From positions 2,464,001 to 2,528,000 of the forward strand of contig OZ244170.1 of the NCBI GenBank assembly GCA_965216565.1: a DNA stretch of 64,000 nucleotides. Direction: 5' to 3'. The position numbers and the translations under genes were made by a program. Below the pieces are notes generated by a model that worked only from the letters and a program-made list of their open reading frames with translations, did no database searches and was not told where the DNA came from. This document shows, one piece after another, positions 1 through 64,000 of this stretch (positions are counted from its first letter, which is position 1; every line of letters starts with the position of its first letter). This stretch comes from Bythopirellula sp. (GTDB lineage Bacteria; Planctomycetota; Planctomycetia; Pirellulales; Lacipirellulaceae).

Positions 1-159
1 GTGCCAGAGCAACGCGGCGGCACACCGAAACGGATCGGTGTATATTCTCACTCTCGGTGGGCCTGGCGGCATCACCCTACAAAATTTAGATGATTGTTGG
101 CTCGCGCTTCATCGACTTAGGCAGTGGGGCTAAACAGCATCCAACTCCCTCATTAGTTC

Positions 160-2055
160 TTACGCCCTAACGGGACCCGCTGCCAATTCTTGACAGGTCC
201 GAACAATCCCGGCCACGTCCATTCCCAGGTCGGCCAGCAGTTCATCGCGTTCGCCATGTTCCACATAGAAATCTGGAATACCGAGACGTCGAACGCGACT
301 CGTGTTGAGGCCGGCATCTGTGGCGGCTTCGACCACGGCACTACCAAAGCCGCCCGCCAAAGCACCTTCTTCTACCGTAACTACGAAACCACATTCTTCC
401 ACGGCTTGCAGAATGGTCTCTGTATCTAGCGGCTTGATGAAGCGGGCATTTACCACTCCCACATTGAGTCCCGCCTCGCCCAGTTGGTTGGCGGCTTCGA
501 CACACCGCTGCAACATGGCACCACAGGCAACTAGGCAACCATCTTCGCCCCACTTCAGCACTTCGCTCTTGCCGAGTTCAATGGGCGCCACTTCTCGCGG
601 TATTTCCACCGCGGCCGCCTTGGGATATCGGATTGAGCAGGGGCTATCGTGAGCCAGTGAGAACTGAAGCATCGCGGGCAGTTCCAGCGCGTCGCCGGGA
701 GCCATCATGACCATGTTGGGGAACACGCGGAGATAACCGATATCAAACACACCATGATGCGTCGGCCCGTCGGGGCCAGCCAGCCCACCACGATCGAGCA
801 TAAAAGTAACAGGCAAATTCTGCAGTGCCACTTCCTGAAAAATGTGATCGTAAGCCCGCTGCAGGAACGTACTGTAAATATCAACGATGGGGCGCATCCC
901 CGCTTTCGCTTGTCCCGCTGCAAAAGCCACGGTATGTGCCTCGCAAATTCCTGTATCGAAAAATCGATCGGGCAATTCATCGCGGACTCGTTCCAGCTTG
1001 TTCCCCTGACACATTGCTGCTGTGAGTACCGTAACGCGTTCATCAGCATGCATACTTTCACGGATTGCCTCCGAAGCGATATGCGTGAAGGCCTTCGCTG
1101 AACTTTTCTTGAGCTTCACGATCTGGTCTTCGCGGCGCTCAAACTGAGGAGGTGCGTGATACAACACCGGATCTTGCTCGGCTGGCTGAAAGCCGTGTCC
1201 CTTCTCGGTGACGACATGCAGCAGCACTGGGCCCTTGATCTGATTGACCATCTTCAGGTACTTGCGCAGCAAGCCGATGTTGTGGCCATCAATGGGACCC
1301 ACATAACGCATACCCATATCTTCGAAAATCATGCCACCGGAGAGGCCCGCCTTAGCCGCTTCTTTGAGTTGCACCAAGAAACGCTCGGTAGGATCCCCAA
1401 GCAGCGGAACCGCATGCAATATTTTCGCGACTTCGTCCTTGAGCCCAGTGTACATGGGATTGATCCGAAGCCGATCAAGATAGTCCGCCACGCCACCAAC
1501 CCGCGGGCAAATCGACATCTGATTGTCGTTTAAAATGACGAGCAGCTTCTCGCTTTGCCGACGGGCATTGTTCAGCGCCTCGAACACCACGCCCGAGGGA
1601 AAGGCCCCGTCACCGATTACTGCCACGGCTTGGCGTCCTTCTTCGCGACGTAAAAAATCATCGCCGCTTGCCAGTCCCAGCATGGTCGACACACTGGCAC
1701 CGGCATGTCCCGTCATGAACAGGTCGTATTCGCTCTCTTCCGGGTTTGGGTACCCCATCAATCCACCTTTGGTGCGGATCGAATGGAACTGGCCGTAGCG
1801 GCCGGTCAGAAGCTTATGCGGATAGATTTGGTGGCCCGTATCCCAGATGAGCCGATCGCGGCGAAAATCAAATACATCGTGGAGCGCAATCGTAAGTTCG
1901 ACCACACCCAAATTCGACGCGAAGTGTGCACTGCGACAGGCGATCAAATTGCACAGCACATCGCGCATCTCGGCTGCCAATTGCTCAAGCTGGGGAATCG
2001 AAAGCTGCCGAAGATCTTCGGGGCCTGTGATCGAGGGTAGTATGTTCTCTTTCAA
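160..2055 (-). CDS. dxs: 1-deoxy-D-xylulose-5-phosphate synthase
   Basis: Motifs HFASNLGVVELT, WDTGHQ, GHAGAS, GDGA...LNDN (TPP binding) and DGPTHHG; 631 aa. Confidence 0.97.
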   Translation of the reverse strand: MKENILPSITGPEDLRQLSIPQLEQLAAEMRDVLCNLIACRSAHFASNLGVVELTIALHDVFDFRRDRLIWDTGHQIYPHKLLTGRYGQFHSIRTKGGLMGYPNPEESEYDLFMTGHAGASVSTMLGLASGDDFLRREEGRQAVAVIGDGAFPSGVVFEALNNARRQSEKLLVILNDNQMSICPRVGGVADYLDRLRINPMYTGLKDEVAKILHAVPLLGDPTERFLVQLKEAAKAGLSGGMIFEDMGMRYVGPIDGHNIGLLRKYLKMVNQIKGPVLLHVVTEKGHGFQPAEQDPVLYHAPPQFERREDQIVKLKKSSAKAFTHIASEAIRESMHADERVTVLTAAMCQGNKLERVRDELPDRFFDTGICEAHTVAFAAGQAKAGMRPIVDIYSTFLQRAYDHIFQEVALQNLPVTFMLDRGGLAGPDGPTHHGVFDIGYLRVFPNMVMMAPGDALELPAMLQFSLAHDSPCSIRYPKAAAVEIPREVAPIELGKSEVLKWGEDGCLVACGAMLQRCVEAANQLGEAGLNVGVVNARFIKPLDTETILQAVEECGFVVTVEEGALAGGFGSAVVEAATDAGLNTSRVRRLGIPDFYVEHGERDELLADLGMDVAGIVRTCQELAAGPVRA

Positions 2056-2945
2056 CGATCTCTCCGTCCGACGAACTGTGCCAAGTCTTGCAGGGATTTC
2101 GCCATCTCGCCAAATACCTGCAGGGCAGCGCAGGCCTGATTTACTAATTGATCTGCGTAAGCGCGACTCTCCTCTGCACCGAGCAAGGCTGGATAAGTTG
2201 CTTTGCCTTGCTGGCTGTCTTTTTGAAGTCGTTTGCCAACATCACCCTCAGATCCGATGACATCGAGCAAGTCGTCCGTCACCTGGAAAGCCAAGCCCAA
2301 GTGCTTGCCAAACTCGTCGAGGGCAGCAAGTTGTTGGCCACTGGCACCAGCCACGATTCCGCCCAAGCGTAACGAGACACGAATTAAGGCGCCAGTCTTT
2401 CGACGATGAATCGACTCAAGTTGTTCCCTGCTGCGGTCCCCAAATCCAGGTTCCAGGTCATCTGCCTGGCCACCAACCAAAGCGGTTGCTCCGGCGGCGT
2501 GGGCTAGCTCGGCACAGCAACGGACGGCTTTCTCAGATCCCGTGATGCCTTCAGCCAGCACAGCAAACGATCGGGCCAGCAACGCATCGCCAACCAAAAT
2601 TGCGGTCGCTTCATCAAATGCTTTATGGCATGTGGCCCGACCGCGACGCAGGTCGTCGTCGTCCATGGCCGGCAAGTCGTCATGCACCAGGGAATAAGCA
2701 TGCACCATCTCAACAGCCACGGCGGCGGGCATCGCATCCGCACTCGTTCCACCGCACGCCTCAGCAGCCATCAAAACCAGCTGAGGACGCAATCGTTTTC
2801 CCGGTGCCAACAAGCTGTACTCAATAGCCTGCTGCAGGCGTGCCGGACAATCTTCATCAAACTTGATGGCAGCAGCCAGCGCGACGTCGATCTGCTCGCG
2901 CTGGATATTGGGAGGTTCGAGATGAGGCACGGTGTGAGCATTCAT
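2052..2945 (-). CDS. ispA: Farnesyl/geranylgeranyl diphosphate synthase
   Basis: GKRLRP, HDDLPAMDDDDLRRG and FQVTDDLLD motifs; xseB-ispA-dxs synteny. Confidence 0.95.
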   Translation of the reverse strand: MNAHTVPHLEPPNIQREQIDVALAAAIKFDEDCPARLQQAIEYSLLAPGKRLRPQLVLMAAEACGGTSADAMPAAVAVEMVHAYSLVHDDLPAMDDDDLRRGRATCHKAFDEATAILVGDALLARSFAVLAEGITGSEKAVRCCAELAHAAGATALVGGQADDLEPGFGDRSREQLESIHRRKTGALIRVSLRLGGIVAGASGQQLAALDEFGKHLGLAFQVTDDLLDVIGSEGDVGKRLQKDSQQGKATYPALLGAEESRAYADQLVNQACAALQVFGEMAKSLQDLAQFVGRRDR

Positions 2946-2959
2946 GGGGCAACTACATA

Positions 2960-3301
2960 TTAGAATAGCGAGCTGTCGTCGTCTACTTCCGAGCGTGCGG
3001 TGCGGCGGCGACTGCGGGAGGCTGATTTGGACTCTAGGGACTCGTCGCCCCCAGCGTCGAAATCCTTCGTTTTCGGTTTGCCCGACCCATCGACGCCACT
3101 AACCAACGAAATCCGCCTCTCTGCGTCTGCCAGCTGTTCGTAGCAAGACTTCAAGTGCTTTACGCCACTTTCATAATGCTCCAGCGACTCGGCCAGTGGG
3201 AGCTTGCCACTTTCGAGCTGTCCCACGATCGATTCGAGCTCAGCTAATGACTTTTCGAAGTCTGCCGTTTTCGCCTTCACAACTTTCTTTTTCTTTGCCA
3301 C
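2960..3301 (-). CDS. xseB: Exodeoxyribonuclease VII small subunit
   Basis: FEKSLAELESIVGQLESGKLPLAESLEHYESG motif; GTG start at 3301 inferred. Confidence 0.93.
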   Translation of the reverse strand: MAKKKKVVKAKTADFEKSLAELESIVGQLESGKLPLAESLEHYESGVKHLKSCYEQLADAERRISLVSGVDGSGKPKTKDFDAGGDESLESKSASRSRRRTARSEVDDDSSLF

Positions 3302-3368
3302 CGTAGTTTTTTCCTTTTCTGAGACTCTCACAAGCCAAGAAGTTGATCTTGGAATCCGCCCTTGTTTG

Positions 3369-4601
3369 TCAGATGCTCTCAACGATCGAAACGACTTCGC
3401 CGTCCGCCAGTCGAGTTCGTAGTTTATCGCCTTTCTTCAACTTCTTGGACGAGGTAATCACTCGACCCGTTTTGTGGTGCTGTGTGATACTATACCCGCG
3501 CCCCAGGACACCAAGTGGGCTGAGCGTATCAAGTTTTCCGCTCGCCAGCGCGAGCTGACTCTGGCGATCGCGTAGAACGTTGTTGATTGCCGAGTTCAGG
3601 CGGGTTGTACTCTCGTCCAGCTGTCGGCTCAGGTTGTGAATCGTGTCGAGTGGTCGTGCTAGGGCAGGGCGGCTCGCAATCGCATCGAGCCGCTGGCGAA
3701 GCTCCGCCGTTTGAGACTTGATAGCGTTTTGCAGTCGGCCCTGATGACCCTGCACAAGCTGCAGAATATCTTGGGAAGATGGAACGACTCGCTCTGCGGC
3801 TTCACTCGGAGTTAATGCACGAACGTCCGCGGCTAAATCGGCAAGTGTGACATCGATCTCGTGTCCCACCGCTGAGACAGTTGGAATCGCGGACCCAGCG
3901 ATTGCTCGCACGGTTGCTTCTTCATTGAAACACCACAAATCTTCTAAGCTCCCGCCACCTCGACCGACCACTAAGACATCTAACTTGGGTTCACAGTCGT
4001 TTGCCAGGCGAATACTCCCAGCAATTTCCTGTGCGGCTCCCTCGCCCTGGACCCGCGTCGGAAACACAAGTACTTCGACACCCCGCCAGCGCCGCCTCAG
4101 CACTTCTAAGAAGTCGCGAATCGCCGCACCGGTGGGGCTGGTCACAACTCCAATACGCCTGGGGAACCGGGGCAACGGACGCTTTCGTTCGGCATCAAAC
4201 AACCCTTCTTTGCTGAGCTTCTCGCGCAGCTTCTGCAAAGCGAGTTCTAAAGCTCCAATGCCCTGTGGCGTAATCTGTTCGACAACTAGTTGATAACTAC
4301 CTCGTGGAGGATAGACGTCCACATGGCCTCGGCAAACCACTTCTAGGCCATCGGCCAAGTCGAACTTGAGTCTACTGGCAGTGCCTCGCCAAATAACCGC
4401 ACGCAATTGCGCGGCATCGTCTTTTAACGTGAAGTAGCAGTGGCCCGACTGCGGGCGTGAGAAATTGGAGATCTCCCCCGCAATCCACACTTGCGAGAAC
4501 TGGCTTTCCACCACTCCCTTTAGCTGGGACGTAAACTGTGCTACGGAAAGCACCTGATCTTGGGCGGCCGAGTCAGGCAAATTGGAGGTGGACATCGCCA
4601 T
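3369..4601 (-). CDS. xseA: Exodeoxyribonuclease VII large subunit
   Basis: GEISNF, SGHCYFTLKD, RGGGSLEDLWCFN and SAVGHEID motifs; start uncertain (4595-4625). Confidence 0.96.
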   Translation of the reverse strand: MAMSTSNLPDSAAQDQVLSVAQFTSQLKGVVESQFSQVWIAGEISNFSRPQSGHCYFTLKDDAAQLRAVIWRGTASRLKFDLADGLEVVCRGHVDVYPPRGSYQLVVEQITPQGIGALELALQKLREKLSKEGLFDAERKRPLPRFPRRIGVVTSPTGAAIRDFLEVLRRRWRGVEVLVFPTRVQGEGAAQEIAGSIRLANDCEPKLDVLVVGRGGGSLEDLWCFNEEATVRAIAGSAIPTVSAVGHEIDVTLADLAADVRALTPSEAAERVVPSSQDILQLVQGHQGRLQNAIKSQTAELRQRLDAIASRPALARPLDTIHNLSRQLDESTTRLNSAINNVLRDRQSQLALASGKLDTLSPLGVLGRGYSITQHHKTGRVITSSKKLKKGDKLRTRLADGEVVSIVESI

Positions 4602-4748
4602 GAGCGGAAAACAACGTTTGAGCATGGGAGTAGATTGGTAAACCAGTACACCACTAGTTTACCGGAAAGGGCAGGGGTCGAGGACCCCAAGCCAAAGCAA
4701 GTAATCTGCTCTATTTATGAACCGTCTTAAGAGTGGGCCGTTAACGCT

Positions 4749-5558
4749 CTAGGCGATCAGACGTATAGAATTGTCGCCCGGATCAGCGGCTGAATCACTT
4801 GGGTAACTCACGGGATATTCAGGTTGTGTCGTCACAAGGTGCCCTCGACGCAATTCACGAGGAGTGTCGCGAAGGGTGACCTCGCCAATCCGACGTCCGC
4901 CGCTTTCGGCCCAAGTCTCCGATTCCTTCGTGAGTTCGTTGAGCAGGTTCTCCAAACCTTGACGATAGTGTTCGAGATCTCCACGCTCGATATTGTCAGG
5001 GACATGAACTTCTGGACCAACAATACCACGAATTTGAGAATTCGGTTTGGGTAAGGCGAAGCGATCCCAACTCTTCATCCTCCAGGGACGATCGATACCA
5101 AAACCAAGCGGTACGATCGGAAGACCTAACCGCGAGGCTAAGTAGACGGGGCCAATCGCCAGCTTGCGACGCGGGCCACGGGGGCCATCCGGCGTGATCG
5201 CCAAATGCATATACTTCCCGCGACGGCGGAGATCCAGCAGCGCTGACGTCGAGCCGCGATTGGTCGAACCACGCACGCAATCGAAACCCATGTGCGCCGC
5301 GACACGGGCCAAAATCTCAGCGTCTCGATGTTTGCTAAGCAACATGGCCAAATCACAGTGGCCCCGCAGAAACAGAGGTACCAGAATGTATTCGTGCCAA
5401 AAGACATAGATTCGGGGTTGCTCGCTGCCATACATCGGATCGAAGGTCCGATCGTAGAAGATGCCCCGATACTCCATCGTCTTCATCCAGGCGCGGATGC
5501 CCTTGGCTGCGATCAAGCCTCCCCATCGAGTCGACAGCGGCACATCCTTGTCAATCAT
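4749..5558 (-). CDS. DUF374 / lysophospholipid acyltransferase family protein
   Basis: FWH, SKHRDAE, RGST and ITPDGPRGP motifs. Confidence 0.85.
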   Translation of the reverse strand: MIDKDVPLSTRWGGLIAAKGIRAWMKTMEYRGIFYDRTFDPMYGSEQPRIYVFWHEYILVPLFLRGHCDLAMLLSKHRDAEILARVAAHMGFDCVRGSTNRGSTSALLDLRRRGKYMHLAITPDGPRGPRRKLAIGPVYLASRLGLPIVPLGFGIDRPWRMKSWDRFALPKPNSQIRGIVGPEVHVPDNIERGDLEHYRQGLENLLNELTKESETWAESGGRRIGEVTLRDTPRELRRGHLVTTQPEYPVSYPSDSAADPGDNSIRLIA

Positions 5559-5610
5559 TCTCTATCCTAAGTTGTAGTTATTGGGTCTTGCCATTCAACA
5601 CTTGCGAGTC

Positions 5611-6447
5611 CTACCAGGGCCATTCGCCAGTGAAAACCTCAACGGCGGGGCCCGTTTTATAAACGTGATTGTCAGTTTCATCCCAAAACAATTGAAGATC
5701 ACCGCCGAGCAAATGAATGGTTACTTCGCGCTCGCTCCTCCCAGTGAGAACACCTGCTACACACACGGCCGCAGCACCGGTGCCGCAGGCCAGCGTTTCC
5801 CCTGAGCCACGCTCCCAGGTTCGCTGCCTTAATTCACTAGGACCTAGAACTTCCACAAACTCCGCGTTGACGCGATTAGGAAAGTGGGAATCATGTTCGA
5901 TCTTCGGGCCGAGACCTAGCACCAGATCATCCGTTGCCTCTTCCACAAATGTCACACAATGTGGATTACCCATCGAAACACAGGTCACTTGCAAATCCCG
6001 TTCTGCCAGCGGAAGTGGTACGTCGGCGACAGGATCGCCCGTCAGTGTCGTCGGAATTAGATTGGCTGCCAAGATCGGCTCACCCATATCAACGCGAACC
6101 CGATCGACCTTGCCGTTCTCCACAAACAATTGCAAAGTGAGAACCTGCTCCATCGACCTAATCTTTAGCTGTTCTTTCTTGGCGATGCCGTGTTCGTACA
6201 GGTATTTGGCAACACATCGAATCGCATTGCCGCACATCTCGGCTCGGGAACCGTCAGCATTGAACATGATCATTTCTGCGTCGGCATCATCCGCAGGGCC
6301 CATCAGCACTAGCCCATCTCCCCCAACTCCGAAGTGCCGATCGGAAACAACGCGAGCCAGATCGGGTTGGCGCTCCGGAGCCGACTGCGCAGAGCAATCG
6401 ACATAGATATAGTCGTTGCCGGCGCCATGCATTTTGGTAAATCTCAT
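5611..6447 (-). CDS. dapF: Diaminopimelate epimerase
   Basis: [26 protein letters not shown] and [13 protein letters not shown] motifs. Confidence 0.97.
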
Positions 6448-6473
6448 CGCACCCCCATTCTAGACTCTCCCAC

Positions 6474-6797
6474 TTATCCCGTCAGGTCCAACGAATTGCC
6501 ACTATTGCCCTCGGGATCCTTCGCCTGGCGAGGGGGAAGCGAATCCTGCTCTGCCTCATTCTCCTTCTGCTGGTCTGGCTCCCACAGCCGACGGCCGTCG
6601 GCGTCTCGTTCCGAGGCACCTTGGTCTTCCTCGGTTTGCCCAATGCCAGCCGACTCGGTCGCCTTCTTCTCACTCTCTACCCGGCGCTCACTGGCACTCG
6701 AGTCCTTTTGACTTTTTTCAGTCTCACTTCCCTTTGTTTGGGACAACGGTACTCCCGCTGCACTACTGACGATACCGCTGGTTGGTATGAAATTCAT
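6474..6797 (-). CDS. Small hypothetical protein
   Basis: Co-oriented between the AsmA-like gene and dapF, with AGGAGG RBS upstream; C-terminal GNSLDLTG. Confidence 0.7.
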   Translation of the reverse strand: MNFIPTSGIVSSAAGVPLSQTKGSETEKSQKDSSASERRVESEKKATESAGIGQTEEDQGASERDADGRRLWEPDQQKENEAEQDSLPPRQAKDPEGNSGNSLDLTG

Positions 6798-6808
6798 CAC
6801 AACACCTC

Positions 6809-9800
6809 CTAACGATTGCCTGCTTTAGGAGGAGTAGTACGCAAACCTCGCTGTGCTTGTCGCGGGCTTGTCACGCCTCCGGATGCTTCCAAATCGGACT
6901 GGATTTGTTCGATCAGCTTGTTGACCATTGGAAAGGCTTGGGTGTGAATCTGAGGATCGGACAACGTACCATCGACATACATTTGCCAAGTGGATTGGCC
7001 AATTTGATTGACAAAATTCTTGAGCAGCGGAACCCGAATCTCATTGCGGCCAACGATTCCGTAGAATGCTAAATTCAAATCATGATCAAAGTTAGTCTCG
7101 CCTTTGCCGAAGAAGCTAACCGCATCCCCTAAGAAATCGAGTTGGTCGAGATAGATATGCCTACCACGAATTCGGAATCTCATGTCACTTTGGTTGAACG
7201 CGGTCGAGTCGGGTGAGCTGTTCCGCAACACTTTGAGGAGTCCCACTAACAAGGGTAGCTCATAAATTTCAGCGTCGGTTACATGCACATCGCCATCGGC
7301 TTCCATGTTCTCCAGCTGTCGACCATGCCCTCTTAATACGACATTGGCTGCAACTTTACCTTTGAAGTCCGTGGCGCTTTGAAAACGCTCTGTCATTATG
7401 CGAGACAAGTCCGCGGTGGCCAGTGTCGCCTCCGCGCCATACCGGGGCAATCCATTAAACGTTACCCAGGCGTCGCCCACCAGGAACCCATCGTAGACCT
7501 TCGCACTCACTCTGCGAGGGGCCTGCCCCTGTTGCGTGACTGCCCACTTCCCTAGCCGGCAACTCTTTTCATCGGCCCAGAAAGGCCCACGAATATCTGT
7601 GAATTGCACACCCTGAAAAGTAGCCGTGTCGATTTCCAAATCGCCAGAACTATAACACTTGCCTCCCTGACAAGCTCCTCTCAAACGCACGCTACCGTAG
7701 ATGTTCTTCAGGTCGATACCCAACTGCAAGTCCGTTTGGTGACAATCGAGTTGTACGTCCCATTGGGATTCGATCGGAGCCGCGACACCTGCCGACTTCG
7801 AAAAGTTGAGAGTCGAATTCTCAAGAGCGAAACTTCCCGTTGGCTTCATCTGATCGATCAATTTCTGTAGCGTTAGGGGAAGGGCACCCATCAACTCGCG
7901 GCGCGTCGTCAGCCGGTCAGCCGCCAGACCTTCTAGCTTCAGACTCCAGCTTCCGTCGTCGGCAAAGTGGCCACTGCCATTGGTGCGTATCGTCGTACGT
8001 CCATGCCTGGCGCGAAGCCCTGCAATATTCACCTGGCCTTGTTCATAGGAGACGGTTCCTTCCAACTTTTCCATTAGATAGGGGAAAAATGCAGGTTCGA
8101 TGGAGGCCGAGTCTGTGCGAGGCCGAACCGCGACACGAATCGCAGGTTTGGCGTAGCCGGTCAAATGGTAGAGGTCGGCGGTCAGGTCAACTTGGCCACG
8201 TGGACGTAATTGATCCCACGCTTTCGCAACACCATCGGGTACGGCTTTTCGCAAGTCGGCATCGAGGGGGATCTCGCCACCGATAAAGCTCAGCCTCAAT
8301 TCTTTGCCTCGGGGGGTCGGCTTCAAGGAACCAGAGCACTGCACATTGCGAGACCCGCCAGAGACCAAATCGCGAAACGTCCAGTGGTCGTTCTCCGCAA
8401 AAATGAAACCCCTGATACCACTGAGTGGATAAGGGAACTTGTCGTAGTTGATCCGCCCTTCGATCAATTCTAGTTCTAACGACTTCTCGAATCGTGGCTG
8501 TCCTGCGATCTCGCGTTTCATGTGCCAATGCACATTCACATTGCCCTCGGGATGGAGAGACTCGATCACACGGCGAGTCTTCTCAGGAAGAGCGGCGATC
8601 ATCCGCTTTTCGATCTTCACATTCTGGCCAGAAATATCGATCCAACCCCGGGCCAGCGGGGCGGGGTCAAACACCTGGCCGCGAATTTTCAACGGTCGGC
8701 CCCCACCTTTGGCGACTAGATCGATGTCCAGTTGGGCCGGCTTGCCATCATTGAATGAGTGATAAGTCATCGTTCCCGAACCGTCGGAAACCCGATAGCG
8801 AAACTTATCGGACTCAAAGGCCAGATCGCGACCCATTAGCGTCGCCCGTGGAAGCCAGCGCTGTCCGTCATAGGTGAGCTGCAATTGGGCATCCACCACC
8901 CCTGCGGGCTGATACTTGTCCCATTGATTGCGGATAAGCGGAGGCAGGACGTTGTAGAGCTTCTTGTCCAGTGGCAGCGATTCTACTTGGGCAACTAATG
9001 CCAGCGGTGCCGCCGCTACCCAGCCATTTCGTTCCAGGGAAAGCATTAAGCTGGCCGAACCACAATTCCCCTGCAGCGATTCCACTTTCAGGCGGTTCTT
9101 CTCGCATTTGATCGTGCCGGCAAGATCGGTCACGGGGCGAGGCAATCGTGGGTCTTCCAAGCGTCCCTGCAATAGCTGGCACACCGCATCGATCTTGGGG
9201 GCACTAGCCAAGCCTAAGCGATGTTCAACCTCGAAGTGACCGTTGATAACCCCCCGCATGACGCTTGGGCCAGACCAATTTCCTGCATAAGCAGTGGCCC
9301 ACGCGATTAAGTCGGCATCAAGCTTGAGCTGATGAATATCGCCGGTCAGTTGAATCGTGCCTTGGGCAAGATTAACACTCGCCTTGAGCTCTGCTCGTTC
9401 CAAACTTGGACCGCTCAGCATGCCACCGATGCGAAACACGTCAGGAGTGGTGCATTCGCGGTGGCCGCTAATCGTAAAATTTACGTCGCGAAGCGTCAAA
9501 GGCTGCAATTCGCGTCGCTGCTCGTCGGTAAGGGTCAGCTGAGCGTCTTGGATAACCACCTGGGGGCGATGTTCGCAAGGTTTGGGTAGAGGCAATAGTG
9601 ATTCAAGGTTCCATCGACCGTCTGTCTGTTTCCTGACAAACAAGTGTGGATGCTTGACGATCACCCGTTCAACATCAGGAGCACCTTGTACTAGCTGGGC
9701 CAGTTCGACATTGCAAACTAGCATGATCTCGTCGACCAGAAGCAGGTTGTCTTGCAGCTGATTCTCCGAGGTTTCGGAGATCGTCAGATCATAGATAGCG

Positions 9801-9973
9801 ATGCCGCGACCTTCGACTAATCGGGCTCCGCCGATGCTGCCGTTGAGTTGAGGAAACTGCTCGGCCAGCATCTGTTCCGCCAGCAGACGAATCTCGTCGT
9901 TGACGCGAGTAAAAAGGTAGACACCGATCGTCACCGCCGCAACCAGTGCCAAGGTCACGCCGATTTTAAACAC
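6809..9973 (-). CDS. Large membrane-anchored AsmA-like protein
   Basis: 1054 aa; N-terminal TM helix, beta-rich repeats and an AsmA-like C-terminus (FFGKGETNFD...VDGTLSDP). Confidence 0.7.
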   Translation of the reverse strand: MFKIGVTLALVAAVTIGVYLFTRVNDEIRLLAEQMLAEQFPQLNGSIGGARLVEGRGIAIYDLTISETSENQLQDNLLLVDEIMLVCNVELAQLVQGAPDVERVIVKHPHLFVRKQTDGRWNLESLLPLPKPCEHRPQVVIQDAQLTLTDEQRRELQPLTLRDVNFTISGHRECTTPDVFRIGGMLSGPSLERAELKASVNLAQGTIQLTGDIHQLKLDADLIAWATAYAGNWSGPSVMRGVINGHFEVEHRLGLASAPKIDAVCQLLQGRLEDPRLPRPVTDLAGTIKCEKNRLKVESLQGNCGSASLMLSLERNGWVAAAPLALVAQVESLPLDKKLYNVLPPLIRNQWDKYQPAGVVDAQLQLTYDGQRWLPRATLMGRDLAFESDKFRYRVSDGSGTMTYHSFNDGKPAQLDIDLVAKGGGRPLKIRGQVFDPAPLARGWIDISGQNVKIEKRMIAALPEKTRRVIESLHPEGNVNVHWHMKREIAGQPRFEKSLELELIEGRINYDKFPYPLSGIRGFIFAENDHWTFRDLVSGGSRNVQCSGSLKPTPRGKELRLSFIGGEIPLDADLRKAVPDGVAKAWDQLRPRGQVDLTADLYHLTGYAKPAIRVAVRPRTDSASIEPAFFPYLMEKLEGTVSYEQGQVNIAGLRARHGRTTIRTNGSGHFADDGSWSLKLEGLAADRLTTRRELMGALPLTLQKLIDQMKPTGSFALENSTLNFSKSAGVAAPIESQWDVQLDCHQTDLQLGIDLKNIYGSVRLRGACQGGKCYSSGDLEIDTATFQGVQFTDIRGPFWADEKSCRLGKWAVTQQGQAPRRVSAKVYDGFLVGDAWVTFNGLPRYGAEATLATADLSRIMTERFQSATDFKGKVAANVVLRGHGRQLENMEADGDVHVTDAEIYELPLLVGLLKVLRNSSPDSTAFNQSDMRFRIRGRHIYLDQLDFLGDAVSFFGKGETNFDHDLNLAFYGIVGRNEIRVPLLKNFVNQIGQSTWQMYVDGTLSDPQIHTQAFPMVNKLIEQIQSDLEASGGVTSPRQAQRGLRTTPPKAGNR

Positions 9974-10556
9974 AAACCAGCAGCAGTTAATCAGCCGACT
10001 AATAATGGGCTTCCTATATCTGTTTTACGGAATCTGCGCGAAGCGGGCGCTAGGGCAGTTATCTGGCCCGCTCCGCCTTCTGCAGCTTTCCACAATTACG
10101 CAATTTGGAAGCGGAATCGTAGTGGTCAGCCCCTGCGGTAGCAAGACAAACCTGGTGCTAGCGGTACCGATGGAACCGGATGGGATCTCCCCTGAAACAA
10201 AGGCCAAGTCGGCCTCCGCTGGCGAGGTTCTCAGCTAAATCGCTCTCTAGGTGATAGCACCATAGAGAGCTGAAGTGGAATCAGCGGGAAACTATGGCCA
10301 GCGGCGGCCATTCCAGCGTTGAGTTTGGAGTGATCCACTTCACGTCTTGGATGGCCAGGGGCGAGTGTAACGAGTCCCCAGACTGCTCAGACTGGGGACT
10401 CACTTCGTTCAACCCAAGCCACCCGCATTGAGACCTTGGCCCCGCATAGTGAACCAGCACCATTTGGTGTAATTTCTTGTCCCCAATCGTCTACTCTGCT
10501 AGTATGAAGATTCGACCGAGAGCTTAAGCACCGAAACCACGAGTTAGAACTAATCC

Positions 10557-10632
10557 AAAAAGCCGCCACGAACCAACTCACACTGCAACCTTTCGGGTTG
10601 TCGTTTGTGAGCGATTCGTGGCGGCTTTTTTT
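10557..10632 (+). terminator. Long hairpin with T-tract (terminator or attenuator)
   Basis: AAAAAGCCGCCACGAA / TTCGTGGCGGCTTTTT perfect 16-bp stem with inner stems, ending in T7. Confidence 0.55.
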
Positions 10633-10692
10633 GTGTCTAGAAATTGATGTTCAGAGAGCAAGCTTCTCTGGACGAGGAGACCCCATTCTATT

Positions 10693-11601
10693 TTGAAGAG
10701 AACTGCCATCTACAAATCGACGATCATTTGTTGCTGTCTTGTCTTTGGCATGCTTCATACGCCGTCTTATGCAGCAAGCGTCAGAGAATTTAGGGACTTC
10801 AGTACCCCATTTCTGCCAGGGCGGCTGCATGTCCCGATTGCTGAGGCAGATCCAAACAATCCGCGTCCTTTGATACTCTTTCTTCACGGATTGGGAGAGA
10901 CCGGTAGCAACAACGTTAGTCAAATCGGCAACAACATCAACAATCTGCTGACTGGCGCAAAAATCAACAACGCGTATCTCTATGCCCCGCAAGCTACGAC
11001 CGCAACTTGGAGTTCGTCCCATCGTACATCGTTGGTCATGACAATGATCGATCGCGCAATCGCTGAACACAACGTCGATGAAGAGCGAATCTATGTAACG
11101 GGCCTATCGATGGGGGGCGGGGGGACCTGGAATATGCTCAATCGGTTCTCGGATCGTTTTGCTGCGGGTGTGCCCATTGCCGGGATCAGTCCTGCTTCAG
11201 ATTTTCTGCCCGACAACTTGGTTGAAACACCCATTTGGGCCTTTCATGCTCGAAATGACAACGTTGTTAATAAAAGCAGCAGCCGATCTACCGTAAACAA
11301 CATCTTGCGTGCCGCCGGTGAGCCTTTTCCCCAGTATCCGCCGAGCAACAACAACAGCACAACGTTGGAATTCAGTAGTAGCGCACTTGACCTTAGGTAC
11401 ACCGAATGGCCAACCGGCGGCCATGGCATTTGGAGCCGAGTGTATAACACCAATGCGATGTACGACTGGCTGTTTTCACAGTCCATCGAAACGGGTGTAC
11501 CTGAGCCATCCTCTAGCGTCCTGCTAGTATCCCTGACAGTGTTTGCGACATTCTTCCGCCAGGGTCGCGGCAATCGCAGTGGAATTACCTGCTGCCCCTA
11601 A
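10693..11601 (+). CDS. Secreted esterase/peptidase (alpha/beta hydrolase) with PEP-CTERM
   Basis: Signal peptide, LFLHGLGE, GLSMG nucleophile, GHGIW; VPEPSS plus TM and Arg tail. Confidence 0.85.
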   Translation: MKRTAIYKSTIICCCLVFGMLHTPSYAASVREFRDFSTPFLPGRLHVPIAEADPNNPRPLILFLHGLGETGSNNVSQIGNNINNLLTGAKINNAYLYAPQATTATWSSSHRTSLVMTMIDRAIAEHNVDEERIYVTGLSMGGGGTWNMLNRFSDRFAAGVPIAGISPASDFLPDNLVETPIWAFHARNDNVVNKSSSRSTVNNILRAAGEPFPQYPPSNNNSTTLEFSSSALDLRYTEWPTGGHGIWSRVYNTNAMYDWLFSQSIETGVPEPSSSVLLVSLTVFATFFRQGRGNRSGITCCP

Positions 11602-12605
11602 CTCCAGCTCAATGCCAATCGGCCCTCGAGCATTTCAGCACGAATATTTCCAGGCAGATTTAAGACTTCTGGATTCGTACCGAGTTGGGCTAGTCGTCGC
11701 CACCATTCGAATGTCATCGCTTGTTCGGGAAGATCTGCATCTCGCCATACCATTCGCAGTGCTTCGCAAACGATCACTGAGGATTGGTCGTTCCAAGGCT
11801 CACAATCCATTGAAACAGCTTGTGCGCCATGCTTCACGTCGCATCGCCGAAGCAGCTCTTGAGCCTGTTGTTCAACGACTTTGTGCGAATCCTGGGACTG
11901 AGATGCCAGCCTAAGCAAGACCGCATTGATTTCCTGATTGTACTGTTCTCGCAACAAAGGCAGCAGTTCGTGCCGAATGCGATTGCGGGTAAACTGGTCG
12001 CTGAAATTGCTTTGATCCGTGCAAAATGGCTGCTGAAGGCTCTCTAAATATGATTCTATCTCAACGCGTCTACAACTTAGTAGAGGACGCACCACCGTGA
12101 GACTAGGCGTCAGCGGGCGTGAGGCAGGAATGCCACTTAGTCCACGTAGTCCCGATCCGCGCAGAATCCGCATCAGCACAGTCTCGACCTGATCGTCCTC
12201 GGTGTGGGCGGTTACCAGATACCTGGCCCCTCGATCCTCAGCAGCAGTGGTGAGCAATTGGTAGCGTTGCGAACGAGCTGCCGCCTCGATGCCATCTCGC
12301 ACGGCTTCCGATTCGCCTAGTGTATCGGCATGGAGAATGCTCAGAGGTACCTCGAGCTCTTGGCAAAACTCCGCACACCAGTTCTCGTCGGCCTTTGATC
12401 GTTCACCGCGCAGATTGTGATTGACATGGGCCGCACTTACGATCCCTCTTCCGCCTGATTGTTTCTTGAGCTCTACCAACCCTCGCAATAACGCCACGCT
12501 ATCGGCACCACCAGATAGCGCAATAGTTACATGGACGTTTCGCCACATCTCGACAGGCCAACAATCCGCGAGATGCTGCAGCAGAGAATGCGAATTGTTT
12601 ACCAC
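11598..12605 (-). CDS. tilS: tRNA(Ile)-lysidine synthetase
   Basis: SGGADS, HVNHNLRG, EAAAR, AHTEDDQVET, RPLL and RNRIRH motifs. Confidence 0.95.
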   Translation of the reverse strand: MVNNSHSLLQHLADCWPVEMWRNVHVTIALSGGADSVALLRGLVELKKQSGGRGIVSAAHVNHNLRGERSKADENWCAEFCQELEVPLSILHADTLGESEAVRDGIEAAARSQRYQLLTTAAEDRGARYLVTAHTEDDQVETVLMRILRGSGLRGLSGIPASRPLTPSLTVVRPLLSCRRVEIESYLESLQQPFCTDQSNFSDQFTRNRIRHELLPLLREQYNQEINAVLLRLASQSQDSHKVVEQQAQELLRRCDVKHGAQAVSMDCEPWNDQSSVIVCEALRMVWRDADLPEQAMTFEWWRRLAQLGTNPEVLNLPGNIRAEMLEGRLALSWS

Positions 12606-13526
12606 GGTTAGGTCAACTATGTGAAATGTGGGCTCTGGGAGAATTTACCCATGGAAGTTGTTAGCCAATGCCACCGCATATTCTATGCAATCTGCCTTCT
12701 GAAGCTCTCTGCAGAATAGATGTAAAGTCAATGCTCAGTTCGGGTTGTAGGTTCCGGCGGTTTTGATACCATAGATAATCGCAAGGGAATTGGCTGCTGC
12801 CTCATCCTAATGGATATTGTCAGCGCGGCTAATCTATCCCTGGCGTATTCCTCCCCATTAAATTTAGAGACTACGTGACTCGTTACCAGGGTGCCAATAA
12901 TGGCAACTTGCACGAGAGCACCGTGTGATACGTGTTTGTTGCCGAGCGATCGCTATCGAAAACTCGGTTGAATTGTGGGTATTCGGATATTCAACAATGA
13001 TAATCGTTTGGTTAGCTCTGTTTTTTGCCATGGCGAGGTGCCTGCTTGGCGGGGTTGGGCTGTCGGCCTGCCGCCGCTTAGTGACTCCGTCTGCCAAAGA
13101 ACGTACTGTTGATGACTTCCGAATAAGTAGTGCCGTCCAAGAATGGCTACGATTGTTACGCTTTCCAGACATCCCGTTGATGGTTACCAGAACTTTCGTA
13201 GTCAAGCATTGGTGGACTTCCGGTGCCGCTTGCAGCGTTGTCCATCGAGATCGATCTAGAATGAGTTGGCCGTTGGCCAAGATTGACTAGTTCGTTCCTC
13301 GGATTAAGCCACTTCGCGACCAAGAATGTTGCTCACCACTCACGTACCATGCGTTTGGTGTCGTCTGCAGATATCAGACATGCCTATCGCTCTCTCGGCC
13401 GGTTGCCGCAAACGCTCTGCTGTGACCAGGGTTTCGTCACTTCGCGAGAATTATCGCGGCCCTAAATCGACGAGTCCGTAGACCTATATATAAAGTTTAC
13501 GCAATCGCCTACCGGGAGGATTCCCC

Positions 13527-15125
13527 ATGGGATCGTCGATCTCGCTATATTCGGCCGCCACCGTTCTGCTGGCGGATCTTGGTTTTCTGGAGTTCTCATT
13601 CATCGTGGTCGCAACACTTGCGGGTATGGTCGCAGTGAAAGGCTTGGACCGACTTCGCCGACGCGATGCCGAGAAAGAGGCAGCGCGCATCGTTGAAAAT
13701 GCAGAAAAAGAGATTGCGGCAAAGCGAAAAGAGTCTGCCGTGGAGGCCAAAGAATTGGCACTAAAGGAAAAGGACCGCCTCGAACGAGAAAACAACGAAA
13801 TTCGACAACAATTGCACGAGCGAGAGCGACAACTCGACAAAACCGAAGATGCCGTCAGTCAGCGGAGCGACCAGCTTGAAAAGCAGGAAAAAATGGTCGA
13901 AAACAACCAACGCCGGTTGGCCGAAAAGCTTGAAGACGCCAATCGACGGCAAAAGGAACTTGATGACTTGCTCGATCTCGAGCGGCAAACCATGCACCAA
14001 CTTAGCGGCCTGAGCCCGCAAGACGCCGAGACGAAGCTATTGGAGCGATTAGAGAAAGAACTTGTCAAAGAGCAAGGTGCTCTCATTCTGAAGCACGAGA
14101 AGCAAATCGCCGAGCAATGCGATGCCAAAGCCAAGGAAATGCTCATCACTTCCGTTCAACGCTTTTCGGCGGCTCACACGGCGGAATCAACCACCAGTAC
14201 CGTCGATATTCCCAACGACGAGATGAAAGGACGCATTATCGGTCGCGAAGGACGAAATATTCGCTCCCTCGAGAAGGCGACCGGCGTCGACGTCATCATT
14301 GATGACACACCTGGCGTCGTGATCGTGAGCGCCTTCGACCCGATTCGGCGTGAGATCGCTCGAATTTCCTTGAATAAGCTCATTGCCGATGGCAGGATCC
14401 ATCCCTCGCGAATCGAAGAACTAGTTGCTGAGACAGAAAAAGAAGTCGAGAAAGAGATTCGCAAGCATGGCGAAGAGGCCATGCAAGAGGCACAGGTTTT
14501 TGGCCTGCACCAACGTGTTGTCGAGTTGCTAGGCCGGCTGAAGTATCGCACCAGTTATAGCCAGAACGTCCTGCGGCACTCGATTGAGGTGGCCTTTATT
14601 ACCAGTATGATCGCTGAGGAAATGGGTCTCGATGGTGAATTGGCACGACGGGCCGGTTTGTTGCACGATATTGGTAAGGCGGCTGACCACGATCTTGAAG
14701 GGGGTCACCCGAAAATCGGGGCCGATCTGTTGAAACGGTTCGGCGAAGGCCCCGAAGTGGTTCATGCCGCCCTGGGCCATCACGATGATATTCGTCCCGA
14801 GATGCCATATACTGTGATTTGTGCGGCTGCAGACGCTTGTAGCGCTTCGCGGCCTGGGGCTCGTCGCGAAACACTCGACCGCTATATCAAGCGAATGCAG
14901 GAGCTGGAATCGATTGCCTCTGGATTTGATGGCGTTCAACAGGCCTTTGCTATTCAGGCGGGTCGAGAGGTTCGCGTCATTGCCAGCTCGCATAACACCA
15001 CTGACGAATCCTCGGCAAAAATTTGTCGCGACATCGCCCGAGCATTCGAAGAGCAACTAACCTATCCGGGTGAGATCAAAGTAACCTTGATTCGCGAAAC
15101 GCGCGTCACCGAGACCGCTCACTAA
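13527..15125 (+). CDS. rny: Ribonuclease Y
   Basis: TM helix, coiled coil, KH domain ([13 protein letters not shown]) and HD domain (LLHDIGK). Confidence 0.97.
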
Positions 15126-15175
15126 CTTTGGCTCCGTTTTCACCACTATGATTTCCAACTAGCTGCGTTGATTCT

Positions 15176-16012
15176 GTGAAACTACTGTTCATCGGCGATA
15201 TTGTTGGGCGACCCGGGCGAGACATCGTTGTCAGTGCTGTGCCGGGACTGAAAATCAAGCATCAACTCGATCTGGTGATCGCCAATGCGGAGAACGCGGC
15301 GGGGGGATCGGGGCTGACGCCGGATATCTACAAACAACTGGTCGCGGCGGGGGTCGATGCGATTACCTTGGGCGATCATGTCTATCGCCGTAAAGAAATC
15401 TATTCGGTGCTGCAGAATAAGGACAATATCGTCCGTCCCGCGAATCTCCCGGAGGAGGCGGTTGGCCGACAGTGGACTTTGGTCTACGGGAAATGCGGCA
15501 CGCCGGTGGCGATTTTTTGCCTGTTGGGGCAGCTCTATATGAAGCCGATCGATAGTCCCTTTTTGGCAGCTGATCGGGTGGTTGCGGAGATTCCTTCGGA
15601 AGTGAAGGTCCGATTCCTCGATTTTCACGCCGAAGCCACTAGCGAAGCCCAACTGGTGGGGCGGCATTTGGACGGCAAAGTCTCTGCGGTTCTGGGAACG
15701 CATACGCATGTGCCCACGGCGGATGAGTGTATTTTGCCGGGGGGCACGGCTTTTCAATGCGATGTCGGTATGACCGGTCCGTTTGAGAGCATCATCGGTC
15801 GCCGGGTCGATCGGGTCCTCGAAACCCGGCTCACGGCCAATCCCACGCAGTTCGAGGTCGCCCTTCAAGACGTCCGCATCAGTGGGACGATCGTAGAAAT
15901 CGACGTCGAAACTGGCCAGGCCCTACGAATCGAGCGGATTTGCGTCCGCGAGGACGAAATCGAAGATCTTGTGTCGCTCGCTGCTAGCGACACTACATCT
16001 TGTGGAAATTGA
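15176..16012 (+). CDS. ymdB: YmdB/TIGR00282 metallophosphoesterase
   Basis: GDIVGRPGR, NAENAAGG, DFHAEATSE and GTHTHV motifs; follows rny. Confidence 0.92.
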   Translation: MKLLFIGDIVGRPGRDIVVSAVPGLKIKHQLDLVIANAENAAGGSGLTPDIYKQLVAAGVDAITLGDHVYRRKEIYSVLQNKDNIVRPANLPEEAVGRQWTLVYGKCGTPVAIFCLLGQLYMKPIDSPFLAADRVVAEIPSEVKVRFLDFHAEATSEAQLVGRHLDGKVSAVLGTHTHVPTADECILPGGTAFQCDVGMTGPFESIIGRRVDRVLETRLTANPTQFEVALQDVRISGTIVEIDVETGQALRIERICVREDEIEDLVSLAASDTTSCGN

Positions 16013-16074
16013 ATTCGCCTTGCCGCGTTTTTTGCAATTAGCTACCGTTCGCCGCACTTTTCGAGGGACTTCGT

Positions 16075-16551
16075 GTGACTTCGCCACCGTTGGAAAGTCG
16101 GCCTAACCAACCGGCGACGAACCAAGCGGACCGTCGGGCGAGCGTTTCGCCAGGTATGCGGATTGCCTTGGGATGTGCGGCAGTGGGCGCCGTCCTACTG
16201 TTGGCGACGGCTCGCACTTTGGAGCCCGACCCACGTGGTTACGGCACGCACGAACAGTTGGGACTTTCCCCCTGTTTGTTCCAAACGTGGACCGGTTACG
16301 ATTGTCCCGCCTGCGGGGCAACCACTGCTTGGGCGTACGCAACGCGGGGACAAATGCGGGCAGCGTTTGCCGCCAACGGCGGTGGAACTTTGCTGGCACT
16401 CGCGGTGCCAATTGTTGCTTGTTGGTTGCTGGTAGTTGTAGCAAAAGGACAGTGGCTGATTGTTCGGCCAACGTTGCCGATGGTGCTCACCATAGGCACG
16501 GCCATGATGGTCGTACTCCTGGTGGACTGGTGCCGGCGAATGCTGTTGTGA
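16075..16551 (+). CDS. DUF2752-like membrane protein
   Basis: GTHEQLGLSPCLF...CPACGATT motif and TM helices. Confidence 0.8.
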   Translation: MTSPPLESRPNQPATNQADRRASVSPGMRIALGCAAVGAVLLLATARTLEPDPRGYGTHEQLGLSPCLFQTWTGYDCPACGATTAWAYATRGQMRAAFAANGGGTLLALAVPIVACWLLVVVAKGQWLIVRPTLPMVLTIGTAMMVVLLVDWCRRMLL

Positions 16552-16656
16552 TTTGGGATTTCGGATCGGGCAGTGCTCAACACTGCATTAGATTCTAATC
16601 TAAGACAACGGCCTACCAAAAATTAGACGCTAAAACTTTTTTGAAATAAGGGAAGA

Positions 16657-17325
16657 ATGATGGATCGCTCTCCCAGCATGACTCGTACTTTTTCGCTCTT
16701 GGTTGTGATGACTATCCTGTTGGGCTCGTCCACCGGATGTTTGCACTCCATCCTGGCCACCGGCATTTACCTCTGGCAAGGTGGCGATGTTGTTCCTGCT
16801 CAGTGCGATGCTTTGGAAGGCGAGCGTGTGGTGGTCATTTGCCGCCCGCCGTCGTCGCACGAATACCGTCATGCCGGCGCCGCCCGCGAAATCGGCAAGC
16901 GCGTCAGCTATCTGCTGCGAGAAAACGTGCCTCGCATCGATGTCGTGAGCCCCGACGAAGTCGACAACTGGATCGACGAACAAGACTGGGACAACTACAA
17001 AGATCTCGGCCGCGCGGTGAAAGCTACCCGAGTCGTGTACATCGAGTTGGACAATTTCGATTTATACAAAGGCTCGACCCTGTACCAAGGCGATGCGGAA
17101 GTCGTGATCAAAGTCTACGACATGGAAGACAAAGGCCACGAGGTCTTTGAGCGCAACGTCGGTCAGATCCTGTTCCCCCGAAACAGCGGTATCCCCGCTT
17201 CGGACAAGTCGATTCATCAGTTCCAAAGCCAATTTGTGAACGTCGTCTCAACACAGCTGGGCACGCTGTTTTACAAGCACGACCCGAATGCCTCCTTCGC
17301 GCTGGATGCGGTGGCGAATAGGTAG
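16657..17325 (+). CDS. Hypothetical lipoprotein
   Basis: Signal peptide ending STGC; host-like codon usage. Confidence 0.7.
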   Translation: MMDRSPSMTRTFSLLVVMTILLGSSTGCLHSILATGIYLWQGGDVVPAQCDALEGERVVVICRPPSSHEYRHAGAAREIGKRVSYLLRENVPRIDVVSPDEVDNWIDEQDWDNYKDLGRAVKATRVVYIELDNFDLYKGSTLYQGDAEVVIKVYDMEDKGHEVFERNVGQILFPRNSGIPASDKSIHQFQSQFVNVVSTQLGTLFYKHDPNASFALDAVANR

Positions 17326-17326
17326 G

Positions 17327-17416
17327 GAGGCTTTGAGGCTTTGAGGCTTTGAGGCTTTGAGGCTTTGAGGCTTTGAGGCTGGAGGCTGGAGGCTGGAGGC
17401 TGGAGGCTGGAGGCTG
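17327..17416. repeat. Compound tandem repeat (GAGGCTTT)6(GAGGCTG)6
   Basis: Read directly from the sequence. Confidence 0.95.
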
Positions 17417-17703
17417 GAGGCTTCGAGGTTGGGGGCTTCAACGTTCTTGGCTGTCCGCTGTTCGCTATTGGCTCTCAACATCACGACATAGTCATCCCGA
17501 GGTCTGCCGAGGGATCTGGTTGGCGCTCTCGCTAGGGTTGCCAAAGTCAGACTGCCGGCGCTGGCGACAGGCCGAAAGGTATGTGCCTTGATTGGTTTGT
17601 ACTGTATCAAGAGGTCTGGAATGATAACAAAATATTGCGGCTAATCATTCAGGCGGATGCCTAGTCAGATTCAGCAACAGTCGCCTTGAGCGGAGAAAAT
17701 CGA

Positions 17704-18627
17704 ATGTTCAGGCTCGGAATTCTACTACTCTTGGCATTGCCTTCTGCTCTTATTCCATCAGTAGTTTACTGCGAGGAAGTTTCGAAGGCTAAGCAATCGT
17801 TCGATTGGCCATCACCAAAGACGGTTAAGATCTCAGAGTTAGCATTAAAGAAGGGAAACACCGCAGAGCTCACCTATGAGATCGACTTCCAGCGAGGAAA
17901 AGGACGTGACTACCTGGTTAGCTTGAAGAACCTCACGTTCAAAAAGCTTAATGGATCAGCGGTAACGCCTGAGATTGAGCGCGGTTTACAACCAGCAATC
18001 AACGCATTCAATACGATGCCAACATTCGTCGTCAACGAAACTGGGCGCTTGGCTGATATCGAGGGTATTGAACGATTGGTAAGTGCTACAGGCAACGCTC
18101 TGGCAGTGGATGATAAAACTCTCGATGCCCTAAAATCTAAACAAGCTACGGCACTACTTAAGCACGCTTTATCACAATATTGGACATGTTGGGTTGAAGC
18201 GTGGATCGATTTTGATCTGCCTCCTGGAAGTGAAGTGGAAAGAATGTTTGATCAACCATTACCCGGTGCAGAGGGAGGTAAGCCAATTCGAGGAGTTCGC
18301 AAATGGGAACACCTCGGTCCTGTTGAGGGAAGATCTGGTCTGGTTCACCTTCGTATGGAGGAAACTTTCAAAGACGAATCGCTTACTAAAGCGATCACGG
18401 AACTAATCCACAACTTCGACCAGGCGAATCAAGTCGAGTCTTCTGAGGATTCAGAAGATATGCCCGTAGTCCTTGCCACCTCCTCTATGGAAGTTCAGAT
18501 AGATTTGATGACTCTACGACCTATCTGGGCAAAGCGAACTAAGCACATCCAGGTCAATTCTGACGATCCGCAGTTTGCAAAATTCGAACAGAAAGAATCT
18601 CACGAATACTCTTTCACCTGGAACTAG
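17704..18627 (+). CDS. Secreted hypothetical protein
   Basis: Long ORF with signal peptide MFRLGILLLLALP; more AT-rich than its neighbours. Confidence 0.7.
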   Translation: MFRLGILLLLALPSALIPSVVYCEEVSKAKQSFDWPSPKTVKISELALKKGNTAELTYEIDFQRGKGRDYLVSLKNLTFKKLNGSAVTPEIERGLQPAINAFNTMPTFVVNETGRLADIEGIERLVSATGNALAVDDKTLDALKSKQATALLKHALSQYWTCWVEAWIDFDLPPGSEVERMFDQPLPGAEGGKPIRGVRKWEHLGPVEGRSGLVHLRMEETFKDESLTKAITELIHNFDQANQVESSEDSEDMPVVLATSSMEVQIDLMTLRPIWAKRTKHIQVNSDDPQFAKFEQKESHEYSFTWN

Positions 18628-18633
18628 CAAGCA

Positions 18634-18854
18634 GGGTGCGTGCAACGAAGTGGAACGCACCGCTGGGAAGACCACAAGGGTAGTGCGTGCGCTGTCGCTT
18701 CACGCCCGCTTCTACTATCCGCACAGGGACGCGCCTTGAGTTGCGTGGCAACTCGGCTGGTTTCTCGACTAAGGTCTGAGAACCTATGCACTCGTGAGTG
18801 AGCCGACGGCGCTAGCCGCGGGTAGTGAGTGCGCTGGCGCTTCACGCACGCTAC
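18634..18854. repeat. Cluster of REP-like palindromes
   Basis: GGTGCGT..ACGCACC hairpin; a half copy GTGAGCCGACGGCGCTAGCCGCGGGTAG (18798-18825) matches the repeats at 58084 and 62241. Confidence 0.6.
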
Positions 18855-19089
18855 GATTGCCAAGTGAGTCCAGCACCCGTCGGGGTGGTTGCTATTCCTG
18901 CTGGGCTTGTTTCCTCAGCACTCTCTGCCGCGAGAGAATTGGAAGATGCTGAACACTAACTCTGCTGTGTCAAACTGTCGTGCGGGCTAGGCCAGGCTAT
19001 ATTGTTACGAATCCAGTGCAGTCGGTGGATTGGCAGGTACTACCGGCATTCGAATTGACGTATGCTGGGGTGGAATCGACCGTCTCTGA

Positions 19090-20139
19090 ATGTCCTTTCC
19101 GCTGAGCTTGCCGATGTTTCGATATTTGCTGTTTCCGATCGAAGCTTTGATCTACGGCATTTCGTACGGCTATCTGCAATTCTTGATTCGCTCGCCCCAA
19201 CCTCTCCCAGGAGATCGGACCTGGCTGGTGCTCACTAGAGAGATGCCGCACGGGTTGCAGTGGATTCGTAAGTTCTGGCCATTGCGTCCGCTTCGCTCGC
19301 TGCTAATTGCTGCGAAGATGAAACAGGATCATGCGCTCGGGATTGCAGATCATTACGATGTGTCGAATGAATTCTACGAATTGTTTCTCGACAAGAAGTT
19401 CATGTTTTATACGTGCTCCGACTTCCTCGATCCGGAAGATACGCTGGAAGACGCCCAGCAGCGCAAGGCAGATCACATCTTGGGACTGATCGATCCCAAG
19501 CCGGGGGATAAAATCTTGGAATTGGGTTGCGGTTGGGGGCCCATGCTGAGGCATATTCAGCAGCATACGGGTGACAAGCAGAACCTCCGTGGCATTACGC
19601 TTTCCAAAGAGCAGGCGAAGTACAACAAAGAAAAACACGGCATCGACGTGGAGTTCGGAAACTTCATTACCCGCGACTACCCAGCGGAAGAGTATGACGC
19701 CATTTATTCAATCGGCGCGTGGGAACACGTCCGGCCCGATGATATCCCGCAACTGTTGGAGAAGCTTTATCAGGCGCTGAAGCCGGGCGGTCGGTTGGTG
19801 CAACACTTTTTTTGCCGCATGACTGAGGAATTGCCGGCAGCGGTGGCGGCTTCGCAGATTTACTTTCCAGGCTCGATTGGGTCGAGTTTTCGCTTTCACC
19901 GGGAGCAGCATGAGAAGGCGGGGTTTCTTATTTCACACTGCTCGGTCCACGATTATCGACCGACCTGTCGGGCCTGGTTCGACAATTTAGATGCAGAACG
20001 CGAACGGGCGCTGGAATTGGTCGACGTGCGAACATTTAATCGCTACATGACTTTTTTCTGTGCGTCGTGGCGTTACTTTGATGACTGCACGGGTATCCTT
20101 ACTCGATGGGTGCTTGAGAAACCTGCGGATGAGGCGTGA
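19090..20139 (+). CDS. Cyclopropane-fatty-acyl-phospholipid synthase family SAM methyltransferase
   Basis: HYDVSNEFY, TLEDAQ, LELGCGWG, GITLSKEQ and SIGAWEHV motifs. Confidence 0.88.
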   Translation: MSFPLSLPMFRYLLFPIEALIYGISYGYLQFLIRSPQPLPGDRTWLVLTREMPHGLQWIRKFWPLRPLRSLLIAAKMKQDHALGIADHYDVSNEFYELFLDKKFMFYTCSDFLDPEDTLEDAQQRKADHILGLIDPKPGDKILELGCGWGPMLRHIQQHTGDKQNLRGITLSKEQAKYNKEKHGIDVEFGNFITRDYPAEEYDAIYSIGAWEHVRPDDIPQLLEKLYQALKPGGRLVQHFFCRMTEELPAAVAASQIYFPGSIGSSFRFHREQHEKAGFLISHCSVHDYRPTCRAWFDNLDAERERALELVDVRTFNRYMTFFCASWRYFDDCTGILTRWVLEKPADEA

Positions 20140-20630
20140 GGGGCAGGGGGCTAGTGGTCACTGTGCCATCGTTGTGGGACCCGATAGCCAGTGTTCTATT
20201 GAGCGTGGTAACTCAATTTTGTAAAGTTCGCCTGATAACTCTTCTGTTTTTGCGAAAAACCAGATAACATACGCGGACCTCTGCAAACCATTCTGTGGAT
20301 TCGCTAATGCAGCCACTTCGGTAGCTTCTCGACTTGTCGTTGGAATTGGCCTGTTCAACGGGCATGGATCATGTATCTAGTCACTTCGGATTAGATTCGG
20401 TCAGAGCCCACTTTTTTGTCTCGTGGGCCTGCATGGATGCTTCTCATCGAACAGCTACTTTCTAGTGAAACTGGGGACGTACTTTGTCAGCTGCTTGCTG
20501 GCTGATGCCTTGTCTTGCTGTTTTCAGCAGTGAGTCCGTTTTCTGTTGGCTATCACCATTGCGTACTTCATCGTCGCAATCACCCAGAACTGTTTCTTTT
20601 AGCCCACTACTATTTCTATGGAGTAATCTA

Positions 20631-21293
20631 ATGACTTCGAAAATCCCGATGCTTTTCTCACTAGTTCTACTGTGTGTGCTTGCTGTCCCTTGTGAAGCAG
20701 TGCCTCTCGGAATGTTTTTGAAAGTGGACGGCATCGACGGCGATTCCGAACAAATCAGGAGTTACAGCGATATCCTCGGATTCGAAATCGGTGTGAGGTT
20801 TGAACAAGGGTTAACGAGAAGAGGCGAGACTATATTCTCCGATATGAAGGTTTCTAAGATTGTCGACTCTGCTTCTCCAGTGTTTTTCGGAAACTTGTTA
20901 CTAGGCAAGGTCGCGCCGAATGCCATGGTCGATGTTAGAAGAACCAACGATGATAAATTAGTCCCCTACGTGCTTTGGGAATTCGAGAACGTCCTTATGA
21001 CCTTGTACGAAACTGGCGCGGATGTCCCCGACGAAGAGGTTGCCGAGATGGTTGCGTTCAATTTCGAAAAGGTAAAGTATTCCTTTTATCCACCTCAACC
21101 CGATGGCTCTGCGGGGACTCCTGTATCGTTTGAATGGAATTTAGAAACCGGCACAACATCAATCACGGGCAATTTGAGTGATTTGCAATTCATCACGAAC
21201 GCTGGAGTGGCTGTCCCCGAGCCGACCACACTCACCATGTCGGCAACGGTGATGATCGGGGGACTTGCAGCGCGACGCCGGCGAAACTGCTAA
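20631..21293 (+). CDS. Hcp (T6SS tube)-like domain protein with signal peptide and PEP-CTERM
   Basis: MFLKVDGIDGDS, FSDMKVSKIVDSASP and EMVAFNFEKVKY resemble Hcp; VPEPTT tail; GGAG RBS before ATG 20631. Confidence 0.8.
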   Translation: MTSKIPMLFSLVLLCVLAVPCEAVPLGMFLKVDGIDGDSEQIRSYSDILGFEIGVRFEQGLTRRGETIFSDMKVSKIVDSASPVFFGNLLLGKVAPNAMVDVRRTNDDKLVPYVLWEFENVLMTLYETGADVPDEEVAEMVAFNFEKVKYSFYPPQPDGSAGTPVSFEWNLETGTTSITGNLSDLQFITNAGVAVPEPTTLTMSATVMIGGLAARRRRNC

Positions 21294-21316
21294 GAGGAAA
21301 ATAGGTTGTATCTAAT

Positions 21317-21358
21317 GGGCGGGAGCTGCTGAGAATCAACCCTCAGCAGACCCCGCCC
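21317..21358. terminator. Hairpin between convergent genes
   Basis: GGGCGGGAGCTGCTGAG / CTCAGCAGACCCCGCCC imperfect stem. Confidence 0.5.
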
Positions 21359-21475
21359 GTTTAAATTAGTATCACAGGAGTTAATTCTCGCTTGAAGCGA
21401 AAACGCTGTGGCTGCGCGATTTGGAACGTGCGGCTCTTCGGTTCCTCTAACTCCGTGGTCAACTACCTCGTCGGC

Positions 21476-22111
21476 TTATCGGTGACGACGAAACCCTGCG
21501 ATTGCTAGCCCTCCACCGGCCAGCAGGCACAATGCCATCGTGGAAGGCTCGGGGATGATGCCGGTTAGCACTCGCACGTGGTCGCCGGGAGAACCTGCTC
21601 CGCCGGTGAATAGCAATCTCGTTGGCATTCCAGGTGCGGGCAGGACGGAATCGATTCCTCCATCCTCAGGGCCAATAGCCGGACTGACGCTGTAGGTGGT
21701 GGTGTCGGACCCCAGCAGAGGTGCCGTTGCGTTGAGGGCTGCGGGTGTGCCAAGAATTGCCACGATGCGATGATCGAAGTCGACGTGCCCGATCACGGAC
21801 GAACCCTGATTGGGATCGAATACAACATAGTGACTAAAGATGATCGAACCGGCAGGCAGCACTCGTTCGGGGCTCACAGGAAGTGGATCGGTGAGCACGA
21901 CGCGTTGCTGTTCGTCGAAGCCGATGAGGTTGGGCGACTGAAAAGTGTCGGGGCCAGCCTCAGTGGGCGGACTGCCGAGCAGTTCGAACACGCCGCCAGA
22001 AGTACCGCCAATAACATCGCCGCTGAGTATCGCAGCATGCGAAAGCGTGGTTTGCCAAGCGACACTCGCCACAGCGAGCGCGCACAGGGAGCGCAAGGTT
22101 GTCGTGCTCAT
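21476..22111 (-). CDS. PEP-CTERM protein
   Basis: Signal peptide; IPEPST plus TM and RRHR tail. Confidence 0.85.
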   Translation of the reverse strand: MSTTTLRSLCALAVASVAWQTTLSHAAILSGDVIGGTSGGVFELLGSPPTEAGPDTFQSPNLIGFDEQQRVVLTDPLPVSPERVLPAGSIIFSHYVVFDPNQGSSVIGHVDFDHRIVAILGTPAALNATAPLLGSDTTTYSVSPAIGPEDGGIDSVLPAPGMPTRLLFTGGAGSPGDHVRVLTGIIPEPSTMALCLLAGGGLAIAGFRRHR

Positions 22112-22775
22112 GAGATCATCTCCGTTCCAATGTTGAAAAGGGCGTTCCTAAAAGAACGCGTACTTCTGATACAACACCAACCGGGAGCGTGAAGTTTCGC
22201 AAGATTCGGCGTTATTTTTTAGAAGCGAATGTCATTTCAATATTGAGTTGTCTGAATGTCCCCTGAAGCGAGTCGTTCTGCCACTTCGAGGTCCGCCGAG
22301 GAAACTAGTTGAATCCCTCAGCCGACCTCGGGAAGACAATTGCTGACGTATTTGAATGGCAAACTGATGTCTCAGAAGATTTTCAATCACCTCCGAAACT
22401 TGTGAGCAGAGGCGGGGTTTCAGGAGAAGGCCAACTTTTAGATTGGCTAGTGGGGGCACCGAGGGAGATTGGAATAGGGAGTTGCAGGATGGCTTCGCTC
22501 GTCAGGCGATTGTCGCAGTCGCCGGCTTTCAACTTGCTTGTTGTTCTGACCGTGATCGGTCTGCTGATGCTGGTGCGGCTGGACGGAAGCAGCGATCGGT
22601 TCTCTCTATTTGGCATTCAGCAAGAAATTCGCCAAACGGGGATGGACGCTCCATTGCCAGATTAGCGGGGCAGGGGGGCCCTGCGTTGTACGCCGCGGCG
22701 CGTGAACTGAGGCAACGCGGCTGGGTGAATCGTCCGCTATTTTCCTAAGTCTGCGGGTAAAGCTATAATCGGACA

Positions 22776-23804
22776 GTGCGATTCCTTGTCCCTTTGCTTT
22801 TCTGCCGATTCATGGTTTGTGCTTGCCCGAAATCTCTACGACGTACACTTTGGCAGGCGTTTACAATCGTCGAACTGCTGGTTGTCATAGCCATCATTGG
22901 CATCTTGGTGTCCCTATTACTTCCCGCTGTACAGTCGGCCCGTGAAGCAGCGCGGCGGATCCAGTGCGGAAATCATCTGAAGCAGATTGGGATTGCCCTG
23001 CTGGAATTTGAAGCCAGCAAGGGGCATCTGCCGGCTGCAGGAGATCATGGAACATTGCCACAATCTGATATGGGAGGGCGCGGCTACTACCATTGCGGTT
23101 GGGGGGTGAATGTTGGGAACTGGGCCACGCATATTCTGCCCTACCTGGAACAACAAGCCGCTTACGATCAACTCAATTTCAACGCAGTCTGGCAAATGCT
23201 CGACGACGGCAATGTGAGAGTGCTGCAAATGCCGATGCCGTGGTATCAGTGCCCTAGTGATCCGTACCCAGGTTTGACTCGGCCTGAGAGCTTTCACTCT
23301 GAGCAACACAAGTCGAGAATCATGCACTACTTTGCGGTGGCTGGACCCTTTCGGCATGCCGAACCGCTACACGAGCCGGAGCGGAAGTGCAACACGGCCG
23401 ATTGCTGCCCGCACTTGGGGCCATTTTACAACGATTCGAACACCCGCCTGCAGCAGATTACTGATGGGTTGTCGCACACTGCCTTCGTGTCAGAAGTGTG
23501 GGCCCGTCATGCGCCATTCCATGATTCCGAAAAAACGAGTCGCGGCATTGGCTGGCATAATCAAACTTACTATGTCGACGTTCCTAATGCCCGAATTCAC
23601 TGCCCTGGTGGTGACGAAGATTGTGCCCATACGTGGAATCCCAATAGTTTTCATCCCGGTGGAATCCATGCTCTGTTTGGCGATGGCGGAGTTCGCTTTA
23701 TCGCGAACGACATTGAGCTGACCGTGTTCCAAACGTTTGCCACGATCGATGGCGATGACCATCTCATCGATCGGTTGAGAGACAAGTTGGCTGCGGGTTG
23801 GTAA
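22776..23804 (+). CDS. DUF1559 prepilin-type N-terminal cleavage protein
   Basis: AFTIVELLVVIAIIGILVSLLLPAVQSAREAARR, ITDGLSHT and SFHPGG...FGDGGVRF; start uncertain. Confidence 0.92.
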   Translation: MRFLVPLLFCRFMVCACPKSLRRTLWQAFTIVELLVVIAIIGILVSLLLPAVQSAREAARRIQCGNHLKQIGIALLEFEASKGHLPAAGDHGTLPQSDMGGRGYYHCGWGVNVGNWATHILPYLEQQAAYDQLNFNAVWQMLDDGNVRVLQMPMPWYQCPSDPYPGLTRPESFHSEQHKSRIMHYFAVAGPFRHAEPLHEPERKCNTADCCPHLGPFYNDSNTRLQQITDGLSHTAFVSEVWARHAPFHDSEKTSRGIGWHNQTYYVDVPNARIHCPGGDEDCAHTWNPNSFHPGGIHALFGDGGVRFIANDIELTVFQTFATIDGDDHLIDRLRDKLAAGW

Positions 23805-23812
23805 CCGGTGGC

Positions 23813-25753
23813 TCAAATACCGCTCTCCCGTCGGTTGCTCGCCTCACCGTCTCGGTAGCAAATGCATAACAGCCCGAGCGAGGCCATTAGCCACGCCTTG
23901 GGTTCTGGAACTGTCGTCGCAATTGCCGCGACCGGCTCGCTACGGCCGAATTGTTGCTGCCAAAACAGGAAGTCCAGGCCACTCGAGATACCATCCTGAT
24001 CGGCGTCCGAGCCTGGCCCGCCATAGTCGGTTTCCCACTTCAATAGGTCATCGTTATCAACCGTGCCATCATCGTCGAAGTCCGCCAAGAGATCGGTCGT
24101 TAGCCGCAGCGTGCTCACACTATATGCGGGCATTTCGTAGAGGAAAGCATTCACCAAATTGATAGGGACCGCGCCCAACGAAACGGGGGCAGCACTAGCG
24201 TCGGTGAGCTGAAATATCTCGGCGGAGTTGTACTGCTGCCCGTCGGTCACCTGGATGGCGGCGTCAAGAGGGCTGTCGGTCCTGTTAATGGCTACAACGA
24301 TCATCTCGTTGGGATTCTCTGTCGAATGGCTCGCGTAGACAGACGATTGGGCGATGTCGTCGGTGTCGGCGGTTAAGGAAAGATCGCCAAAGCGGCCACC
24401 GGTGCCATCGAAGTCGGTAAACATTTCAAACCCCGCAGCGACGTACTGCGAATTGGCCACGCTGGCAAAGGGCCACCAAGCCGCGTTGTAGACGCCTTCG
24501 CGACCGAAGATGCCCAGCACGTCGGCCTGTGCGATGCCGCCGGATATATGGTTCCCACCGCCGTAGTTGTATTCGGAAACAGAGATCAACGTGCCGGGGC
24601 GAAGCTCGTCGATGTCTGCCTGCACACGATTCAAGAGCTCGACGCCTTCGTGGTTTCCCGCGCCGCTATAGTCGAATGTTTTGAACTGTGTGATGTAACT
24701 GTCTTCGATATAAGTAGGGTCCCACAAAGAACGCGGGGCTTGCACGCGGGCTTCGATGAGTTCCGGTGTTAAGGCGGGCTGGCCGACAATGCGGACGCCA
24801 CCCCCTTGGGCCTCGGGGTACCAGTGCAAATCGAGTACGTCCATCAGCGTGCGGCCTTGTTGCAGTTCCTCGGCCGCCATGGTTTCTAACAGCCAGCGGT
24901 TGAAGTGCAGGCCATCCGCCGGACGCGGCTCGGGCACCTGCTGATCCAAATCGGGAGCGCCGTTGAGCGACTCCATAGCATCCCAACCGAAAGTGACACC
25001 CCCCAAGACCTTCGCCTGGGGTGCGACATCTTTGATGGCTGACGCATGTGCGATGGCCTTCGAGGCATACTCGGCAAACGTGGGGTTCGTCGTGCCGAAT
25101 AGGCGAGGGTGGGTGTTGTCCCACAAGCCAGGCTCATTGTCTAAGGAATACAAGACTTCCTGGTTGCTCTGCCGATTGGCTTCCACCCAGTTGACATACT
25201 CGTCTGTAAAAACGTAGTTGTCGTTTTCGTTGGGCGTTAGACTGAGCGATTGGCCTGGATAGATCGTCGACTTCTTGGCTTCCACTTCGTACCAACGCGA
25301 AGAAGGCGCGGTTTCCCCCGGGAATACCTCCAGGTTGGCGTCAGCAGAAACATACCCGGCAATCGGCACGGTGACCGTGGTCGCTCCGCCTAACGCTAAG
25401 TTTTCTTGTAGCGTAGGCAAGACAGCTTGCCCTGGCGGCGTATTTTGTTGGCCGTTAACCAAGAAGGTATCGTTGTAATTGAAGAAGTCTTCGCCGGCGT
25501 TGGAATTGTTCGTTTCCCAGTTGTAACCGGTCCAACGATTGCCGCCTAAGCGGATGCCTTGCACGCCAGAGGGACGCAGGTCTCCGTTGATACTGTAGAT
25601 CAGGGGCGAAATCGGTAAACTGCTGCCCGTGGCGTCGATGGTAAAAGCGACATCACCAGTTCCAGGATCATCGGGGACGATCGCCCCAACCGGCGTGGCC
25701 GTTACCGACAAGATTAGGTAAGAAAAGCTGGTTGCTAAAAAGATTCGCATCAT
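23813..25753 (-). CDS. Glycoside hydrolase family 44-like protein with PEP-CTERM
   Basis: RLGGNRWTGYNWE, LDNEP, DLHWYPE and SEYNYGG motifs; dockerin-like DFDDDG repeat; VPEP tail. Confidence 0.85.
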   Translation of the reverse strand: MMRIFLATSFSYLILSVTATPVGAIVPDDPGTGDVAFTIDATGSSLPISPLIYSINGDLRPSGVQGIRLGGNRWTGYNWETNNSNAGEDFFNYNDTFLVNGQQNTPPGQAVLPTLQENLALGGATTVTVPIAGYVSADANLEVFPGETAPSSRWYEVEAKKSTIYPGQSLSLTPNENDNYVFTDEYVNWVEANRQSNQEVLYSLDNEPGLWDNTHPRLFGTTNPTFAEYASKAIAHASAIKDVAPQAKVLGGVTFGWDAMESLNGAPDLDQQVPEPRPADGLHFNRWLLETMAAEELQQGRTLMDVLDLHWYPEAQGGGVRIVGQPALTPELIEARVQAPRSLWDPTYIEDSYITQFKTFDYSGAGNHEGVELLNRVQADIDELRPGTLISVSEYNYGGGNHISGGIAQADVLGIFGREGVYNAAWWPFASVANSQYVAAGFEMFTDFDGTGGRFGDLSLTADTDDIAQSSVYASHSTENPNEMIVVAINRTDSPLDAAIQVTDGQQYNSAEIFQLTDASAAPVSLGAVPINLVNAFLYEMPAYSVSTLRLTTDLLADFDDDGTVDNDDLLKWETDYGGPGSDADQDGISSGLDFLFWQQQFGRSEPVAAIATTVPEPKAWLMASLGLLCICYRDGEASNRRESGI

Positions 25754-26399
25754 TTGCTCCTTCTCGTTCCGGTTGCGAATTAGCAAAGAATCGTCGTTAT
25801 CGTCGAGTTGTTCTGAATGATCTCCTTTGTGGAAACAATTAGATGTGACGCTCGAATATCTGTTCGCCCATCATAACGGAAAGGCGGCTAGTAAAGCGAG
25901 AGAAAAGAGTGCGAGCGTGTATCGTTTAGATTCCTGGTTTGGTCGATACTACGAAAATCCATCGTCGGGAATTTTCACGCTGAACGCACGAAGCCAATTC
26001 CGCAAAGTGCATTGGTCTTACTCTCCGCGGGGGCTAGCACGCCTGAGTTCTATGCCTCACCTCAGCGTTTCACGCTTGTGCCGCTTAGCCGGAAAGCCCA
26101 TGTGGCAAATGAGGGTCATTCATTGGTTAGTTACGAAAATCTGAAAAATGCCACAGCCGTGCACTCTAGCACTTCTTAATCTGCGTGCGACTGATGCAGC
26201 CGACGCGAGTTTAAGTGATGTCTTTTGCTGGTGGAGTCACGCTCGATCAGCGAGCCAATGCGGCTTCTTTCAAACATTCCTCTGATTTCTGTGGGAAACC
26301 CCAAAAATCGACCGTATACTAGGCCCAGCAAATAGTCGAGTGGAACGCGACTGAGAATGATGGCCAGTGCATCAAGACACCCCCTAATCGGAGTTCTCA

Positions 26400-29300
26400 G
26401 TGAATCTAACTTGTCAACAACGGTCGAGACGATCCAATCGTACCGCATTCAGCAAGAACCATCTTCGAGTTCAGAGAACACTGCTGACAATAGCCGTTTC
26501 TATTTTGCATTTTGTTCCCGCGCAGGGCACAACCACCTGGACCAATGCGGGCATTGTCAAAAACTTTTGGGACTTTGCCGACAACTGGTCGGCTGGGATT
26601 CCTGATGGGGCGGATATCGTGACGTTTCCCAACCCCTTTCCGGGCACGGGCACCATCACTCTACTCAGTTCGCAGTCAGCCGATTCTTTGGACTTCAACG
26701 ATGGTGGCTACACGCTAACCGGCGGTACATTAACGCTCACGTCGGGGAACATCTCGGTTGACTCTTCTGGTGATACCGTAACTTTTGAAACGCCGTTGTT
26801 CGGAACTGCAGGTCTCACCAAGACCGGGGCGGGGCACCTCAACCTCCAGAGTGCGAGTAATTATTCGGGCAACACCACAGTTAGCCAAGGCTTTCTCGAT
26901 CTGAGCGATGCATCGCAACTGATCCCGACACTCTCAGAGGTCTCGATTTCCTCGGGCGCTGAACTGCGATTCTTCTCTGGCACGGCAACCGAAACTATCG
27001 GCTCGCTCGCCGGTGCAGGCAAGATAGTCTTCGGCAACATCGACGCTGGCGGCACCGATCTAAGGGTGGGTGCCAACAATAGCAGTACCACGTTTTCGGG
27101 AAATATTTCAGATAACTTCGGCGGCTCCGGCAAGCTGACGAAGATCGGCAGCGGCGTGCTGACCCTATCCGGCACTAACAGTTACCTCGGCGGGACGGTC
27201 GTGTCCGATGGCACACTCCAGGTCAGCAGTTCGAACCTGCCAGTGGGATTTGGCGTTGAGAACAATAGTCTCTTGACGTTCAACCAGAACTTCAGCGGAA
27301 CATTCTCCGGCGGTATATCCGGCAACGGAGCTGTCACTAAAGCGGGTAGCGGAACTCTCACTCTTTCCGGTACCAATTCATATTCAGCAGGGACGATCCT
27401 GAGTGGAGGGACACTTTCAATTTCCAACGACGACAACTTGGGCGCCGATTCGGGCACAGTGTTTTTTGACGGTGGGACGTTGAACGTGAGTGGTGGATCG
27501 CCTGTTAATTTTCCCGGCGCTCGGCATTTTCAGGTGGAAAGCGGCTCGGATGCCGAGCTTAATGTCTCAAGCGGTACGTCCGTTAACTTATATGGCGGGA
27601 TTTCTGGCGATGGGGGGCTAGTGAAGGAGGGCACGGGGGTATTGCGGCTTCGATCAGACGCACTTTCTCATACTCCATCCACCTATTCTGGGCCGACGAC
27701 GATCAATGCAGGTTTCTTAAGGGTAAGAAGGGATGATAGTGTCCCAGGTATAACAGACTTGATTCCCGACCAGAGCGACGTCACGGTTGCGTTTAATGCC
27801 GGGTTCGGAGTTTTCGGTCTCACGGACTTTGGTTTTCCATTCGGTTATACCGAAACTATTGGCTCACTAAGTGGATCTGGGGTTGTTGTATTCGATGGAA
27901 GCAGTGGCAATCACCTCCGCGTCGGTGCCAACAATAGTTCCACGACCTTTGCCGGAAACATCATTGAGATTATTGGCTTGGGTTCTGGAAAGCTGACCAA
28001 GATCGGCACAGGCACGCTAGCGCTCACTGGCAACAATGCTTACTCCGAAGGCACCGAGATTTCCGCCGGGGCTCTCGAAGTGGACACCGACAGCCTGCCC
28101 GCGGCCGGCGGCGTGGTGAACAACAGCCTCTTGACGTTCAACCAAGGCTCCAACTCGACCTATGCGGGGGTGATCTCCGGCAGCGGCGCCGTGGCCAAGA
28201 CGGGCAGCGGCACGTTGACGCTCGACCAGGTCAACACTTACACCAATAGTACTCTGCTAACGGAAGGAACGCTGGCGATCTCCGACGACGACAACCTGGG
28301 CGCTGACACCGCACCGGTTTTCTTCGACGGTGGGACGCTCCGTGCGACGGGAGCCTCAGGGTACTCACTAGCCCCTGACCGCTCACTCGTATCTGTGAAT
28401 GGAGCCGACGTTGTGGTGGAAACCCAAGTCTCTGGAGCGCTAGGTGTGAGAGGAGCAATCAGCGGAGCCGGGGGCTTAGTTATCAATAGCAACCAGGGCA
28501 ACTCGGTGATTCTGTCAAACTCCGCATCAAATTATGCAGGCAACACGACTGTGAACGCTGGAGCTGCACTACTTGCGTCCAAGCAAGATGGCAACGATGA
28601 AGTGCTTCCCAATACGACGGACGTAACACTCAATGGCCTAGACGCTCAACTTTGGCTGGTACTCGGAATCACGGAGACTATTGATGGACTCAACGGATCT
28701 GCGAACACCCGTGTCGATTTCTTCTCCAGTTCCAACAATCACCTCATCCTTGGTGCGGACAACGGCAATGGAATATTCGAAGGCAGAATCTTTAGCCAGA
28801 ATACTCTCCATGACGGCCGACTGACGAAGATTGGCACCGGAAACCAGGTGCTCACTGGCAACAACAACTACACCGGTGGCACGACGGTCTCCGGAGGCAC
28901 TCTGACAATTAACACCAACAGCCTGCCCTCAGCGGGTGGCGTGGTGAACAATAACAGCCTGGTATTTGGACAGGACTTCGACGGGACTTACACTGGCGTC
29001 ATTGGCGGCACGGGTGCCGTCACCAAGTCGGGCGCGGGCGTGTTGGCACTCACTGGCGACAACACCTATCCCGGCGGCACAACGGTTGTTGCGGGCACAC
29101 TGCTGGCCAATAACGTTTTAGGTGGTTCGTCCACTGGGTCTGGCCAAGTTACCGTGGGCTTTGGTGGCACCTTTGGCGGCAATGGCGTGAGTAGCGGAAC
29201 GGCAGTCATCCAAGTCGGCGGTACGCTAGCGCCGGGCGCTTCGGTCGGGCGACTACTGGTCGGCGCAGTCCAGTTCAATACCGGTTCGACCCTAGAGATA

Positions 29301-29828
29301 GAAATTTCGGGCGATGGCGGTGCCCCGGGAGTGGATTTCGACCAACTAATCGTCTTTGGCTCGGCAACGCTTGGCGGGAGCTTGACAATAGATCTTGTTG
29401 ATAGTTTTCTCCCTAGCCACTCCGACACGTTCGAGATTCTAGACTCGGCTACGCTCAGCGGCGTGTTTGGCAACGTCCTCGACGGCGGGCGGCTCGACAC
29501 AAGTGGAGGTGAAGGGTCGTTTTTGGTCAGTTACAACAGTACGTCCAACAGCGTCGTGCTTTCCGAGTTTTTGGTCCCTGTGAACGGAGATTACGACGGT
29601 GACAACGACGTCGATGGCATCGACTTTCTGTTTTGGCAACGGGGTGAGTCTCCCAATCCGTTGACGGCCAACGATCTGGCAGTCTGGGAGACGAACTACG
29701 GGATGACATTTCCTCTAGCCGGTGCCACAACACAAGTGCCTGAGCCGACGACACTGATCATATCGCTGCTCGGCTGCTTTGTGGTGGGCACTACTCGCCA
29801 TGATCGACATTGGACAATTACCTACTAG
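26400..29828 (+). CDS. Autotransporter-associated beta-strand repeat protein with PEP-CTERM
   Basis: Repeated LTKxGxGxLTLxGxNxYxGxT units; GDYDGDNDVDGIDFL; VPEPTT tail. Confidence 0.9.
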   Translation: MNLTCQQRSRRSNRTAFSKNHLRVQRTLLTIAVSILHFVPAQGTTTWTNAGIVKNFWDFADNWSAGIPDGADIVTFPNPFPGTGTITLLSSQSADSLDFNDGGYTLTGGTLTLTSGNISVDSSGDTVTFETPLFGTAGLTKTGAGHLNLQSASNYSGNTTVSQGFLDLSDASQLIPTLSEVSISSGAELRFFSGTATETIGSLAGAGKIVFGNIDAGGTDLRVGANNSSTTFSGNISDNFGGSGKLTKIGSGVLTLSGTNSYLGGTVVSDGTLQVSSSNLPVGFGVENNSLLTFNQNFSGTFSGGISGNGAVTKAGSGTLTLSGTNSYSAGTILSGGTLSISNDDNLGADSGTVFFDGGTLNVSGGSPVNFPGARHFQVESGSDAELNVSSGTSVNLYGGISGDGGLVKEGTGVLRLRSDALSHTPSTYSGPTTINAGFLRVRRDDSVPGITDLIPDQSDVTVAFNAGFGVFGLTDFGFPFGYTETIGSLSGSGVVVFDGSSGNHLRVGANNSSTTFAGNIIEIIGLGSGKLTKIGTGTLALTGNNAYSEGTEISAGALEVDTDSLPAAGGVVNNSLLTFNQGSNSTYAGVISGSGAVAKTGSGTLTLDQVNTYTNSTLLTEGTLAISDDDNLGADTAPVFFDGGTLRATGASGYSLAPDRSLVSVNGADVVVETQVSGALGVRGAISGAGGLVINSNQGNSVILSNSASNYAGNTTVNAGAALLASKQDGNDEVLPNTTDVTLNGLDAQLWLVLGITETIDGLNGSANTRVDFFSSSNNHLILGADNGNGIFEGRIFSQNTLHDGRLTKIGTGNQVLTGNNNYTGGTTVSGGTLTINTNSLPSAGGVVNNNSLVFGQDFDGTYTGVIGGTGAVTKSGAGVLALTGDNTYPGGTTVVAGTLLANNVLGGSSTGSGQVTVGFGGTFGGNGVSSGTAVIQVGGTLAPGASVGRLLVGAVQFNTGSTLEIEISGDGGAPGVDFDQLIVFGSATLGGSLTIDLVDSFLPSHSDTFEILDSATLSGVFGNVLDGGRLDTSGGEGSFLVSYNSTSNSVVLSEFLVPVNGDYDGDNDVDGIDFLFWQRGESPNPLTANDLAVWETNYGMTFPLAGATTQVPEPTTLIISLLGCFVVGTTRHDRHWTITY

Positions 29829-30359
29829 GTTGCATTTAACGAGCCAGAGCGGCAGCCTAACCGCCCCGAGGTAGCTTGGTTACCAAGAAGCAAGCTGGCC
29901 GATCGGTTCTCGATTCTGTGGCACTTATTCAAAGCGTCGAACGCACTACTCGATAGGTACGAGTTCGCCACACCGAAGACTTATTGCCGCTACGCGAACT
30001 GAACGAAGTTGGCCTCGCCGCCCTCTAAATTCCAACTCGCTTACCTGCACCGGTGCAATAAACCGACGCAGTCCATGGATTTCAGTTCGTGCGTTCGGCG
30101 TGAAACGCTAAGGCAGGTTGGGCACTTCCCTAGTGCCCAAGAAGGCATCGACCTTACGCTTGAAAGTCAGGCGACTTCCGAGCCCCAAGGGATGCATCGG
30201 CGCAGCGTTAGACACTCACTTACGCGTGCAAGATGTGACCCTACAGAGACAGAATCAAAAACTCTTGATTCTGTAGTCAGCCACATCAGTCGGTTACATC
30301 GGCTGCAGTGAAATAGAGGTGGTCATCCAGATTTAGAAAGCAGTTTCTAAATTCGGAGA

Positions 30360-30557
30360 TCAGGCAACTTGAACGTTCTCAGCACAGGGGCCTTTTTGTC
30401 CCATTGCTTCGTTGAACGTAACTCTTTGGCCTTCACTTAGGTCATCAAAGCTACAGCCTTCGACACTGGACGAATGAAAGAACAAGTCCTTGTCGCTACC
30501 AACGTCAATAAAGCCAAAACCCTTGTCCGTGATCTTCTTAATCGTACCTTCAGCCAT
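30360..30557 (-). CDS. Cold-shock domain protein
   Basis: KGFGFI (RNP1), DLFFH (RNP2) and KGPCAENV. Confidence 0.95.
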   Translation of the reverse strand: MAEGTIKKITDKGFGFIDVGSDKDLFFHSSSVEGCSFDDLSEGQRVTFNEAMGQKGPCAENVQVA

Positions 30558-30675
30558 TTGTTCACTTCCCAATTAATCATTCATTTGGCGATGCCGGGCA
30601 CACATTGCTCCAGACTGCTCCGCCTTGGTTAGATAGCCATTCTAGCCGACTTCCAGGGAGCATGAAAGCTATAAA

Positions 30676-32682
30676 CTAGAGCGGAGGCGGGTCGCGGCGT
30701 GGGGGGCGTTGGCGGGGCGTAGGGTTACGAGGCGGGCGGGGCCGGCCGTTGTTATTATTGTTTGCTACCTGCCTGGGATCGGGGACGAACGTATAGCTTT
30801 CCGTCCATTTCCAGCCCAGGGGCGCTCGCAACTCGCGATCCGCCAGATACGCCCAGGGCGTGCCTTCGTGTTCGGTTTTGACACGCTCAAGTAACTCGGT
30901 TGCCTGTGCAGCCGTCTTTTCCAGGCTGCTGTTGGCATACTCAGTGCCGGTACGCAGAATCCAGGTGTTGTTTTTCTCTTTTTTGAATGCCATGCCTTGC
31001 TTGGCCAGGGCGAGCATCGTGTTGTAACCGTCCGTACGAACCTTCGTGGCCAGCGCGCGACCCAAAGCCAGATCGTAACCCGCCTGCCAGCGAGCATCTT
31101 TGAGCGAATCGCGGCCCTCTTCGCCACTGAGCAGAAGCTGACAAATGCGATCGATTTGTGGCTTGCGAATTGCTGCAGATCGCTGTGCCGTAGTGAGACT
31201 ACTAGCCAGCGATGCTTCGTCCCGCTTGACGAACCGCATGCGGATGTCTTCCATTTGTGTAGTCCAAGAAAGCTCTGCCGCCTCCATCAATGCTCGGCGC
31301 GCGGCGTTAGACCGCACGTGTTCGAGGTACTCGTTGGACGAAACATAATCGGGTTGATACCGTCGCATATTCTCGGGATCGAAAAACACGGTAAAGTGGG
31401 CAGCCAAATTGCTGGTCTCGCGCCGCGACACGGTGCCCTTGGTCTTGCGATTGGGATGGGCGGCAAAATAAAGACCGCCTGTTTCGTAACACAAACGCGT
31501 GAGACCGTAGGGGCCAAAACCAGAGTCGAGCATTTCTTCGTCCCGCTGCGATCCAAAGAACTGCAACCGCAAACGCTCGGGCATCAATGACTCGGGCCCC
31601 ATGCTCACCGGCACTTGCTGCGGGCGTTGGTCGAATCGGGGATCGGGGTCGACCCATTTCACGTAGGCTTGCCGTCGTCCGAACGGGGCAGGGCGGCCCA
31701 CCACGTACACGGGCATGGCCAAGGTGCGGCACAGATGAACCGTTTCGTCGAGTTGCGCTACATCGTCGCCCGCTTCGTCCGTGAAGACGATGATCATGAC
31801 GTTGCGTGCGCCTTGACGCGAAGATCGATAGCTGCGGAATTTGTCGGCCGTCCAAGCGATTGCTTGAAAAACGTTTTCCACGGGCGTCTCGGCATCGCTA
31901 ATCGAACCGACTGCGGCCTTGATCTGTTTCACATCGTCGGTAGCTTTTTTGGTGAGCAACGTGGGCGTGGCGGCAAAGCCGACGACCGCGGTCAGCAGTG
32001 GCTTGTCCTTATGCTGCTGGAAGGCGGGGATCTTAGCTGCTTCGATCACTCCGAGCTGATCGTAAATTGTATCGAACCGTGCGAGCACCCGTTCGCGTTC
32101 CTCCCGCATACTGCCCGATTGATCGAAAAGCCACACCACTAAGGTCGCCTGCTGCTCCACCGAATCGAGAATCTCGTGCGTCAGCCGGTCGATGGCTCCC
32201 ACCGCACCGGTCGTGCCGACGTGGCTCATCCCCTGCACGGGCAAATCGTTGCTGACCTCGGGTCCGTCGAAGATAGGCTCGTCGACTTCGATGGCCATGC
32301 GATCGCCGAAGTCGGTGAGATCTTCGGGCTCGTAGATCACCAACGATTGTTCAGCCGCAACACTGGCTAAGGCCTGGGCCGAGTCGAAGCCGCCCTGACT
32401 GAGGGCGCCGTATTCTTCCATCGCTTCGTCGGAGGACAGAAACTCTTGCGGCAATGGATCGACTTCTTCCGGCAGCTCCAGGTCATCGTAGACCAAGGCG
32501 AGATCCTCAGTATTTCGCGGCAACGCAAAGGTGACGGCTGCCAGCAGAATCAGCAGGCCCAAATGCAACGTGAGGCTCATGAGCCAAGCGCCCACGTCCG
32601 CAACGAAGCTTTTGGCTGGCGTTTCTTCCGCATCCGCAGAAACGGGATTGGCAGCAGCAAGGCTACGCACCTCATGGGCCAT
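30676..32682 (-). CDS. Membrane-anchored vWA domain protein
   Basis: SLTLH TM anchor, MIDAS DQSGSM and IVFTDE. Confidence 0.85.
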   Translation of the reverse strand: MAHEVRSLAAANPVSADAEETPAKSFVADVGAWLMSLTLHLGLLILLAAVTFALPRNTEDLALVYDDLELPEEVDPLPQEFLSSDEAMEEYGALSQGGFDSAQALASVAAEQSLVIYEPEDLTDFGDRMAIEVDEPIFDGPEVSNDLPVQGMSHVGTTGAVGAIDRLTHEILDSVEQQATLVVWLFDQSGSMREERERVLARFDTIYDQLGVIEAAKIPAFQQHKDKPLLTAVVGFAATPTLLTKKATDDVKQIKAAVGSISDAETPVENVFQAIAWTADKFRSYRSSRQGARNVMIIVFTDEAGDDVAQLDETVHLCRTLAMPVYVVGRPAPFGRRQAYVKWVDPDPRFDQRPQQVPVSMGPESLMPERLRLQFFGSQRDEEMLDSGFGPYGLTRLCYETGGLYFAAHPNRKTKGTVSRRETSNLAAHFTVFFDPENMRRYQPDYVSSNEYLEHVRSNAARRALMEAAELSWTTQMEDIRMRFVKRDEASLASSLTTAQRSAAIRKPQIDRICQLLLSGEEGRDSLKDARWQAGYDLALGRALATKVRTDGYNTMLALAKQGMAFKKEKNNTWILRTGTEYANSSLEKTAAQATELLERVKTEHEGTPWAYLADRELRAPLGWKWTESYTFVPDPRQVANNNNNGRPRPPRNPTPRQRPPRRDPPPL

Positions 32683-32912
32683 GCGAGCACCTAGAGAATT
32701 TGTTCCGATTAGGTCGACTCAGTCGCGTCGACGACATCTCTATTTTCGCCCATGACTACCAGAGAAGCAAGGCTTGGTGACGAACGGCGGAGAAGAATAA
32801 ATCTCTCGTGCCGAGAATTTGTCCTCGTGTTATCATGGAAGTAACGGGGAAAGTCATCGAACCCGGAAAAAACGCAGGACTATTTGCAGTGCAATTTAGG
32901 TACGAAGAATTC

Positions 32913-33839
32913 ATGATTGTTTCTAGAAAAAATTTCGGAACTTTGTTGGCCATGGTGTGTTGCGTGGCGATTGGCTTTGGTGCAAGCGAAGCGTTCGCCG
33001 CGGACTCGCAAGAGATAACGCTCAACACGAAAGACGGAGTCCGGCTAGCCATTACCTACTACCCCAGCGAGAAGGGTAAAGATGCCGTGCCAGTGGTGAT
33101 GCTGCACGACTTCAAAGAGAGCCGCAATGTTTTTCACAGCCTGGCTGAATCGTTGCAATCGCCGAAGAGCATTGGCGGTTCGCGGGCGGTGATTACTGTC
33201 GATCTGCGGGGCCACGGCGAGAGCACGGTGCAACGTTCCCGGGATGGCAGAACGCGCAGCCTGGAAGCGGCACGACTTCGACCTGCCGATTTCCAGGACA
33301 TGGTTGCGGAAGATTTAGAAGCGGTCCGGCGTTTTCTCGTGGAACAAAACAACAAGGGAGAGTTGAATCTCAATTCCCTGTGCCTGATTGGCTCGGGCAT
33401 GGGCGCCAGCGTGGCGACCTATTGGTCGGCAGTCGATTGGGCGGCCCCACGATTGGCCACTCTCAAGCAGGGCCAGGATGTGAAAGCCCTGGTGTTGCTC
33501 TCCCCAGAGTGGGGCTTCAAGGGCCTACCACTACTGAAACCGATCCGCCAACCAGGCGTGCGAGAAAAAGTGTCGTTCCTCATTGTGTACGGCGCGCAGA
33601 TGTCGAAAGCCAAGAAAGACGCCACGAATATCCATAAGAATCTGGCGAAGTATCACCCAGAACCTCCACGCGACAAGATCAAGGAATTCAAAGACCTGTT
33701 CCTGGTCGACTTACCCACTAAGCTGCAGGGCACCGCGCTGCTGACGTCGGGTGAGTTCAACTTGCTGACGGATATCGACGCATTTATAGACGCGCGGATT
33801 TCTGACAAGCACTTCCCCTGGGTAGCGCGCAACAAATAG
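32913..33839 (+). CDS. Secreted alpha/beta hydrolase-fold protein
   Basis: Signal peptide, VMLHD, DLRGHGES and IGSGMGA. Confidence 0.8.
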   Translation: MIVSRKNFGTLLAMVCCVAIGFGASEAFAADSQEITLNTKDGVRLAITYYPSEKGKDAVPVVMLHDFKESRNVFHSLAESLQSPKSIGGSRAVITVDLRGHGESTVQRSRDGRTRSLEAARLRPADFQDMVAEDLEAVRRFLVEQNNKGELNLNSLCLIGSGMGASVATYWSAVDWAAPRLATLKQGQDVKALVLLSPEWGFKGLPLLKPIRQPGVREKVSFLIVYGAQMSKAKKDATNIHKNLAKYHPEPPRDKIKEFKDLFLVDLPTKLQGTALLTSGEFNLLTDIDAFIDARISDKHFPWVARNK

Positions 33840-34423
33840 TCTAGCGGCTTAGTGAGTTGAGAGCCCAACGCGCTATCGTGGAGCAGATTGAACGCCGAAT
33901 AGGGTACTGACCGCATTCGTATAGTTTTGCGCGTTGATGACGGATCCAACAAGCCAATTGCTTACCAGGTATTGTGACTTTCATTCTGAGACAGCTTTCG
34001 CCCCAAGCGTGGAAACGCAAGTCGTTCTGAGGCACATAGTTCTAGAGTTGTCCCAGTGAAGTCCGTTTATTGGGACTCACCAAGCTGCACAGAACGGTGA
34101 ATTAGATGCGGGTTAGCGTCTCGCCGTCGTTTATCCATCAGACGATTCACAATAGGCTCGAGGTTCCTCAATCGCCGCCCAGCAATAGCCAGTGGCTGAA
34201 GATCCGGAACTTATTGCAGTTTCCACACCCCGGCATTATAATTTGAACGCAAGAACTACTTTTTTTCTGTTCTCCTAATTAGAGTATCGCTAAATAGAGC
34301 ACTTCGAATTTCAGCATTTGTCCGCGATAGCGGCATGAATGTGGAGTTCGTGGTGCTTTTTTTGTGGCCATTGAAACTCACGAGCAAGAGTTAGTTCCCC
34401 TCCATCACCGCAATAGATCGATC

Positions 34424-35089
34424 ATGGACCAAGCTATTCGTTTTTTTGTTCTTCTTTTCTTCTTTGTAGCTTTGCCTCTGCCTGCGACTGCTACAGCAAC
34501 GTCAATGTTCGGCGGAGAATTAGATCAAGCCTTCGTACCCACGGGCACAGGTGGAAGCATATTAGGCGGTGAAGGTCTCATTCATGCCCAGACGTTTAAC
34601 TCCGGAATCAGTGGGCAACTCAGGCAGATTGATGTATTCGTGCATACTTTCAACGGCGTACCCCCAGATGATTTAAGAGTCAGAATTCTAGGGATTTCTC
34701 CATCAGGCAAGCCGGATATTGATGATGAAATTGCTAGGGTCGTATTATTACCAGTTCAAGTTGCGAGCGAGCCAGGAACTTTCTTGAGCATTGATCTCAG
34801 AGCTTTTGACATACAAGTTGAAGTGGGCACATCTCTTGCTATCGCGTTAGACACTGGCTCAGTATTAAGGCCTGGATACTCTTGGTTGGCTCGAGGAGAC
34901 AATCCCTACAAAGGAGGGAATCTATTTATATCCCATAATAGTGGGGCTACTTTCCTCGCAAGTGGCCAAACACCTGGCGTCGGCGATGTTGGTTTTCGAA
35001 CTTTCGTTGGAGTGCCGGAACCTGGAACTCTAGCTTTGCTCCTCGGAGCAACCTGCAGTGCTGCGATAAGGCCTCGCCGGTGGAACTGA
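34424..35089 (+). CDS. PEP-CTERM protein
   Basis: Signal peptide; VPEPGT plus TM and RPRR tail. Confidence 0.82.
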   Translation: MDQAIRFFVLLFFFVALPLPATATATSMFGGELDQAFVPTGTGGSILGGEGLIHAQTFNSGISGQLRQIDVFVHTFNGVPPDDLRVRILGISPSGKPDIDDEIARVVLLPVQVASEPGTFLSIDLRAFDIQVEVGTSLAIALDTGSVLRPGYSWLARGDNPYKGGNLFISHNSGATFLASGQTPGVGDVGFRTFVGVPEPGTLALLLGATCSAAIRPRRWN

Positions 35090-35175
35090 AAGTCAGGCGG
35101 ACTCAACTCTGCCACCTTAGTATGCAAAACAACTCTAAGGTAGTCGCGATTCTCGAATCAGCTTTGGCCGTGGGC

Positions 35176-35844
35176 TCAGTCGTTTTCTCGTCGCGGTGGG
35201 ACGGGAATGCGGAGTTCGGCGCCGATTGGCAACAAATGTGGATTGGATAGTTGCTCGCGGTTTAGGTCGAACAGCTCCAACGCTCGGCCTGAATCGCCCA
35301 GGTAACGCTCCGCCAGTTTCTCGAGCGTATCGCCATTGTGTACCACGTGGATCAACTCTTCCGGCCAGGCCGCGGCGTCGCTTTCGGTCGGAAGGGTCGT
35401 GGCGTAGGCGGGGCGTGCGTGGCCCGCGCCGGGGAGAGTTTGCGGCGTGACCGGGCTTTGTTCAAACGTGTCCTGTGTTTGGACTTTGGAAGATTGATCG
35501 AGCTGGCTGGCTGCCCGATCTTTGCGAGCGGTTGCCGGACGAGTGGCCAGGGCAGGGTGGTCGGCCAGGTCGAATCCGTTGGTGCGTCCGGCGGTGAGTT
35601 CATCGTCCCGAGTGCTAGCCATATGGGCTTCGACTTGCTTAGAACGCTGGTTGCCGAGACGGGCAGAACCATTTGCAGTGGGATCCAAACGTTCGTACGA
35701 ATCGGTGCGTTCTGAGGTCTGCAAGGGATTGTCAACGGGGAGTGGCTGAACGCTGTCGCCCGCTTGACGGCGAAAGGGCAGCGCCATGCCGATGCCAATC
35801 GCAAGCACGAAGGTGACGATCAGAAGTTTCTTGACTCGACTCAT
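35176..35844 (-). CDS. LysM domain protein
   Basis: N-terminal TM helix; C-terminal HVVHNGDTLEKLAERYLG...LPIGAELRIP. Confidence 0.88.
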   Translation of the reverse strand: MSRVKKLLIVTFVLAIGIGMALPFRRQAGDSVQPLPVDNPLQTSERTDSYERLDPTANGSARLGNQRSKQVEAHMASTRDDELTAGRTNGFDLADHPALATRPATARKDRAASQLDQSSKVQTQDTFEQSPVTPQTLPGAGHARPAYATTLPTESDAAAWPEELIHVVHNGDTLEKLAERYLGDSGRALELFDLNREQLSNPHLLPIGAELRIPVPPRREND

Positions 35845-36037
35845 TCTGTTCCACATTTGCCAGGGCAGGGAGAGGATTCCGTCAGCGCAGATCCCCTTAC
35901 AGTCTGGTTCGGAGAAACAGCCCGACGACTTGAGCCAGGGCGGCGACTTGTGCCCTGCGAGGGCAGGGGAGTGAGAAATAAATCGGATTTTACCGATGGC
36001 AGGAGTCAGCGAAGCTGTGCCGGGGACAGCAGAACAC

Positions 36038-36556
36038 CTAGTTTGAGTCCGAGAGTTCGGTTTCCACACGACACAGATAGTCCGCTGCACTATCTCGATG
36101 TGGAATCTGCTTTGCCTCTTCCAGCAACTGCATCGCTTTCTCTGGTTGGTTATTGCTTGCCACGATCTGCGCTAGGGTCGCTTTGGCCAGGCAACGATCG
36201 TGCGATGTTCGCAACGCCCCGTCGACGGCCAACTGCATTTGCTCCTCTGCGAAACTCAGGTTGCTGGAGTCTTGCGCAGCTAACATTGCGTTGACCCAAT
36301 GCCAGTAGGCACGCGATTGGGGGCTTAGTGCATTGGGAAATTTGATCGAATCAAAGTGTCTGCGGGCCTGATCGAGATCTCCCCGAGTCATCGCCATGAA
36401 CGCTGGTCGAATGGCACCATATCGAAAGTAGCCCACCGCAAACAATACTGCCGCAGCAAGCATTATGTACCCTGACTGTTCGCCGAGCGTTAGTTTGTAG
36501 ATTGCATACGCGGCAGCGAGCAACACGACACAAATTCTAACTGGGAGCGAGAACAA
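36038..36556 (-). CDS. Hypothetical membrane protein with helical (TPR-like) C-terminus
   Basis: Two TM helices followed by helical repeats. Confidence 0.6.
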   Translation of the reverse strand: MFSLPVRICVVLLAAAYAIYKLTLGEQSGYIMLAAAVLFAVGYFRYGAIRPAFMAMTRGDLDQARRHFDSIKFPNALSPQSRAYWHWVNAMLAAQDSSNLSFAEEQMQLAVDGALRTSHDRCLAKATLAQIVASNNQPEKAMQLLEEAKQIPHRDSAADYLCRVETELSDSN

Positions 36557-36648
36557 GTTCGTACCCCGACTATGTTAGGGGTGCCGCGAGTGAAGGCGTC
36601 ACGGCTCACTCCTGGTGCTACGAGACAGCACGGCTGGTAGTTATCCGC

Positions 36649-39600
36649 TTAAGATGTTTTCGGCTGGATTGTTTTGGCGTTGGATAGTTTGTCGTTCGAC
36701 TCGGTCATCTTGCTCATCCACAGCAGGGCAGGGGAGGCGATGAATACCGAGCTGTAGGTACCGACAATCACACCAATTACCAATGCGTAAGCAAAGCCGT
36801 GGATACCATCACCACCGAGGGTGTATAGCAAGATCACCGACAGCAACGTTGTTGCGGAGGTCAGCAAGGTACGCGACAAGGTTTGATTGATACTGGTATT
36901 AATCATATCTGCAGTGAGGTCAGGGCTCTTGCCCTTCACCTCGCGGATGCGGTCGAACACGACAATCGTATCATTGAGCGAATAACCAATGATCGTCAGG
37001 AACGCGGCCACCATGGGTAAGCTGATCTGGAATTTCTCCACCATTAAGCTCGAAGCAAGAGCGGGAATGTTGTCGACAATTAGTGCACTAAACCCGATCG
37101 CACCCAGCGTGACCAGCACGTCGTGAATCAGGGCGATCACGGCGGCAAAACCGTAGATCATCCGCTGGAACCGGAACCAAATGTAACCCACGATGCCGAT
37201 CAAGCTCATGACCACGGCGGCAATGGCCTTGGTCTTCAAATCACCGGCAACACGTCCGCCAATGGCATTGGACAAGGGGAAAATGGGACGGTCGTTCGTG
37301 ACGCTGCGTAGCTGCTGCCAAACCTCTTCGGCTTCAGCCTCGTCGAGTGCGAGTTTCACTTGCCAATCAGTGAACCGGCGGGCACTGCCCACTCGATAGT
37401 CGTCATTGGAAACCATGGCGGCAGCGCCGCTATGGTCGGTCGCCTTCAAGGCGTCATTGAGCATTTGCGAGACGGTTTCGTAGCTGACGCCGGCTGAGGT
37501 CGTCAGCTGGTTTGGATCCGTCTCGACTTCTCCACTAAAGGAGACGGTCGCTTGGGTACCACCGGCAAAGCGATCGCTAGCCGAGTTGTCGGCGTCGTCA
37601 TCCTCTGCATCCGATTGGGGAATCGCACTGATATCGCTGATTTCTAGATTGTAAGTTTTCAGCTTTTCGCCAAAAGTTTCGTGCAGGAGATTCTGCACGC
37701 CTTCAACATCCTGATTCACACTGCTCACGGTGTACCGCAAGCCGGAGCCTGCTTCGCCCACCTCAACCAGGGATAGGTTCTGTTCGGCAAGATCGGTGCC
37801 TTCTAGGGCCGATTTCACGTCGCCGTAGGGCATGCTCGCATCTTCGTCGAGGACCATCGTCACCGAGCTACCACCTGTGAAGTCGATATTCAGCAAGTCG
37901 TCGCCACGTTGATAGACGGCAGCCAGACCGAGCCCGATAATGATCAGCGAACACACGGCAGCGATTCCTCGCTTGCCGAGGAAGTCGAAATTGGCCGAGC
38001 GGATGATCTGGACCATTTTCAGCTCTTTGAGCGACCGCGTTCGCTCGCAGATATCGAAGATTAAGCGCGATAGGAAGATCGCGCTATACATACTCATGAT
38101 AATGCCCAAGATAAGCGTGACGCCGAAGCCTTTCACGTTGTCAGGAGCAATTTTGTAGATCACGATTGCCGTGATCAGCGTGGTCACATTGGCATCGACA
38201 ATGGTTTGAGTGGCGCGGGCAAAACCATTGATGATCGCCATTCTCATAGCCGCACCGCGGGCTCGTTCTTCTCGGATACGCTCGAAGATCAGCACGTTGG
38301 CATCCACCGACATACCAATGGTGAGCACCAAACCAGCGAGACCGGGCAGGGTGAAGGCTGCTTTTAGAAGCACCATCAACCCGAGGATGAGTATCAAGTT
38401 GGCCGCCAAGGCGAGGCAGGCCACGAGGCCGGCAAAGCGATAGTAGAACAGCATGAATACCATCACAGCCACCAACGAGATGATGATGGCAGTCTTGCCC
38501 TTTTCGACTGTCTCGGCACCAAGCGTTGGGCTGATGGTTTCGCGGAAAATTGGTTCCTTGTTCAGCGACGCCGGCAAGCTACCGGCGTTGAGAATACCTA
38601 CCAGAAAGTCGACCTCTTCCTTATTGGGAATGCCTTCAATGATACCCTGCGAGGTAATCTTGCTATTAATTGAAGGAGCGGAGAGCAGCTTTTTATCAAG
38701 CATGATCCCCAGCTGATACTTGAGTCCCGAAGGATTGGGCAAATGGTTGCCGGTAAGTTGGCCGAACTTAAACGCCCCACGGGAGTTGAAACGGAATTGG
38801 ACTTCCGGACCACCTTGCTGACCGAAGCCGGAACGCGAATCGTCTAAGTCGTCACCAGTTACATCTAGCCCATCGTTGGTGAGCACAAGGGCCTGAGGCT
38901 GGCTACCGGCAAGACGTTTCACGATACGCTCGTCGTTGACATCCACGGGGCCAAACTGATCGACACTGTATTCCACCCACTCGGCGATTTTATTGTCGCC
39001 ATCGCGCAACTCACTCACTCCCGGAGGAAGTTCCTTGGCACGCTCGATAATCGGGCGATGACTAATGAACGCTGGGGAGGCAGTAATGCGGAATTCCAAG
39101 GAGCCAGCCGTATAGATGCGACGTTCGATAAACTCGAGGTCTTCAGGCTTGGCCTTAGGAATGATGATCTCAATTTGCCCGGCCCCGTACTTGCGGATAG
39201 TCACTTCCTTGGTACCGCTGGGATCGACGCGCTCGGTGAGGGCGCCAATAAGTTGGTCCAGGATGGCATCACGTTCGGCACTACTACGGGGATCTTCGTC
39301 CTCATCGGCAGCACCAAATGCTGTGTCCTGAAGCTCATAAATCAGGGTAATTCCACCGCTGAGGTCGGGGCCGTACTTGATTTCGCCGGTGCTAATGATC
39401 ACAGCCGCGGCAGCGAGTGTGCCGATGGCCAGGGCAATTTTCCAGCCATGATCCGGCATCCGCAGCGACTTGCCCAATCGGTTGCCAATAAACATCGGCA
39501 CCAAGAACAGGGCGAGAATGATCGCAAAGATCAAAAGTCCTTCCAGGGTATCTTCCACCTCCACTTCGTCAGCACTCTCTGCGTCACCGACTGCTTCTCC

Positions 39601-39954
39601 GGAGACGTTCTCGCCCTCTACATCATTCTCCAGAGACGCTTCCTCACCGCCATCCGACTCGGACGCTTCTGATTCGTCGGCAGAGGCATCGATTTCCTCG
39701 GAGCCCTGGCTCTCGCCAGAATCTTCACTAGTTGTCGAATCTTCCGTTGTTGACTCTGCGGCTGTCGACTCTTCGGCCTTGGCATCATCAGATTGGGGTG
39801 CGTCCGCAGAAATCGTTTGCTCAGCGGGAGCATCGGTCTCTTGGGCCCAAGCGGAAGAACTTATCGAAAAGGTCAAGCCAAATAGCACGACACCGGCGAG
39901 CAAAGTCCGCAAGATCGTGTCGCCGTGGCGGTTGTTATCCATCGTACCTGTCAT
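36649..39954 (-). CDS. secDF: Protein translocase SecDF (fused)
   Basis: GPDLSGG, ISPTLG, GMSVDANVLIFERIREE, IDFTGG and GYSLNDTIVVFDRIRE motifs; start approximate. Confidence 0.95.
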   Translation of the reverse strand: MTGTMDNNRHGDTILRTLLAGVVLFGLTFSISSSAWAQETDAPAEQTISADAPQSDDAKAEESTAAESTTEDSTTSEDSGESQGSEEIDASADESEASESDGGEEASLENDVEGENVSGEAVGDAESADEVEVEDTLEGLLIFAIILALFLVPMFIGNRLGKSLRMPDHGWKIALAIGTLAAAAVIISTGEIKYGPDLSGGITLIYELQDTAFGAADEDEDPRSSAERDAILDQLIGALTERVDPSGTKEVTIRKYGAGQIEIIIPKAKPEDLEFIERRIYTAGSLEFRITASPAFISHRPIIERAKELPPGVSELRDGDNKIAEWVEYSVDQFGPVDVNDERIVKRLAGSQPQALVLTNDGLDVTGDDLDDSRSGFGQQGGPEVQFRFNSRGAFKFGQLTGNHLPNPSGLKYQLGIMLDKKLLSAPSINSKITSQGIIEGIPNKEEVDFLVGILNAGSLPASLNKEPIFRETISPTLGAETVEKGKTAIIISLVAVMVFMLFYYRFAGLVACLALAANLILILGLMVLLKAAFTLPGLAGLVLTIGMSVDANVLIFERIREERARGAAMRMAIINGFARATQTIVDANVTTLITAIVIYKIAPDNVKGFGVTLILGIIMSMYSAIFLSRLIFDICERTRSLKELKMVQIIRSANFDFLGKRGIAAVCSLIIIGLGLAAVYQRGDDLLNIDFTGGSSVTMVLDEDASMPYGDVKSALEGTDLAEQNLSLVEVGEAGSGLRYTVSSVNQDVEGVQNLLHETFGEKLKTYNLEISDISAIPQSDAEDDDADNSASDRFAGGTQATVSFSGEVETDPNQLTTSAGVSYETVSQMLNDALKATDHSGAAAMVSNDDYRVGSARRFTDWQVKLALDEAEAEEVWQQLRSVTNDRPIFPLSNAIGGRVAGDLKTKAIAAVVMSLIGIVGYIWFRFQRMIYGFAAVIALIHDVLVTLGAIGFSALIVDNIPALASSLMVEKFQISLPMVAAFLTIIGYSLNDTIVVFDRIREVKGKSPDLTADMINTSINQTLSRTLLTSATTLLSVILLYTLGGDGIHGFAYALVIGVIVGTYSSVFIASPALLWMSKMTESNDKLSNAKTIQPKTS

Positions 39955-40106
39955 GGTTCTATTGTTTACTTTGTTAAAGTGTTTTGTATTTGGTGAGATA
40001 CGTGAGTAAGTGAGTAGGTGGATAATTAAGGAAATCAACCGTTGCTAGCGTGGTTGTTGGTTCGTTTCTTTTGCCCGTCTAAGTATTGACTTACTCACCT
40101 ACTCAC

Positions 40107-40472
40107 TTACTCACCGTTATTTTTATCTTTGTCGAGCACGACTCGGGAAATAGCCGATGTGCCGACATGTATCTTTGCACCGGTCGATTCATCGATGCGG
40201 ATGGTTACCATTTCCTGATCGCGTTGCACGTTGGTCACCACTCCGTGGATGCCACCGATTGTGATGACGCGGTCTTTTTCCTTAAGGCTATCGATCATGG
40301 AAGTCGCTTCCTGCTGTTTCTTTTGCTGAGGGCGCAGGATTAGGAAATAAAACAACGCCATGATGATGGCGATCGGCATGAGCATGCTCGGCTGTGAGGC
40401 CGGCGCACCGCCATCCTGGGCGAGCAGAATCCAAGGTTCGAGCAAAGTGATGTTCAAAGAATTGATATCCAC
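40107..40472 (-). CDS. yajC: Preprotein translocase subunit YajC
   Basis: FYFLILRPQQKK and DRVITIGGIHGVV; tgt-yajC-secDF order. Confidence 0.93.
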   Translation of the reverse strand: MDINSLNITLLEPWILLAQDGGAPASQPSMLMPIAIIMALFYFLILRPQQKKQQEATSMIDSLKEKDRVITIGGIHGVVTNVQRDQEMVTIRIDESTGAKIHVGTSAISRVVLDKDKNNGE

Positions 40473-40689
40473 ATGGTGTTTTTGCTTCTCCGGCTTGGGA
40501 CAAGCCGGTTCGCTGAGGGAACCAGCGAAAGGGTCTGGCCCTACGGGAAGATTCTCCAAAACGCGAACCGATTATCATAAATCGAGTCCCCACAAGCAGC
40601 AAGGGCGACTAGCGGAAGTGTGAAGTTTGATTGCTGAAGTTTGAAGTCAGACCGAAATGACAAGAGACTGGAGGCTCCTACTTCAAAAT

Positions 40690-41862
40690 TCAAACTTCAG
40701 ACTTCGCGGTTCCTTCCTCCCAGTTTGCCATCTTTCGCTGCCTGAATTCCTCGAAGGAATCGGCCTCGATGGCCTCGCGGGCCTCGGCCATGAGCCGCTG
40801 ATAATACGTCAGATTGTGAATAGAAGTGAGAATGGGGCCGAGCATCTCGCCCGCCTGGAATAGATGTCGGAGGTAACCGCGGCTATGTCGGCAAGCCGGG
40901 CAAGGGCAGTGAGGTTCCAGCGGGCCCGTATCGAGCTGATGCTTGGCATTGCGCAAACGGATTGGGCCCCGATCGGTAAATGCCAGGGCATTGCGGCCGT
41001 TGCGGGTGGGCATCACGCAGTCGAACATATCGATGCCTCGGGCGATGCCCTCGAGCAGATCTTCGGGGCGGCCTACCCCCATCAGGTAGCGAGGCCGGTC
41101 CGTCGGCAGGCTGGGCACTGTGGCATCCAGCGCGGCATACATTTCCTCGGGCGGTTCACCGACGCTCAAACCTCCGACGGCATAGCCTTGGAAATCGTGA
41201 GACACAAGCGCTGCGGCACATTCGCGGCGCAACTTGGCATCGAGACCGCCTTGAACGATGGCCAGCAACATTTGATCGGGCCGCTTCGCTGCCTTTTGGC
41301 AGCGCTCGGCCCAACGGACGCTCCGCCACATCGCATCGGCTACCACATCCGGTGAGTTGGGAAGTTCGACCACATGATCGAAGGCCATCGCAAAATCGCT
41401 ACCTAAGTTTTCTTGGATTGCGATGGAGCGCTCCGGTGTGATTTCAACCTGGCTGCCATCGATGTGCGAGCGAAACACCACCCCCTGTTCCGTGACTTTG
41501 TTGCGCTCGGCGAGACTGAAAACTTGGAAGCCGCCACTATCGGTCAAGATGGGTCCCGACCACTGCATCATTTCGTGCAAGCCCCCGAGCTTGGCGACCA
41601 CTTCGTCACCCGGTCGTAGCAGCAGATGATACGTATTGGCCAGCACTATCTGCGCACCGGTTTCGGCAACGCGATGGATGTCTACACCTTTGACCGTAGC
41701 CAACGTTCCTACCGGCATGAAAGTCGGCAGTTCAACCGTACCACGTGGCGTATGCAGTCGTGAGCGACGCGCACCGCAATGCGCGTCGGTGTGGAGCGGT
41801 TCCAGTCGAAAGCGCGAAGAGTCGGACGCCGCGGATTCGGATTCTTGGTCGGGAATTGCCAT
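40690..41862 (-). CDS. tgt: Queuine tRNA-guanine transglycosylase
   Basis: [28 protein letters not shown] and DCVMPTR motifs. Confidence 0.97.
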
Positions 41863-41922
41863 AGGCGATAGCGTATTGGCCGTGCAATCCGGGCGCTGAC
41901 GCTACCGGCTGACGTACTGTTG

Positions 41923-43257
41923 TCAGTCGCCACGTAGCTTGAGATTGTTGAGCGTCAACTTCTCGCGAACCTCGTTGAGGCTCGTGACACCAAAGTTTTT
42001 GCACTCCAGCAAATCGTCACCCGTACGGCGGACGAGTTCGCCGATGGTGGTGAGCCCCAAGCGAACCATACACTTGCGGGCACGGACAGAAAGATTGAGG
42101 TCGGCGATCGGTCGATCGAGCAAGGCCCGTTCGTCGTCGCTGAGCGAGGACGGATCGTAGCTGGGCTCTTCTTCTCGCCAATTGCTGGCAAATTGCCCCA
42201 GTTCCAGGCCCTTGGAGTTAAGCATCTCGCGAATTTCCACGAGCGAGGTCTCGCCGAAGTTCTTACTGGAAAGCAGGTCTTGCTCGGAGGTTTCGGTGAG
42301 GTCGCCGAGGGTCATTACACCCATCTTCTGTAGACAGTTGCGACTACGGACAGAAAGCTCGAAATCGGTGACCGGCACGCTCAGGATTTGAGCTAGTCGA
42401 TCTTGCCGACGGCGGGCTTCTTCGTCGTAATACATGTCGCGGGAAGCTTCGGCATCTTTCATAAAGAGCCGTGCTCGCGGATGGTCTGGGTACACTTCCA
42501 AGATACGCTGGTAACATTGCTTAGCACGTTCGAAGTGCTCCATGTCTTCGTACAGCAGCCCAAGATTCAGCAGCGTGCCCGCATGAGCAGGAAACTGGCC
42601 GGAAGCACGCTCGTAGAGTTGGCGAGCATATTCGTCATTGCCATGGCGATCGTTTTCTAAGGCCAAACCAAAGAGTGCACCTGCGTGCGAGTTATCGGCT
42701 TCGACGGCTCGCTCCAGGTAAGCAATGACCTCCGAAGAACTACCACCCATGGCGGCCACGGTGGCCGATCGTTGGTAGAGGTACTCGGCAGTTTGTTCGA
42801 CGGCACCGGACAAACCGTCGAGCACATTGAGTGCTGCATTGGCTTGACCGTTGAGCCGCATTGCTTCGGCTTTGGCAAGTGCCACGTCGTCGCGGTTGTA
42901 ACCTGCTCGTTCGGCAGATTCGAAAGCGGCTTGCGCTTCGGCATAGTTATCCAGGGACAACTGTGCCTTGCCTAAGAAGTAGTGGGTGAGGGCACCACCA
43001 TCGGCATTGGTTAGGGTTTCGATGGCGTCGGAATATCGTCCCAGCAGATACTGGCAAACTCCCAGGCGGGCCGAGGCTGCCGGGGTGCGGCTTTCTTGTT
43101 GGCTCAGCTCGCCAACGGCGTCGCGCAATTGACGAAAGTTCGAAAAGTCACGCGAGATGGCCCCGGTGATTTCCTGGATTTCGTTCGGGCCAAAGGTGCT
43201 GTTGGAAACAACAATCTGTCGGACGTCTACTTCTGCTACTTCCGATACTTCAGACAT
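41923..43257 (-). CDS. TPR protein with two RNA polymerase alpha-CTD-like domains
   Basis: TPR helices, then ELSVRSRNCL...KNFGETSLVEI and NLSVRARKCM...KNFGVTSLNEV. Confidence 0.9.
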   Translation of the reverse strand: MSEVSEVAEVDVRQIVVSNSTFGPNEIQEITGAISRDFSNFRQLRDAVGELSQQESRTPAASARLGVCQYLLGRYSDAIETLTNADGGALTHYFLGKAQLSLDNYAEAQAAFESAERAGYNRDDVALAKAEAMRLNGQANAALNVLDGLSGAVEQTAEYLYQRSATVAAMGGSSSEVIAYLERAVEADNSHAGALFGLALENDRHGNDEYARQLYERASGQFPAHAGTLLNLGLLYEDMEHFERAKQCYQRILEVYPDHPRARLFMKDAEASRDMYYDEEARRRQDRLAQILSVPVTDFELSVRSRNCLQKMGVMTLGDLTETSEQDLLSSKNFGETSLVEIREMLNSKGLELGQFASNWREEEPSYDPSSLSDDERALLDRPIADLNLSVRARKCMVRLGLTTIGELVRRTGDDLLECKNFGVTSLNEVREKLTLNNLKLRGD

Positions 43258-43340
43258 GGGTGACGAATTCCTTAAACGGGTTTTTCAAAAAATTGCTTCC
43301 GAGCGTGTCGGCGATTCTTCTTGGACAGCACAGGGAGGAA

Positions 43341-43414
43341 AGCCAGCGGCGGGAGTCGAACCCGCAACCCCCGCATTACGAATGCGGTGCTCTGCCAATT
43401 GAAGCTACGCTGGC
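43341..43414 (-). tRNA. tRNA-Thr(CGT)
   Basis: Reverse complement GCCAGCG...CCGCA-TT-CGT-AA-TGCGG...GGTTCGACTCC...CGCTGGC-T folds as a cloverleaf; CCA not encoded. Confidence 0.95.
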
Positions 43415-43713
43415 GCGTCGGGCGGTGAAGCTCCGCATCTGGGTCGGCTTCGCTCTCGGGTTGTTCTATTCAAGCCCCTCGATTTTTGTTCCCAGTCCCC
43501 TAGGGCACTGGTGTCTTGAGACTTGTTTAATCCGGTAAGTGTAGCATCAAGGCCCTTTCCAGCCAAGGGCCGGACAGGCCCGGGCAACGGTCGCCCGACG
43601 CTCTGAAATCCCGCCGCCGAATCCTGAAAGCAATGACTCTCGAACCGAGGCCACCAGCGTGGTAGATTCAAAGGGTATTCCCGCCCGGCGACGCCTAATG
43701 AGGTTATCAAGAA

Positions 43714-44787
43714 ATGTGCCGCATCCTTCCCCCTGTCTTTTCCCTGCGTGTTAAGTTCCTGTCTTGTACCGGATTGACCTTATTACTATCCATTGGGCTC
43801 ATTGGGCAGGGCAGGGCGGTTGCCGAAACTCAAGTGGGCGACCAGATAGAGCGTGCCGGCGACGAGATTGTGGTATGTGGCCAGTTATTTCACACTACAG
43901 CCCCCGTTGTGCTGTGGATGGATCCCGGCGGGTACGACGCCTATCGGGTGGAACGCCGGTTTGCACCTCAGGAGTCGTCTTCCTGGGAAGCAACGAAGAA
44001 CGAGAATCCAGAGTTCAGCTCGCCAAATCGTTATGGCCTGCGCGCCGAGGGCTTAACTCCCGATCAAATTGAAGCGTTCCGTGGTGGTGGCTGGGACTTG
44101 CCTTCGCTGCAGGATGTCGTGGATCAGTTCGTCATGCACTACGACGTCTGTGGCACCAGCGACGTTTGTTTTAAAGTGCTCCACGACATTCGCTGCTTGA
44201 GCGTCCACTTCATGTTAGATGTTGACGGTACCATCTATCAGACGCTCGATCTAAAAGAACGTGCCTGGCATGCCACGATCTCTAATCCGCGCTCGATCGG
44301 TGTAGAGATCGCCGGGATCGGAGCTTACCCCGCCGCGGATCACGATGTGCTTAAGAAGTGGTACATGGTCGATGAAGGGGGCGACCTGATGATTCGTCCG
44401 CAGCGCACGGTTGGCCATCTGGGTTTACGCGCGAAACCATTCTACGGTCGGCCCGATCGACCGGAGATTGTCGAAGGCACGATCCAAGGCACCAAACTGT
44501 ACCAATACGATTACACCCCCGAGCAGTACGATTCGCTCATTAAACTTACTGCTACTTTGTGCCGCGTTTTCCCGAAGCTCGAATGCGACTACCCCAAAGA
44601 CGACAACGGCGAACTGATTCCACACATGCTCGACAAGCCCGAGTGGAAGGAATTTGCCGGCGTACTGGGACACTATCATGTCCAAAAGAACAAGATCGAT
44701 CCCGGACCGGCGTTCAATTGGGAAAAGGTGATCGGTGGTGCGAGGGAACTAATTGACGAGGCTGAGAAGAGTGAAAAGGCAGAGTAG
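43714..44787 (+). CDS. N-acetylmuramoyl-L-alanine amidase (Amidase_2-like)
   Basis: VMHYD, SVHFMLD, AWHAT, SIGVEI and GHYH...KIDPGP motifs; start uncertain. Confidence 0.88.
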   Translation: MCRILPPVFSLRVKFLSCTGLTLLLSIGLIGQGRAVAETQVGDQIERAGDEIVVCGQLFHTTAPVVLWMDPGGYDAYRVERRFAPQESSSWEATKNENPEFSSPNRYGLRAEGLTPDQIEAFRGGGWDLPSLQDVVDQFVMHYDVCGTSDVCFKVLHDIRCLSVHFMLDVDGTIYQTLDLKERAWHATISNPRSIGVEIAGIGAYPAADHDVLKKWYMVDEGGDLMIRPQRTVGHLGLRAKPFYGRPDRPEIVEGTIQGTKLYQYDYTPEQYDSLIKLTATLCRVFPKLECDYPKDDNGELIPHMLDKPEWKEFAGVLGHYHVQKNKIDPGPAFNWEKVIGGARELIDEAEKSEKAE

Positions 44788-44835
44788 GGGGGGCTTCGAA
44801 TTCCACGTCAGGACGGCGTATAGCGGATTCCATCT

Positions 44836-44947
44836 GTCATTCTGAGTGCAACGAAGAATCTTGCCGGCGTATTGTGAATAGCCTGGAGCCCTGGGGCATC
44901 GCAGATTCGAGGCTTCGCGTAAATCCCTCGGCGGACCTCGGGATGAC
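44836..44947. repeat. Intergenic palindromic repeat (GTCATYCYGAG family)
   Basis: 44923-44947 is the near reverse complement of 17491-17515; a related copy lies at 22313-22337. Confidence 0.6.
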
Positions 44948-45168
44948 AGGGTGCGAGCTTGTCAGACAGGATGCGAGCTCGTCACTCGAGTAGTTAAGCC
45001 CGACTCGTTGTCCCCTAGGCAGGGGCGACTTATAATACGGGCTTCGTTTGTCGCGACGGGCGTGAGCCTAAACACAGGGCCTTGTGTCTGAGGTTGCTAG
45101 TCGCGTCGCTTAGTAGGGCTAATACCTAAGTTCATTGAGTTTGAATTCATCGAGTTTGGAGAAATGCA

Positions 45169-46182
45169 GTGATTGAGTCGATTGCCATCGTTGGGGCCAC
45201 CGGAGCCGTGGGCACCCTGATCCGTCAGATGTTGGAGCAACGAGATTTTCCTTATAAGAAAATCACGTTCCTCGCTTCGGAACGATCGGCCGGCAAGACT
45301 CTGAAATTCAAAGGGGAAGATCACAAGGTTGAGTTGCTTTGCCCCGAGGCATTCGACGACATCGATCTGGCAATCGGCAGCACCCCCGATCCGGTCGCAA
45401 AAGAGTTTTGTCCCTGGGCGGTGGAACGCAATTGCGTGGTGGTCGACGAGAGCGGTTATTGGCGGATGGATCCCAAGGTGCCGCTGGTTGTGCCTGAGAT
45501 CAATCCGGAAGCGGCGCTACAGCACGAGGGCATCATCTCCAGCCCTAACTGTTCCACCACGCAAATGGTCTTGGCAATGAAGCCATTGCACGAGGCGGGC
45601 AAGATTCGCCGCGTGATCGTCAGCACTTACCAGGCCACCAGTGGAGCAGGGGTCCAGGGACAGGAAGATCTGGTCGCCGGCAGCAAAGCCTTCTTGGAAG
45701 AAGAGCCTTACGATTACCAAGCGTTCGCCCATCCCATCGCCTTCAACTTGATTCCGCAAATTGGTTCGGAAAAGTATAAGGGATACACTAGCGAAGAGAT
45801 GAAGATGGTACACGAGACGCAGAAAATCTTTGGCGACGATTCGATTCAGGTTTGTCCCACCTGCGTCCGCGTGCCGGTAGAGAACTGCCACAGCGAAAGC
45901 ATGTTGGTCGAAACTGAAAAGAAGATCACGGTCGAACTAGCCCGTGAACTATTTGCTGCCACACCAGGAATCAAAGTGCTCGACGACCTGGGCGCAGGCC
46001 TGTATCCCATGCCGCAGGATTGTGCAGGCGACGATGCCACCTTCGTCGGCCGCATTCGCGAAGACATCTCATGCGACAACGGCTTGGCATTCTGGTGCGT
46101 GAGCGACAACTTACGCAAAGGTGCCGCGACGAACGCCATTCAGATCGCCGAGTTGCTGATTAAGAGCGAAGCGGCGGTGTAG
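45169..46182 (+). CDS. asd: Aspartate-semialdehyde dehydrogenase
   Basis: GATGAVG, PNCST, STYQATSGAG and DNLRKGAATNA motifs. Confidence 0.97.
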   Translation: MIESIAIVGATGAVGTLIRQMLEQRDFPYKKITFLASERSAGKTLKFKGEDHKVELLCPEAFDDIDLAIGSTPDPVAKEFCPWAVERNCVVVDESGYWRMDPKVPLVVPEINPEAALQHEGIISSPNCSTTQMVLAMKPLHEAGKIRRVIVSTYQATSGAGVQGQEDLVAGSKAFLEEEPYDYQAFAHPIAFNLIPQIGSEKYKGYTSEEMKMVHETQKIFGDDSIQVCPTCVRVPVENCHSESMLVETEKKITVELARELFAATPGIKVLDDLGAGLYPMPQDCAGDDATFVGRIREDISCDNGLAFWCVSDNLRKGAATNAIQIAELLIKSEAAV

Positions 46183-46222
46183 CGGTAGCGAAACGGATTG
46201 CTGCTAGTTGGTTCCAATAGCC

Positions 46223-46537
46223 TCAATCATCCAGCGGGCTGGGGAGCTGGCTGCCGTGCCGGAATTTCAGCACCCGCACAACTTTAAGTTCTTCGTCGAT
46301 GGTATAGATGAATAAACAGCGGTCGACGACCAACACACGCAGACCAAGGTTCTCGAAGTCGTTTTCTGGAGCATACGGGCAACGGTGAGGCATGTGCTCT
46401 AGTGACAATATTCTGCGAACAGATTTCTCCCACTAGTTAATCGCAACTTGAGGGGAACCGTGTTCGGAGATGTAGTCCAGGTAGCTTTCCACTCCGGCCA
46501 GCATTTTGTCAGAAAGGATGACGCGATATTTCTTCAT
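46223..46537 (-). pseudogene. ParE/RelE-family toxin with an in-frame amber stop
   Basis: Manual translation MKKYRVILS...YLDYI...AIN*WEKS...LEHMPHRCP...FIYTIDEE..VRVLKFRHGSQ; TAG at 46433-46435; ATGA overlap with the upstream gene. Confidence 0.8.
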
Positions 46538-46803
46538 CGAGGCATCTTGAAGCCGAACTTCTTGCCGAGTTCGCTGAGAGCCTCACGTGCATCGTGGCCT
46601 CCACCTTCCTTCATTTCCTCGTTGATCCTATCGCACTCGGCGGCACTCTGCCGAAGTTCTTCATCCGTCATTCCGCACTTCAGGTCAAATGCGGCTTCGT
46701 CGGCAAGCGACTGCAAGTATGTCGCCACGTTAATAAAACCCGCTGCGGAGGCCTGTTCGCTAAGCTTGGCGAATTGATCGTCAGGTAATTCAATACTTGC
46801 CAT
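46534..46803 (-). CDS. Putative antitoxin
   Basis: Small acidic protein (MASIELPDDQFAKL) directly upstream of and overlapping the toxin. Confidence 0.7.
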   Translation of the reverse strand: MASIELPDDQFAKLSEQASAAGFINVATYLQSLADEAAFDLKCGMTDEELRQSAAECDRINEEMKEGGGHDAREALSELGKKFGFKMPR

Positions 46804-46906
46804 GCTACAATTCTCGCATCCAATCGAGTTATTTGTCAAAGGGAAACCGTATTCTTCAGCTAGAACCTAATTAATTCTAAGTTATTAAGCCACAGAGCTT
46901 TCTCCC

Positions 46907-47653
46907 ATGCCCACCTTCAAACTCACACTCGCCTACGATGGCACCGACTTTTGTGGTTGGCAGGCGCAGCCGGGGCAGAGAACGGTGCAGGGGGAACTTC
47001 GAAGTGCTTGGCAATCCATTACCGGTGAAGAGGTGCGGATGCACGCTTCCAGCCGGACCGACTCTGGCGTCCATGCGTTGGGGCAGGTGGTGGGCATCCA
47101 AAGCGAAACGGCGTTGACGGCCGACGAACTTCTGGGCGGAATCAATGCCAAGCTTCCGGCAGACGTGTTGCTGCGAAAGATCGAACCGGCGGCGGACGAG
47201 TTTCATGCCACTCACGACAGCACAGGCAAACGGTATCGGTACCGCATCCACAACGAACGATTGCGGCCCTTATTCGATCGTGGTCGTGTGTGGCATGTGC
47301 CGCAACCGCTCGATGCCGCTGCCATGCACTCGGCAGGGCAGGCCATCGTGGGCAAACACGACTTTGCCGGATTTCAAGCCGTGGGCAGTCCCCGCGAAAG
47401 CACCGTGCGAACGATTCACTCGCTTGTCGTGACGCGAGGCGGGGGCGACGAATCGACGCAGGTTTCGATAGAGGTGCGCGGCGATGGGTTTCTCTATAAT
47501 ATGGTCCGCATCATCGCTGGTTCGCTCGTAGATGTTGGCACGGGCCGACGTGACGAGACATTTCTTGCCGAGGCGCTAGCAAGCTGTGATCGTACCAATG
47601 CCGGGATGACTGCTCCCGCACAGGGACTTGTACTGGTGGAAGTCGAGTACTGA
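46907..47653 (+). CDS. truA: tRNA pseudouridine(38-40) synthase
   Basis: YDGTDFCGWQ, RTDSGVHA, FLYNMVR and TAPAQGL motifs. Confidence 0.97.
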   Translation: MPTFKLTLAYDGTDFCGWQAQPGQRTVQGELRSAWQSITGEEVRMHASSRTDSGVHALGQVVGIQSETALTADELLGGINAKLPADVLLRKIEPAADEFHATHDSTGKRYRYRIHNERLRPLFDRGRVWHVPQPLDAAAMHSAGQAIVGKHDFAGFQAVGSPRESTVRTIHSLVVTRGGGDESTQVSIEVRGDGFLYNMVRIIAGSLVDVGTGRRDETFLAEALASCDRTNAGMTAPAQGLVLVEVEY

Positions 47654-47798
47654 GTGAATTCGGATTTCTGGACGGGGATTGCGGATTGTACGTTGGTTTC
47701 TCCGCTCTTTCACGAAGTTTACCAGCAGACTAAACTAAGGTGCTACAGCCGCTCGTGTTTCTATCCGAAATCCGCAATCCCCAATCCGATATTACTGA

Positions 47799-48692
47799 AT
47801 GAGTATCCCTGCTGGCAAAGAAACCGTTGGCTCTTACCGCCTGTATCACTTGATTCGGGCAGGGGCGATGTACGAGATTTGGGCGGTGCGACCCCTGGAT
47901 CGCGACGAGCCGATGGCCATGAAATGGCTACCCAAAGGCAAGAAGCACACGAAAGAAGCTGCCGACGGTTTGAAGCACGAATACGAAGTGGGCAAATCGC
48001 TCATCCATCCTTCGATCATTAAGACTTTCGACTACGGGACAGGCAAAGACGGCGGTTATTTGGTGATGGAGTTGTTTAAAACTCCTAACCTAAAGCAACA
48101 GATTCACGAAGGCGTCGAAAAGCTGCATTATCGGCTCTCTGAAATATTATGCGCCGCGGCACTGGCCCTGGAGCATATGCACAAAGAAGGCTGGACCCAT
48201 CGCGACGTGAAGCCAGACAATTACCTCGTTGACGAAAACAACGACGTCCGGCTGATCGACTTTACGATTGCCCGCAAGATACCGTCGGGGCTGAGCAAAC
48301 TGTTCAAGAGCAAAGCGCCAGTGCAGGGGTCTTATAGCTATATGTCCCCAGAGCAAATTCGTGGCAAAGAAGTCGACGCCCGCGCGGATATTTACAGTTT
48401 TGGTTGTATGGTATACGAACTGATGTCAGGCAAAGTGCCATTCACGGCGACGTCGTCTTCGGAGTTACTGAACAAGCATCTGAAGGCAAGACCGCAACCG
48501 CTCGACATGTTGCAAAAAAACGTTCAACCAGACTTTGCAAAGCTCGTTCATCGTATGTTGGCAAAAGATCCCAAAGATCGTCCCGACTCATTACTTGAGT
48601 TCTATCGCGAGTTGAAAGCGGGACGATGTTTCCATATTTCTCCGAAACCTCCCAAGCCGGAAGACGAACAGTCTGAGCAGGAGGAAGATTAA
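47799..48692 (+). CDS. Ser/Thr protein kinase
   Basis: AMK, HRDVKPDN, YMSPEQ and DIYSFG motifs. Confidence 0.92.
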   Translation: MSIPAGKETVGSYRLYHLIRAGAMYEIWAVRPLDRDEPMAMKWLPKGKKHTKEAADGLKHEYEVGKSLIHPSIIKTFDYGTGKDGGYLVMELFKTPNLKQQIHEGVEKLHYRLSEILCAAALALEHMHKEGWTHRDVKPDNYLVDENNDVRLIDFTIARKIPSGLSKLFKSKAPVQGSYSYMSPEQIRGKEVDARADIYSFGCMVYELMSGKVPFTATSSSELLNKHLKARPQPLDMLQKNVQPDFAKLVHRMLAKDPKDRPDSLLEFYRELKAGRCFHISPKPPKPEDEQSEQEED

Positions 48693-48694
48693 TC

Positions 48695-49687
48695 ATGGCA
48701 AGTACCGCATTTCGTTTACCGTTTGAACAGCCAATCTACGAATTGTCTGAGCAAATTGATGACCTTGAGAGCAATGACTCAAAGACGCCCGAAATGCACG
48801 ATCGCATTCGCGGTCTGCGGAAACAGCTCACCGAGACAACCAAAACGATCTACAAGAATCTCGGTCCTTGGGAAACGGTACGCGTTGCGCGTCATCCAGA
48901 TCGTCCCATGTTCACCGACTATATGAATTTGGTGTTTGATGAATTTGTCGAGCTACACGGCGACAAGTTTTTTGGCGACGATCGCGCACTCCGCACAGGT
49001 TTTGCCAAGATCGACCAATTCAAAGTGTTGGTAGCCGGGCATCACAAAGGCAAGACCCTCAAGGAGCGCAATGAGTGTTACTTTGGTTGTGCGCATCCAG
49101 AAGGGTATCGCAAGGCCATGGAAAAGATGCAATTGGCGGCTAAGTACGGCTTGCCAATCATCACGCTGATCGATACGCCAGGTGCCTATCCGGGAATTGG
49201 CGCCGAAGAACGGGGCCAGGCCCAGGTGATTGCCGAAAGCATGCTTGCCATGTCGCGACTGCCGGTGCCAATCATATGTATTGTGATTGGCGAAGGTGGC
49301 TCGGGCGGTGCTTTGGGAATTGGCGTTGGCGATCGTGTTGCCGTTTTGCAACACGCCTATTATTCGGTGATCAGTCCCGAAGGCTGCGCCGGCATCCTCT
49401 GGAAAAGTCACGACTACGCCGAGCAAGCGGCCCAAGCCTTGCGAATCACTTCCAGCCATCTGGAGAAGTTTGGAGCCGTCGACGACGTCATTGAGGAGCC
49501 CCTGGGTGGTGCCCATCGCGACCACCATCAGACGGCGGGTCGATTGAAGATGTATCTCATCAAAACGCTCCGCGAATTGTCGAAATTGCCCACCGACGAG
49601 CTGCTGAGTCAGCGGTACGAACGATTCCGCAAAATTGGCCCGTTCAGCGAGGCTGCGGACGATTCTGGGAGCAATTCTGAGGGCTGA
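48695..49687 (+). CDS. accA: Acetyl-CoA carboxylase carboxyltransferase alpha
   Basis: ARHPDRP, ELHGD, IDTPGAYPGIGAEERGQ, GEGGSGGAL and YSVISPEG motifs. Confidence 0.97.
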   Translation: MASTAFRLPFEQPIYELSEQIDDLESNDSKTPEMHDRIRGLRKQLTETTKTIYKNLGPWETVRVARHPDRPMFTDYMNLVFDEFVELHGDKFFGDDRALRTGFAKIDQFKVLVAGHHKGKTLKERNECYFGCAHPEGYRKAMEKMQLAAKYGLPIITLIDTPGAYPGIGAEERGQAQVIAESMLAMSRLPVPIICIVIGEGGSGGALGIGVGDRVAVLQHAYYSVISPEGCAGILWKSHDYAEQAAQALRITSSHLEKFGAVDDVIEEPLGGAHRDHHQTAGRLKMYLIKTLRELSKLPTDELLSQRYERFRKIGPFSEAADDSGSNSEG

Positions 49688-49947
49688 TTCTCTCGGGCCC
49701 GGCGGTCCATCGGATCGCGGCTGTTTTCCAGAGATTTAGACTTTGCTTGCTCCTTCTAAATCCCCTTTGCTGCATTCACATTCATGGTGCATGCTTCGCT
49801 ACTTCGGGGTCATTTTCGGACGCGCCAAATCGTTCCATTTACGGACAGATTTCTGACGTCAGCATGCGGCTGGTTCATTGCAATTTAGGTGACGGTTTGA
49901 GGCCGTAGGGTGGGGCGTGAGATGCAAATAGCATGTATTCCAGACTC

Positions 49948-49973
49948 TAGCCCCAACGTCCGATAATCATAGT
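49948..49973 (+). repeat. att core copy 1 (attL)
   Basis: TAGCCCCAACGTCCGATAATCATAGT. Confidence 0.95.
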
Positions 49974-49990
49974 GGAGTATGGCGTAAGCT

Positions 49991-50080
49991 GGCACTCATT
50001 CTAGGTTTCTCAGACCTGGACAGGGCAGTGCGGATCAGTCCCCGTGGGCGAGTCCGCACTGCCAATTTTCTAGGAGTGCC
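49991..50080 (+). promoter_or_regulatory. Hairpin upstream of rep (candidate origin or RBS-sequestering leader); copy 2 at 52864-52953
   Basis: GGCACTC/GAGTGCC and GGCAGTGCGGA/TCCGCACTGCC nested inverted repeats. Confidence 0.6.
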
Positions 50081-50085
50081 ACTAG

Positions 50086-51207
50086 ATGTTCTCTATGAAG
50101 CTCAAGGACCGCGAGTCCTGGCTTGATCCGGAGTCTGCCGGAATTTTGGGGTGGAAGTTGGGTAAGCGTCTGTGGGCCCGTTGCAAGGGCCACGAGGGAC
50201 GTTTCATCACGCTCACGTACGATCGTAAGAATTACCTAGATGCCCAAGATTGTTTCGACAAGTCCAGGGCACAGAAGCATGTCTCTCGTTTCATGCGGAA
50301 GCTAGGAGCAGCTATCAATTGCGATCTGCGTGGTAAGTGGATTTGCAAGTTGGAGTTCCAAGAGGGCGGGTGGGTCCACTGGCACATTCTGTTGCTGGAC
50401 GTTGGTTACATTCCACAGAAGATCGTTCTTGATATCTGGGGTAAGGGCTTCATCCACCTTAAGCAACTCAACGAAGCGAATGCGATGTATCTGACCAAGT
50501 ACGTTGCGAAGGACGGATCGATTCCAGGTTTCGTATATGACTATCCGTCACGGAGCATCAAGGTTGTCAGAGCGTCACTTGGTTTTTGGAACGATGAGCA
50601 GGCGAAGAGAGCGAGGGAGAAGGCGGCTAAGAGCCGTCGTTCTACTCGTGCTCAACTTATGAAGGGAGCGAAGCGGGAAGAACAGTTCTATGTTCCGGTT
50701 GGTGAGAAGCTGCGACAAGAGGCAGTGTTGTTCCGAACTGGGAGGCGAACATTCTCACTTAAGTGCTCTCGTCTTAAAGTACTGCAAGCTCTTCGTAAGT
50801 ACTGCGGACAACCCAAGGTTGAGGGAACATGGCGACACTACGCAGATGGTGATCAAGTACTGGATCGAGTGGTAGTGGAGTGTGATCCGGCGAGGACGAG
50901 CAGCGTGCGGAAGCAATCGCCCGCAGCCGGAGCAACAGCTCCGCATGACACCCGACCACTATTCTTGAAAGGAACCGGTAATCGTGTCGGATGGTGGTTG
51001 GTCCTGGTAAAGGGCAAGTATCGTACTGTTAGCCCTGCTGACATTGCTGGCAGATTGTCCAAGTGGTGGGCTAAGAATGCTCCGTGGTGGACGCTGCAGT
51101 GGATCGAGCAGGAAGCTAGATATCAGCTTGGAATGACGATGCACGGACATTGGGGTGAACCCTCGGATGCTCGTCCTAATTTGGAGAAGGCCTCATGCAA
51201 TTACTAA
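50086..51207 (+). CDS. HUH rolling-circle replication initiator (copy 1)
   Basis: Motif I FITLTY, motif II EFQ...HWHILL and motif III YLTKYVAK. Confidence 0.88.
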   Translation: MFSMKLKDRESWLDPESAGILGWKLGKRLWARCKGHEGRFITLTYDRKNYLDAQDCFDKSRAQKHVSRFMRKLGAAINCDLRGKWICKLEFQEGGWVHWHILLLDVGYIPQKIVLDIWGKGFIHLKQLNEANAMYLTKYVAKDGSIPGFVYDYPSRSIKVVRASLGFWNDEQAKRAREKAAKSRRSTRAQLMKGAKREEQFYVPVGEKLRQEAVLFRTGRRTFSLKCSRLKVLQALRKYCGQPKVEGTWRHYADGDQVLDRVVVECDPARTSSVRKQSPAAGATAPHDTRPLFLKGTGNRVGWWLVLVKGKYRTVSPADIAGRLSKWWAKNAPWWTLQWIEQEARYQLGMTMHGHWGEPSDARPNLEKASCNY

Positions 51208-51857
51208 CAGACATTCAACGAGATTACCTTAGCTGCATTCATTCGCAATGGGAGAGATCAGCTTTGACGTTTTGTCGTAAGAAGCTCAAGGTGTCCTCTG
51301 AATTTCTTCGGCGAGATGAGTTCGAGGAGCATTGGCAAGCTGCGATGGTTGAGATTGCGTATTTAATTCAGCGAGGCGAGTGGGACATCGTGAAGGAAGC
51401 TGAACGTGGCAATGGTCGAATTTGCTGGATAGCTTTGCAGACGTTTTATCGTTCACGGTATGAGCATAGGTATATGGAACGTGTGCTCGCTGATTCTAAT
51501 GAAGCCCTAATCTCCTTAGTTGAGTCCGAAGAACCAGTTGTTGGAGGAATTAAAGCGTCGAGAGTTGTAAACGAATTAAAGATGTTAATATCTGGTCTTC
51601 CAGAGAAGCGTCGATTGGTGATGGAGATGCTGGTTGAAGTGGTAGAAGACGCTAGATTTGATTTGGATGACATGATGCACTGCGTGAAGCTACGCATACG
51701 TGAGGGACTGTCTGAACGTGGTTATGAGTTCACGCCGATTCAAGTACAGAACGCGTTGTTCTCGGGGCGTAAGCAACTATGGGAACAACTTAGAGAACGT
51801 GGCTTGGTTTCAGGTGAAAGACCCCGCCTTGGAAGAGGTGGCGTTGGAAGTAAGTAG
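51195..51857 (+). CDS. Divergent ECF sigma-70-like protein (copy 1)
   Basis: Region-2-like DEFEEHWQAAMVEI and ICWIALQTF; region-4-like LISGLPEKRRLVMEML and QVQNALFSGRKQLWEQL. Confidence 0.6.
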   Translation: MQLLTDIQRDYLSCIHSQWERSALTFCRKKLKVSSEFLRRDEFEEHWQAAMVEIAYLIQRGEWDIVKEAERGNGRICWIALQTFYRSRYEHRYMERVLADSNEALISLVESEEPVVGGIKASRVVNELKMLISGLPEKRRLVMEMLVEVVEDARFDLDDMMHCVKLRIREGLSERGYEFTPIQVQNALFSGRKQLWEQLRERGLVSGERPRLGRGGVGSK

Positions 51858-51875
51858 TTTGGTTGTTTTCGTGTA

Positions 51876-52037
51876 GTTGTTGCACACTATGGGGTTGCCG
51901 CGTGAGATCGCGAAGGCGAGGCGGCGGAAGAGTTCGGTCCGTGTACAAGGGGCATGGAGAAGCTGAGCACGCCGCCTCGCCGTTAGCGACTCGGGGCAGT
52001 CGAACGCGGCAACAGGGTCCCATAGTGTTGCAACAAC
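51876..52037 (+). other. Long rod-like hairpin (candidate single-strand origin, packaging signal or ncRNA); copy 2 at 54749-54910
   Basis: Four nested perfect stems of 9, 9, 10 and 12 bp. Confidence 0.65.
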
Positions 52038-52060
52038 GGTTCATTTGAAAGGAGTTTGTA

Positions 52061-52348
52061 GTGTCTAATTTGTTTGGAGTTGCTAAAGCAGGTTTTGATA
52101 TTGTTGGGGAGGTCACTGAGGAGCGTATTCTTCGAAGTACCAAGGAGTCGGCCAAGGATTGGAAACAACCTGTGTGTAAGGTAGTTACAGCCGGCTCAAC
52201 TTTAGAGGTCCAACTAACTGAAGAACAGCATTCGCAGGTGTTGGTCGGGAATGCTTACCAGTTCGTTGGCAGAATTGCTAAGGAAGGAGGGAGAATCAAC
52301 CTAGTTGTTGAAGAATTAAGGAAGCTGGCGACGCCGAAGGCGTCTTGA
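52061..52348 (+). CDS. Probable ssDNA-binding (OB-fold-like) protein (copy 1)
   Basis: 95 aa, beta-strand pattern, AAGGAG RBS; size and context typical of SSBs of ssDNA replicons. Confidence 0.55.
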   Translation: MSNLFGVAKAGFDIVGEVTEERILRSTKESAKDWKQPVCKVVTAGSTLEVQLTEEQHSQVLVGNAYQFVGRIAKEGGRINLVVEELRKLATPKAS

Positions 52349-52349
52349 G

Positions 52350-52595
52350 ATGAAGATTCGACCGTACCGAAAGGATGGATATCGCCGACGTCGGCGAGTT
52401 CATGTGAGGATGGACGAATCGTTAGTAGATGCAATGGATGAGTTGGCTAGAGCACTCTCGCTGAGTCGTTCGCATCTCTGTGATCTGATTCTCGGCATAG
52501 CTGTCGAGGAGGGTGGTGAATGGTTACGGTCCGCAATCAACAAGCGTGTAAAACAGGCTCTTAATCGAAAACGTGACAGCACTTTTCAAGAATGA
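52350..52595 (+). CDS. Ribbon-helix-helix (CopG-like) regulator (copy 1)
   Basis: RVHVRMDESLVDAMDELARALSLSRSHLCDLIL fits the RHH pattern. Confidence 0.75.
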   Translation: MKIRPYRKDGYRRRRRVHVRMDESLVDAMDELARALSLSRSHLCDLILGIAVEEGGEWLRSAINKRVKQALNRKRDSTFQE

Positions 52596-52820
52596 GCTTG
52601 ATCTTTGATGATTGCTATCCGTATGATTTTGGAAGGTCGTTCGGGGTGTTCCTGAGCGCGAGAGTGTCTGAGAAATCGACGCGCATAAAATGGGCCCACA
52701 TACTCTCTGACGGGGGAACATGTGAGCCCAATGATTAAGCACGTCACTGAAAGAAATTTCACATCCAGATGACGCATCTACATGATACGAAATCGTCGCT
52801 GCAGGGCAAAGCCTATTCGG

Positions 52821-52846
52821 TAGCCCCAACGTCCGATAATCATAGT
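52821..52846 (+). repeat. att core copy 2 (unit junction, equivalent to attP)
   Basis: Same 26-mer with element sequence on both sides. Confidence 0.95.
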
Positions 52847-52958
52847 GGAGTATGGCGTAAGCTGGCACTCATTCTAGGTTTCTCAGACCTGGACAGGGCA
52901 GTGCGGATCAGTCCCCGTGGGCGAGTCCGCACTGCCAATTTTCTAGGAGTGCCACTAG

Positions 52959-54080
52959 ATGTTCTCTATGAAGCTCAAGGACCGCGAGTCCTGGCTTGAT
53001 CCGGAGTCTGCCGGAATTTTGGGGTGGAAGTTGGGTAAGCGTCTGTGGGCCCGTTGCAAGGGCCACGAGGGACGTTTCATCACGCTCACGTACGATCGTA
53101 AGAATTACCTAGATGCCCAAGATTGTTTCGACAAGTCCAGGGCACAGAAGCATGTCTCTCGTTTCATGCGGAAGCTAGGAGCAGCTATCAATTGCGATCT
53201 GCGTGGTAAGTGGATTTGCAAGTTGGAGTTCCAAGAGGGCGGGTGGGTCCACTGGCACATTCTGTTGCTGGACGTTGGTTACATTCCACAGAAGATCGTT
53301 CTTGATATCTGGGGTAAGGGCTTCATCCACCTTAAGCAACTCAACGAAGCGAATGCGATGTATCTGACCAAGTACGTTGCGAAGGACGGATCGATTCCAG
53401 GTTTCGTATATGACTATCCGTCACGGAGCATCAAGGTTGTCAGAGCGTCACTTGGTTTTTGGAACGATGAGCAGGCGAAGAGAGCGAGGGAGAAGGCGGC
53501 TAAGAGCCGTCGTTCTACTCGTGCTCAACTTATGAAGGGAGCGAAGCGGGAAGAACAGTTCTATGTTCCGGTTGGTGAGAAGCTGCGACAAGAGGCAGTG
53601 TTGTTCCGAACTGGGAGGCGAACATTCTCACTTAAGTGCTCTCGTCTTAAAGTACTGCAAGCTCTTCGTAAGTACTGCGGACAACCCAAGGTTGAGGGAA
53701 CATGGCGACACTACGCAGATGGTGATCAAGTACTGGATCGAGTGGTAGTGGAGTGTGATCCGGCGAGGACGAGCAGCGTGCGGAAGCAATCGCCCGCAGC
53801 CGGAGCAACAGCTCCGCATGACACCCGACCACTATTCTTGAAAGGAACCGGTAATCGTGTCGGATGGTGGTTGGTCCTGGTAAAGGGCAAGTATCGTACT
53901 GTTAGCCCTGCTGACATTGCTGGCAGATTGTCCAAGTGGTGGGCTAAGAATGCTCCGTGGTGGACGCTGCAGTGGATCGAGCAGGAAGCTAGATATCAGC
54001 TTGGAATGACGATGCACGGACATTGGGGTGAACCCTCGGATGCTCGTCCTAATTTGGAGAAGGCCTCATGCAATTACTAA
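52959..54080 (+). CDS. HUH rolling-circle replication initiator (copy 2)
   Basis: Translation identical to 50086-51207. Confidence 0.88.
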   Translation: MFSMKLKDRESWLDPESAGILGWKLGKRLWARCKGHEGRFITLTYDRKNYLDAQDCFDKSRAQKHVSRFMRKLGAAINCDLRGKWICKLEFQEGGWVHWHILLLDVGYIPQKIVLDIWGKGFIHLKQLNEANAMYLTKYVAKDGSIPGFVYDYPSRSIKVVRASLGFWNDEQAKRAREKAAKSRRSTRAQLMKGAKREEQFYVPVGEKLRQEAVLFRTGRRTFSLKCSRLKVLQALRKYCGQPKVEGTWRHYADGDQVLDRVVVECDPARTSSVRKQSPAAGATAPHDTRPLFLKGTGNRVGWWLVLVKGKYRTVSPADIAGRLSKWWAKNAPWWTLQWIEQEARYQLGMTMHGHWGEPSDARPNLEKASCNY

Positions 54081-54730
54081 CAGACATTCAACGAGATTAC
54101 CTTAGCTGCATTCATTCGCAATGGGAGAGATCAGCTTTGACGTTTTGTCGTAAGAAGCTCAAGGTGTCCTCTGAATTTCTTCGGCGAGATGAGTTCGAGG
54201 AGCATTGGCAAGCTGCGATGGTTGAGATTGCGTATTTAATTCAGCGAGGCGAGTGGGACATCGTGAAGGAAGCTGAACGTGGCAATGGTCGAATTTGCTG
54301 GATAGCTTTGCAGACGTTTTATCGTTCACGGTATGAGCATAGGTATATGGAACGTGTGCTCGCTGATTCTAATGAAGCCCTAATCTCCTTAGTTGAGTCC
54401 GAAGAACCAGTTGTTGGAGGAATTAAAGCGTCGAGAGTTGTAAACGAATTAAAGATGTTAATATCTGGTCTTCCAGAGAAGCGTCGATTGGTGATGGAGA
54501 TGCTGGTTGAAGTGGTAGAAGACGCTAGATTTGATTTGGATGACATGATGCACTGCGTGAAGCTACGCATACGTGAGGGACTGTCTGAACGTGGTTATGA
54601 GTTCACGCCGATTCAAGTACAGAACGCGTTGTTCTCGGGGCGTAAGCAACTATGGGAACAACTTAGAGAACGTGGCTTGGTTTCAGGTGAAAGACCCCGC
54701 CTTGGAAGAGGTGGCGTTGGAAGTAAGTAG
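54068..54730 (+). CDS. Divergent ECF sigma-70-like protein (copy 2)
   Basis: Identical to 51195-51857. Confidence 0.6.
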   Translation: MQLLTDIQRDYLSCIHSQWERSALTFCRKKLKVSSEFLRRDEFEEHWQAAMVEIAYLIQRGEWDIVKEAERGNGRICWIALQTFYRSRYEHRYMERVLADSNEALISLVESEEPVVGGIKASRVVNELKMLISGLPEKRRLVMEMLVEVVEDARFDLDDMMHCVKLRIREGLSERGYEFTPIQVQNALFSGRKQLWEQLRERGLVSGERPRLGRGGVGSK

Positions 54731-54933
54731 TTTGGTTGTTTTCGTGTAGTTGTTGCACACTATGGGGTTGCCGCGTGAGATCGCGAAGGCGAGGCGGCGG
54801 AAGAGTTCGGTCCGTGTACAAGGGGCATGGAGAAGCTGAGCACGCCGCCTCGCCGTTAGCGACTCGGGGCAGTCGAACGCGGCAACAGGGTCCCATAGTG
54901 TTGCAACAACGGTTCATTTGAAAGGAGTTTGTA

Positions 54934-55221
54934 GTGTCTAATTTGTTTGGAGTTGCTAAAGCAGGTTTTGATATTGTTGGGGAGGTCACTGAGGAGCGTA
55001 TTCTTCGAAGTACCAAGGAGTCGGCCAAGGATTGGAAACAACCTGTGTGTAAGGTAGTTACAGCCGGCTCAACTTTAGAGGTCCAACTAACTGAAGAACA
55101 GCATTCGCAGGTGTTGGTCGGGAATGCTTACCAGTTCGTTGGCAGAATTGCTAAGGAAGGAGGGAGAATCAACCTAGTTGTTGAAGAATTAAGGAAGCTG
55201 GCGACGCCGAAGGCGTCTTGA
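54934..55221 (+). CDS. Probable ssDNA-binding protein (copy 2)
   Basis: Identical to 52061-52348. Confidence 0.55.
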   Translation: MSNLFGVAKAGFDIVGEVTEERILRSTKESAKDWKQPVCKVVTAGSTLEVQLTEEQHSQVLVGNAYQFVGRIAKEGGRINLVVEELRKLATPKAS

Positions 55222-55222
55222 G

Positions 55223-55468
55223 ATGAAGATTCGACCGTACCGAAAGGATGGATATCGCCGACGTCGGCGAGTTCATGTGAGGATGGACGAATCGTTAGTA
55301 GATGCAATGGATGAGTTGGCTAGAGCACTCTCGCTGAGTCGTTCGCATCTCTGTGATCTGATTCTCGGCATAGCTGTCGAGGAGGGTGGTGAATGGTTAC
55401 GGTCCGCAATCAACAAGCGTGTAAAACAGGCTCTTAATCGAAAACGTGACAGCACTTTTCAAGAATGA
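55223..55468 (+). CDS. Ribbon-helix-helix regulator (copy 2)
   Basis: Identical to 52350-52595. Confidence 0.75.
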   Translation: MKIRPYRKDGYRRRRRVHVRMDESLVDAMDELARALSLSRSHLCDLILGIAVEEGGEWLRSAINKRVKQALNRKRDSTFQE

Positions 55469-55693
55469 GCTTGATCTTTGATGATTGCTATCCGTATGAT
55501 TTTGGAAGGTCGTTCGGGGTGTTCCTGAGCGCGAGAGTGTCTGAGAAATCGACGCGCATAAAATGGGCCCACATACTCTCTGACGGGGGAACATGTGAGC
55601 CCAATGATTAAGCACGTCACTGAAAGAAATTTCACATCCAGATGACGCATCTACATGATACGAAATCGTCGCTGCAGGGCAAAGCCTATTCGG

Positions 55694-55729
55694 TAGCCCC
55701 AACGTCCGATAATCATAGTTATGTTCGTT
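55694..55729 (+). other. att core copy 3 (attR), containing a candidate chromosomal dif site at 55702-55729
   Basis: ACGTCCGATAA-TCATAG-TTATGTTCGTT has the 11-6-11 layout and ATAA-N6-TTATGTT of E. coli dif (GGTGCGCATAA-TGTATA-TTATGTTAAAT). Confidence 0.75.
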
Positions 55730-55916
55730 TCCGGGGCGTTTTTCCCCGGGATTTAAGCCATTGGCTCTCTCCTGCTCTGCGAAGTGTGTTCTGTGGCGGA
55801 TAGCTTGATTGGTGGAAGAAGTCGAGCTAGTCTGTCGTCTCACGGCGGCTACCAATCCCCCACAATGAATCCTCAGTTTGCCCCCCCTCTCGCCACTTCA
55901 AAAGGATGTGAATTGC

Positions 55917-57977
55917 ATGCTCTCTGCGACACGATTTCTGTTATCGATTGCCGTCATTTTGGTTGGGATTTTATTCCCAAATCGGGCCTATTCCGACGAA
56001 GGAATGTGGCTGTTCGAGGACCTGCCCAAAGACGCTCTGAAGCGGCAATATGACTTCGAGCCCACAGAGGAGTGGGCCCGGCACGTCATGCTCTCCAGCG
56101 TCCGATTTAGCTCCGGGGGATCGGCCTCTTTTGTCTCCAGTAACGGCCTGGTTTTGACCAATCACCACGTGGCCGAGGACACGCTGCATAAGCTCTCCAC
56201 GCCCGAGCAAAACTACATGAAAAACGGCTTCCTGGCCCAATCGCAGGACGATGAGATTCCAGCCCCCGATTTGGAGCTGAATCAGCTTGTTTCGGTCGAA
56301 GATGTGACCGACCGCGTCGAGGCGGCAGTGTCTGACGAGATGGATACTTCGGCCGCAAAGCAGGCCCGCAGGGCCGTGATGGCGCAAATCGAACAGGAAT
56401 CGCTCGACGCCACGGGTCTGCGAAGCGATGTGATCACGCTCTATGGCGGCGCAAAGTACCATCTATATCGCTACAAGAAGTACACCGATGTACGCTTAGT
56501 CTGGGCTCCGGAATACAAAGCGGCATTCTTCGGAGGCGACAACGACAATTTCGAGTATCCCCGGTACTGCATGGACGTGACGTTGTTCCGTGTTTACGAA
56601 GACGGCAAGCCAGTGGAAGTCGAGCATTTCCTCCGTTGGTCAGAAAACGGAGCGGCCGAAGGCGAACTCGTCTTCGTTTCTGGCAACCCCGGCTATACCG
56701 AACGAGACAAGACGGCCGACGCCTTGCGATTTGCTCGTGACTTTTCTTTGCCAAGCTATCTACAGTACATCACGCGGATGGAAATTGAGCTGCAGCAGTA
56801 TAGCAACGAAAGCCCGGAACATCGCCGACGCGCCCACGATGATCTGTTTGGAATTCAAAACAATCGCAAACGTTCGCTCGGCATGAGTGAAGGTTTGCAG
56901 AATCCAGCGCTGATCGCCACAAAGGAAGCTGCGGAGAAACAATTGCGTGCTCGGCTAGCAGAACGTGACGATCTGGAAGAGTTCGCCACAGCGTGGGATG
57001 AGATTGCCACCGCCCAACAGGAACGAGAAAAGCTCGTCAACGATTCTTTCTATATTTCATCGCGGCTGTACGAGATTGCTTTAGAACTGGTTCTCATGGC
57101 CACCGAAGATGCGAAACCGAATGAAGATCGTTACGAAGAGTTCCGCAATTCGGGTCGCGAATCGCTCGAACACGAATTGTTCTCCCCTGCGCCTATTTAC
57201 AACGATTTGGAGATTGCAAAGCTTGGAGCGAGTCTCTCGCTAGTGGCGGGCAAGTTGGGTGGCGATCATCCACTGGTCGTCACGATGCTTGCCGGGAAAA
57301 GCCCTCGCCAGCGGGCTGCTGAGCTAGTTGCTGGCACCAAGCTCAACGATGTTGAGTTGCGAAAGACACTCGCTAAGGAGGGCGCAGCTGCCATCGAAGC
57401 TTCAGACGATCCCATGATCGAGTTCGTACGAGCGATTGAGCCCTACTACCGCAAAGTTCGCGATCGCCAGGAAGAGCTTGAGGAAATCGAAAAACAGGCT
57501 TACGGCTCAATCCGCGAGGCCAAGACGGCGCTCGACGGTGCGAGCGGTTATCCCGATGCCACCTTTACCCTGCGGCTGGCTCTTGGTGTGGTGAAGGGCT
57601 ACGAAGAAGACGGCGTGTGGGTACCTCCATTTACGACCATCGCCGGTGCCTTTGAACACGAAGAGAAGCACGAAGCTAAGGAACCATGGCAACTGCCGGA
57701 GTCGTATCACGAGCATCGCGACCAGGTGGATGGTTCGGCACGGCTAAACTTTGTTTGTACGGCGGACATCATCGGCGGCAACTCCGGGAGTCCCGTCGTG
57801 AATCGCGATGGCGAGTTTGTCGGCATCATCTTTGACGGCAACATTCAAAGTCTCACTGCTTCGTACTACTACGACGACGTGATCTCGCGAGCCGTCTCGG
57901 TCCACAGCAGCGGCATCCGTGAAGTGATCCGCAATATCTACGGTGCGGACGATTTGGCTGACGAGTTGGGGGAATGA
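55917..57977 (+). CDS. S46 family peptidase (dipeptidyl-peptidase)
   Basis: Signal peptide followed by DEGMW; LTNHH, FGGDNDNFEYPR, PDATFTLR and DIIGGNSGSP motifs. Confidence 0.93.
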   Translation: MLSATRFLLSIAVILVGILFPNRAYSDEGMWLFEDLPKDALKRQYDFEPTEEWARHVMLSSVRFSSGGSASFVSSNGLVLTNHHVAEDTLHKLSTPEQNYMKNGFLAQSQDDEIPAPDLELNQLVSVEDVTDRVEAAVSDEMDTSAAKQARRAVMAQIEQESLDATGLRSDVITLYGGAKYHLYRYKKYTDVRLVWAPEYKAAFFGGDNDNFEYPRYCMDVTLFRVYEDGKPVEVEHFLRWSENGAAEGELVFVSGNPGYTERDKTADALRFARDFSLPSYLQYITRMEIELQQYSNESPEHRRRAHDDLFGIQNNRKRSLGMSEGLQNPALIATKEAAEKQLRARLAERDDLEEFATAWDEIATAQQEREKLVNDSFYISSRLYEIALELVLMATEDAKPNEDRYEEFRNSGRESLEHELFSPAPIYNDLEIAKLGASLSLVAGKLGGDHPLVVTMLAGKSPRQRAAELVAGTKLNDVELRKTLAKEGAAAIEASDDPMIEFVRAIEPYYRKVRDRQEELEEIEKQAYGSIREAKTALDGASGYPDATFTLRLALGVVKGYEEDGVWVPPFTTIAGAFEHEEKHEAKEPWQLPESYHEHRDQVDGSARLNFVCTADIIGGNSGSPVVNRDGEFVGIIFDGNIQSLTASYYYDDVISRAVSVHSSGIREVIRNIYGADDLADELGE

Positions 57978-58083
57978 AGCTCTCGCAAAGGCGCAAAGAA
58001 GTTGAGGAAAGCACACCTCGAGTCACACGGATTTTAGTGGTGGCGTGCTAACGCTGAGAACGGCCGAGAACTTTCACAATCCA

Positions 58084-58163
58084 TGAGCCGAACGCGCTAG
58101 CGTCGGGTAGCACCAGAACAACACTTAGACTTACGCTACCCGCGGCTAGCGCCGTCGGCTCAC
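58084..58163. repeat. About 80-bp palindromic REP-like element
   Basis: TGAGCCGA..GCTAGC..GGGTAG / CTACCC..GCTAGC..TCGGCTCA; near reverse complement of 62241-62321. Confidence 0.85.
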
Positions 58164-58275
58164 TTAGAATTGTTCTCAATTCTTGAAACTGAGTCTGATG
58201 TCTTCGTGTTCTTTGTGTCTTTGTGGTTCACTTCTCTTGTTCTCCGTGCCACTGCGAGTAGTTGAAGAACACCAC

Positions 58276-59016
58276 TCAATAAGCATTGCCGAGGTTGCGG
58301 TCGGCGGTTTGGGGTTGGGTGTCGACGGGGGATGCTGCCGGTTGATTCCAGTTGGAGTTGTCCACGTTTCTTGGCGCGGGTTGCTCTGCGTTGTCGGCAG
58401 ACTGGCTTGGCCATAAGGAACTGGCGTCTGGCAATTGGGGGAAACCTTGCTCGTTTCTCGGCCATTGCACCTGGAAGCCATTTCCCTGGTTCGATTGTCC
58501 ATTGGGGTTGAGTCGCTGTTCGATGCGTTCGACATAGGGATGAATCACTTCGTGGATTTCGGGGGGAACGAATGTTTCGCTGTGGTCGAGCGCGCGGACA
58601 ATGTATTCCCCAGTGCGCGAAGCAATGATCATATCTTTCTGCGCCTGCGGGAGTATCGTTACTGCAAAAAAGGTGATCGCAATGCACAGCAGTGCCCCTT
58701 TGGCCAAGCCAAAGAGTCCGCCCAGTTGCCGATCAAAACTTTCAAGTCGCACTTTGTCGATCACGCCCGAGACCATGCGAAAGATGGTCCAAATGACGAA
58801 GGATGTGCCGATATAGATGGCCAACATCGCTACGAATTTGTTCCAAGGTGCATGGTTGGAAATCATGGGAGCGAGCTGGTCGGCAAATTTTAGCGCGGCG
58901 AAGTAGCTCACGATAAGTGACGCCAGCGAAGCAATCTGCCAGGCCATGCCTTTCCAAAAACCAAACAAGCCGGCGGCCACGAGGACCCCAATCATCAGTA
59001 AGTCGTATGTTTGCAT
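58276..59016 (-). CDS. CvpA (colicin V production) family membrane protein
   Basis: YDLLMIGVL..GFWKG and DRQLGGLFGLAKG motifs. Confidence 0.85.
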   Translation of the reverse strand: MQTYDLLMIGVLVAAGLFGFWKGMAWQIASLASLIVSYFAALKFADQLAPMISNHAPWNKFVAMLAIYIGTSFVIWTIFRMVSGVIDKVRLESFDRQLGGLFGLAKGALLCIAITFFAVTILPQAQKDMIIASRTGEYIVRALDHSETFVPPEIHEVIHPYVERIEQRLNPNGQSNQGNGFQVQWPRNEQGFPQLPDASSLWPSQSADNAEQPAPRNVDNSNWNQPAASPVDTQPQTADRNLGNAY

Positions 59017-59212
59017 CTATCTAGGAGGGGCTAGGAGCTAGGGACTAGGGATTAGGGTCAGAAATGTAGGCTAAACGAGCGCTCCAATCCAGAGAAGACC
59101 TCAATGCTAGCACTGATAGCAGGCTGTTCGACTTCGAACTTTCAGCGATTCCAATCGCCTCCTATACTCCGCCCGCTCTCCCCTAGTCCCTAGCTCCAAG
59201 CCCCAATCCGCA

Positions 59213-60130
59213 ATGGCCGGTTTCAAAACTCATATCACAACCAGTAGTGTACTTGGCGTAGGCTATGCCGGGTTGGGTTTTCATTTGGGAATCCCCTGGG
59301 AGTCTTCACTGCTTGCCGGCGGACTGTGCGGTATTGGTGGGATGCTGCCCGACATCGATAGCGACTCGGGAATTCCCTTTCGCGAATCGATGGGTTTTGC
59401 CGCGGCCATTATCCCTGTGATGATGCTCGATCGGTTACGCGAGTTGGGGCTCAACTACGAACAATTTATTCTCGCCACGGCGAGTATCTATTTATTTGTG
59501 CGATTCGGCCTGGCAAAAATGCTGGCCAAGTATACCGTCCATCGAGGAATGTTCCACAGTTTGCCTGCTGCGCTGATTTTCGCCGGCGTGGCATTCCTAG
59601 TCAGTGGTTCCAACGATCTACAGCTACGCTATTTCAAAGCTTGTGGGGTATTTGCTGGTGTGATGTCGCATCTGATACTCGACGAAATCTATGCCGTCGA
59701 ATGGAAAGGTGGCCGATGGCGATTCAAGAAATCGTTTGGGACTGCCATCAAGCTGTGGGGAAAAAATGGCTGGGCGAACATCTCCACCTACAGCAAACTC
59801 GTTTTGGTGATGTTGATGATTCTTGGCGAGCCGATGGTGATGGAGCGTTATGGCGAAGTCACGCCGCTGGCGATTAAACGCAATAAGCTCAATTCACAGT
59901 TCGCCCAAAACAACCCATTCGCGCCCGCCATGGAAGGCAACGCGCAGTTGCCGCCAACTTCAACCAACATCCTGCCGCCCGGCACACCGATTACTCCGCA
60001 GGCCAGTACGTTGGATCCGAGTCGAATCCCTCCGATCGAAACAGTCCCGATCGACGGCGGCCCTCCCCCGCAAACAGATCGCAACATCTACGACACCGCC
60101 CGGCGATTGTGGAACGAACTCCGCGAATAA
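59213..60130 (+). CDS. Membrane metal-dependent hydrolase (YdjM-like)
   Basis: FKTH, LPDID, HRGMFHS and SHLILD motifs. Confidence 0.85.
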   Translation: MAGFKTHITTSSVLGVGYAGLGFHLGIPWESSLLAGGLCGIGGMLPDIDSDSGIPFRESMGFAAAIIPVMMLDRLRELGLNYEQFILATASIYLFVRFGLAKMLAKYTVHRGMFHSLPAALIFAGVAFLVSGSNDLQLRYFKACGVFAGVMSHLILDEIYAVEWKGGRWRFKKSFGTAIKLWGKNGWANISTYSKLVLVMLMILGEPMVMERYGEVTPLAIKRNKLNSQFAQNNPFAPAMEGNAQLPPTSTNILPPGTPITPQASTLDPSRIPPIETVPIDGGPPPQTDRNIYDTARRLWNELRE

Positions 60131-60319
60131 GTTGCTGCTCTGCTGAGCAATTTCTCTGACAGGATTACAAGATGAGCAGGATCAACAGGATGTAGTTTTA
60201 CTTTCTGTATCCTGTTGATCCTGCAAATCCAGTCATCCGGTCCTTCTCATAAATCTCCGTTCCCTCTGTTCCCTCCTGTTCAAAAATTTCCGTGCCTCTT
60301 CGCGTTTACGTGGCGGACT

Positions 60320-60763
60320 TCAATCCTCCGAGTCAATCCAGATCGTCACCGGCCCGTCGTTGGTAAGTTCGACTTCCATGTGCGTTCGGAATCGGCCCGT
60401 GCCGACGGAGATGCCTTGGCTGCGGACATATTCGACAAAGTCGTTGTACATCATCTCGGCCTTCTCCGGCGGCGCGGCGTCGATAAAGCTGGGCCGCCGT
60501 CCCTTGCGGCAATCGCCGAATAGGGTGAATTGGCTCACCACCAGCATCTCACCGCCGACGTCGGCTAGCGAGAGATTCATCTTGCCGGCTTCATCTTCGA
60601 AGATCCGCAGGCCCACAATCTTGTCGGCCAGCCACTTCAATTGCTTCTGCTCATCCGCACCGGCAACGCCCAGCAACACCAGCAGCCCGCGCTTGATTTC
60701 GCCCGTGATTTCGCCATCGACGACCACGCGCGACTGGCTAACTCGTTGGATCAAGGCACGCAT
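60320..60763 (-). CDS. dtd: D-aminoacyl-tRNA deacylase
   Basis: [14 protein letters not shown] and NDGPVT motifs. Confidence 0.96.
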
Positions 60764-60924
60764 AGGGAAAGATTCGAGGTGAGGGGCAGAAGCAGGGGCA
60801 CGGGACGAACCACAACTTAGGCGAAACGAATCCAACTGACAACTGACCACTGACAACGGACAAGGAACCTGCGATACTAGTAGATTCCCCTCCCCTGCCC
60901 TGCCCTATCCTGCTTAAAAAACCT

Positions 60925-61788
60925 ATGAGCCCCGTCGTCCTGATCACCTACTACTGCCTGCTGATTCTCGGGGCGTCGATTGCCGGGGGGATGATTCCGG
61001 TGTGGTTTCATCTGACGCATCGGCGGATGGAGGTGGCCGTGAGCTTCGTCGCTGGGGTGATGTTGGGGGTGGGACTGTTGCACATGCTACCGCACGCGGT
61101 GAGCCAGGTGCTGGCCGAGTCGGACGATGCCGAAGCGAGCCTGATCAACGTGATGCTCTGCGTGCTACTGGGTCTCTTGGCCATGTTCTTGATCGAACGA
61201 TTCTTCTGCTTTCACCATCACGAGGTGGAAGATGGCGAAGTGACTTGCCACCACGATCATGCCCACGATGACCAACACTCCCACGGTCACGATCTTACCT
61301 GGAGCGGAGCCGCACTGGGACTCACTCTGCATAGCGTGATTGCAGGCATCGCACTCGCGGCAAGTGTGGCCCACGGCCATGCCGAGCTGCGACTACCAGG
61401 CCTCGGCACATTCTTGGTGATCCTGCTGCATAAGCCGTTCGATTCGATGACCATCGGCACCCTGATGGCCCGCGGCGGTTGGTCGTTGGCATCGCGGCAT
61501 TTGGTGAACGGACTGTTTTCACTGGCAATCCCGGTTGGCGTCGCAATTTTTTATGTGGGCCTCATGGGCGAAACCGACGGTGGCTCGTTGCTCGGCTACG
61601 TTCTGGCGTTCGCGGCGGGTACATTCCTGTGCGTTTCGCTTAGCGACTTGCTGCCCGAACTGCAGTTCCACGATCACGATCGCTTGCTGCTCACTTCAGC
61701 GCTGGTCGTGGGATTGGCACTGGCGTATGGCGTATGCCAGTTGGAGTCGCTGTTGCACTCGCACCCCCCTACCCCGCCAGTTGGGTGA
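60925..61788 (+). CDS. ZIP family metal transporter
   Basis: TM helices, His-rich loop, LHS..G, LHKP, AAGTFL and DLLPE motifs. Confidence 0.9.
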   Translation: MSPVVLITYYCLLILGASIAGGMIPVWFHLTHRRMEVAVSFVAGVMLGVGLLHMLPHAVSQVLAESDDAEASLINVMLCVLLGLLAMFLIERFFCFHHHEVEDGEVTCHHDHAHDDQHSHGHDLTWSGAALGLTLHSVIAGIALAASVAHGHAELRLPGLGTFLVILLHKPFDSMTIGTLMARGGWSLASRHLVNGLFSLAIPVGVAIFYVGLMGETDGGSLLGYVLAFAAGTFLCVSLSDLLPELQFHDHDRLLLTSALVVGLALAYGVCQLESLLHSHPPTPPVG

Positions 61789-61862
61789 GGGGGTTTGAGC
61801 GGAAGCGGTATTGAGAGCTACGCTGTGAGTCAATTTGCCTAGTAGTTTCACGCTTGTTCATT

Positions 61863-62198
61863 CCCCGAAGGGGATACATTCGTAAGCCCAGGGTTGCGGC
61901 GTAGCCGCTACCCTGGGTATCAGAGGATACTTTTCCTACCCTGAAAGGGTTGTTCGCGATGTTCAACCCATTCAGGGTAGGTAACTCTCTATCCCAAAAC
62001 CCAGGGTAGATCGTTTCACGATCAACCCTGGGCTGAGGAGTTCAACGCCTTCGGCGTAACATAGGATTGGACATTTTAATAGCAGCCCCATCTTCATCGA
62101 CCTGACGCATTTCTGTATTCGAGCGTGTGCGATCAACCCTCCCCTAGCCCCTCCTGTCCACGGGCGAGTCGCTAAGGCGACCTTTCAAGGGAGGGGGA
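61863..62198. repeat. Nested intergenic palindromes (REP-like)
   Basis: CCCAGGGT..ACCCTGGG twice, CCTACCCTGAA..TTCAGGGTAGG and CCCTCCCC..GGGGAGGG. Confidence 0.6.
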
Positions 62199-62240
62199 CG
62201 AATTGCCTAGAAGCAGTTTCAAGACCGAAAACAATCCCAT

Positions 62241-62321
62241 GTGAGCCGACGGCGTTAGCCGCGGGTAGCGCACGTCCAAGTGTTGTTCTGGTGCTACCCG
62301 ACGCTAGCGCGTTCGGCTCAC
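62241..62321. repeat. About 80-bp palindromic REP-like element (second copy)
   Basis: Near reverse complement of 58084-58163; flanked by TAGAAGCAGTTTCAA / TTGAAACTGCTTCTA. Confidence 0.85.
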
Positions 62322-62340
62322 TGATTTTTTGAAACTGCTT

Positions 62341-64000
62341 CTAGTCGGTTGCGGCTTCTAGCTCTTCCCAACGGGCGTAGGACTTAGCCAGTTGGTCTTC
62401 CAGTTTTTTGAGCTGCGATTGATCGGCGGCAATGACGGTGCCGTCTTGCTGGTAGTATTCGGCTGCGGCCATCTTGCTGTGAAACTCAGCGACCTCGGCC
62501 TCCAAGCCCTCAATGGTCGCTGGCAATTTTTTGAGTTCGTGCTGCTCGTTGAAGCTCAGCTTCTTCTTGCTCGGCGTCGATTTCGTTTTTTGCGGCTTCG
62601 CGGATTGCTCTTTTGTCGCGGTTGATGCTTCTTGAGCTGTTCTTTGCGCCAACCAGTCGTCGTAGCCGCCCACGTATTCCTTCACGCCGGAGGGCTCGAA
62701 AACGATGGTACTGCTTACCACATTGTTGAGAAACGCTCGGTCATGACTCACCAGCAGAATCGTGCCGTCGTACTCCACCAGGCGTGCCTCAAGCATCTCG
62801 AGCGTCTCGGCATCGAGGTCGTTGGTCGGTTCGTCGAGCACAATCAAGTTGGCAGGCTTGGCGAAGAGTTTGGCCAATAGAACGCGGTTACGCTCGCCAC
62901 CGGAGAGAAACTTTACCTGTGTGCGGGCCCGTTCGGGCGTGAAGAGAAATTCTTGGAGGTAGCCGATGATATGCTTCTGCCGACCTCCGATTTTCAGTTC
63001 AGTTTGCCCCTCGCTTACGTTGTGTTCGATGGTTTCGTCTTCGTCGAGTTGATCGCGGAGTTGATCGAAATAAGCGATTTGCAAATTTGTGCCGGTGCGG
63101 ACCGTGCCTTGCTGCGGATCGAGTTGGCCAAGGAGAATCCTCAGCAGCGTCGACTTACCGACACCGTTGGGTCCAATGATGCCGATCTTATCGCCCCGCA
63201 TGATAAGGGTTGAAAAATCGTCGAGGATCGGTCGGTCGGGGTAGGCGAACGTAACATTCTTGGCTTCAACCACCAGGTTGCCACTTCGCTGGGCTGATTG
63301 AATGGTGAGTTGTGCGGTGCCGGTGGCTTCACGGCGTTGACTGCGCTCGACGCGCATTTTTTTGAGTGCTCGTACACGTCCCTCGTTGCGTGTGCGTCGC
63401 GCTTTGATGCCCTGACGAATCCAAACTTCTTCCTGGGCAAGTCTCTTGTCGAACAGAGCATCTTGCTTTTCCTGCGCCGCGAGTGCGGCTTCTTTTCGGC
63501 TGAGGAACGTATCGTAGTCGCACGACCAATCGAAGAGCCGACCGCGATCGATCTCCAGAATGCGTGTAGCAAGCCTGCGGAGGAACATGCGATCGTGCGT
63601 GACGAAGATCAACGTCCCTGGCCAACTGAGGAGGAAGTTCTCTAACCAGCCAATTGCATCGATATCAAGATGGTTCGTTGGTTCGTCGAGTAACAACAGA
63701 TCCGGCTGAGCCACTAATGCTGCAGCGAGCAGGACCCGCCGTTTCATGCCGGAGGAAAGGGTGTCGAATTCAGTCTCTCCCACTAGCTCCATTTGCGAAA
63801 GCGTCTTCTCGACGCGGTGCTCACCCTCCCAAGCCGAATCGGTCTGTCGTAGGCTCGCCGGCAACCCCTCGGCAACTACCTCGGCAACTTTTTTCGCGGT
63901 ATCGCTGGGCACATCTTGCTGGAGATAAGCAACCTGGGCGTCGTTTTCAAAATCGATCGTCCCGTGGTCCGGTTGAACATCGCCGCAGAGCATTTTGAGT
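62341..64000 (-). CDS. uup: ABC-F ATPase Uup (5' end outside the window)
   Basis: LSSG..LLLDEPTNHLD, GIKARRTRNEGRVRAL, GPNGVGKS, LSGGE and a C-terminal KKLSFNEQ coil. Confidence 0.92.
   Translation of the reverse strand, partial: LKMLCGDVQPDHGTIDFENDAQVAYLQQDVPSDTAKKVAEVVAEGLPASLRQTDSAWEGEHRVEKTLSQMELVGETEFDTLSSGMKRRVLLAAALVAQPDLLLLDEPTNHLDIDAIGWLENFLLSWPGTLIFVTHDRMFLRRLATRILEIDRGRLFDWSCDYDTFLSRKEAALAAQEKQDALFDKRLAQEEVWIRQGIKARRTRNEGRVRALKKMRVERSQRREATGTAQLTIQSAQRSGNLVVEAKNVTFAYPDRPILDDFSTLIMRGDKIGIIGPNGVGKSTLLRILLGQLDPQQGTVRTGTNLQIAYFDQLRDQLDEDETIEHNVSEGQTELKIGGRQKHIIGYLQEFLFTPERARTQVKFLSGGERNRVLLAKLFAKPANLIVLDEPTNDLDAETLEMLEARLVEYDGTILLVSHDRAFLNNVVSSTIVFEPSGVKEYVGGYDDWLAQRTAQEASTATKEQSAKPQKTKSTPSKKKLSFNEQHELKKLPATIEGLEAEVAEFHSKMAAAEYYQQDGTVIAADQSQLKKLEDQLAKSYARWEELEAATD

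Follow-up and report, generated by a model that had tools for sequence, protein, structure and literature searches.

Background

Among the integrative mobile elements that exploit Xer recombination (IMEX), TLC-phi of Vibrio cholerae is described, in the passages of PMC6744903 and PMC4246890 cited here, as a small satellite that encodes an HUH Rep and a small repressor, lacks morphogenesis genes and integrates at dif, often in arrays. Its double-stranded attP consists of the XerC arm and centre of dif followed by a degenerate XerD arm, whose use is made possible by XafT (DUF3653), the defining TLC factor (same passages). CTX-phi and RS1 also integrate at dif in a Xer-dependent way and form chromosomal arrays from which Rep releases unit-length single strands, CTX being integrated irreversibly as folded single-stranded DNA with two inverted dif-like sites; VGJ-phi carries a single double-stranded dif-like attP, and an intact dif is regenerated after its integration (PMC4246890, in the parts dealing with these phages, which also give tandem IMEX arrays as usual in Vibrio). 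The gonococcal genetic island and Legionella LME-1, non-phage or atypical elements, lie between dif and a dif-like site, and it was LME-1 that revealed the previously unknown dif of its host (PMC6744903 and PMC9765430). As for Planctomycetes, a 2011 survey states, in the section used here, that dif prediction had failed in them, and literature searches agree with the preliminary description of this locus that no comparable element has been described in the group.

A tandem array next to dif

The window, the whole 64,000-nucleotide stretch of a Bythopirellula sp. chromosome that was analysed, contains two head-to-tail units that do not differ at any position (0/2,873 mismatches), and three copies of a 26-bp core of which no others exist on either strand of the 5.21-Mb genome (Table 1). 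This arrangement, with four co-oriented ORFs in each unit, all of them intact, is as it had been described beforehand. Judging from the sequence, it is very probably an IMEX, that is, a rolling-circle replicon of 2,873 bp that is present twice next to dif, on its XerC side, and the earlier proposal of a rolling-circle element that uses host XerCD was supported, each of its testable parts having held. A mini mobile circle with few genes apparently borrows the recombinases with which its host unlinks its chromosome, and relatives across the phylum appear to do likewise.

Table 1. Features of the array and its flanks, with positions in the window, and sizes of related dif-integrated elements
Feature	Position	Strand	Size	Basis or remark
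Polar-motif convergence	47857..60068			last rightward GGGCAGGG (47857) to first leftward GGGNAGGG (60061)
accA, host gene, XerC side of dif	48695..49687	+		Pfam ACCA, E 2.2e-131
26-bp core, copy 1	49948..49973	+	26 bp	8 nt + XerC arm + 6-bp centre + T
26-bp core, copies 2 and 3	start at 52821 and 55694		26 bp	
Element unit 1	49948..52820	+	2,873 bp	identical to unit 2
attL, hybrid site	49956..49983	+		XerC arm ACGTCCGATAA, centre TCATAG, degenerate element-side arm TGGAGTATGGC
Hairpin 1, between attP and rep	50024..50063	+		11-bp perfect stem; folding z-score -3.8
Rep, HUH rolling-circle	50086..51207	+	373 aa	PF23343, E 6.3e-15
ORF2, divergent ECF-sigma-like, all-helical	51195..51857	+	220 aa	hhalign
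Hairpin 2, upstream of ORF3	51915..51981	+		12-bp perfect G+C-rich stem; folding z-score -4.2
ORF3, OB fold, putative ssDNA-binding protein	52061..52348	+	95 aa	AF2 + Foldseek
ORF4, ribbon-helix-helix (RHH), putative repressor	52350..52595	+	81 aa	RHH_1
Element unit 2	52821..55693	+	2,873 bp	identical to unit 1
Internal junction = attP	52829..52856	+		XerC arm + centre + degenerate arm
Unit 2 hairpins	52897..52936 and 54788..54854			
Unit 2 Rep	52959..54080	+		
Unit 2 ORF2	54068..54730	+		
Unit 2 ORF3	54934..55221	+		
Unit 2 ORF4	55223..55468	+		
Intact chromosomal dif	55702..55729	+		XerC arm ACGTCCGATAA, centre TCATAG, XerD arm TTATGTTCGTT
S46 peptidase, host gene, XerD side	55878..57977	+		Pfam Peptidase_S46, E 2.5e-204
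G259 element			3,204 bp	
G081 element			4,681 bp	
L064 element			2,237 bp	
L058 element			3,207 bp	
L059 element			2,828 bp	
L063 element			2,696 bp	
L066 element			2,950 bp	
L073 element			2,916 bp	

The site that the element occupies is the chromosomal dif, and four independent lines bear out the original proposal: the form of the sequence, its order-wide single-copy conservation, the polarity switch of a KOPS-like motif, and the fact that the genome encodes XerC, XerD and an FtsK gamma domain. The intact 28-mer ACGTCCGATAA-TCATAG-TTATGTTCGTT, which occurs once in the genome, follows the dif form ATAA-N6-TTATGTT. Its arms are unvarying in 28 of 30 loci of relatives, with a variable centre and variable flanks, and a pattern derived from it matches 363 of the 401 genomes of the order, mostly or nearly always once each, the reversed control pattern almost never finding a match in them. 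XerD and XerC exceed the equivalog cut-offs, with 363.9 and 361.3 bits respectively, and their genes, as well as that for the FtsK gamma domain, lie outside the element.

The host gene accA, for the acetyl-CoA carboxylase carboxyltransferase alpha, adjoins dif in 25 of the 28 true dif loci of relatives, and because of this linkage across the order, conservation alone could have meant an accA-associated signal. This is counted against by the polarity switch, shown in one genome, the host's own. The octamer GGGCAGGG is the most strand-skewed of 19,487 octamers tested in the genome, with orientations of 122:22 in one replichore vs 21:132 in the other; it flips between genome positions 2,511,857 and 2,524,893, which bracket dif, and its best split in a 10-kb scan fell at 2,520,000 (Fisher p 2e-37). 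The cumulative GC skew counts against our reading, with its peak at 1.40 Mb and its minimum at 3.86 Mb, away from dif at 2.52 Mb. The S46 peptidase flank is not syntenic in relatives (0 tblastn matches in 35 loci).

The attP seen at the internal junction is made up of the XerC arm and 6-bp centre of dif together with a degenerate XerD arm, the centre being alike at 6/6 positions and the XerD arm at 4/11, and an intact dif is regenerated at the right end of the array. The geometry of attL recurs in the elements G259, G081 and L064. The element resembles TLC-phi in its HUH Rep, its putative small repressor, its lack of morphogenesis genes and the TLC-type anatomy of its attachment site at dif; it differs in its planctomycete host, in its gene set of Rep, sigma-like, OB-fold and RHH genes, in that no helper phage is known, and in lacking DUF3653/XafT, for which neither the element nor the rest of the genome gave a match. 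The earlier label of TLC-like is apt for the site anatomy but not as regards XafT. With CTX-phi and RS1 it shares the head-to-tail array at dif, although it has one direct double-stranded attP with a centre identical to that of dif, and CTX has virion genes. Like VGJ-phi, it has a single dif-like attP and regenerates dif, but VGJ, a full 7.5-kb phage, has both binding arms and a centre that matches dif on the XerC side only, whereas here the centre matches throughout, the XerD arm is degenerate and virion genes are lacking. The gonococcal island and LME-1 likewise have dif at one end and a dif-like site at the other, but they extend over tens of kb or depend on the single recombinase XerL, in contrast to an element of 2.9 kb in a host with XerC and XerD.

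DNA integration is within the reach of HUH enzymes from other families, and no Xer activation factor was found, both of which would fit integration by strand transfer catalysed by the element's own HUH Rep, and not by XerCD, at a site overlapping dif. We consider this very improbable, since what the two sites have in common is precisely the XerC arm and the 6-bp centre, and the match breaks off at the border of the XerD arm. The same segment is shared where the host's dif is of another variant: Phycisphaerae have TTATGTATAAT or TTCTGTAAAAT as XerD arm, and the half site of each element there matches the respective host's own dif variant. Moreover, L058 and L073 have outer XerC-arm bases that are not the same in attL as in dif, so that the crossover must lie at the centre, where Xer recombination has it. 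Integrase-bearing relatives use tRNA genes instead, which indicates that the target is set by the recombinase rather than by Rep.

Copy number and empty sites

The assembly is a single 5.21-Mb contig that places both copies with no N. In short-read contigs of the same organism, the unit is collapsed to one contig of 2,899 nt, with a depth of 36.9 over flanks of 27.8 and 18 in run X4 (unit/flank 1.3-2.05) and of 155.1 over flanks of 87 and 81 in run X7 (1.8-1.9); a 34-nt contig that spans the unit-to-unit junction has about flank depth (16.1 in X4, 85 in X7). These depths fit two copies per chromosome, but they are a rough measure that fits an integrated copy plus a free circle equally and does not separate it from the tandem. 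The collapse and the roughly 1x junction contig, which one free circle per chromosome would also produce, would thus suit an artefact of assembly or population, with one integrated copy and a free circle or a duplication in part of the culture. This seems rather unlikely to us, given the placement of both copies in the single contig, the usual tandem state of IMEX in Vibrio (PMC4246890, in the part cited) and the lack in X4 and X7 of any empty-site or single-copy-join contig, although rare variants tend to be lost from contigs.

Comparison with relatives, as had been suggested, revealed empty dif sites in two related strains from other studies (X1 and X2; flanks 95-99% alike), whose contigs join 49947 to 55694 over 26 shared letters and so leave out precisely 5,746 bp. 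The MAG G013 has one contig that leads from accA across an intact, empty dif to the right flank, and another in which an element with a 62%-identical Rep precedes the same dif and flank. The presence of the element thus varies among close strains and within one MAG population.

Gene content

The Rep matches PF23343 at 55.7 bits (cut-off 27.8), and also phrog_942 and phrog_3419. Its motif 1 is FITLTY, its HUH motif is HWH and its motif 3 is YLTKY with two tyrosines; TLTY, HWH and YxxKY are invariant among 33 aligned Rep sequences (residues T44, Y45, H98, H100, Y135, K138 and Y139), so that its prior assignment as an HUH Rep is upheld. The description of ORF2 as sigma-like is moderately supported by sequence comparison: hhalign against 15 host ECF sigmas gave 88.7% (E 2.6e-6, 168 columns), and the positional counterparts in Phycisphaerae elements are ECF sigma-like at 98.2% (E 4e-14). 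On the other side, Pfam and NCBIfam profile searches gave no match for ORF2, and its AF2 model is poor (pLDDT 55.5).

The SSB-like character assigned to ORF3 was corroborated by its AF2 model (pLDDT 88.5), which has the order beta1-3/helix/beta4-5 of a predicted OB fold and whose best Foldseek matches in the PDB are RPA32, Stn1, LEF-3, the PolC OB domain, PriB and SSB, consistent with a putative ssDNA-binding protein; the ORF3 family (13 sequences) always adjoins a Rep of this PF23343 type. ORF4 matches RHH_1 with a score that just equals the cut-off (20.5 bits; E 4.7e-4). Four of the five members of its family match RHH_1, and the family conserves PxRKDGY and an RVHVR strand; this agrees with the RHH gene noted initially. 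The absence of an integrase and of capsid genes was confirmed as well: Pfam searches found no recombinase among the four ORFs, none of the eight tyrosine recombinase matches of the genome lies inside the element, and neither a Zot or coat-like gene nor a mobilisation or transfer gene was found in it.

Related elements and mode of life

At least nine further elements with the same Rep, of 2.2-4.7 kb, were found at dif in Pirellulales and Phycisphaerae, and those listed by size in Table 1 share the geometry of half site, Rep and intact dif. The compact layout of 2.2-3.2 kb recurs in eight elements of two classes, a ninth (G081) having 4.7 kb, and sigma-like, OB-fold and RHH genes recur among them. 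The planctomycete inoviruses and integrase islands found here resemble the mini elements in their Rep, which belongs to the same Pfam family, and most of them have the OB-fold neighbour too. The inoviruses carry Zot and secretin, both of which the mini elements lack: L076 is a 7,486-bp circle with Rep, OB, Zot and secretin, L077 has Rep together with Zot, and L054, in G087, is a Zot and secretin prophage of 8.6 kb at dif, with a half site that has its host's centre TGTTTC. The three islands (L060, L061 and L070) have the Rep+OB+RHH module without virion genes; with it come a tyrosine integrase, attachment sites at tRNA genes and cargo of defence type (restriction-modification or helicase genes), none of which the mini elements carry, dif being the site that they use. 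The module is therefore not confined to phages.

The existence of full Zot and secretin prophages at dif in the same order, such as L054, and the lack of any virion genes in the element would be compatible with an inovirus prophage that integrated at dif in the past, then lost its structural genes and decayed into an immobile remnant. There is little to recommend this, however, since the two copies are 100% identical with all ORFs intact, presence varies among strains with closely similar flanks and within a MAG population, and the same compact layout recurs in the eight elements.

A more serious alternative, to which we give somewhat less than an even chance, is that of an integrative rolling-circle plasmid, a small circle parked at dif via XerCD that is never packaged and moves by transformation, vesicles or mobilisation. 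The search for an inovirus-like helper that had been advised was run on the host genome and found none (Pfam Zot; tblastn with four planctomycete Zot-like proteins), nor was a secretin or coat-like gene found in the element or genome. This favours the plasmid, as does the occurrence of the module in islands free of virion genes. It is likewise in the plasmid's favour that, among the 10 genomes that have a mini element at dif, only one is known to hold a Zot prophage as well (G081, locus L053), a count in which the other nine lay outside the prophage search. Against a plasmid stand the absence of mobilisation or transfer genes, the Rep+OB pair being the replication module of real inoviruses (L076), the precedent of TLC for a satellite with such anatomy (PMC6744903 and PMC4246890, passages cited above), and a Rep tree that places L076 among the mini elements, with weak support (92/93) and deep forks that are unsettled.

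Transfer between cells would most likely occur as a satellite of the planctomycete inoviruses that share the Rep+OB module. Because no helper was found in the host genome, this is something that we infer, and a satellite would be stranded here; between a satellite and an unpackaged, plasmid-like life the balance is about even. As for the IMEX itself, attP of the double-stranded replicative form would pair with dif, and host XerC and XerD would exchange strands in the 6-bp centre, identical in both sites, either XerD-first as in TLC or XerC-first with replication resolving the junction, the sequence fitting both. The regenerated dif could then receive a second copy, or a dimeric form, to give the tandem, from which Rep could release single strands of unit length with no need for excision, as happens with CTX prophages in tandem. 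The two-tyrosine Rep would nick an origin, probably at one of the conserved hairpins, the OB-fold protein would coat the single strand, the RHH protein would repress rep, and the sigma-like protein may direct transcription of the element.

Base composition and hairpins

The plus strand had been said to be rich in G and T. It is G-rich (G 0.304 and C 0.200, vs 0.275 and 0.270 in the rest of the window), but T-richness was not found (T 0.246 vs A 0.250). The two large hairpins reported for each unit are present, with perfect stems. Hairpin 1 is a candidate origin or operator, and in the attP-proximal spacer a stem of at least 8 bp is found in five of the eight elements examined, with one of 7 bp in one more; the region upstream of rep is poorly conserved among the four elements compared. 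Hairpin 2 is a candidate single-strand origin or terminator, and the G013 element has a hairpin at the matching place with a different stem sequence.

Structure and copy number of the element

The two head-to-tail units reported in the preliminary description were recovered with 0 mismatches in 2,873 positions, and the 26-bp core TAGCCCCAACGTCCGATAATCATAGT was found at the three places it had listed (see table). Each unit carries, as had been claimed, four co-oriented ORFs and two large hairpins with perfect stems. In the whole genome, which is a single contig of 5,211,746 bases, the core is confined to these three places and Rep to the two copies. In sequencing runs of the same organism the unit was assembled as a contig of 2,899 nt with a depth 1.3-2.05x that of the flanks, and the unit-to-unit junction appeared at about flank depth; these figures are consistent, within the limits of contig depth, with two copies. 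The plus strand, which had been described as rich in G and T, is indeed rich in G (G 0.304, C 0.200) but not in T (T 0.246, A 0.250), and the G+C content of the unit is 50.4% vs 54.5% for the remainder of the window. Consensus scans of the element rendered five promoter-like sites against 2.2 expected, which is uninformative, and no terminators.

Coordinates and sizes of the element, its parts and related elements (positions in the window or, for L-numbered loci of related genomes, in the locus)
Feature	Position	Size	Remark
accA	48695-49687		XerC side of dif
Core, first copy	49948	26 bp	
Unit 1	49948-52820	2,873 bp	
Hairpin 1	50024-50063		z -3.8
Hairpin 2	51915-51981		z -4.2
Core, second copy	52821	26 bp	
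Unit 2	52821-55693	2,873 bp	
Core, third copy	55694	26 bp	
Element of G259		3,204 bp	at dif
Element of G081		4,681 bp	at dif
Element of L064		2,237 bp	at dif
Element of L058		3,207 bp	at dif
Element of L059		2,828 bp	at dif
Element of L063		2,696 bp	at dif
Element of L066		2,950 bp	at dif
Element of L073		2,916 bp	at dif
Element of G013			at dif; left end unassembled
L052 (G081)	8320-13028	4.7 kb	same as the element of G081 above; extra ORFs
Island L060	6673-15500		integrase island
Island L061	1410-9625		integrase island
Island L070	7450-15230		integrase island
Prophage L054 (G087)	2208-10850	8.6 kb	XerD side of intact dif

The insertion site

The right-hand junction reads ACGTCCGATAA-TCATAG-TTATGTTCGTT, with two 11-bp arms around a 6-bp centre, the left arm ending in ATAA and the right arm starting with TTAT, which is the form of a dif site. 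We take this 28-mer to resemble the dif of E. coli. The other two junctions, ACGTCCGATAA-TCATAG-TGGAGTATGGC, consist of the XerC arm and the centre followed by an unrelated arm, so that attP, the unit-to-unit junction site, is identical to dif in the XerC arm (11/11) and the centre (6/6). Mimicry of dif by such a half site was likewise found in eight related elements.

A first search with a 14-base pattern, allowing at most one mismatch, matched 40 of 41 related genomes, and ACGTCCGATAA-N6-TTATGTTCG was present in 28 of the 30 loci fetched, with invariant arms and a variable centre and outer flanks; L014 and L027 were rejected as dif loci, being chance matches to the 14-base pattern. A stricter pattern was detected in 363 of 401 genomes of the order Pirellulales (282 of the 301 of good quality), nearly always once per genome, and its reversed control almost never matched. 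On the XerC side, accA directly adjoins dif in 25 of the 28 true dif loci (L011-L040), from many families of the order; the S46 peptidase gene was found on the XerD side in none of the 35 loci searched, that neighbour not being conserved. It is unusual for a housekeeping gene to be linked so stably to dif. Given this linkage, conservation of the 28-mer alone could have reflected a signal linked to accA.

A second line of evidence comes from the polarity of the chromosome. The most strand-skewed of 19,487 octamer pairs in the whole genome is GGGCAGGG/CCCTGCCC, and GGGCAGGG presumably fits the GGGNAGGG form of the FtsK-orienting motif of E. coli. This motif changes orientation between 2,511,857 and 2,524,893 of the genome, a pair of positions that brackets the element and the 28-mer, with counts by replichore of 122:22 vs 21:132; the best split in a 10-kb scan is at 2,520,000 (Fisher p 2e-37), and the density of the motif rises towards the site. 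The host also encodes XerC (361.3 bits vs a cut-off of 335.15, TIGR02224), XerD (363.9 bits vs 329.6, TIGR02225) and an FtsK with a gamma domain. The form of the site, the conserved single-copy 28-mer, the switch of the polar motif and the presence of XerC, XerD and FtsK-gamma together identify the insertion site as the chromosomal dif.

A contrary signal is given by the GC skew, whose cumulative curve peaks at 1.40 Mb and is lowest at 3.86 Mb; near dif, at 2.52 Mb, it shows no more than a local wobble (2.48-2.62 Mb). The polar motif was weighted above it because the motif reverses sharply at the site, and GC skew was dropped as a marker of the terminus after the octamer analysis had placed the switch at 2.52 Mb. 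The strand bias of long ORFs in the genome gave no usable replichore signal. The polarity of GGGCAGGG has one switch at 2.52 Mb and another around 4.6-5.06 Mb, displaced by ~1.1 Mb from the extremes of GC skew. The dnaA gene was located at 1.75 Mb, and another frame, DnaA-like, close to the GC-skew minimum, at 3.87 Mb.

Empty sites

Contigs from two runs of other studies (X1 and X2) join position 49947 directly to 55694, skipping the 5,746 bp of two units, and 26 letters at the joint match either side. One of the bridging contigs has a length of 7,701 nt. Of the parts of the window that have no contig cover in these runs, it is the bridging joint that was used as evidence. Compared with the window, the flanks show 7 differences in 548 positions and 7 in 607. 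The check for an unoccupied dif therefore came out positive, and the element is a recent insertion. In the metagenome-assembled genome G013, of the same genus, accA is connected with the right flank by a contig that contains an intact dif. A further contig leads from an element with a 62%-identical Rep across this same dif into that flank, and 63 bases are identical between the two contigs; occupied and empty alleles seem to coexist in this sample. The X1 sample, the main population of which has the empty site, also rendered a contig of 186 nt at 3x depth, at window positions 50116-50168, that is ~90% like the 5' part of rep, and may hold a related element as a minority.

Gene products of the element

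Rep (373 aa) matches PF23343 (ORF2/G2P type; E 6.3e-15, 55.7 bits vs a cut-off of 27.8) as well as two PHROG families of rolling-circle initiators. A HMMER search of 1.84 billion representatives gave 759 relatives at E <=1e-3 and 87 at E <=1e-30. Since T44 and Y45 (TLTY), H98 and H100 (HWH), and Y135, K138 and Y139 (YxxKY) are invariant in 33 aligned Reps, the protein can be considered a two-tyrosine HUH enzyme; the proposal of a HUH Rep is thus borne out by the family match and by motif 1, the HUH motif and the catalytic tyrosines. The YxxKY motif presumably resembles that of phiX174 gpA. The nearest named phage Reps (17 records) belong to Microviridae and to one inovirus-like virus, with 26-36% identity over 28-39% of the protein, and a profile search against the PDB retrieved no solved structure at E up to 1.

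The sigma-like nature ascribed to ORF2 (220 aa) finds moderate support in profile similarity and none in family assignment: no Pfam or NCBIfam match exceeded the thresholds, the NCBIfam ECF model, with a cut-off of 130 bits, reaching 12.4 bits (E 0.092). Word-index searches with ORF2 and ORF3 found in each case the query itself alone, and relatives of both were obtained through the loci found with Rep and jackhmmer. A profile of ORF2 and two homologues aligned colinearly with 15 host ECF sigmas over 168 columns (hhalign, 88.7%, E 2.6e-6), and the positional equivalents of ORF2 in five elements of Phycisphaerae aligned with ECF sigmas at 98.2% (E 4e-14), the controls against the Rep and OB profiles staying at 0.1-0.2%. 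ORF2 and its positional counterparts in Phycisphaerae matched each other with P 0.018 only. The AF2 model of ORF2 is poor (pLDDT 55.5); its top Foldseek matches, mostly ECF sigmas, were non-significant (E >=0.13), and none was found at E <=1e-3. In the protein Atlas the nearest clusters are unnamed (0.96), with sigma families at 0.94 and few shared features, which is a lead only. ORF2 is probably sigma-like. A sigma-like gene is present in eight of the ten dif-integrated elements, those of L064 and G013 being without it, and none was detected among the ORFs following rep in four relatives with an integrase or of inovirus type, in weak single-sequence tests.

ORF3 (95 aa), which had been called SSB-like, has no family match, and its own family comprises 13 proteins always encoded beside a PF23343-type Rep like that of the element. 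Its AF2 model (pLDDT 88.5), a five-stranded barrel with one helix, shows the fold of an OB barrel: the 15 PDB matches at E <=1e-3 include RPA32, Stn1, baculovirus LEF-3 and the OB domains of PolC and lysyl-tRNA synthetase, and PriB (E 1.0e-3) and SSB (E 2.2e-3) come just below. These matches agree with the earlier description, and the modelled fold and the constant position by Rep suggest that ORF3 would bind single-stranded DNA. ORF4 (81 aa) matches RHH_1 exactly at the cut-off, and four of the five members of its family also match RHH_1. In the family alignment PxRKDGY stands out as conserved, and a basic strand precedes two helices; the description of ORF4 as an RHH protein holds.

The absence of integrase and capsid genes was also corroborated. 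None of the four ORFs has a recombinase match, the eight tyrosine recombinase matches of the genome all lying outside 2,513,948-2,519,729, and no Zot/pI ATPase was found in the element or in the genome. No plus-strand ORF of at least 25 aa in the element has a 19-residue hydrophobic stretch (Kyte-Doolittle >=1.6) as would be expected of a coat-like gene, the only ORF with such a stretch being on the minus strand, within rep. A search for an inovirus or Zot-encoding helper gave none in the genome.

A family of elements at dif

Relatives of Rep occur in eight of the 401 genomes of the order, the genome under study included, and all 18 Rep loci found in the species-representative collection are, by their titles, of Planctomycetota (Phycisphaerales, Sedimentisphaerales and Pirellulales). 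Nine more genomes showed the order degenerate-arm half site, Rep and intact dif; L065 was excluded from the count, its Rep lying ~0.9 kb from a dif-like site with no half site found. In hosts of the Phycisphaerae the XerD arm is TTATGTATAAT or TTCTGTAAAAT, and the half site of the element follows the dif variant of each host. In L058 and L073 the outer bases of the XerC arm differ between the two sites, which points to a crossover at the centre. The degenerate arms are unconserved across the family, save for TG[GA]AG in three elements of Pirellulales. The OB gene is present in 10 of 10 dif elements, an ORF4-type RHH gene in the five of Pirellulales, and RHH-like small ORFs were recognised by eye in the five of Phycisphaerae.

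A counterpart of hairpin 2 was found at the equivalent place in the G013 element, with a different stem sequence, and the block AGGGCAAAGCC, directly upstream of the XerC arm, is common to both elements. An alignment of four elements rendered no conserved origin motif upstream of rep besides the XerC arm. To the left of this arm, the 8 nt TAGCCCCA are identical in host and element (49948-49955 vs 52821-52828), and likewise the 9 nt CTACCGGCA in G013 (L049/L050); identity of 8-9 nt beyond the XerC arm exceeds the needs of Xer site mimicry. The element at L052 has, as extra cargo, several small hydrophobic ORFs and one ORF in which a motif resembling HKD, of the phospholipase-D/nuclease type, was recognised by eye; the centre of the attL of this element, TCGCCG, is one base apart from that of dif, TCGCTG. 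Seven genomes (G063, G094, G109, G115, G150, G248 and G315) have two matches each to the dif pattern, in G150 for instance with a TTGAG-type half site, and may hold further dif elements without a PF23343-type Rep like that of the element.

Classification and proposed mechanism

Four of the five features that define an Xer-exploiting integrative mobile element (IMEX) are present, and the fifth, integration dependent on XerC/XerD, would be expected by analogy with known Xer elements, so that the element is assigned to this class on its sequence. As in the TLC type, following the definition in the consulted parts of PMC6744903 and PMC4246890, it has a double-stranded attP with a centre identical to that of dif and a degenerate XerD arm. 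According to the same sections, TLC requires XafT, a DUF3653 protein, for activation of XerD (PMC6744903, PMC4246890). Here, in contrast, XafT is absent from the element and the genome: the four ORFs gave no DUF3653 match at E up to 1, none was found in members of the ORF2, ORF3 and ORF4 families, and PF12375 had no match in the whole genome. The TLC type is further characterised by a first strand exchange that XerD performs independently of FtsK. Of the satellite features of TLC (an autonomous Rep, no morphogenesis genes, packaging by a helper), a Rep is present here, virion genes are absent and no helper was found in the genome. The element works like TLC and is not a member of the TLC lineage. 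Identity as an inovirus was ruled out, there being no Zot and no coat gene.

The following steps are modelled on known Xer elements as presented in the parts of PMC6744903 and PMC4246890 considered here. XerCD would recombine attP with dif inside the identical centre. The degenerate XerD arm would be poorly bound by XerD and, once integrated, would disfavour excision driven by FtsK, an argument made in those sections for TLC and the gonococcal island (PMC6744903, PMC4246890). The intact dif regenerated at the right end could accept a further copy, giving a tandem, in which Rep would start at one origin and stop at the following one, so that a unit circle would be set free without excision; such release is described there for CTX arrays (PMC6744903, PMC4246890). 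As XafT is lacking, either XerC would act first and the junction be resolved by replication, or another factor would replace XafT.

IMEXs as such are an established concept. The novelty lies in the phylum, in the minimal size, in a gene set that includes a sigma-like protein, in the absence of XafT and in the planctomycete dif and polar motif, defined as a by-product. Our literature searches on dif, Xer elements or inoviruses in Planctomycetes, judged by title, found no report, in agreement with the preliminary description, which knew of no such element in these bacteria. The word Planctomycetes is absent from the main text of Roux et al. (2019), the supplements of which may list such hosts. 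Xer-exploiting elements are extended beyond Proteobacteria by a family with a different gene set and no XafT, and the XafT-less family makes the use of a degenerate XerD arm without this factor testable. Through the element, moreover, dif is pinned down in Planctomycetes, along with the terminus of replication and a KOPS-like polar motif, GGGCAGGG. In the systematic survey of Kono et al. 2011 (PMC3025954), dif prediction is noted to have failed for this phylum. Since these bacteria divide without FtsZ, as stated in PMC12283558, a defined dif/XerCD/FtsK-gamma system offers a concrete entry to planctomycete chromosome segregation. A self-replicating, site-specifically integrating unit of 2.9 kb could, in addition, serve as a genetic tool for planctomycetes, for which few exist.

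A bolder reading, which we consider improbable, is that, among known IMEXs, the mini elements (2.2-3.2 kb for eight of the nine whose size was obtained) have the smallest size and form a phylum-wide planctomycete lineage hijacking Xer without XafT, in which the sigma-like protein would be a new Xer activation or targeting factor, or would couple expression to the terminus or division site. Were it true, the element would be a direct handle on the timing of dimer resolution in FtsZ-less planctomycetes.

The Rep module in other elements

The Rep module is also found in three islands of 7.7-8.8 kb (L060, L061 and L070) that are flanked by direct repeats of tRNA 3' ends (42 bp in L060) and encode a tyrosine integrase. 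In two of them, L060 and L061, Rep is accompanied by the OB and RHH genes, and the cargo includes Eco57I-type or N6 methylases and ResIII/DEAD helicases, that of L070 being a beta-helix protein. L076 is a circle of 7,486 bp with Rep, the OB gene, Zot and a secretin, and L077 has Rep and Zot. One Rep and OB module thus appears in three life styles: in an inovirus, in an island with an integrase and defence cargo, and in a minimal hitchhiker of dif. This illustrates in compact form how ssDNA elements exchange modules. The life styles are not separated in the Rep tree, the deep forks of which are poorly supported, with unsettled bootstrap, and which gives no order of events.

More distant PF23343-type Reps sit in Zot prophages, among them L053, in a genome (G081) that also has a mini element, and L054. 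Besides its distant PF23343 Rep, the latter encodes Zot and a secretin. It ends in TTGGCAGCTTG-TGTTTC-TTATGTTTGGT, where a degenerate XerC arm and a near-XerD arm enclose the centre of the host, and represents a second IMEX class in the order, with the opposite geometry.

Follow-up and report, generated by a model that had tools for sequence, protein, structure and literature searches.

Can a mobile element of less than 3 kb carry a sigma factor of its own? The question is raised by a gene in a stretch of 64,000 nucleotides of Bythopirellula sp. (contig OZ244170.1, positions 2,464,001 to 2,528,000), hereafter the window, whose numbering is used below except for chromosomal positions. The initial annotation had read, by eye, an open reading frame of 220 amino acids, here ORF220, as an ECF-like sigma factor that overlaps the end of a rep gene in a tiny replicon. 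In a mobile element of this size a sigma factor comes as a surprise: large phages and plasmids are known to carry them, and the literature that we searched reports none in elements of about four genes. The reading that we favor, with a probability of roughly 0.65, is that ORF220 is a highly divergent ECF (group IV) sigma-70 factor, encoded in the rep-sigma operon of a dif-integrated Xer-exploiting element (IMEX) and acting through the host RNA polymerase (RNAP).

The element is indeed tiny, with a unit of 2,873 bp, but it is not free in the assembly. Two tandem copies of the unit, 100% identical (49948..52820 and 52821..55693), are followed by a third copy of a 26-nt core at 55694..55719, and this dimer lies within a 5.21-Mb single-contig chromosome, at its dif site. 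ORF220 is thus present twice, as are the other genes (Table 1). A 34-nt unitig spanning the junction of the two copies is present in Logan contigs, which otherwise merge both copies into one unitig of 2,899 nt, whose depth is not a copy number.

Table 1. Features of the tandem element, in window coordinates.
Feature	Coordinates	Strand	Basis
attL, 26-nt core common to chromosome and element	49948..49973	.	repeat comparison
Palindromic hairpin of 40 nt with 11-bp stem, 22 nt 5' of rep	50024..50063	+	
rep, 373 aa, HUH rolling-circle initiator	50086..51207	+	Pfam PF23343
ORF220, probable divergent two-domain ECF-type sigma factor	51195..51857	+	fold, profile, synteny, predicted beta' contact
Long imperfect hairpin, ~160 nt, sigma-ORF95 spacer	51876..52037	+	ssDNA fold
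ORF95, GTG start after AAGGAG	52061..52348	+	38% identical homologue in locus L080
81-aa ribbon-helix-helix (RHH) protein gene	52350..52595	+	Pfam RHH_1
attP-type junction core between copies 1 and 2	52821..52846	.	repeat comparison
rep copy 2 (identical)	52959..54080	+	ORF listing, copy identity
ORF220 copy 2 (identical)	54068..54730	+	ORF listing
Long hairpin copy 2	54749..54910	+	identity of copies
ORF95 copy 2	54934..55221	+	ORF listing
RHH gene copy 2	55223..55468	+	ORF listing
attR, regenerated chromosomal dif: ACGTCCGATAA / TCATAG / TTATGTTCGTT	55702..55729	+	XerC arm, 6-nt centre, XerD arm

The product of rep matches the Pfam family REP_ORF2-G2P at 6.3e-15, with 55.7 bits for a cut-off of 27.8, and its PHROG matches are replication initiators. 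It contains the motifs FITLTYD, HWHILL and YLTKYVAK, and residues H98, H100, Y135 and Y139, which form the HUH and Y-x3-Y signatures, are invariant in 15 homologues. Its distant relatives are Microviridae VP4 and the Reps of small plasmids, with which the HUH core is 25-36% identical over ~105-145 amino acids; unlike those replicons, this element integrates at dif and has a sigma gene, a kind of gene not reported in the literature searched on small rolling-circle replicons. A stricter first look found Rep in 3 of 400 other genomes of the phylum, and viral scans with Rep gave no match. The short hairpin before rep is a candidate Rep-binding or origin element. The long hairpin that follows ORF220 folds as single-stranded DNA at -56.2 kcal/mol, against -30.0 +/- 3.0 in 200 shuffles (z -8.8); hairpins of such length are characteristic of single-strand origins (sso), and this one is a candidate for that role. 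The RHH protein, which matches Pfam RHH_1 at the cut-off (4.7e-4, 20.5 bits), is likely a repressor. The AF2 model of ORF95 is poor (pLDDT 59), and a weak lead, an atlas match at 0.87, hints at a gene-V-like ssDNA-binding protein. A search of Rfam over 49600..56000 returned nothing at E<=1.

ORF220 is a real gene, more than a chance reading frame. It starts with ATG, and the announced overlap of 13 nt with rep agrees with the coordinates, since rep ends at 51207 and ORF220 begins at 51195; a Shine-Dalgarno-like GGAGAAGG lies 6-13 nt 5' of the ATG, and we regard rep and ORF220 as a translationally coupled operon in which ORF220 comes second. When 1.84 billion representatives were searched exhaustively with HMMER, four full-length, colinear homologues of 213-224 amino acids emerged, with identities of 22-30% and E-values of 2.7e-15 to 3.6e-9; the alignment of the five members has 13 invariant columns. 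A fifth match, the 1004-amino-acid P0006, was judged spurious. The idea that ORF220 is a frame occurring by chance or wrongly called, from which no protein is made, as its lack of a curated family match might suggest, is contradicted by these homologues; together with the ribosome-binding signal, the confident two-domain fold and the synteny after rep described below, they let us practically dismiss it.

The family is sparsely sampled. A word-indexed protein search with ORF220 returned only the protein itself, and the same search with the family profile only the homologues P0003 and P0005; the family is absent from the 400 other genomes searched in the phylum. The four homologues come from contigs of 2.06-5.76 kb, and their DNA surroundings were not recovered by metagenome, viral or genome scans; the sole match of the metagenome scan, L004, was off-frame and spurious. 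The nearest homologue, P0002, shares a 2,287-nt Logan contig with a Rep homologue, P0032, a co-location that is suggestive of a rep-ORF220 link.

Is this family a sigma family? The four segments on which the by-eye reading relied are found in the translation: DEFEEHWQAAMVEI at residues 41-54, ICWIALQTF at 76-84, LISGLPEKRRLVMEML at 130-145 and QVQNALFSGRKQLWEQL at 182-198. Curated models give a different picture: no model of Pfam, PHROG or NCBIfam reaches its cut-off. The Pfam search of ORF220 has nothing at E<=1, and that of all family members nothing at E<=10 besides two unrelated weak matches; ORF220 is outside the 32 six-frame matches of Sigma70_r4_2 in its own genome, and the family profile found no sigma among PDB sequences. 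The sole NCBIfam match is nonetheless an ECF sigma model (E 0.092, 12.4 bits for a cut-off of 130), and P0002 matches the NCBIfam model sigma70-ECF at E 0.0044. Because the curated sequence models fail to recognise it, ORF220 has to be placed as a far outlier of the sigma family, and similar genes are therefore labelled hypothetical in annotations.

The comparison of profiles with profiles gives a signal above its controls. Aligned by hhalign with 23 ECF sigmas of the host, the five-member family scores 31.5 (P 3.2e-4, probability 38.9%) over 162-168 colinear columns, which pair 6-203 with 14-188 of 199; reversed controls score 13.3 and 10.4, and the best of 20 column shuffles 18.9. As a single sequence, ORF220 reaches a probability of 2.7%. 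In the region of the recognition helix, R192, L195 and W196 are invariant in the family and align with the conserved R..L of ECF region 4.2. The alignment also displays the insertion announced before that helix: about 10 extra residues (~150-160), visible in the structure model as well, between a region-4.1-like helix and the helix-turn-helix (HTH).

The absence of any sigma-2 or sigma-4 fold match had been named as the outcome that would speak against the sigma reading, and both domains match solved sigma structures. The AlphaFold model of ORF220, built from an alignment of only 5 sequences (pLDDT 74.8, pTM 0.42), has two helical domains, sigma-2-like at 1-92 and sigma-4-like at 121-201, joined by a disordered linker at 93-119 (pLDDT <50). 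In a search of 48,161 chains, the C-terminal domain (119-206) matches region 4 of sigmaE (2h27_D: VIA Z 8.2, rmsd 2.4, 69/69 residues) and of SigR (5fgm_A: Z 7.6, rmsd 2.2, 64/65 residues), followed by CnrH and by region 4 of SigL and SigD, while the N-terminal domain (2-89) matches sigma-2 of SigR (1h3l_B: Z 6.9, rmsd 3.3, 76/78 residues) and region 2 of sigmaE (2mao: Z 6.4), followed by sigma-2 of SigW and SigC; Z values of 7-8 belong to a grey zone that, according to the tool, is common for helical proteins. Judged by entry title, 24 of the 25 best rows are sigma factors, alone or in complexes, and non-sigma HTH proteins appear at ranks 26-45. Foldseek, with every E-value above 0.001, places complexes of the M. 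tuberculosis ECF sigmas H or L in its best 8 rows against the PDB, and phage RpoE/ECF-like sigmas in its best rows against viral models (BFVD). The model thus has the ECF architecture: sigma-2, flexible linker and sigma-4, in that order, in about 200 amino acids.

A sigma factor must meet the core enzyme, and the complex model of beta' residues 1-360 with ORF220 residues 1-100 predicts that it does. The model reaches an ipSAE of 0.79 (0.79, 0.81 and 0.79 in its runs), against 0.00 for the best of three controls; among solved complexes the mark is attained in 116 of 157 cases, among mismatched pairs in 2 of 215. At least 78% of the contacts are common to the runs, with partner pLDDT of at least 77. 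The predicted interface joins beta' 257-299, the clamp helices, to ORF220 41-59 and 1-17, so that the segment read by eye as region 2 would be the helix lying on the clamp helices. Binding of ORF220 to the beta' clamp helices through this region-2.2-like helix is predicted in silico, and the good score may stem from resemblance to sigma-beta' complexes already solved; for that reason the model does not establish binding by this particular copy. The central contact residue, Q48, varies in the family (Q/Q/N/G/Q).

Docking on beta' is also what a decoy would do, one that occupies the host core RNAP, or an anti-sigma factor, without productive promoter recognition, and thereby damps or re-routes host transcription for the element. 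The insertion before the HTH would fit such a decoy, as would the lack of a recognisable ECF-type promoter in the element: the generic ECF pattern has 0 matches in the 2,873-bp unit, where shuffling expects 0.47, and a sigma-70-type scan finds an unremarkable 5 sites, against 2.5 +/- 1.8. However, the invariant R192, L195 and W196, aligned with region 4.2, suggest that contact with DNA is retained, and syntenic relatives pass Sigma70_r4_2, as we show next; we consider the decoy very unlikely.

The initial annotation had proposed a search for the same gene pair elsewhere, and the pair was found: in 5 of 12 Rep-related loci, all in named Planctomycetota assemblies, a sigma-like frame abuts or overlaps rep. 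Against the Sigma70_r4_2 cut-off of 25.7 bits, two of these relatives score above (L081, 26.6 bits; L085, 32.2 bits) and L082 reaches 25.5 bits; L087 has an E-value of 0.0076. Compared singly with the host ECFs by hhalign, the five syntenic sigmas obtain probabilities of 82.6-96.3%, and their alignment 98.7% (P 2.6e-16); the same alignment matches the ORF220 family at 89.4% (P 2.1e-6, 166 columns), with reversed controls at 2.7% or less. The link between ORF220 and the ECF sigmas, above its controls when taken directly, is thus strong when it passes through the syntenic relatives: the homology in fold and profile is accompanied by a conserved rep-sigma synteny. The pairing belongs to elements of 2.8-3.2 kb at dif-like sites in other Planctomycetota, and three of them have the repeated-core layout seen here: L081, of 3,207 bp, L082, of 2,828 bp with a 19-nt repeat, and L087, of 2,950 bp with a 20-nt repeat. 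The claim that a sigma cargo is very unusual for a replicon under 3 kb holds as far as the searched literature on elements of about four genes goes, but not within this ~3-kb family, where the pairing recurs.

The same loci bear on the idea that ORF220 guides core RNAP to the ~160-nt hairpin for primer synthesis, and not to mRNA promoters. The sigma fold and the beta' contact fit this idea equally, the very stable hairpin lies directly 3' of ORF220, and there is a precedent: in pT181-type plasmids RNA polymerase makes a single primer at the sso (PMC5714925). The closest Rep relative, L080, has a Rep 61% identical, an RHH protein 72% identical and an ORF95 38% identical to those of the element, and an unrelated frame of 106 amino acids in the sigma slot. 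Its long hairpin is conserved in the corresponding place (z -7.6), which weakens the priming idea, as there is no sigma gene beside it; the sigma is therefore dispensable for the core functions of L080, or supplied otherwise. In L081 the att site lies between the sigma gene and the strongest hairpin, a scan of L082 and L087 finds no comparable hairpin adjoining their sigma genes, and the stem showed no motif resembling a promoter. Sigma-directed priming in place of transcription thus seems unlikely to us.

For ORF220 as a divergent ECF sigma factor, the following scheme can be conjectured. The region-2.2-like helix (41-59) would dock on the clamp helices of beta' in the host's core RNAP, the C-terminal HTH would read a -35-like element, and the holoenzyme would transcribe putative element-specific promoters, making the transcription of the element independent of host sigma factors; the RHH protein would be the opposing repressor. 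The promoter targets and the regulatory logic are what we infer, as is the dependence on Xer. A bolder version, to which we give rather low odds, sees rep and sigma as the two genes at the conserved core of a family, so far undescribed, of ~3-kb, Xer-dependent rolling-circle elements, whose private sigma brings the host RNAP to element DNA, possibly to the sso, and serves transcription and priming in one. If true, such a "bring your own sigma" unit would amount to a minimal replication-transcription module, and none is known for ssDNA or rolling-circle elements.

Compared with known ECF sigmas, such as SigH and SigL of M. tuberculosis, sigmaE of E. coli and SigR of S. coelicolor, ORF220 has in common the domain order and length, the domain-level structure matches, the colinear profile alignment and the predicted docking on the clamp helices. 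It differs by falling under every curated cut-off, by the ~10 residues inserted between region 4.1 and the HTH, by having no recognised adjacent anti-sigma gene, and by being coded in a 2.9-kb element, coupled to rep. Tailed phages and large plasmids also redirect the host RNAP with a sigma of their own, SigN reportedly being that of plasmid pBS32; yet every viral neighbour of ORF220 in the Foldseek comparison bears the label of a tailed phage, and none that of an ssDNA or rolling-circle element, whereas this element has less than 3 kb and about four genes. The rep-sigma core recurs in elements of ~3 kb, which suggests that governing the specificity of RNAP can be among the first requirements of a minimal replicon, and the element is a compact, testable system for the docking of a far-diverged sigma on core RNAP.

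How does such an element reach the chromosome? The 26-nt core, identical at 49948, 52821 and 55694, consists of 8 nt, the XerC-arm-like ACGTCCGATAA, the central TCATAG and 1 nt, so that attP has the XerC arm and the central region in common with dif. A perfect tandem dimer at dif implies an Xer-exploiting element. No recombinase was found in the element, whose four frames match only Rep and RHH families; in the host genome, Phage_int_SAM_1 is present in two recombinase frames (316 and 320 amino acids), and an FtsK carries the gamma domain. Integration is presumably the work of the host XerC/XerD recombinases. The resemblance to the IMEX of Vibrio (the TLC-phi satellite, CTX-phi and RS1) extends to the absence of an integrase, the integration at dif, the repeated core of XerC arm and central region, the functional dif regenerated on one side, the tandem arrays and the rolling-circle Rep module; RS1, with 2.7 kb, is of similar size. 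The differences are the host phylum, the HUH Rep of the REP_ORF2-G2P type, the sigma factor, which is not mentioned in the published IMEX accounts that were searched for the term, and the lack of morphogenesis genes; a search for a helper phage found no Zot-family gene in the whole genome.

The attachment site suggests one more role for ORF220, that of a sigma-derived HTH accessory protein working without RNAP, either as a regulator or as a Xer accessory or activation factor at attP, akin in role to the XafT of TLC-phi. The element DNA 3' of the attL core has no XerD-arm-like sequence (4/11 matches to the dif arm), and TLC-phi, whose attP likewise lacks a good XerD arm and binds XerD poorly, depends on a factor of its own, XafT (PMC9226527). 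Sigma-4 is, moreover, a generic HTH fold, and non-sigma HTHs do appear lower in the fold list. Against such a role, the N-terminal domain has its own match to sigma-2, a domain that is no DNA-binding HTH, the model of docking on beta' stands above its controls, and the relatives in synteny have the two domains of an ECF sigma. ORF220 has no Pfam match, DUF3653 included, which we take to be the XafT family, and neither it nor ORF95 nor ORF76 belongs to any Pfam family at E<=1. We judge this role improbable, and retain the ECF sigma reading.

The element is integrated at the chromosomal dif site, and it marks that site in bacteria that divide without FtsZ, the Planctomycetota. A genome-wide prediction of dif in 2011 failed in this phylum (PMC3025954). 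Here attR is the only match of the genome to CGATAANNNNNNTTATGTT. Across 61 genomes of the class this sequence occurs at 47 places, spread over 36 genomes, and its reversed control at 4 places; most related genomes have a single copy of the dif motif. Neither GC skew nor the orientation of long reading frames marks the region as a terminus. The element, together with the polar motif GGGCAGGG, makes chromosome dimer resolution, and elements that exploit Xer, accessible to study in Planctomycetota: GGGCAGGG motifs converge at the element site, with 112 pointing toward it and 14 away (z 8.7, the best of 54 positions), and their polarity switches between chromosomal positions 2,511,857 and 2,524,061, an interval that brackets the element.

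The element carries four genes, all on the + strand (rep, ORF220, ORF95 and a ribbon-helix-helix, or RHH, gene), and its 2,873-bp unit is present as two tandem copies with 0 mismatches, directly after which the first 26 nt of the unit occur a third time. A search of the genome, 5.21 Mb on a single contig, found the unit nowhere outside the tandem. Rep scores 55.7 bits against Pfam REP_ORF2-G2P, for a cut-off of 27.8, and its core distantly resembles VP4 of Microviridae and the Reps of small plasmids. In Logan contigs from four runs of one study, whose depths are not copy numbers, both unit copies merge into a single unitig of 2,899 nt, the junction forms a unitig of its own (34 nt), and no empty integration site was seen.

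Features of the element, with dif-like pairs of related genomes (window coordinates, or genome:contig)
Feature	Position	Strand	Description
Unit, copy 1	49948-52820
Unit, copy 2	52821-55693
Third copy, partial	55694-55719		first 26 nt of unit
Hairpin, copies 1 and 2	50024-50063; 52897-52936		40 nt, upstream of rep
rep	50086-51207	+	373 aa, HUH rolling-circle initiator
ORF220	51195-51857	+	220 aa, ATG start
15-nt repeats	51400-51414; 51712-51726		within ORF220
ORF95	52061-52348	+	95 aa
CTTGAT, copies 1 and 2	52597-52602; 55470-55475		immediately 3' of RHH stop codon
RHH gene		+	81-aa ribbon-helix-helix protein, RHH_1 4.7e-4 (Pfam)
Right junction	55702-55729		dif-like
Inverted dif-like pair	G437:C37:17955-18006
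Inverted dif-like pair	G443:C22:115226-115311
Inverted dif-like pair	G416:C570:2233-2327

The initial annotation, working from the sequence alone, had read ORF220 as an ECF sigma-like gene. The ORF does overlap the end of rep by 13 nt, as described there, and the four peptide segments quoted in favor of that reading are all found in its translation; its ATG is preceded by a GGAGAAGG stretch. Curated model libraries reveal little: ORF220 has no Pfam or PHROG match at E<=1, is missing from the 32 six-frame Sigma70_r4_2 matches of its own genome, and has a single NCBIfam match, at E 0.092, to a model of ECF sigmas. An exhaustive HMMER search yielded four colinear homologues of 213-224 aa, with 22-30% identity, on contigs of 2.06-5.76 kb; the resulting five-member profile found no sigma among PDB sequences. 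We also compared this family with the ECF sigmas of the host, namely the 26 of the 32 Sigma70_r4_2 matches that exceed the cut-off, minus 3 outside 150-260 aa, or 23 sigmas. Over 162-168 colinear columns, hhalign gives a score of 31.5 (probability 38.9%, P 3.2e-4), to be compared with 13.3 and 10.4 for reversed controls, and 18.9 for the best of twenty column shuffles.

The sigma-2 and sigma-4 folds were sought in an AlphaFold model built on a five-row alignment (pLDDT 74.8, pTM 0.42), in which a disordered linker joins two helical domains (1-92 and 121-201). Foldseek returns nothing at E<=0.001; mycobacterial complexes of ECF sigma H or L fill its first 8 PDB rows, and its top viral rows are phage RpoE-like sigmas. 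An independent search of 48,161 chains, in which each domain is matched separately, pairs the C-terminal domain with region 4 of sigmaE (Z 8.2, rmsd 2.4, 69/69 residues) and of SigR (Z 7.6), and the N-terminal domain with SigR sigma-2 (Z 6.9, 76/78 residues) and sigmaE region 2 (Z 6.4), values that, for helical proteins and taken alone, fall within the tool's grey zone. Judged by their entry titles, 24 of the 25 top rows concern a sigma factor or a complex that contains one, the identity of chains within complexes being deduced from their length. This evidence gains its weight from the agreement of both domains, correctly ordered, on one family.

A complex with RNA polymerase, also suggested by the initial annotation, was modeled with residues 1-360 of the host beta' (25-row alignment) and residues 1-100 of ORF220. 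The ipSAE is 0.79 (runs 0.79, 0.81, 0.79), and the highest-scoring of 3 controls has 0.00; among solved complexes, 116 of 157 attain the mark for this score, as do 2 of 215 mismatched pairs. At least 78% of contacts are common to the runs, with a partner pLDDT of at least 77. The predicted interface joins beta' 257-299, the conserved clamp helices (DLNDLYRR...DALFDN), to residues 41-59 and 1-17 of ORF220, Q48 making the tightest predicted contact. Residues 41-59 are the very segment first aligned by eye to ECF region 2, here placed by the model on the clamp helices. Since resemblance to solved sigma-beta' complexes may underlie this result, the model shows likeness, not binding by this particular copy. 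Two other roles, that of an XafT-like Xer accessory factor and that of a decoy for RNA polymerase or an anti-sigma, fit less well, both agreeing more poorly with the beta' model and with an architecture of two sigma domains. The best-supported reading is that ORF220 is a private, far-diverged ECF-type sigma.

Pairs of rep and a sigma-like gene are also found in other genomes. An alignment search with Rep gave 12 loci in named Planctomycetota assemblies, and in five of them (L081, L082, L085, L087 and L091) a sigma-like ORF abuts or overlaps the end of rep. Pfam Sigma70_r4_2 scores 26.6 bits for L081 and 32.2 for L085, both above the 25.7 cut-off, and 25.5 for L082; L087 has E 0.0076. Compared singly by hhalign with host ECFs, the five ORFs reach 82.6-96.3%, with reversed controls of at most 0.8%; as a group, they reach 98.7% with the ECF alignment (P 2.6e-16) and 89.4% with the ORF220 family (P 2.1e-6, 166 columns), with reversed controls of 2.7% and 0.2%. 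A weaker sixth case, L094, comes from a sample of 400 genomes: its post-rep ORF reaches 26.8% with ECFs (P 6.8e-4), and it adjoins a dif-like site whose XerD arm is TTATGTTAAAT. Signatures of an IMEX (integrative mobile element that exploits Xer) accompany several of these loci: two copies of CCGATAATGCATG enclose 3,207 bp in L081, 19-nt repeats enclose 2,828 bp in L082, 20-nt repeats enclose 2,950 bp in L087, and a dif-like site lies 3' of the sigma gene in L091.

The closest Rep relative, L080 (Rep 61%, RHH 72%, ORF95 38% identical), ends at a near-identical dif and has no sigma after rep: an unrelated 106-aa ORF (976-1296) occupies the slot, which is thus variable. L083 has methyltransferase-like fragments after rep and no sigma. 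Neither is there a sigma after rep in the larger arrangements of L086, L088, L089 and L090, from Sedimentisphaerales assemblies; there, 379-484-aa proteins carrying bacterial TSP3 repeats come after rep, as do ORFs of 416-425 aa, and these loci are possibly viruses or larger elements that share the Rep lineage.

As a private sigma, ORF220 would be co-translated with Rep and would direct the host polymerase to putative element promoters, the RHH protein being the likely repressor; the generic ECF promoter pattern is absent from the unit. The initial annotation had also imagined that ORF220 could steer the polymerase to prime the minus strand at the adjacent hairpin. A 160-nt hairpin (z -8.8) does lie directly 3' of ORF220, and the single-strand origins of pT181-type plasmids are primed by RNA polymerase (PMC5714925). 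This idea is weakened by L080, which lacks the sigma gene and yet retains the hairpin (z -7.6).

The right junction reads ACGTCCGATAA / TCATAG / TTATGTTCGTT, which is a dif-like layout: an XerC arm of 11 bp, a centre of 6 bp and an XerD arm of 11 bp, as dif is described in PMC9226527. The core pattern CGATAANNNNNNTTATGTT occurs once in the genome, at this junction, and in the same class at 47 places, distributed over 36 of 61 genomes, 28 of the 36 having exactly one site; its reversed control gives 4 places in the same scan. The dif-like core can be written CGATAA-N6-TTATGTT. When the most polarised 8-mer is sought toward each of 54 positions round the genome, GGGCAGGG at the junction is the top signal of all (112 toward, 14 away, z 8.7). 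FtsK is oriented in E. coli by the motif GGGNAGGG, which GGGCAGGG fits. The cumulative orientation of GGGCAGGG is maximal at 2,511,857 and the following motif, at 2,524,061, is opposite in sense, so that the switch brackets the element (2,513,948-2,519,729): GGGCAGGG behaves as a polar motif converging on dif in this genome.

The genome codes for two tyrosine recombinases of Xer size, as well as for an FtsK that has a gamma domain. The element itself lacks a recombinase gene. Its attP has the XerC arm and centre in common with dif, with only 4/11 matches in the XerD arm, and a complete dif is restored at the right end only. We therefore class the element as a tandem IMEX. When CTX-phi copies lie in tandem, Rep can make unit-length circles without excision, and the same could occur here from one 40-nt hairpin copy to the other. 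An attP with a poor XerD arm resembles that of TLC-phi, as portrayed in PMC9226527.

A literature search over main texts outside subscription journals found no IMEX paper mentioning a sigma factor and no rolling-circle replicon with its own sigma. With ORF220, a known protein family gains a new and very divergent branch, and rep, sigma and Xer-mediated integration within <3 kb form a new combination among known kinds of elements.

Within the unit, CTTGAT resembles the core of the nick site in origins of the phiX174/pC194 type, and it, rather than the hairpin at 50024-50063, may serve as double-strand origin. The named protein-atlas clusters closest to ORF95 are gene-V-like ssDNA-binding families (Putative_G5P, ssDBP, Phage_DNA_bind; scores 0.86-0.87), a lead rather than a finding. 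The 15-nt repeat CTGAACGTGG(CA/TT)ATG occurs twice within ORF220, spaced 312 nt.

Dif prediction failed in Planctomycetes according to a 2011 survey (PMC3025954). The cumulative GC skew of this genome peaks at 1.40 Mb and has its minimum at 3.86 Mb, and neither coincides with the dif terminus; the minimum adjoins a DnaA-like gene at 3.867 Mb, dnaA itself being at 1.75 Mb. The GGGCAGGG switch and dif lie at 2.52 Mb, with the opposite pole near 5.06 Mb, and all these markers disagree. Three related genomes have inverted pairs of dif-like motifs 33-76 nt apart, and several genomes of one genus have 2-4 dif-like sites on separate contigs.

Follow-up and report, generated by a model that had tools for sequence, protein, structure and literature searches.

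A probable chromosomal dif site in Bythopirellula, host to an integrase-less rolling-circle element that appears to exploit Xer recombination

In a 64,000-nucleotide stretch of a Bythopirellula chromosome (the window: positions 2464001-2528000 of a single-contig genome of 5,211,746 bp), a 28-mer at positions 55702-55729 is very probably the dif site, that is, the place where XerC and XerD add a crossover and so resolve chromosome dimers before division. Judged from the sequence, it has the features of a dif by every computable criterion except the position of the GC-skew switch. Immediately to its left stand two tandem copies of a 2.87-kb element (Table 1), and the explanation that we favour as a whole, and hold to be likely, is that the 28-mer is dif and that an integrase-less rolling-circle element endowed with a dif mimic was integrated there by Xer recombination. 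The site would be a well-supported dif that can be generalised to the order, and it would carry a new family of small Xer-exploiting elements.

Table 1. Features around the candidate dif, in positions of the window, and strand counts of GGGCAGGG around the corresponding site in five other genomes
Feature	Position	Strand	Remarks
Last forward GGGCAGGG before dif	47857..47864	+	13 forward, 0 reverse left of dif in the window
accA, left chromosomal neighbour	48695..49687	+	PF03255, E 2e-131
Element copy 1	49948..52820	+	2,873 bp, counted from first base of 26-bp core; runs X1 and X2 show the empty site without it
Left junction (attL)	49956..49983	+	XerC arm, spacer, non-canonical arm TGGAGTATGGC
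40-nt hairpin between attP and rep	50024..50063; copy 2 52897-52936	+	Candidate origin or operator (putative function)
Rolling-circle replication initiator (Rep), 373 aa	50086..51207; copy 2 52959-54080	+	PF23343 REP_ORF2-G2P, E 6e-15; PHROG replication initiators
ORF2, 220 aa, no family	51195..51857; copy 2 54068-54730	+	Weak sigma-70-like lead (Atlas)
95-aa protein, possibly G5P-like single-strand DNA binder	52061..52348; copy 2 54934-55221	+	Atlas lead 0.86-0.87
81-aa ribbon-helix-helix protein, probable regulator	52350..52595; copy 2 55223-55468	+	PF01402 RHH_1, 20.5 bits, at cut-off
Element copy 2	52821..55693	+	2,873 bp, same as copy 1
Middle junction, element attP as read on the circle	52829..52856	+	34-nt junction contig in the strain's own runs
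Right junction (attR), very probable chromosomal dif	55702..55729	+	ACGTCCGATAA XerC arm, TCATAG spacer, TTATGTTCGTT XerD arm; GGGCAGGG strand switch on either side
Peptidase S46, right chromosomal neighbour	55878..57977	+	PF10459, E 2.5e-204
First two reverse GGGCAGGG copies past dif	60893..60905	-	
GGGCAGGG flip at 28-mer, G012			Left 23 forward/1 reverse; right, next 5 all reverse
GGGCAGGG flip at 28-mer, G018			Left 12 forward/2 reverse; right 0 forward/11 reverse
GGGCAGGG flip at 28-mer, G011			Left 13 forward/0 reverse; right 3 forward/12 reverse
GGGCAGGG flip at 28-mer, G045 (another family)			Left 12 forward/1 reverse; right 1 forward/13 reverse
GGGCAGGG flip at 28-mer, G043 (another genus)			Left 13 forward/0 reverse; right 2 forward/17 reverse

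The 28-mer has an 11-6-11 layout, ACGTCCGATAA-TCATAG-TTATGTTCGTT, with partly palindromic arms (inner ATAA/TTAT), and no tRNA or Rfam family lies under it. One copy is present in the 5,211,746 bp when up to three mismatches are allowed; a better dif elsewhere, which the first-pass annotation had named as an outcome that would speak against its proposal, did not emerge at that threshold. The conservation in relatives that the same annotation had expected of the 28-mer was found. Within the genus, 25 of 27 genomes, among them all 19 of high quality, contain the XerC arm followed by TCNNNG, and the two arms show no difference across 13 aligned loci, where variation is restricted to the spacer; dif sites typically combine conserved arms with a variable spacer. 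With a free spacer and up to three mismatches, the arms were recovered in 117 of the 121 sampled genomes of the order, from 82 of 84 genera and 28 families, almost always once per genome, and nearly all of the variation falls in the spacer and in the outer XerD arm. The commonest form in the order is ACGTCCGATAA-TGTTTC-TTATGTTCGGT and the order consensus is ACGTCCGATAA-N6-TTATGTTCG[G/T]T. At the scale of the phylum, the full pattern occurs in 19 of 101 sampled genomes and the core ACGTCCGATAA-N6-TTATGT (at most one mismatch) in 57 of the 101, with none for a control read backwards. A few apparent duplicates turned out not to be inserts: the double matches reflect strain variants at a single locus in G062 and G106 and two different loci in G086, and a second XerC-arm match in G004, which lies in coding sequence and has no XerD arm next to it, was put down to chance.

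The genome encodes the partners that such a site calls for, namely XerC (TIGR02224, 361.3 bits for a cut-off of 335.15), XerD (TIGR02225, 363.9 bits for a cut-off of 329.6) and an FtsK of 1,034 aa with 4TM, alpha, motor and gamma domains, the last of which aligns to solved FtsK gamma domains (E 2e-10). It is because of the conservation in order and phylum, the single copy, these Xer and FtsK genes, the polarity of the surrounding DNA, the empty site and the recurrent inserts that we read the 28-mer as dif, and the candidate planctomycete dif put forward at 55702-55729 by the first-pass annotation is in that sense upheld.

The polarity concerns an octamer. When octamers were ranked over the whole genome by the range of their strand-difference walk, GGGCAGGG/CCCTGCCC came out as the most skewed of all with a score of 6.17; the eight octamers that follow all overlap with it, and 2.88 is the highest score reached by an unrelated word. 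The walk of GGGCAGGG/CCCTGCCC has its turning points at 2,511,856 and near 5.06 Mb, and the terminus that best explains its orientation in a 10-kb scan is 2,520,000, the bin that holds the site. Of the 297 copies in the genome, 254 (85.5%) are oriented towards the site. Closer to it the segregation is complete, with 14 forward and no reverse copies within 60 kb on the left and no forward and six reverse copies within 60 kb on the right; the window itself contains 15 copies (2.3 expected), 13 forward ones all to the left and two reverse ones both to the right of dif. The octamer switches strand at the 28-mer in all six genomes examined, this one and five others (Table 1), and in two of these, G045 and G043, it comes out on top when flipping octamers are ranked without bias. 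GGGCAGGG is the KOPS core word of E. coli, Vibrio and Pseudomonas (PMC3384302, in part). As far as sequence can tell, FtsK-orienting words would be expected to behave in this way around dif, and it seems reasonable to regard it as the strongest evidence short of experiments.

At the junctions of the element, the 17-mer ACGTCCGATAATCATAG starts at 49956, 52829 and 55702 of the window (0 expected from 100 shuffles), with 2,873 bp from each junction to the next. At the right junction only, at 55702-55729, it is followed by the XerD arm TTATGTTCGTT; at the left and middle junctions it is followed by TGGAGTATGGC, which matches the XerD arm of dif at 4 of 11 positions (1, 5, 6 and 9), the spacer being identical at 6 of 6. 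The earlier description of an attP that keeps the XerC arm and the spacer and has lost a proper XerD arm, here called non-canonical, is thus confirmed. The three-junction comparison likewise bears out that the right junction departs from the other two after the TCATAG spacer and that identity stops one base past the spacer, to which we add that the shared stretch extends 8 bp leftward of the XerC arm. All three junctions therefore have in common a 26-bp core, TAGCCCCAACGTCCGATAATCATAGT, in which 8 bp precede the XerC arm (11 bp) and the spacer (6 bp), and a single base follows.

The two units of 2,873 bp differ at no position. In the strain's own sequencing runs the unit forms a contig of 2,899 nt at about twice the depth of the flanks: 155 against 81-87 for the flanks in run X7, with 85 for the middle-junction contig, and 36.9 against 18-27.8 in run X4, with 16.1 for the middle junction, such contig depths being rough only, as the tool itself warns. 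These contigs agree with two tandem copies of the element, within the roughness of the depths. Neither X4 nor X7 gave an empty-site or one-copy contig, contigs being a form of data in which rare variants are invisible. Two runs from two other studies, X1 and X2, yielded contigs that join position 49947 to 55694 and skip 5,746 bp; 26 bases are common to both sides, and the flanks are about 98-99% identical to this strain. These contigs are the empty site in close strains, from which it follows that TAGCCCCA, left of the XerC arm, is native chromosome. Along with the junctions and the geometry that recurs in relatives, the empty site also supports the claim, made before from the window alone, that integration left a complete dif on the right, insofar as the rebuilding of the site is concerned. 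Housekeeping genes surround it: to the left truA, a gene for a Ser/Thr kinase and accA, to the right the peptidase S46.

Inserts at dif are found repeatedly among relatives. In G013, of the same genus, a related element whose Rep is 62% identical adjoins dif and the chromosomal right flank; its left end is absent from that assembly, so that the right junction alone is seen, and a second contig runs from the left flank through dif to the right flank, with the result that occupied and empty sites coexist in the assembly. G076 comes from another genus of the family; between its attL and dif lies an element of 4,681 bp that belongs to the same element family, with Rep starting 119 bp after attL (130 bp in our genome, G000). 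Its attL reads ACGTCCGATAA-TCGCCG-TGAAGAATGTC and its dif ...TCGCTG-TTATGTTCGTT, so that the attL spacer differs from that of dif at position 5, on the XerD side, and matches it in the XerC-side bases. G110 harbours a 10,226-bp insert of the same geometry, with the attL arm TGGCCTTCGTC and a Rep match inside the interval between attL and dif. An unrelated insert of 1,120 bp, again of the same geometry and with the attL arm CTAGGGTGGTT, stands in G011 next to accA, which is the left neighbour of dif there too (its translation was recognised by eye).

All four inserts for which both junctions are available (G000, G076, G110 and G011) lie on the XerC side and have a full dif at their right. Identity between their junctions ends within one base of the boundary between spacer and XerD arm in three of the four, and inside the spacer in G076; the junctions share 26 bp in G000, 19 bp in G011 and 17 bp in G076. 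All four left junctions depart from dif at positions 2 and 4 of the XerD arm, and the T at position 1 and the G at position 5 are each kept in three of the four. The pseudo-arms TGAAGAATGTC of G076 and TGGAGTATGGC of G000 have the same base at 8 of 11 positions, and T1, G5 and G9 of dif are retained in the two of them, which indicates that the non-canonical arm is conserved within the family and is not random. In libraries of the TLC attP, the XerD-arm bases that mattered most were T at position 1 and G at position 5 (PMC9226527, in part).

An alignment search with Rep through 201 genomes of the order gave six with a match, G000 included. The other five are G076, G110, G081, G127 and G313, and the locus was checked in the first four: Rep was found between an attL-type site and dif only in G076 and G110; the match of G081 is on the XerD side of dif, 6 kb away, in a genome that has a single XerC arm, and the match of G127 is on a different contig from dif. 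More distant Rep relatives, L028 and ten metagenome loci, showed no convincing dif-like site, a single match with five mismatches at L083 being the nearest to one; like the matches away from an attL-dif interval, this weighs against the explanation favoured here. A scan of viral contigs returned nothing.

The element has few genes. Over the HUH domain (residues ~20-167), its Rep is 26-36% identical to the Reps of Microviridae and small plasmids. ORF2 has no Pfam or PHROG match; its homologue in the element of G076 is 23% identical (E 7e-8), and that element carries in addition a PLD-like gene. The 95-aa protein, possibly a G5P-like binder of single-strand DNA, has a 39% identical homologue in the G013 element, where the ribbon-helix-helix protein also has a close homologue (translations compared by eye). 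Structure models of ORF2 (pLDDT 47.8) and of the 95-aa protein (pLDDT 59.1) were too poor for a fold search. None of the eight tyrosine recombinase (PF00589) matches of the genome falls inside the element, and no recombinase was detected among its ORFs in a Pfam scan of six of them (four main and two small) that covered serine recombinases and transposases as well. No virion genes were recognised in it. A CTX-type folded attP was considered and rejected: the element contains no inverted second dif-like half, and folding of the attP region gives only the hairpin upstream of rep.

How might such an element enter and stay? Catalysis by XerCD and the order of strand exchange are read here from the anatomy of the junctions, beside which stand the observed conservation, polarity, empty site, host genes and recurrent geometry. 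FtsK would be steered to dif by GGGCAGGG words aimed at it from both chromosome arms. The 2.87-kb element, which has 26 bp of the host's XerC side followed by a non-canonical arm, would act as a mimic of dif, and the XerC and XerD of the host would recombine it in, in or at the spacer. Each integration would leave a crippled site on the left and rebuild a complete dif on the right; the tandem pair may then have arisen when a further copy entered the rebuilt dif or when a replicative dimer integrated, and either route of exchange would allow both. As to that route, we put slightly ahead of an XerD-first exchange one in which XerC acts first and the Holliday junction is finished by replication or by junction enzymes of the host, in the style of VGJ and CTX. 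VGJ keeps a canonical XerD arm. An XerC-first exchange completed by the host, as in VGJ-phi and CTX-phi, would suit a site without a usable XerD side (PMC9226527 and PMC3442271, in part); CTX-phi differs in having the inverted dif-like half for a hairpin attP, lacking here, where virion genes were not recognised either. The spacer mismatch of G076, lying by the XerD side, is at least as compatible with XerC leading the exchange, a later point mutation being also possible. The non-canonical arm, if unusable by FtsK-activated XerD, would hold the element in place through inefficient excision. That defective arms limit excision, as suggested in the first-pass annotation, is plausible by analogy with TLC and with the Neisseria GGI, whose altered arm is thought to block FtsK-driven excision (PMC9226527, in part); the GGI differs in being very long and in having its arm altered at only four outer positions, whereas our element measures 2.9 kb and has inner positions 2-4 replaced.

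The same dif and the same element could also be joined by the route of TLC, in which an element factor of a new family would activate XerD first at a poorly bound attP and XerC would complete the exchange; we keep this as a possibility, albeit a doubtful one. The resemblance to TLC-phi of Vibrio cholerae is real: it too is small, has no integrase, encodes a rolling-circle initiator, and has an attP with a good XerC arm, a spacer that matches dif and a poor XerD arm, so that dif is rebuilt and arrays are possible (PMC9226527 and PMC6744903, in part). The spacer of G000, identical throughout to that of dif with only the XerD arm non-canonical, reproduces this attP layout, T1 and G5 are retained in the pseudo-arms of both G000 and G076, and two or three small proteins of the element have no assigned function among which an activator might be found. 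None was singled out, however: the unassigned proteins common to the elements resemble, on weak leads, a DNA binder or a regulator, nothing in the G013 element corresponds clearly to ORF2, and the XerD-side spacer mismatch of G076 argues mildly against this course. The XafT-like activator that the first-pass annotation had imagined received no support, as DUF3653 (PF12375), the domain of the TLC protein XafT, has no match anywhere in the genome at E ≤ 1. Proteins of the DUF3653 family are described as confined to gamma- and beta-proteobacteria (PMC6744903, in part). The insert shows the computable features of a Xer exploiter and would operate in the manner of TLC or the GGI. Since the XafT domain was sought and not found, we place the element outside the TLC family, from which it also differs by a PF23343 Rep of Microviridae and small-plasmid type, by its planctomycete host, by a pseudo-arm conserved at 8 of 11 positions in its family and by identity that reaches 8-9 bp outside the XerC arm.

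This last feature, identity 8-9 bp beyond the XerC arm and tracking the flank of each host, counts against the integration by Xer recombination that we favour, as plain Xer chemistry does not predict it, and it is what lends some substance to an entry without Xer, by RecA-dependent homologous recombination over the 26 bp, which could in principle recombine in this way, or by a recombinase acting in trans on an element that has none of its own, the left half of dif being hit incidentally. Such an entry is improbable in our judgement. The identity of three of the four inserts ends next to the boundary of the XerD arm, only 19 bp (G011) and 17 bp (G076) are shared in two of the four, and the placement of every insert on the XerC side with a full dif rebuilt is the known signature of Xer exploiters, which homologous recombination would not be expected to leave.

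The reading of the 28-mer as dif meets its main difficulty in the GC skew. The first-pass annotation had proposed that the genome-wide skew switch should fall at the site, and it does not: cumulative GC skew reaches its maximum at 1,404,128 and its minimum at 3,864,611, and the site, at 2.520 Mb, is about 1.1 Mb from the maximum. Detrending leaves these extremes in place, the AT skew extremes (1.50 and 3.75 Mb) agree with the same axis, and the strand-independent part of the skew is present in genes of both orientations. A DnaA paralogue of 348 aa (PF00308 and PF08299) lies about 2.5 kb from the GC-skew minimum, dnaA itself (497 aa) is at 1.75 Mb, the single rRNA operon at 0.226 Mb is compatible with either axis, and no cluster of DnaA boxes stood out (at most three boxes in 600 bp). 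An inversion or a misassembly was rejected as the cause of the mismatch, since both signals ride on one and the same DNA; whichever way the segments 1.40-2.52 Mb and ~3.86-4.7 Mb are turned, they stay discordant. Nor is GC skew a good locator of dif in relatives: G012, G018, G011 and G045 show, like G000, no switch at the site, with no change of sign within ±100 kb of dif in these four, and the switch at dif is weak in G043. In G045, of which 70 stretches of 20 kb were sampled, the skew alters its slope at about 2.0 Mb for a dif at 1.86 Mb, which implies that the skew offset is not a property of the whole order.

A site far from the skew-defined terminus was, by the criterion of the first-pass annotation, evidence against a dif, and the mismatch does count against this reading, yet it does not outweigh conservation and polarity; we overrule the failed skew test on the strength of the KOPS-type signal, a signal linked to the function of dif that peaks in the very 10-kb bin of the site. 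That the 28-mer is some other single-copy landmark (the site of another recombinase or a regulatory palindrome), with the true dif near the skew terminus at ~1.40 Mb, would accommodate the GC and AT skew extremes about 1.1 Mb away, but is highly improbable given that the genome holds no second match to the pattern at up to three mismatches, that GGGCAGGG points at the supposed terminus of the skew partition in only 152 of 297 copies (51.2%) against 85.5% for the site, and that layout, inner XerD-arm bases and conservation of arms over spacer are all those of a dif. With the 28-mer taken as dif, one may speculate, as a joint reading that we hold tentatively, that the chromosome has two separate axes some 80 degrees apart, a segregation axis marked by dif and its KOPS-like words at 2.52 Mb and a replication axis marked by the skew switches at 1.40 and 3.86 Mb, and that the attP is re-copied from the host flank through branch migration of the Holliday junction. 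If the part on two axes were true, dimer resolution would not take place where the replication forks meet.

To our knowledge, Planctomycetes divide without FtsZ. A 2025 review presents ftsK as the sole division gene to be conserved throughout the planctomycetes, and as essential in Planctopirus limnophila; it makes no mention of XerC, XerD, dif, GC skew or dimer resolution (PMC12673574). The dif survey of 2011 reports that prediction failed for Planctomycetes, with one genome and none predicted (PMC3025954, in part). Searching the main texts of open-access papers and preprints by keyword and by arm string, we found no description of this site, and the arm-string matches that were listed look unrelated, mostly of primer type. 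With dif, KOPS (GGGNAGGG) and FtsK gamma of E. coli, the site has in common the 11-6-11 layout and the polar octamer GGGCAGGG (PMC3384302, in part). It departs from the E. coli type in lying 1.1 Mb from the GC-skew switch and in having the more invariant XerC arm and a variable outer XerD arm, the reverse of the trend in PMC3025954 (in part). Our case further recalls LME-1 and dif-XerL of Legionella, where the dif mimic of an element revealed the dif of an order in which prediction had been unsuccessful (PMC9765430, in part), with the difference that a single recombinase is involved there and was shown experimentally, whereas here there are canonical XerC and XerD and the argument is computational alone. 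An order-wide dif consensus and a candidate guide word for FtsK would make dimer resolution and the direction of FtsK testable, and dif would serve as a landmark of the terminus side where GC skew misleads. The element could be a natural small vehicle of site-specific integration for a phylum with few genetic tools, and its family would add to the Xer exploiters non-proteobacterial members with a conserved non-canonical arm on the XerD side.

A last observation concerns the bases to the left of the XerC arm. Over 8 bp in G000 (TAGCCCCA) and 9 bp in G013 (cTACCGGCA), the element is identical to the flank of its own host, and the two hosts differ from each other at 3 of 8 positions. From these two cases, host bases could be thought to be copied to the element side by a branch-migration heteroduplex on the XerC side. 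The XerC arm lies 15 nt from the conserved element block AGGGCAAAGCC in G000 and 12 nt from it in G013. Beyond the XerC arm the shared stretch is shorter in the other inserts (2 bp in G076, 5 bp in G110 and 2 bp in G011), and the flanks left of the XerC arm in other genomes resemble yACCnnCA.

Two axes can be drawn on the single-contig Bythopirellula genome. GC skew reaches its extremes at positions 1,404,128 and 3,864,611, while the candidate dif site, at which the KOPS-like polar octamer GGGCAGGG flips strand, lies at 2,519,702, so that about 1.1 Mb separates the axis of base composition, drawn from GC and AT skew together, from the GGGCAGGG/dif axis. Between 1.40 and 2.52 Mb, and again from about 3.86 to 4.7 Mb, the two signals disagree, a discordance between skew and octamer that rearrangement is unable to account for. 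With respect to dnaA, the skew minimum falls about 2.5 kb from a gene for a DnaA paralogue that comprises the ATPase and C-terminal DNA-binding domains without the N-terminal ones; the full-length dnaA (497 aa), at 1.7535 Mb, is on neither axis.

A local spike of skew at 2.51-2.52 Mb is due to the composition of the duplicated element inserted at dif (window 49948-55693), since the coding strand of this element has a GC skew of +0.21; its G+C content is 50.4%, against 54.1% for the whole window. It is worth mentioning that dif of the relative G011 sits within a stretch of about 80 kb (L069-L070, G011:C1:443101-523100) with a GC skew of -0.17 to -0.27, values that lie far outside the genomic norm.

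The dif matches of the order and the phylum show almost no variation in the XerC-side arm ACGTCCGATAA, whereas the four outer positions of the XerD arm differ from genome to genome (CGTT, CGGT, AAAT, GCGT). In the passages of PMC3025954 that concern other phyla, the stated trend in arm conservation is opposite to this pattern of the Planctomycetota. A hairpin-like motif, GTTTT(T)C...G(G)GAAA, directly follows the XerD arm on its right in many genomes of both the genus and the order; its Bythopirellula version is CCGGGGCGTTTTTCCCCGG (window 55730-55755), and it occupies the matching position in loci L004-L013, L088, L089, L187, and L189. One possible role of this motif is that of an accessory site, another that of a terminator or promoter element; a simple terminator scan gave no hit.

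FtsK proteins usually seem to end with the gamma domain. In the Bythopirellula FtsK, gamma spans residues 754-814 and is followed by about 220 further residues.

Inserts also occupy dif in relatives. That of G011, whose attL arm reads CTAGGGTGGTT, is unrelated to the Bythopirellula element and holds only small ORFs of 148 and 63 aa that belong to no family. The G076 element carries a gene with a PLD-like domain (258 aa, PF13091, E 4e-9), its apparent cargo. Within the G110 interval, which may represent a composite element or a larger one, a distant Rep-like gene lies on the opposite strand.

Coordinates of the host genes and of the inserts at dif in relatives
Feature	Size	Loci	Genome coordinates	Remark
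FtsK	1,034 aa	L092:502-3606	G000:C1:5172002-5175106	
DnaA paralogue	348 aa	L093:2072-3118	G000:C1:3867072-3868118	
G011 insert	1,120 bp	L074	G011:C1:483093-484251	attL to dif; adjoins accA
G076 element	4,681 bp	L186, L178, L189	G076:C1:2437319-2442027	same family as the Bythopirellula (G000) element
G110 interval	10,226 bp	L188, L190	G110:C74:6256-16509	attL-type site to dif
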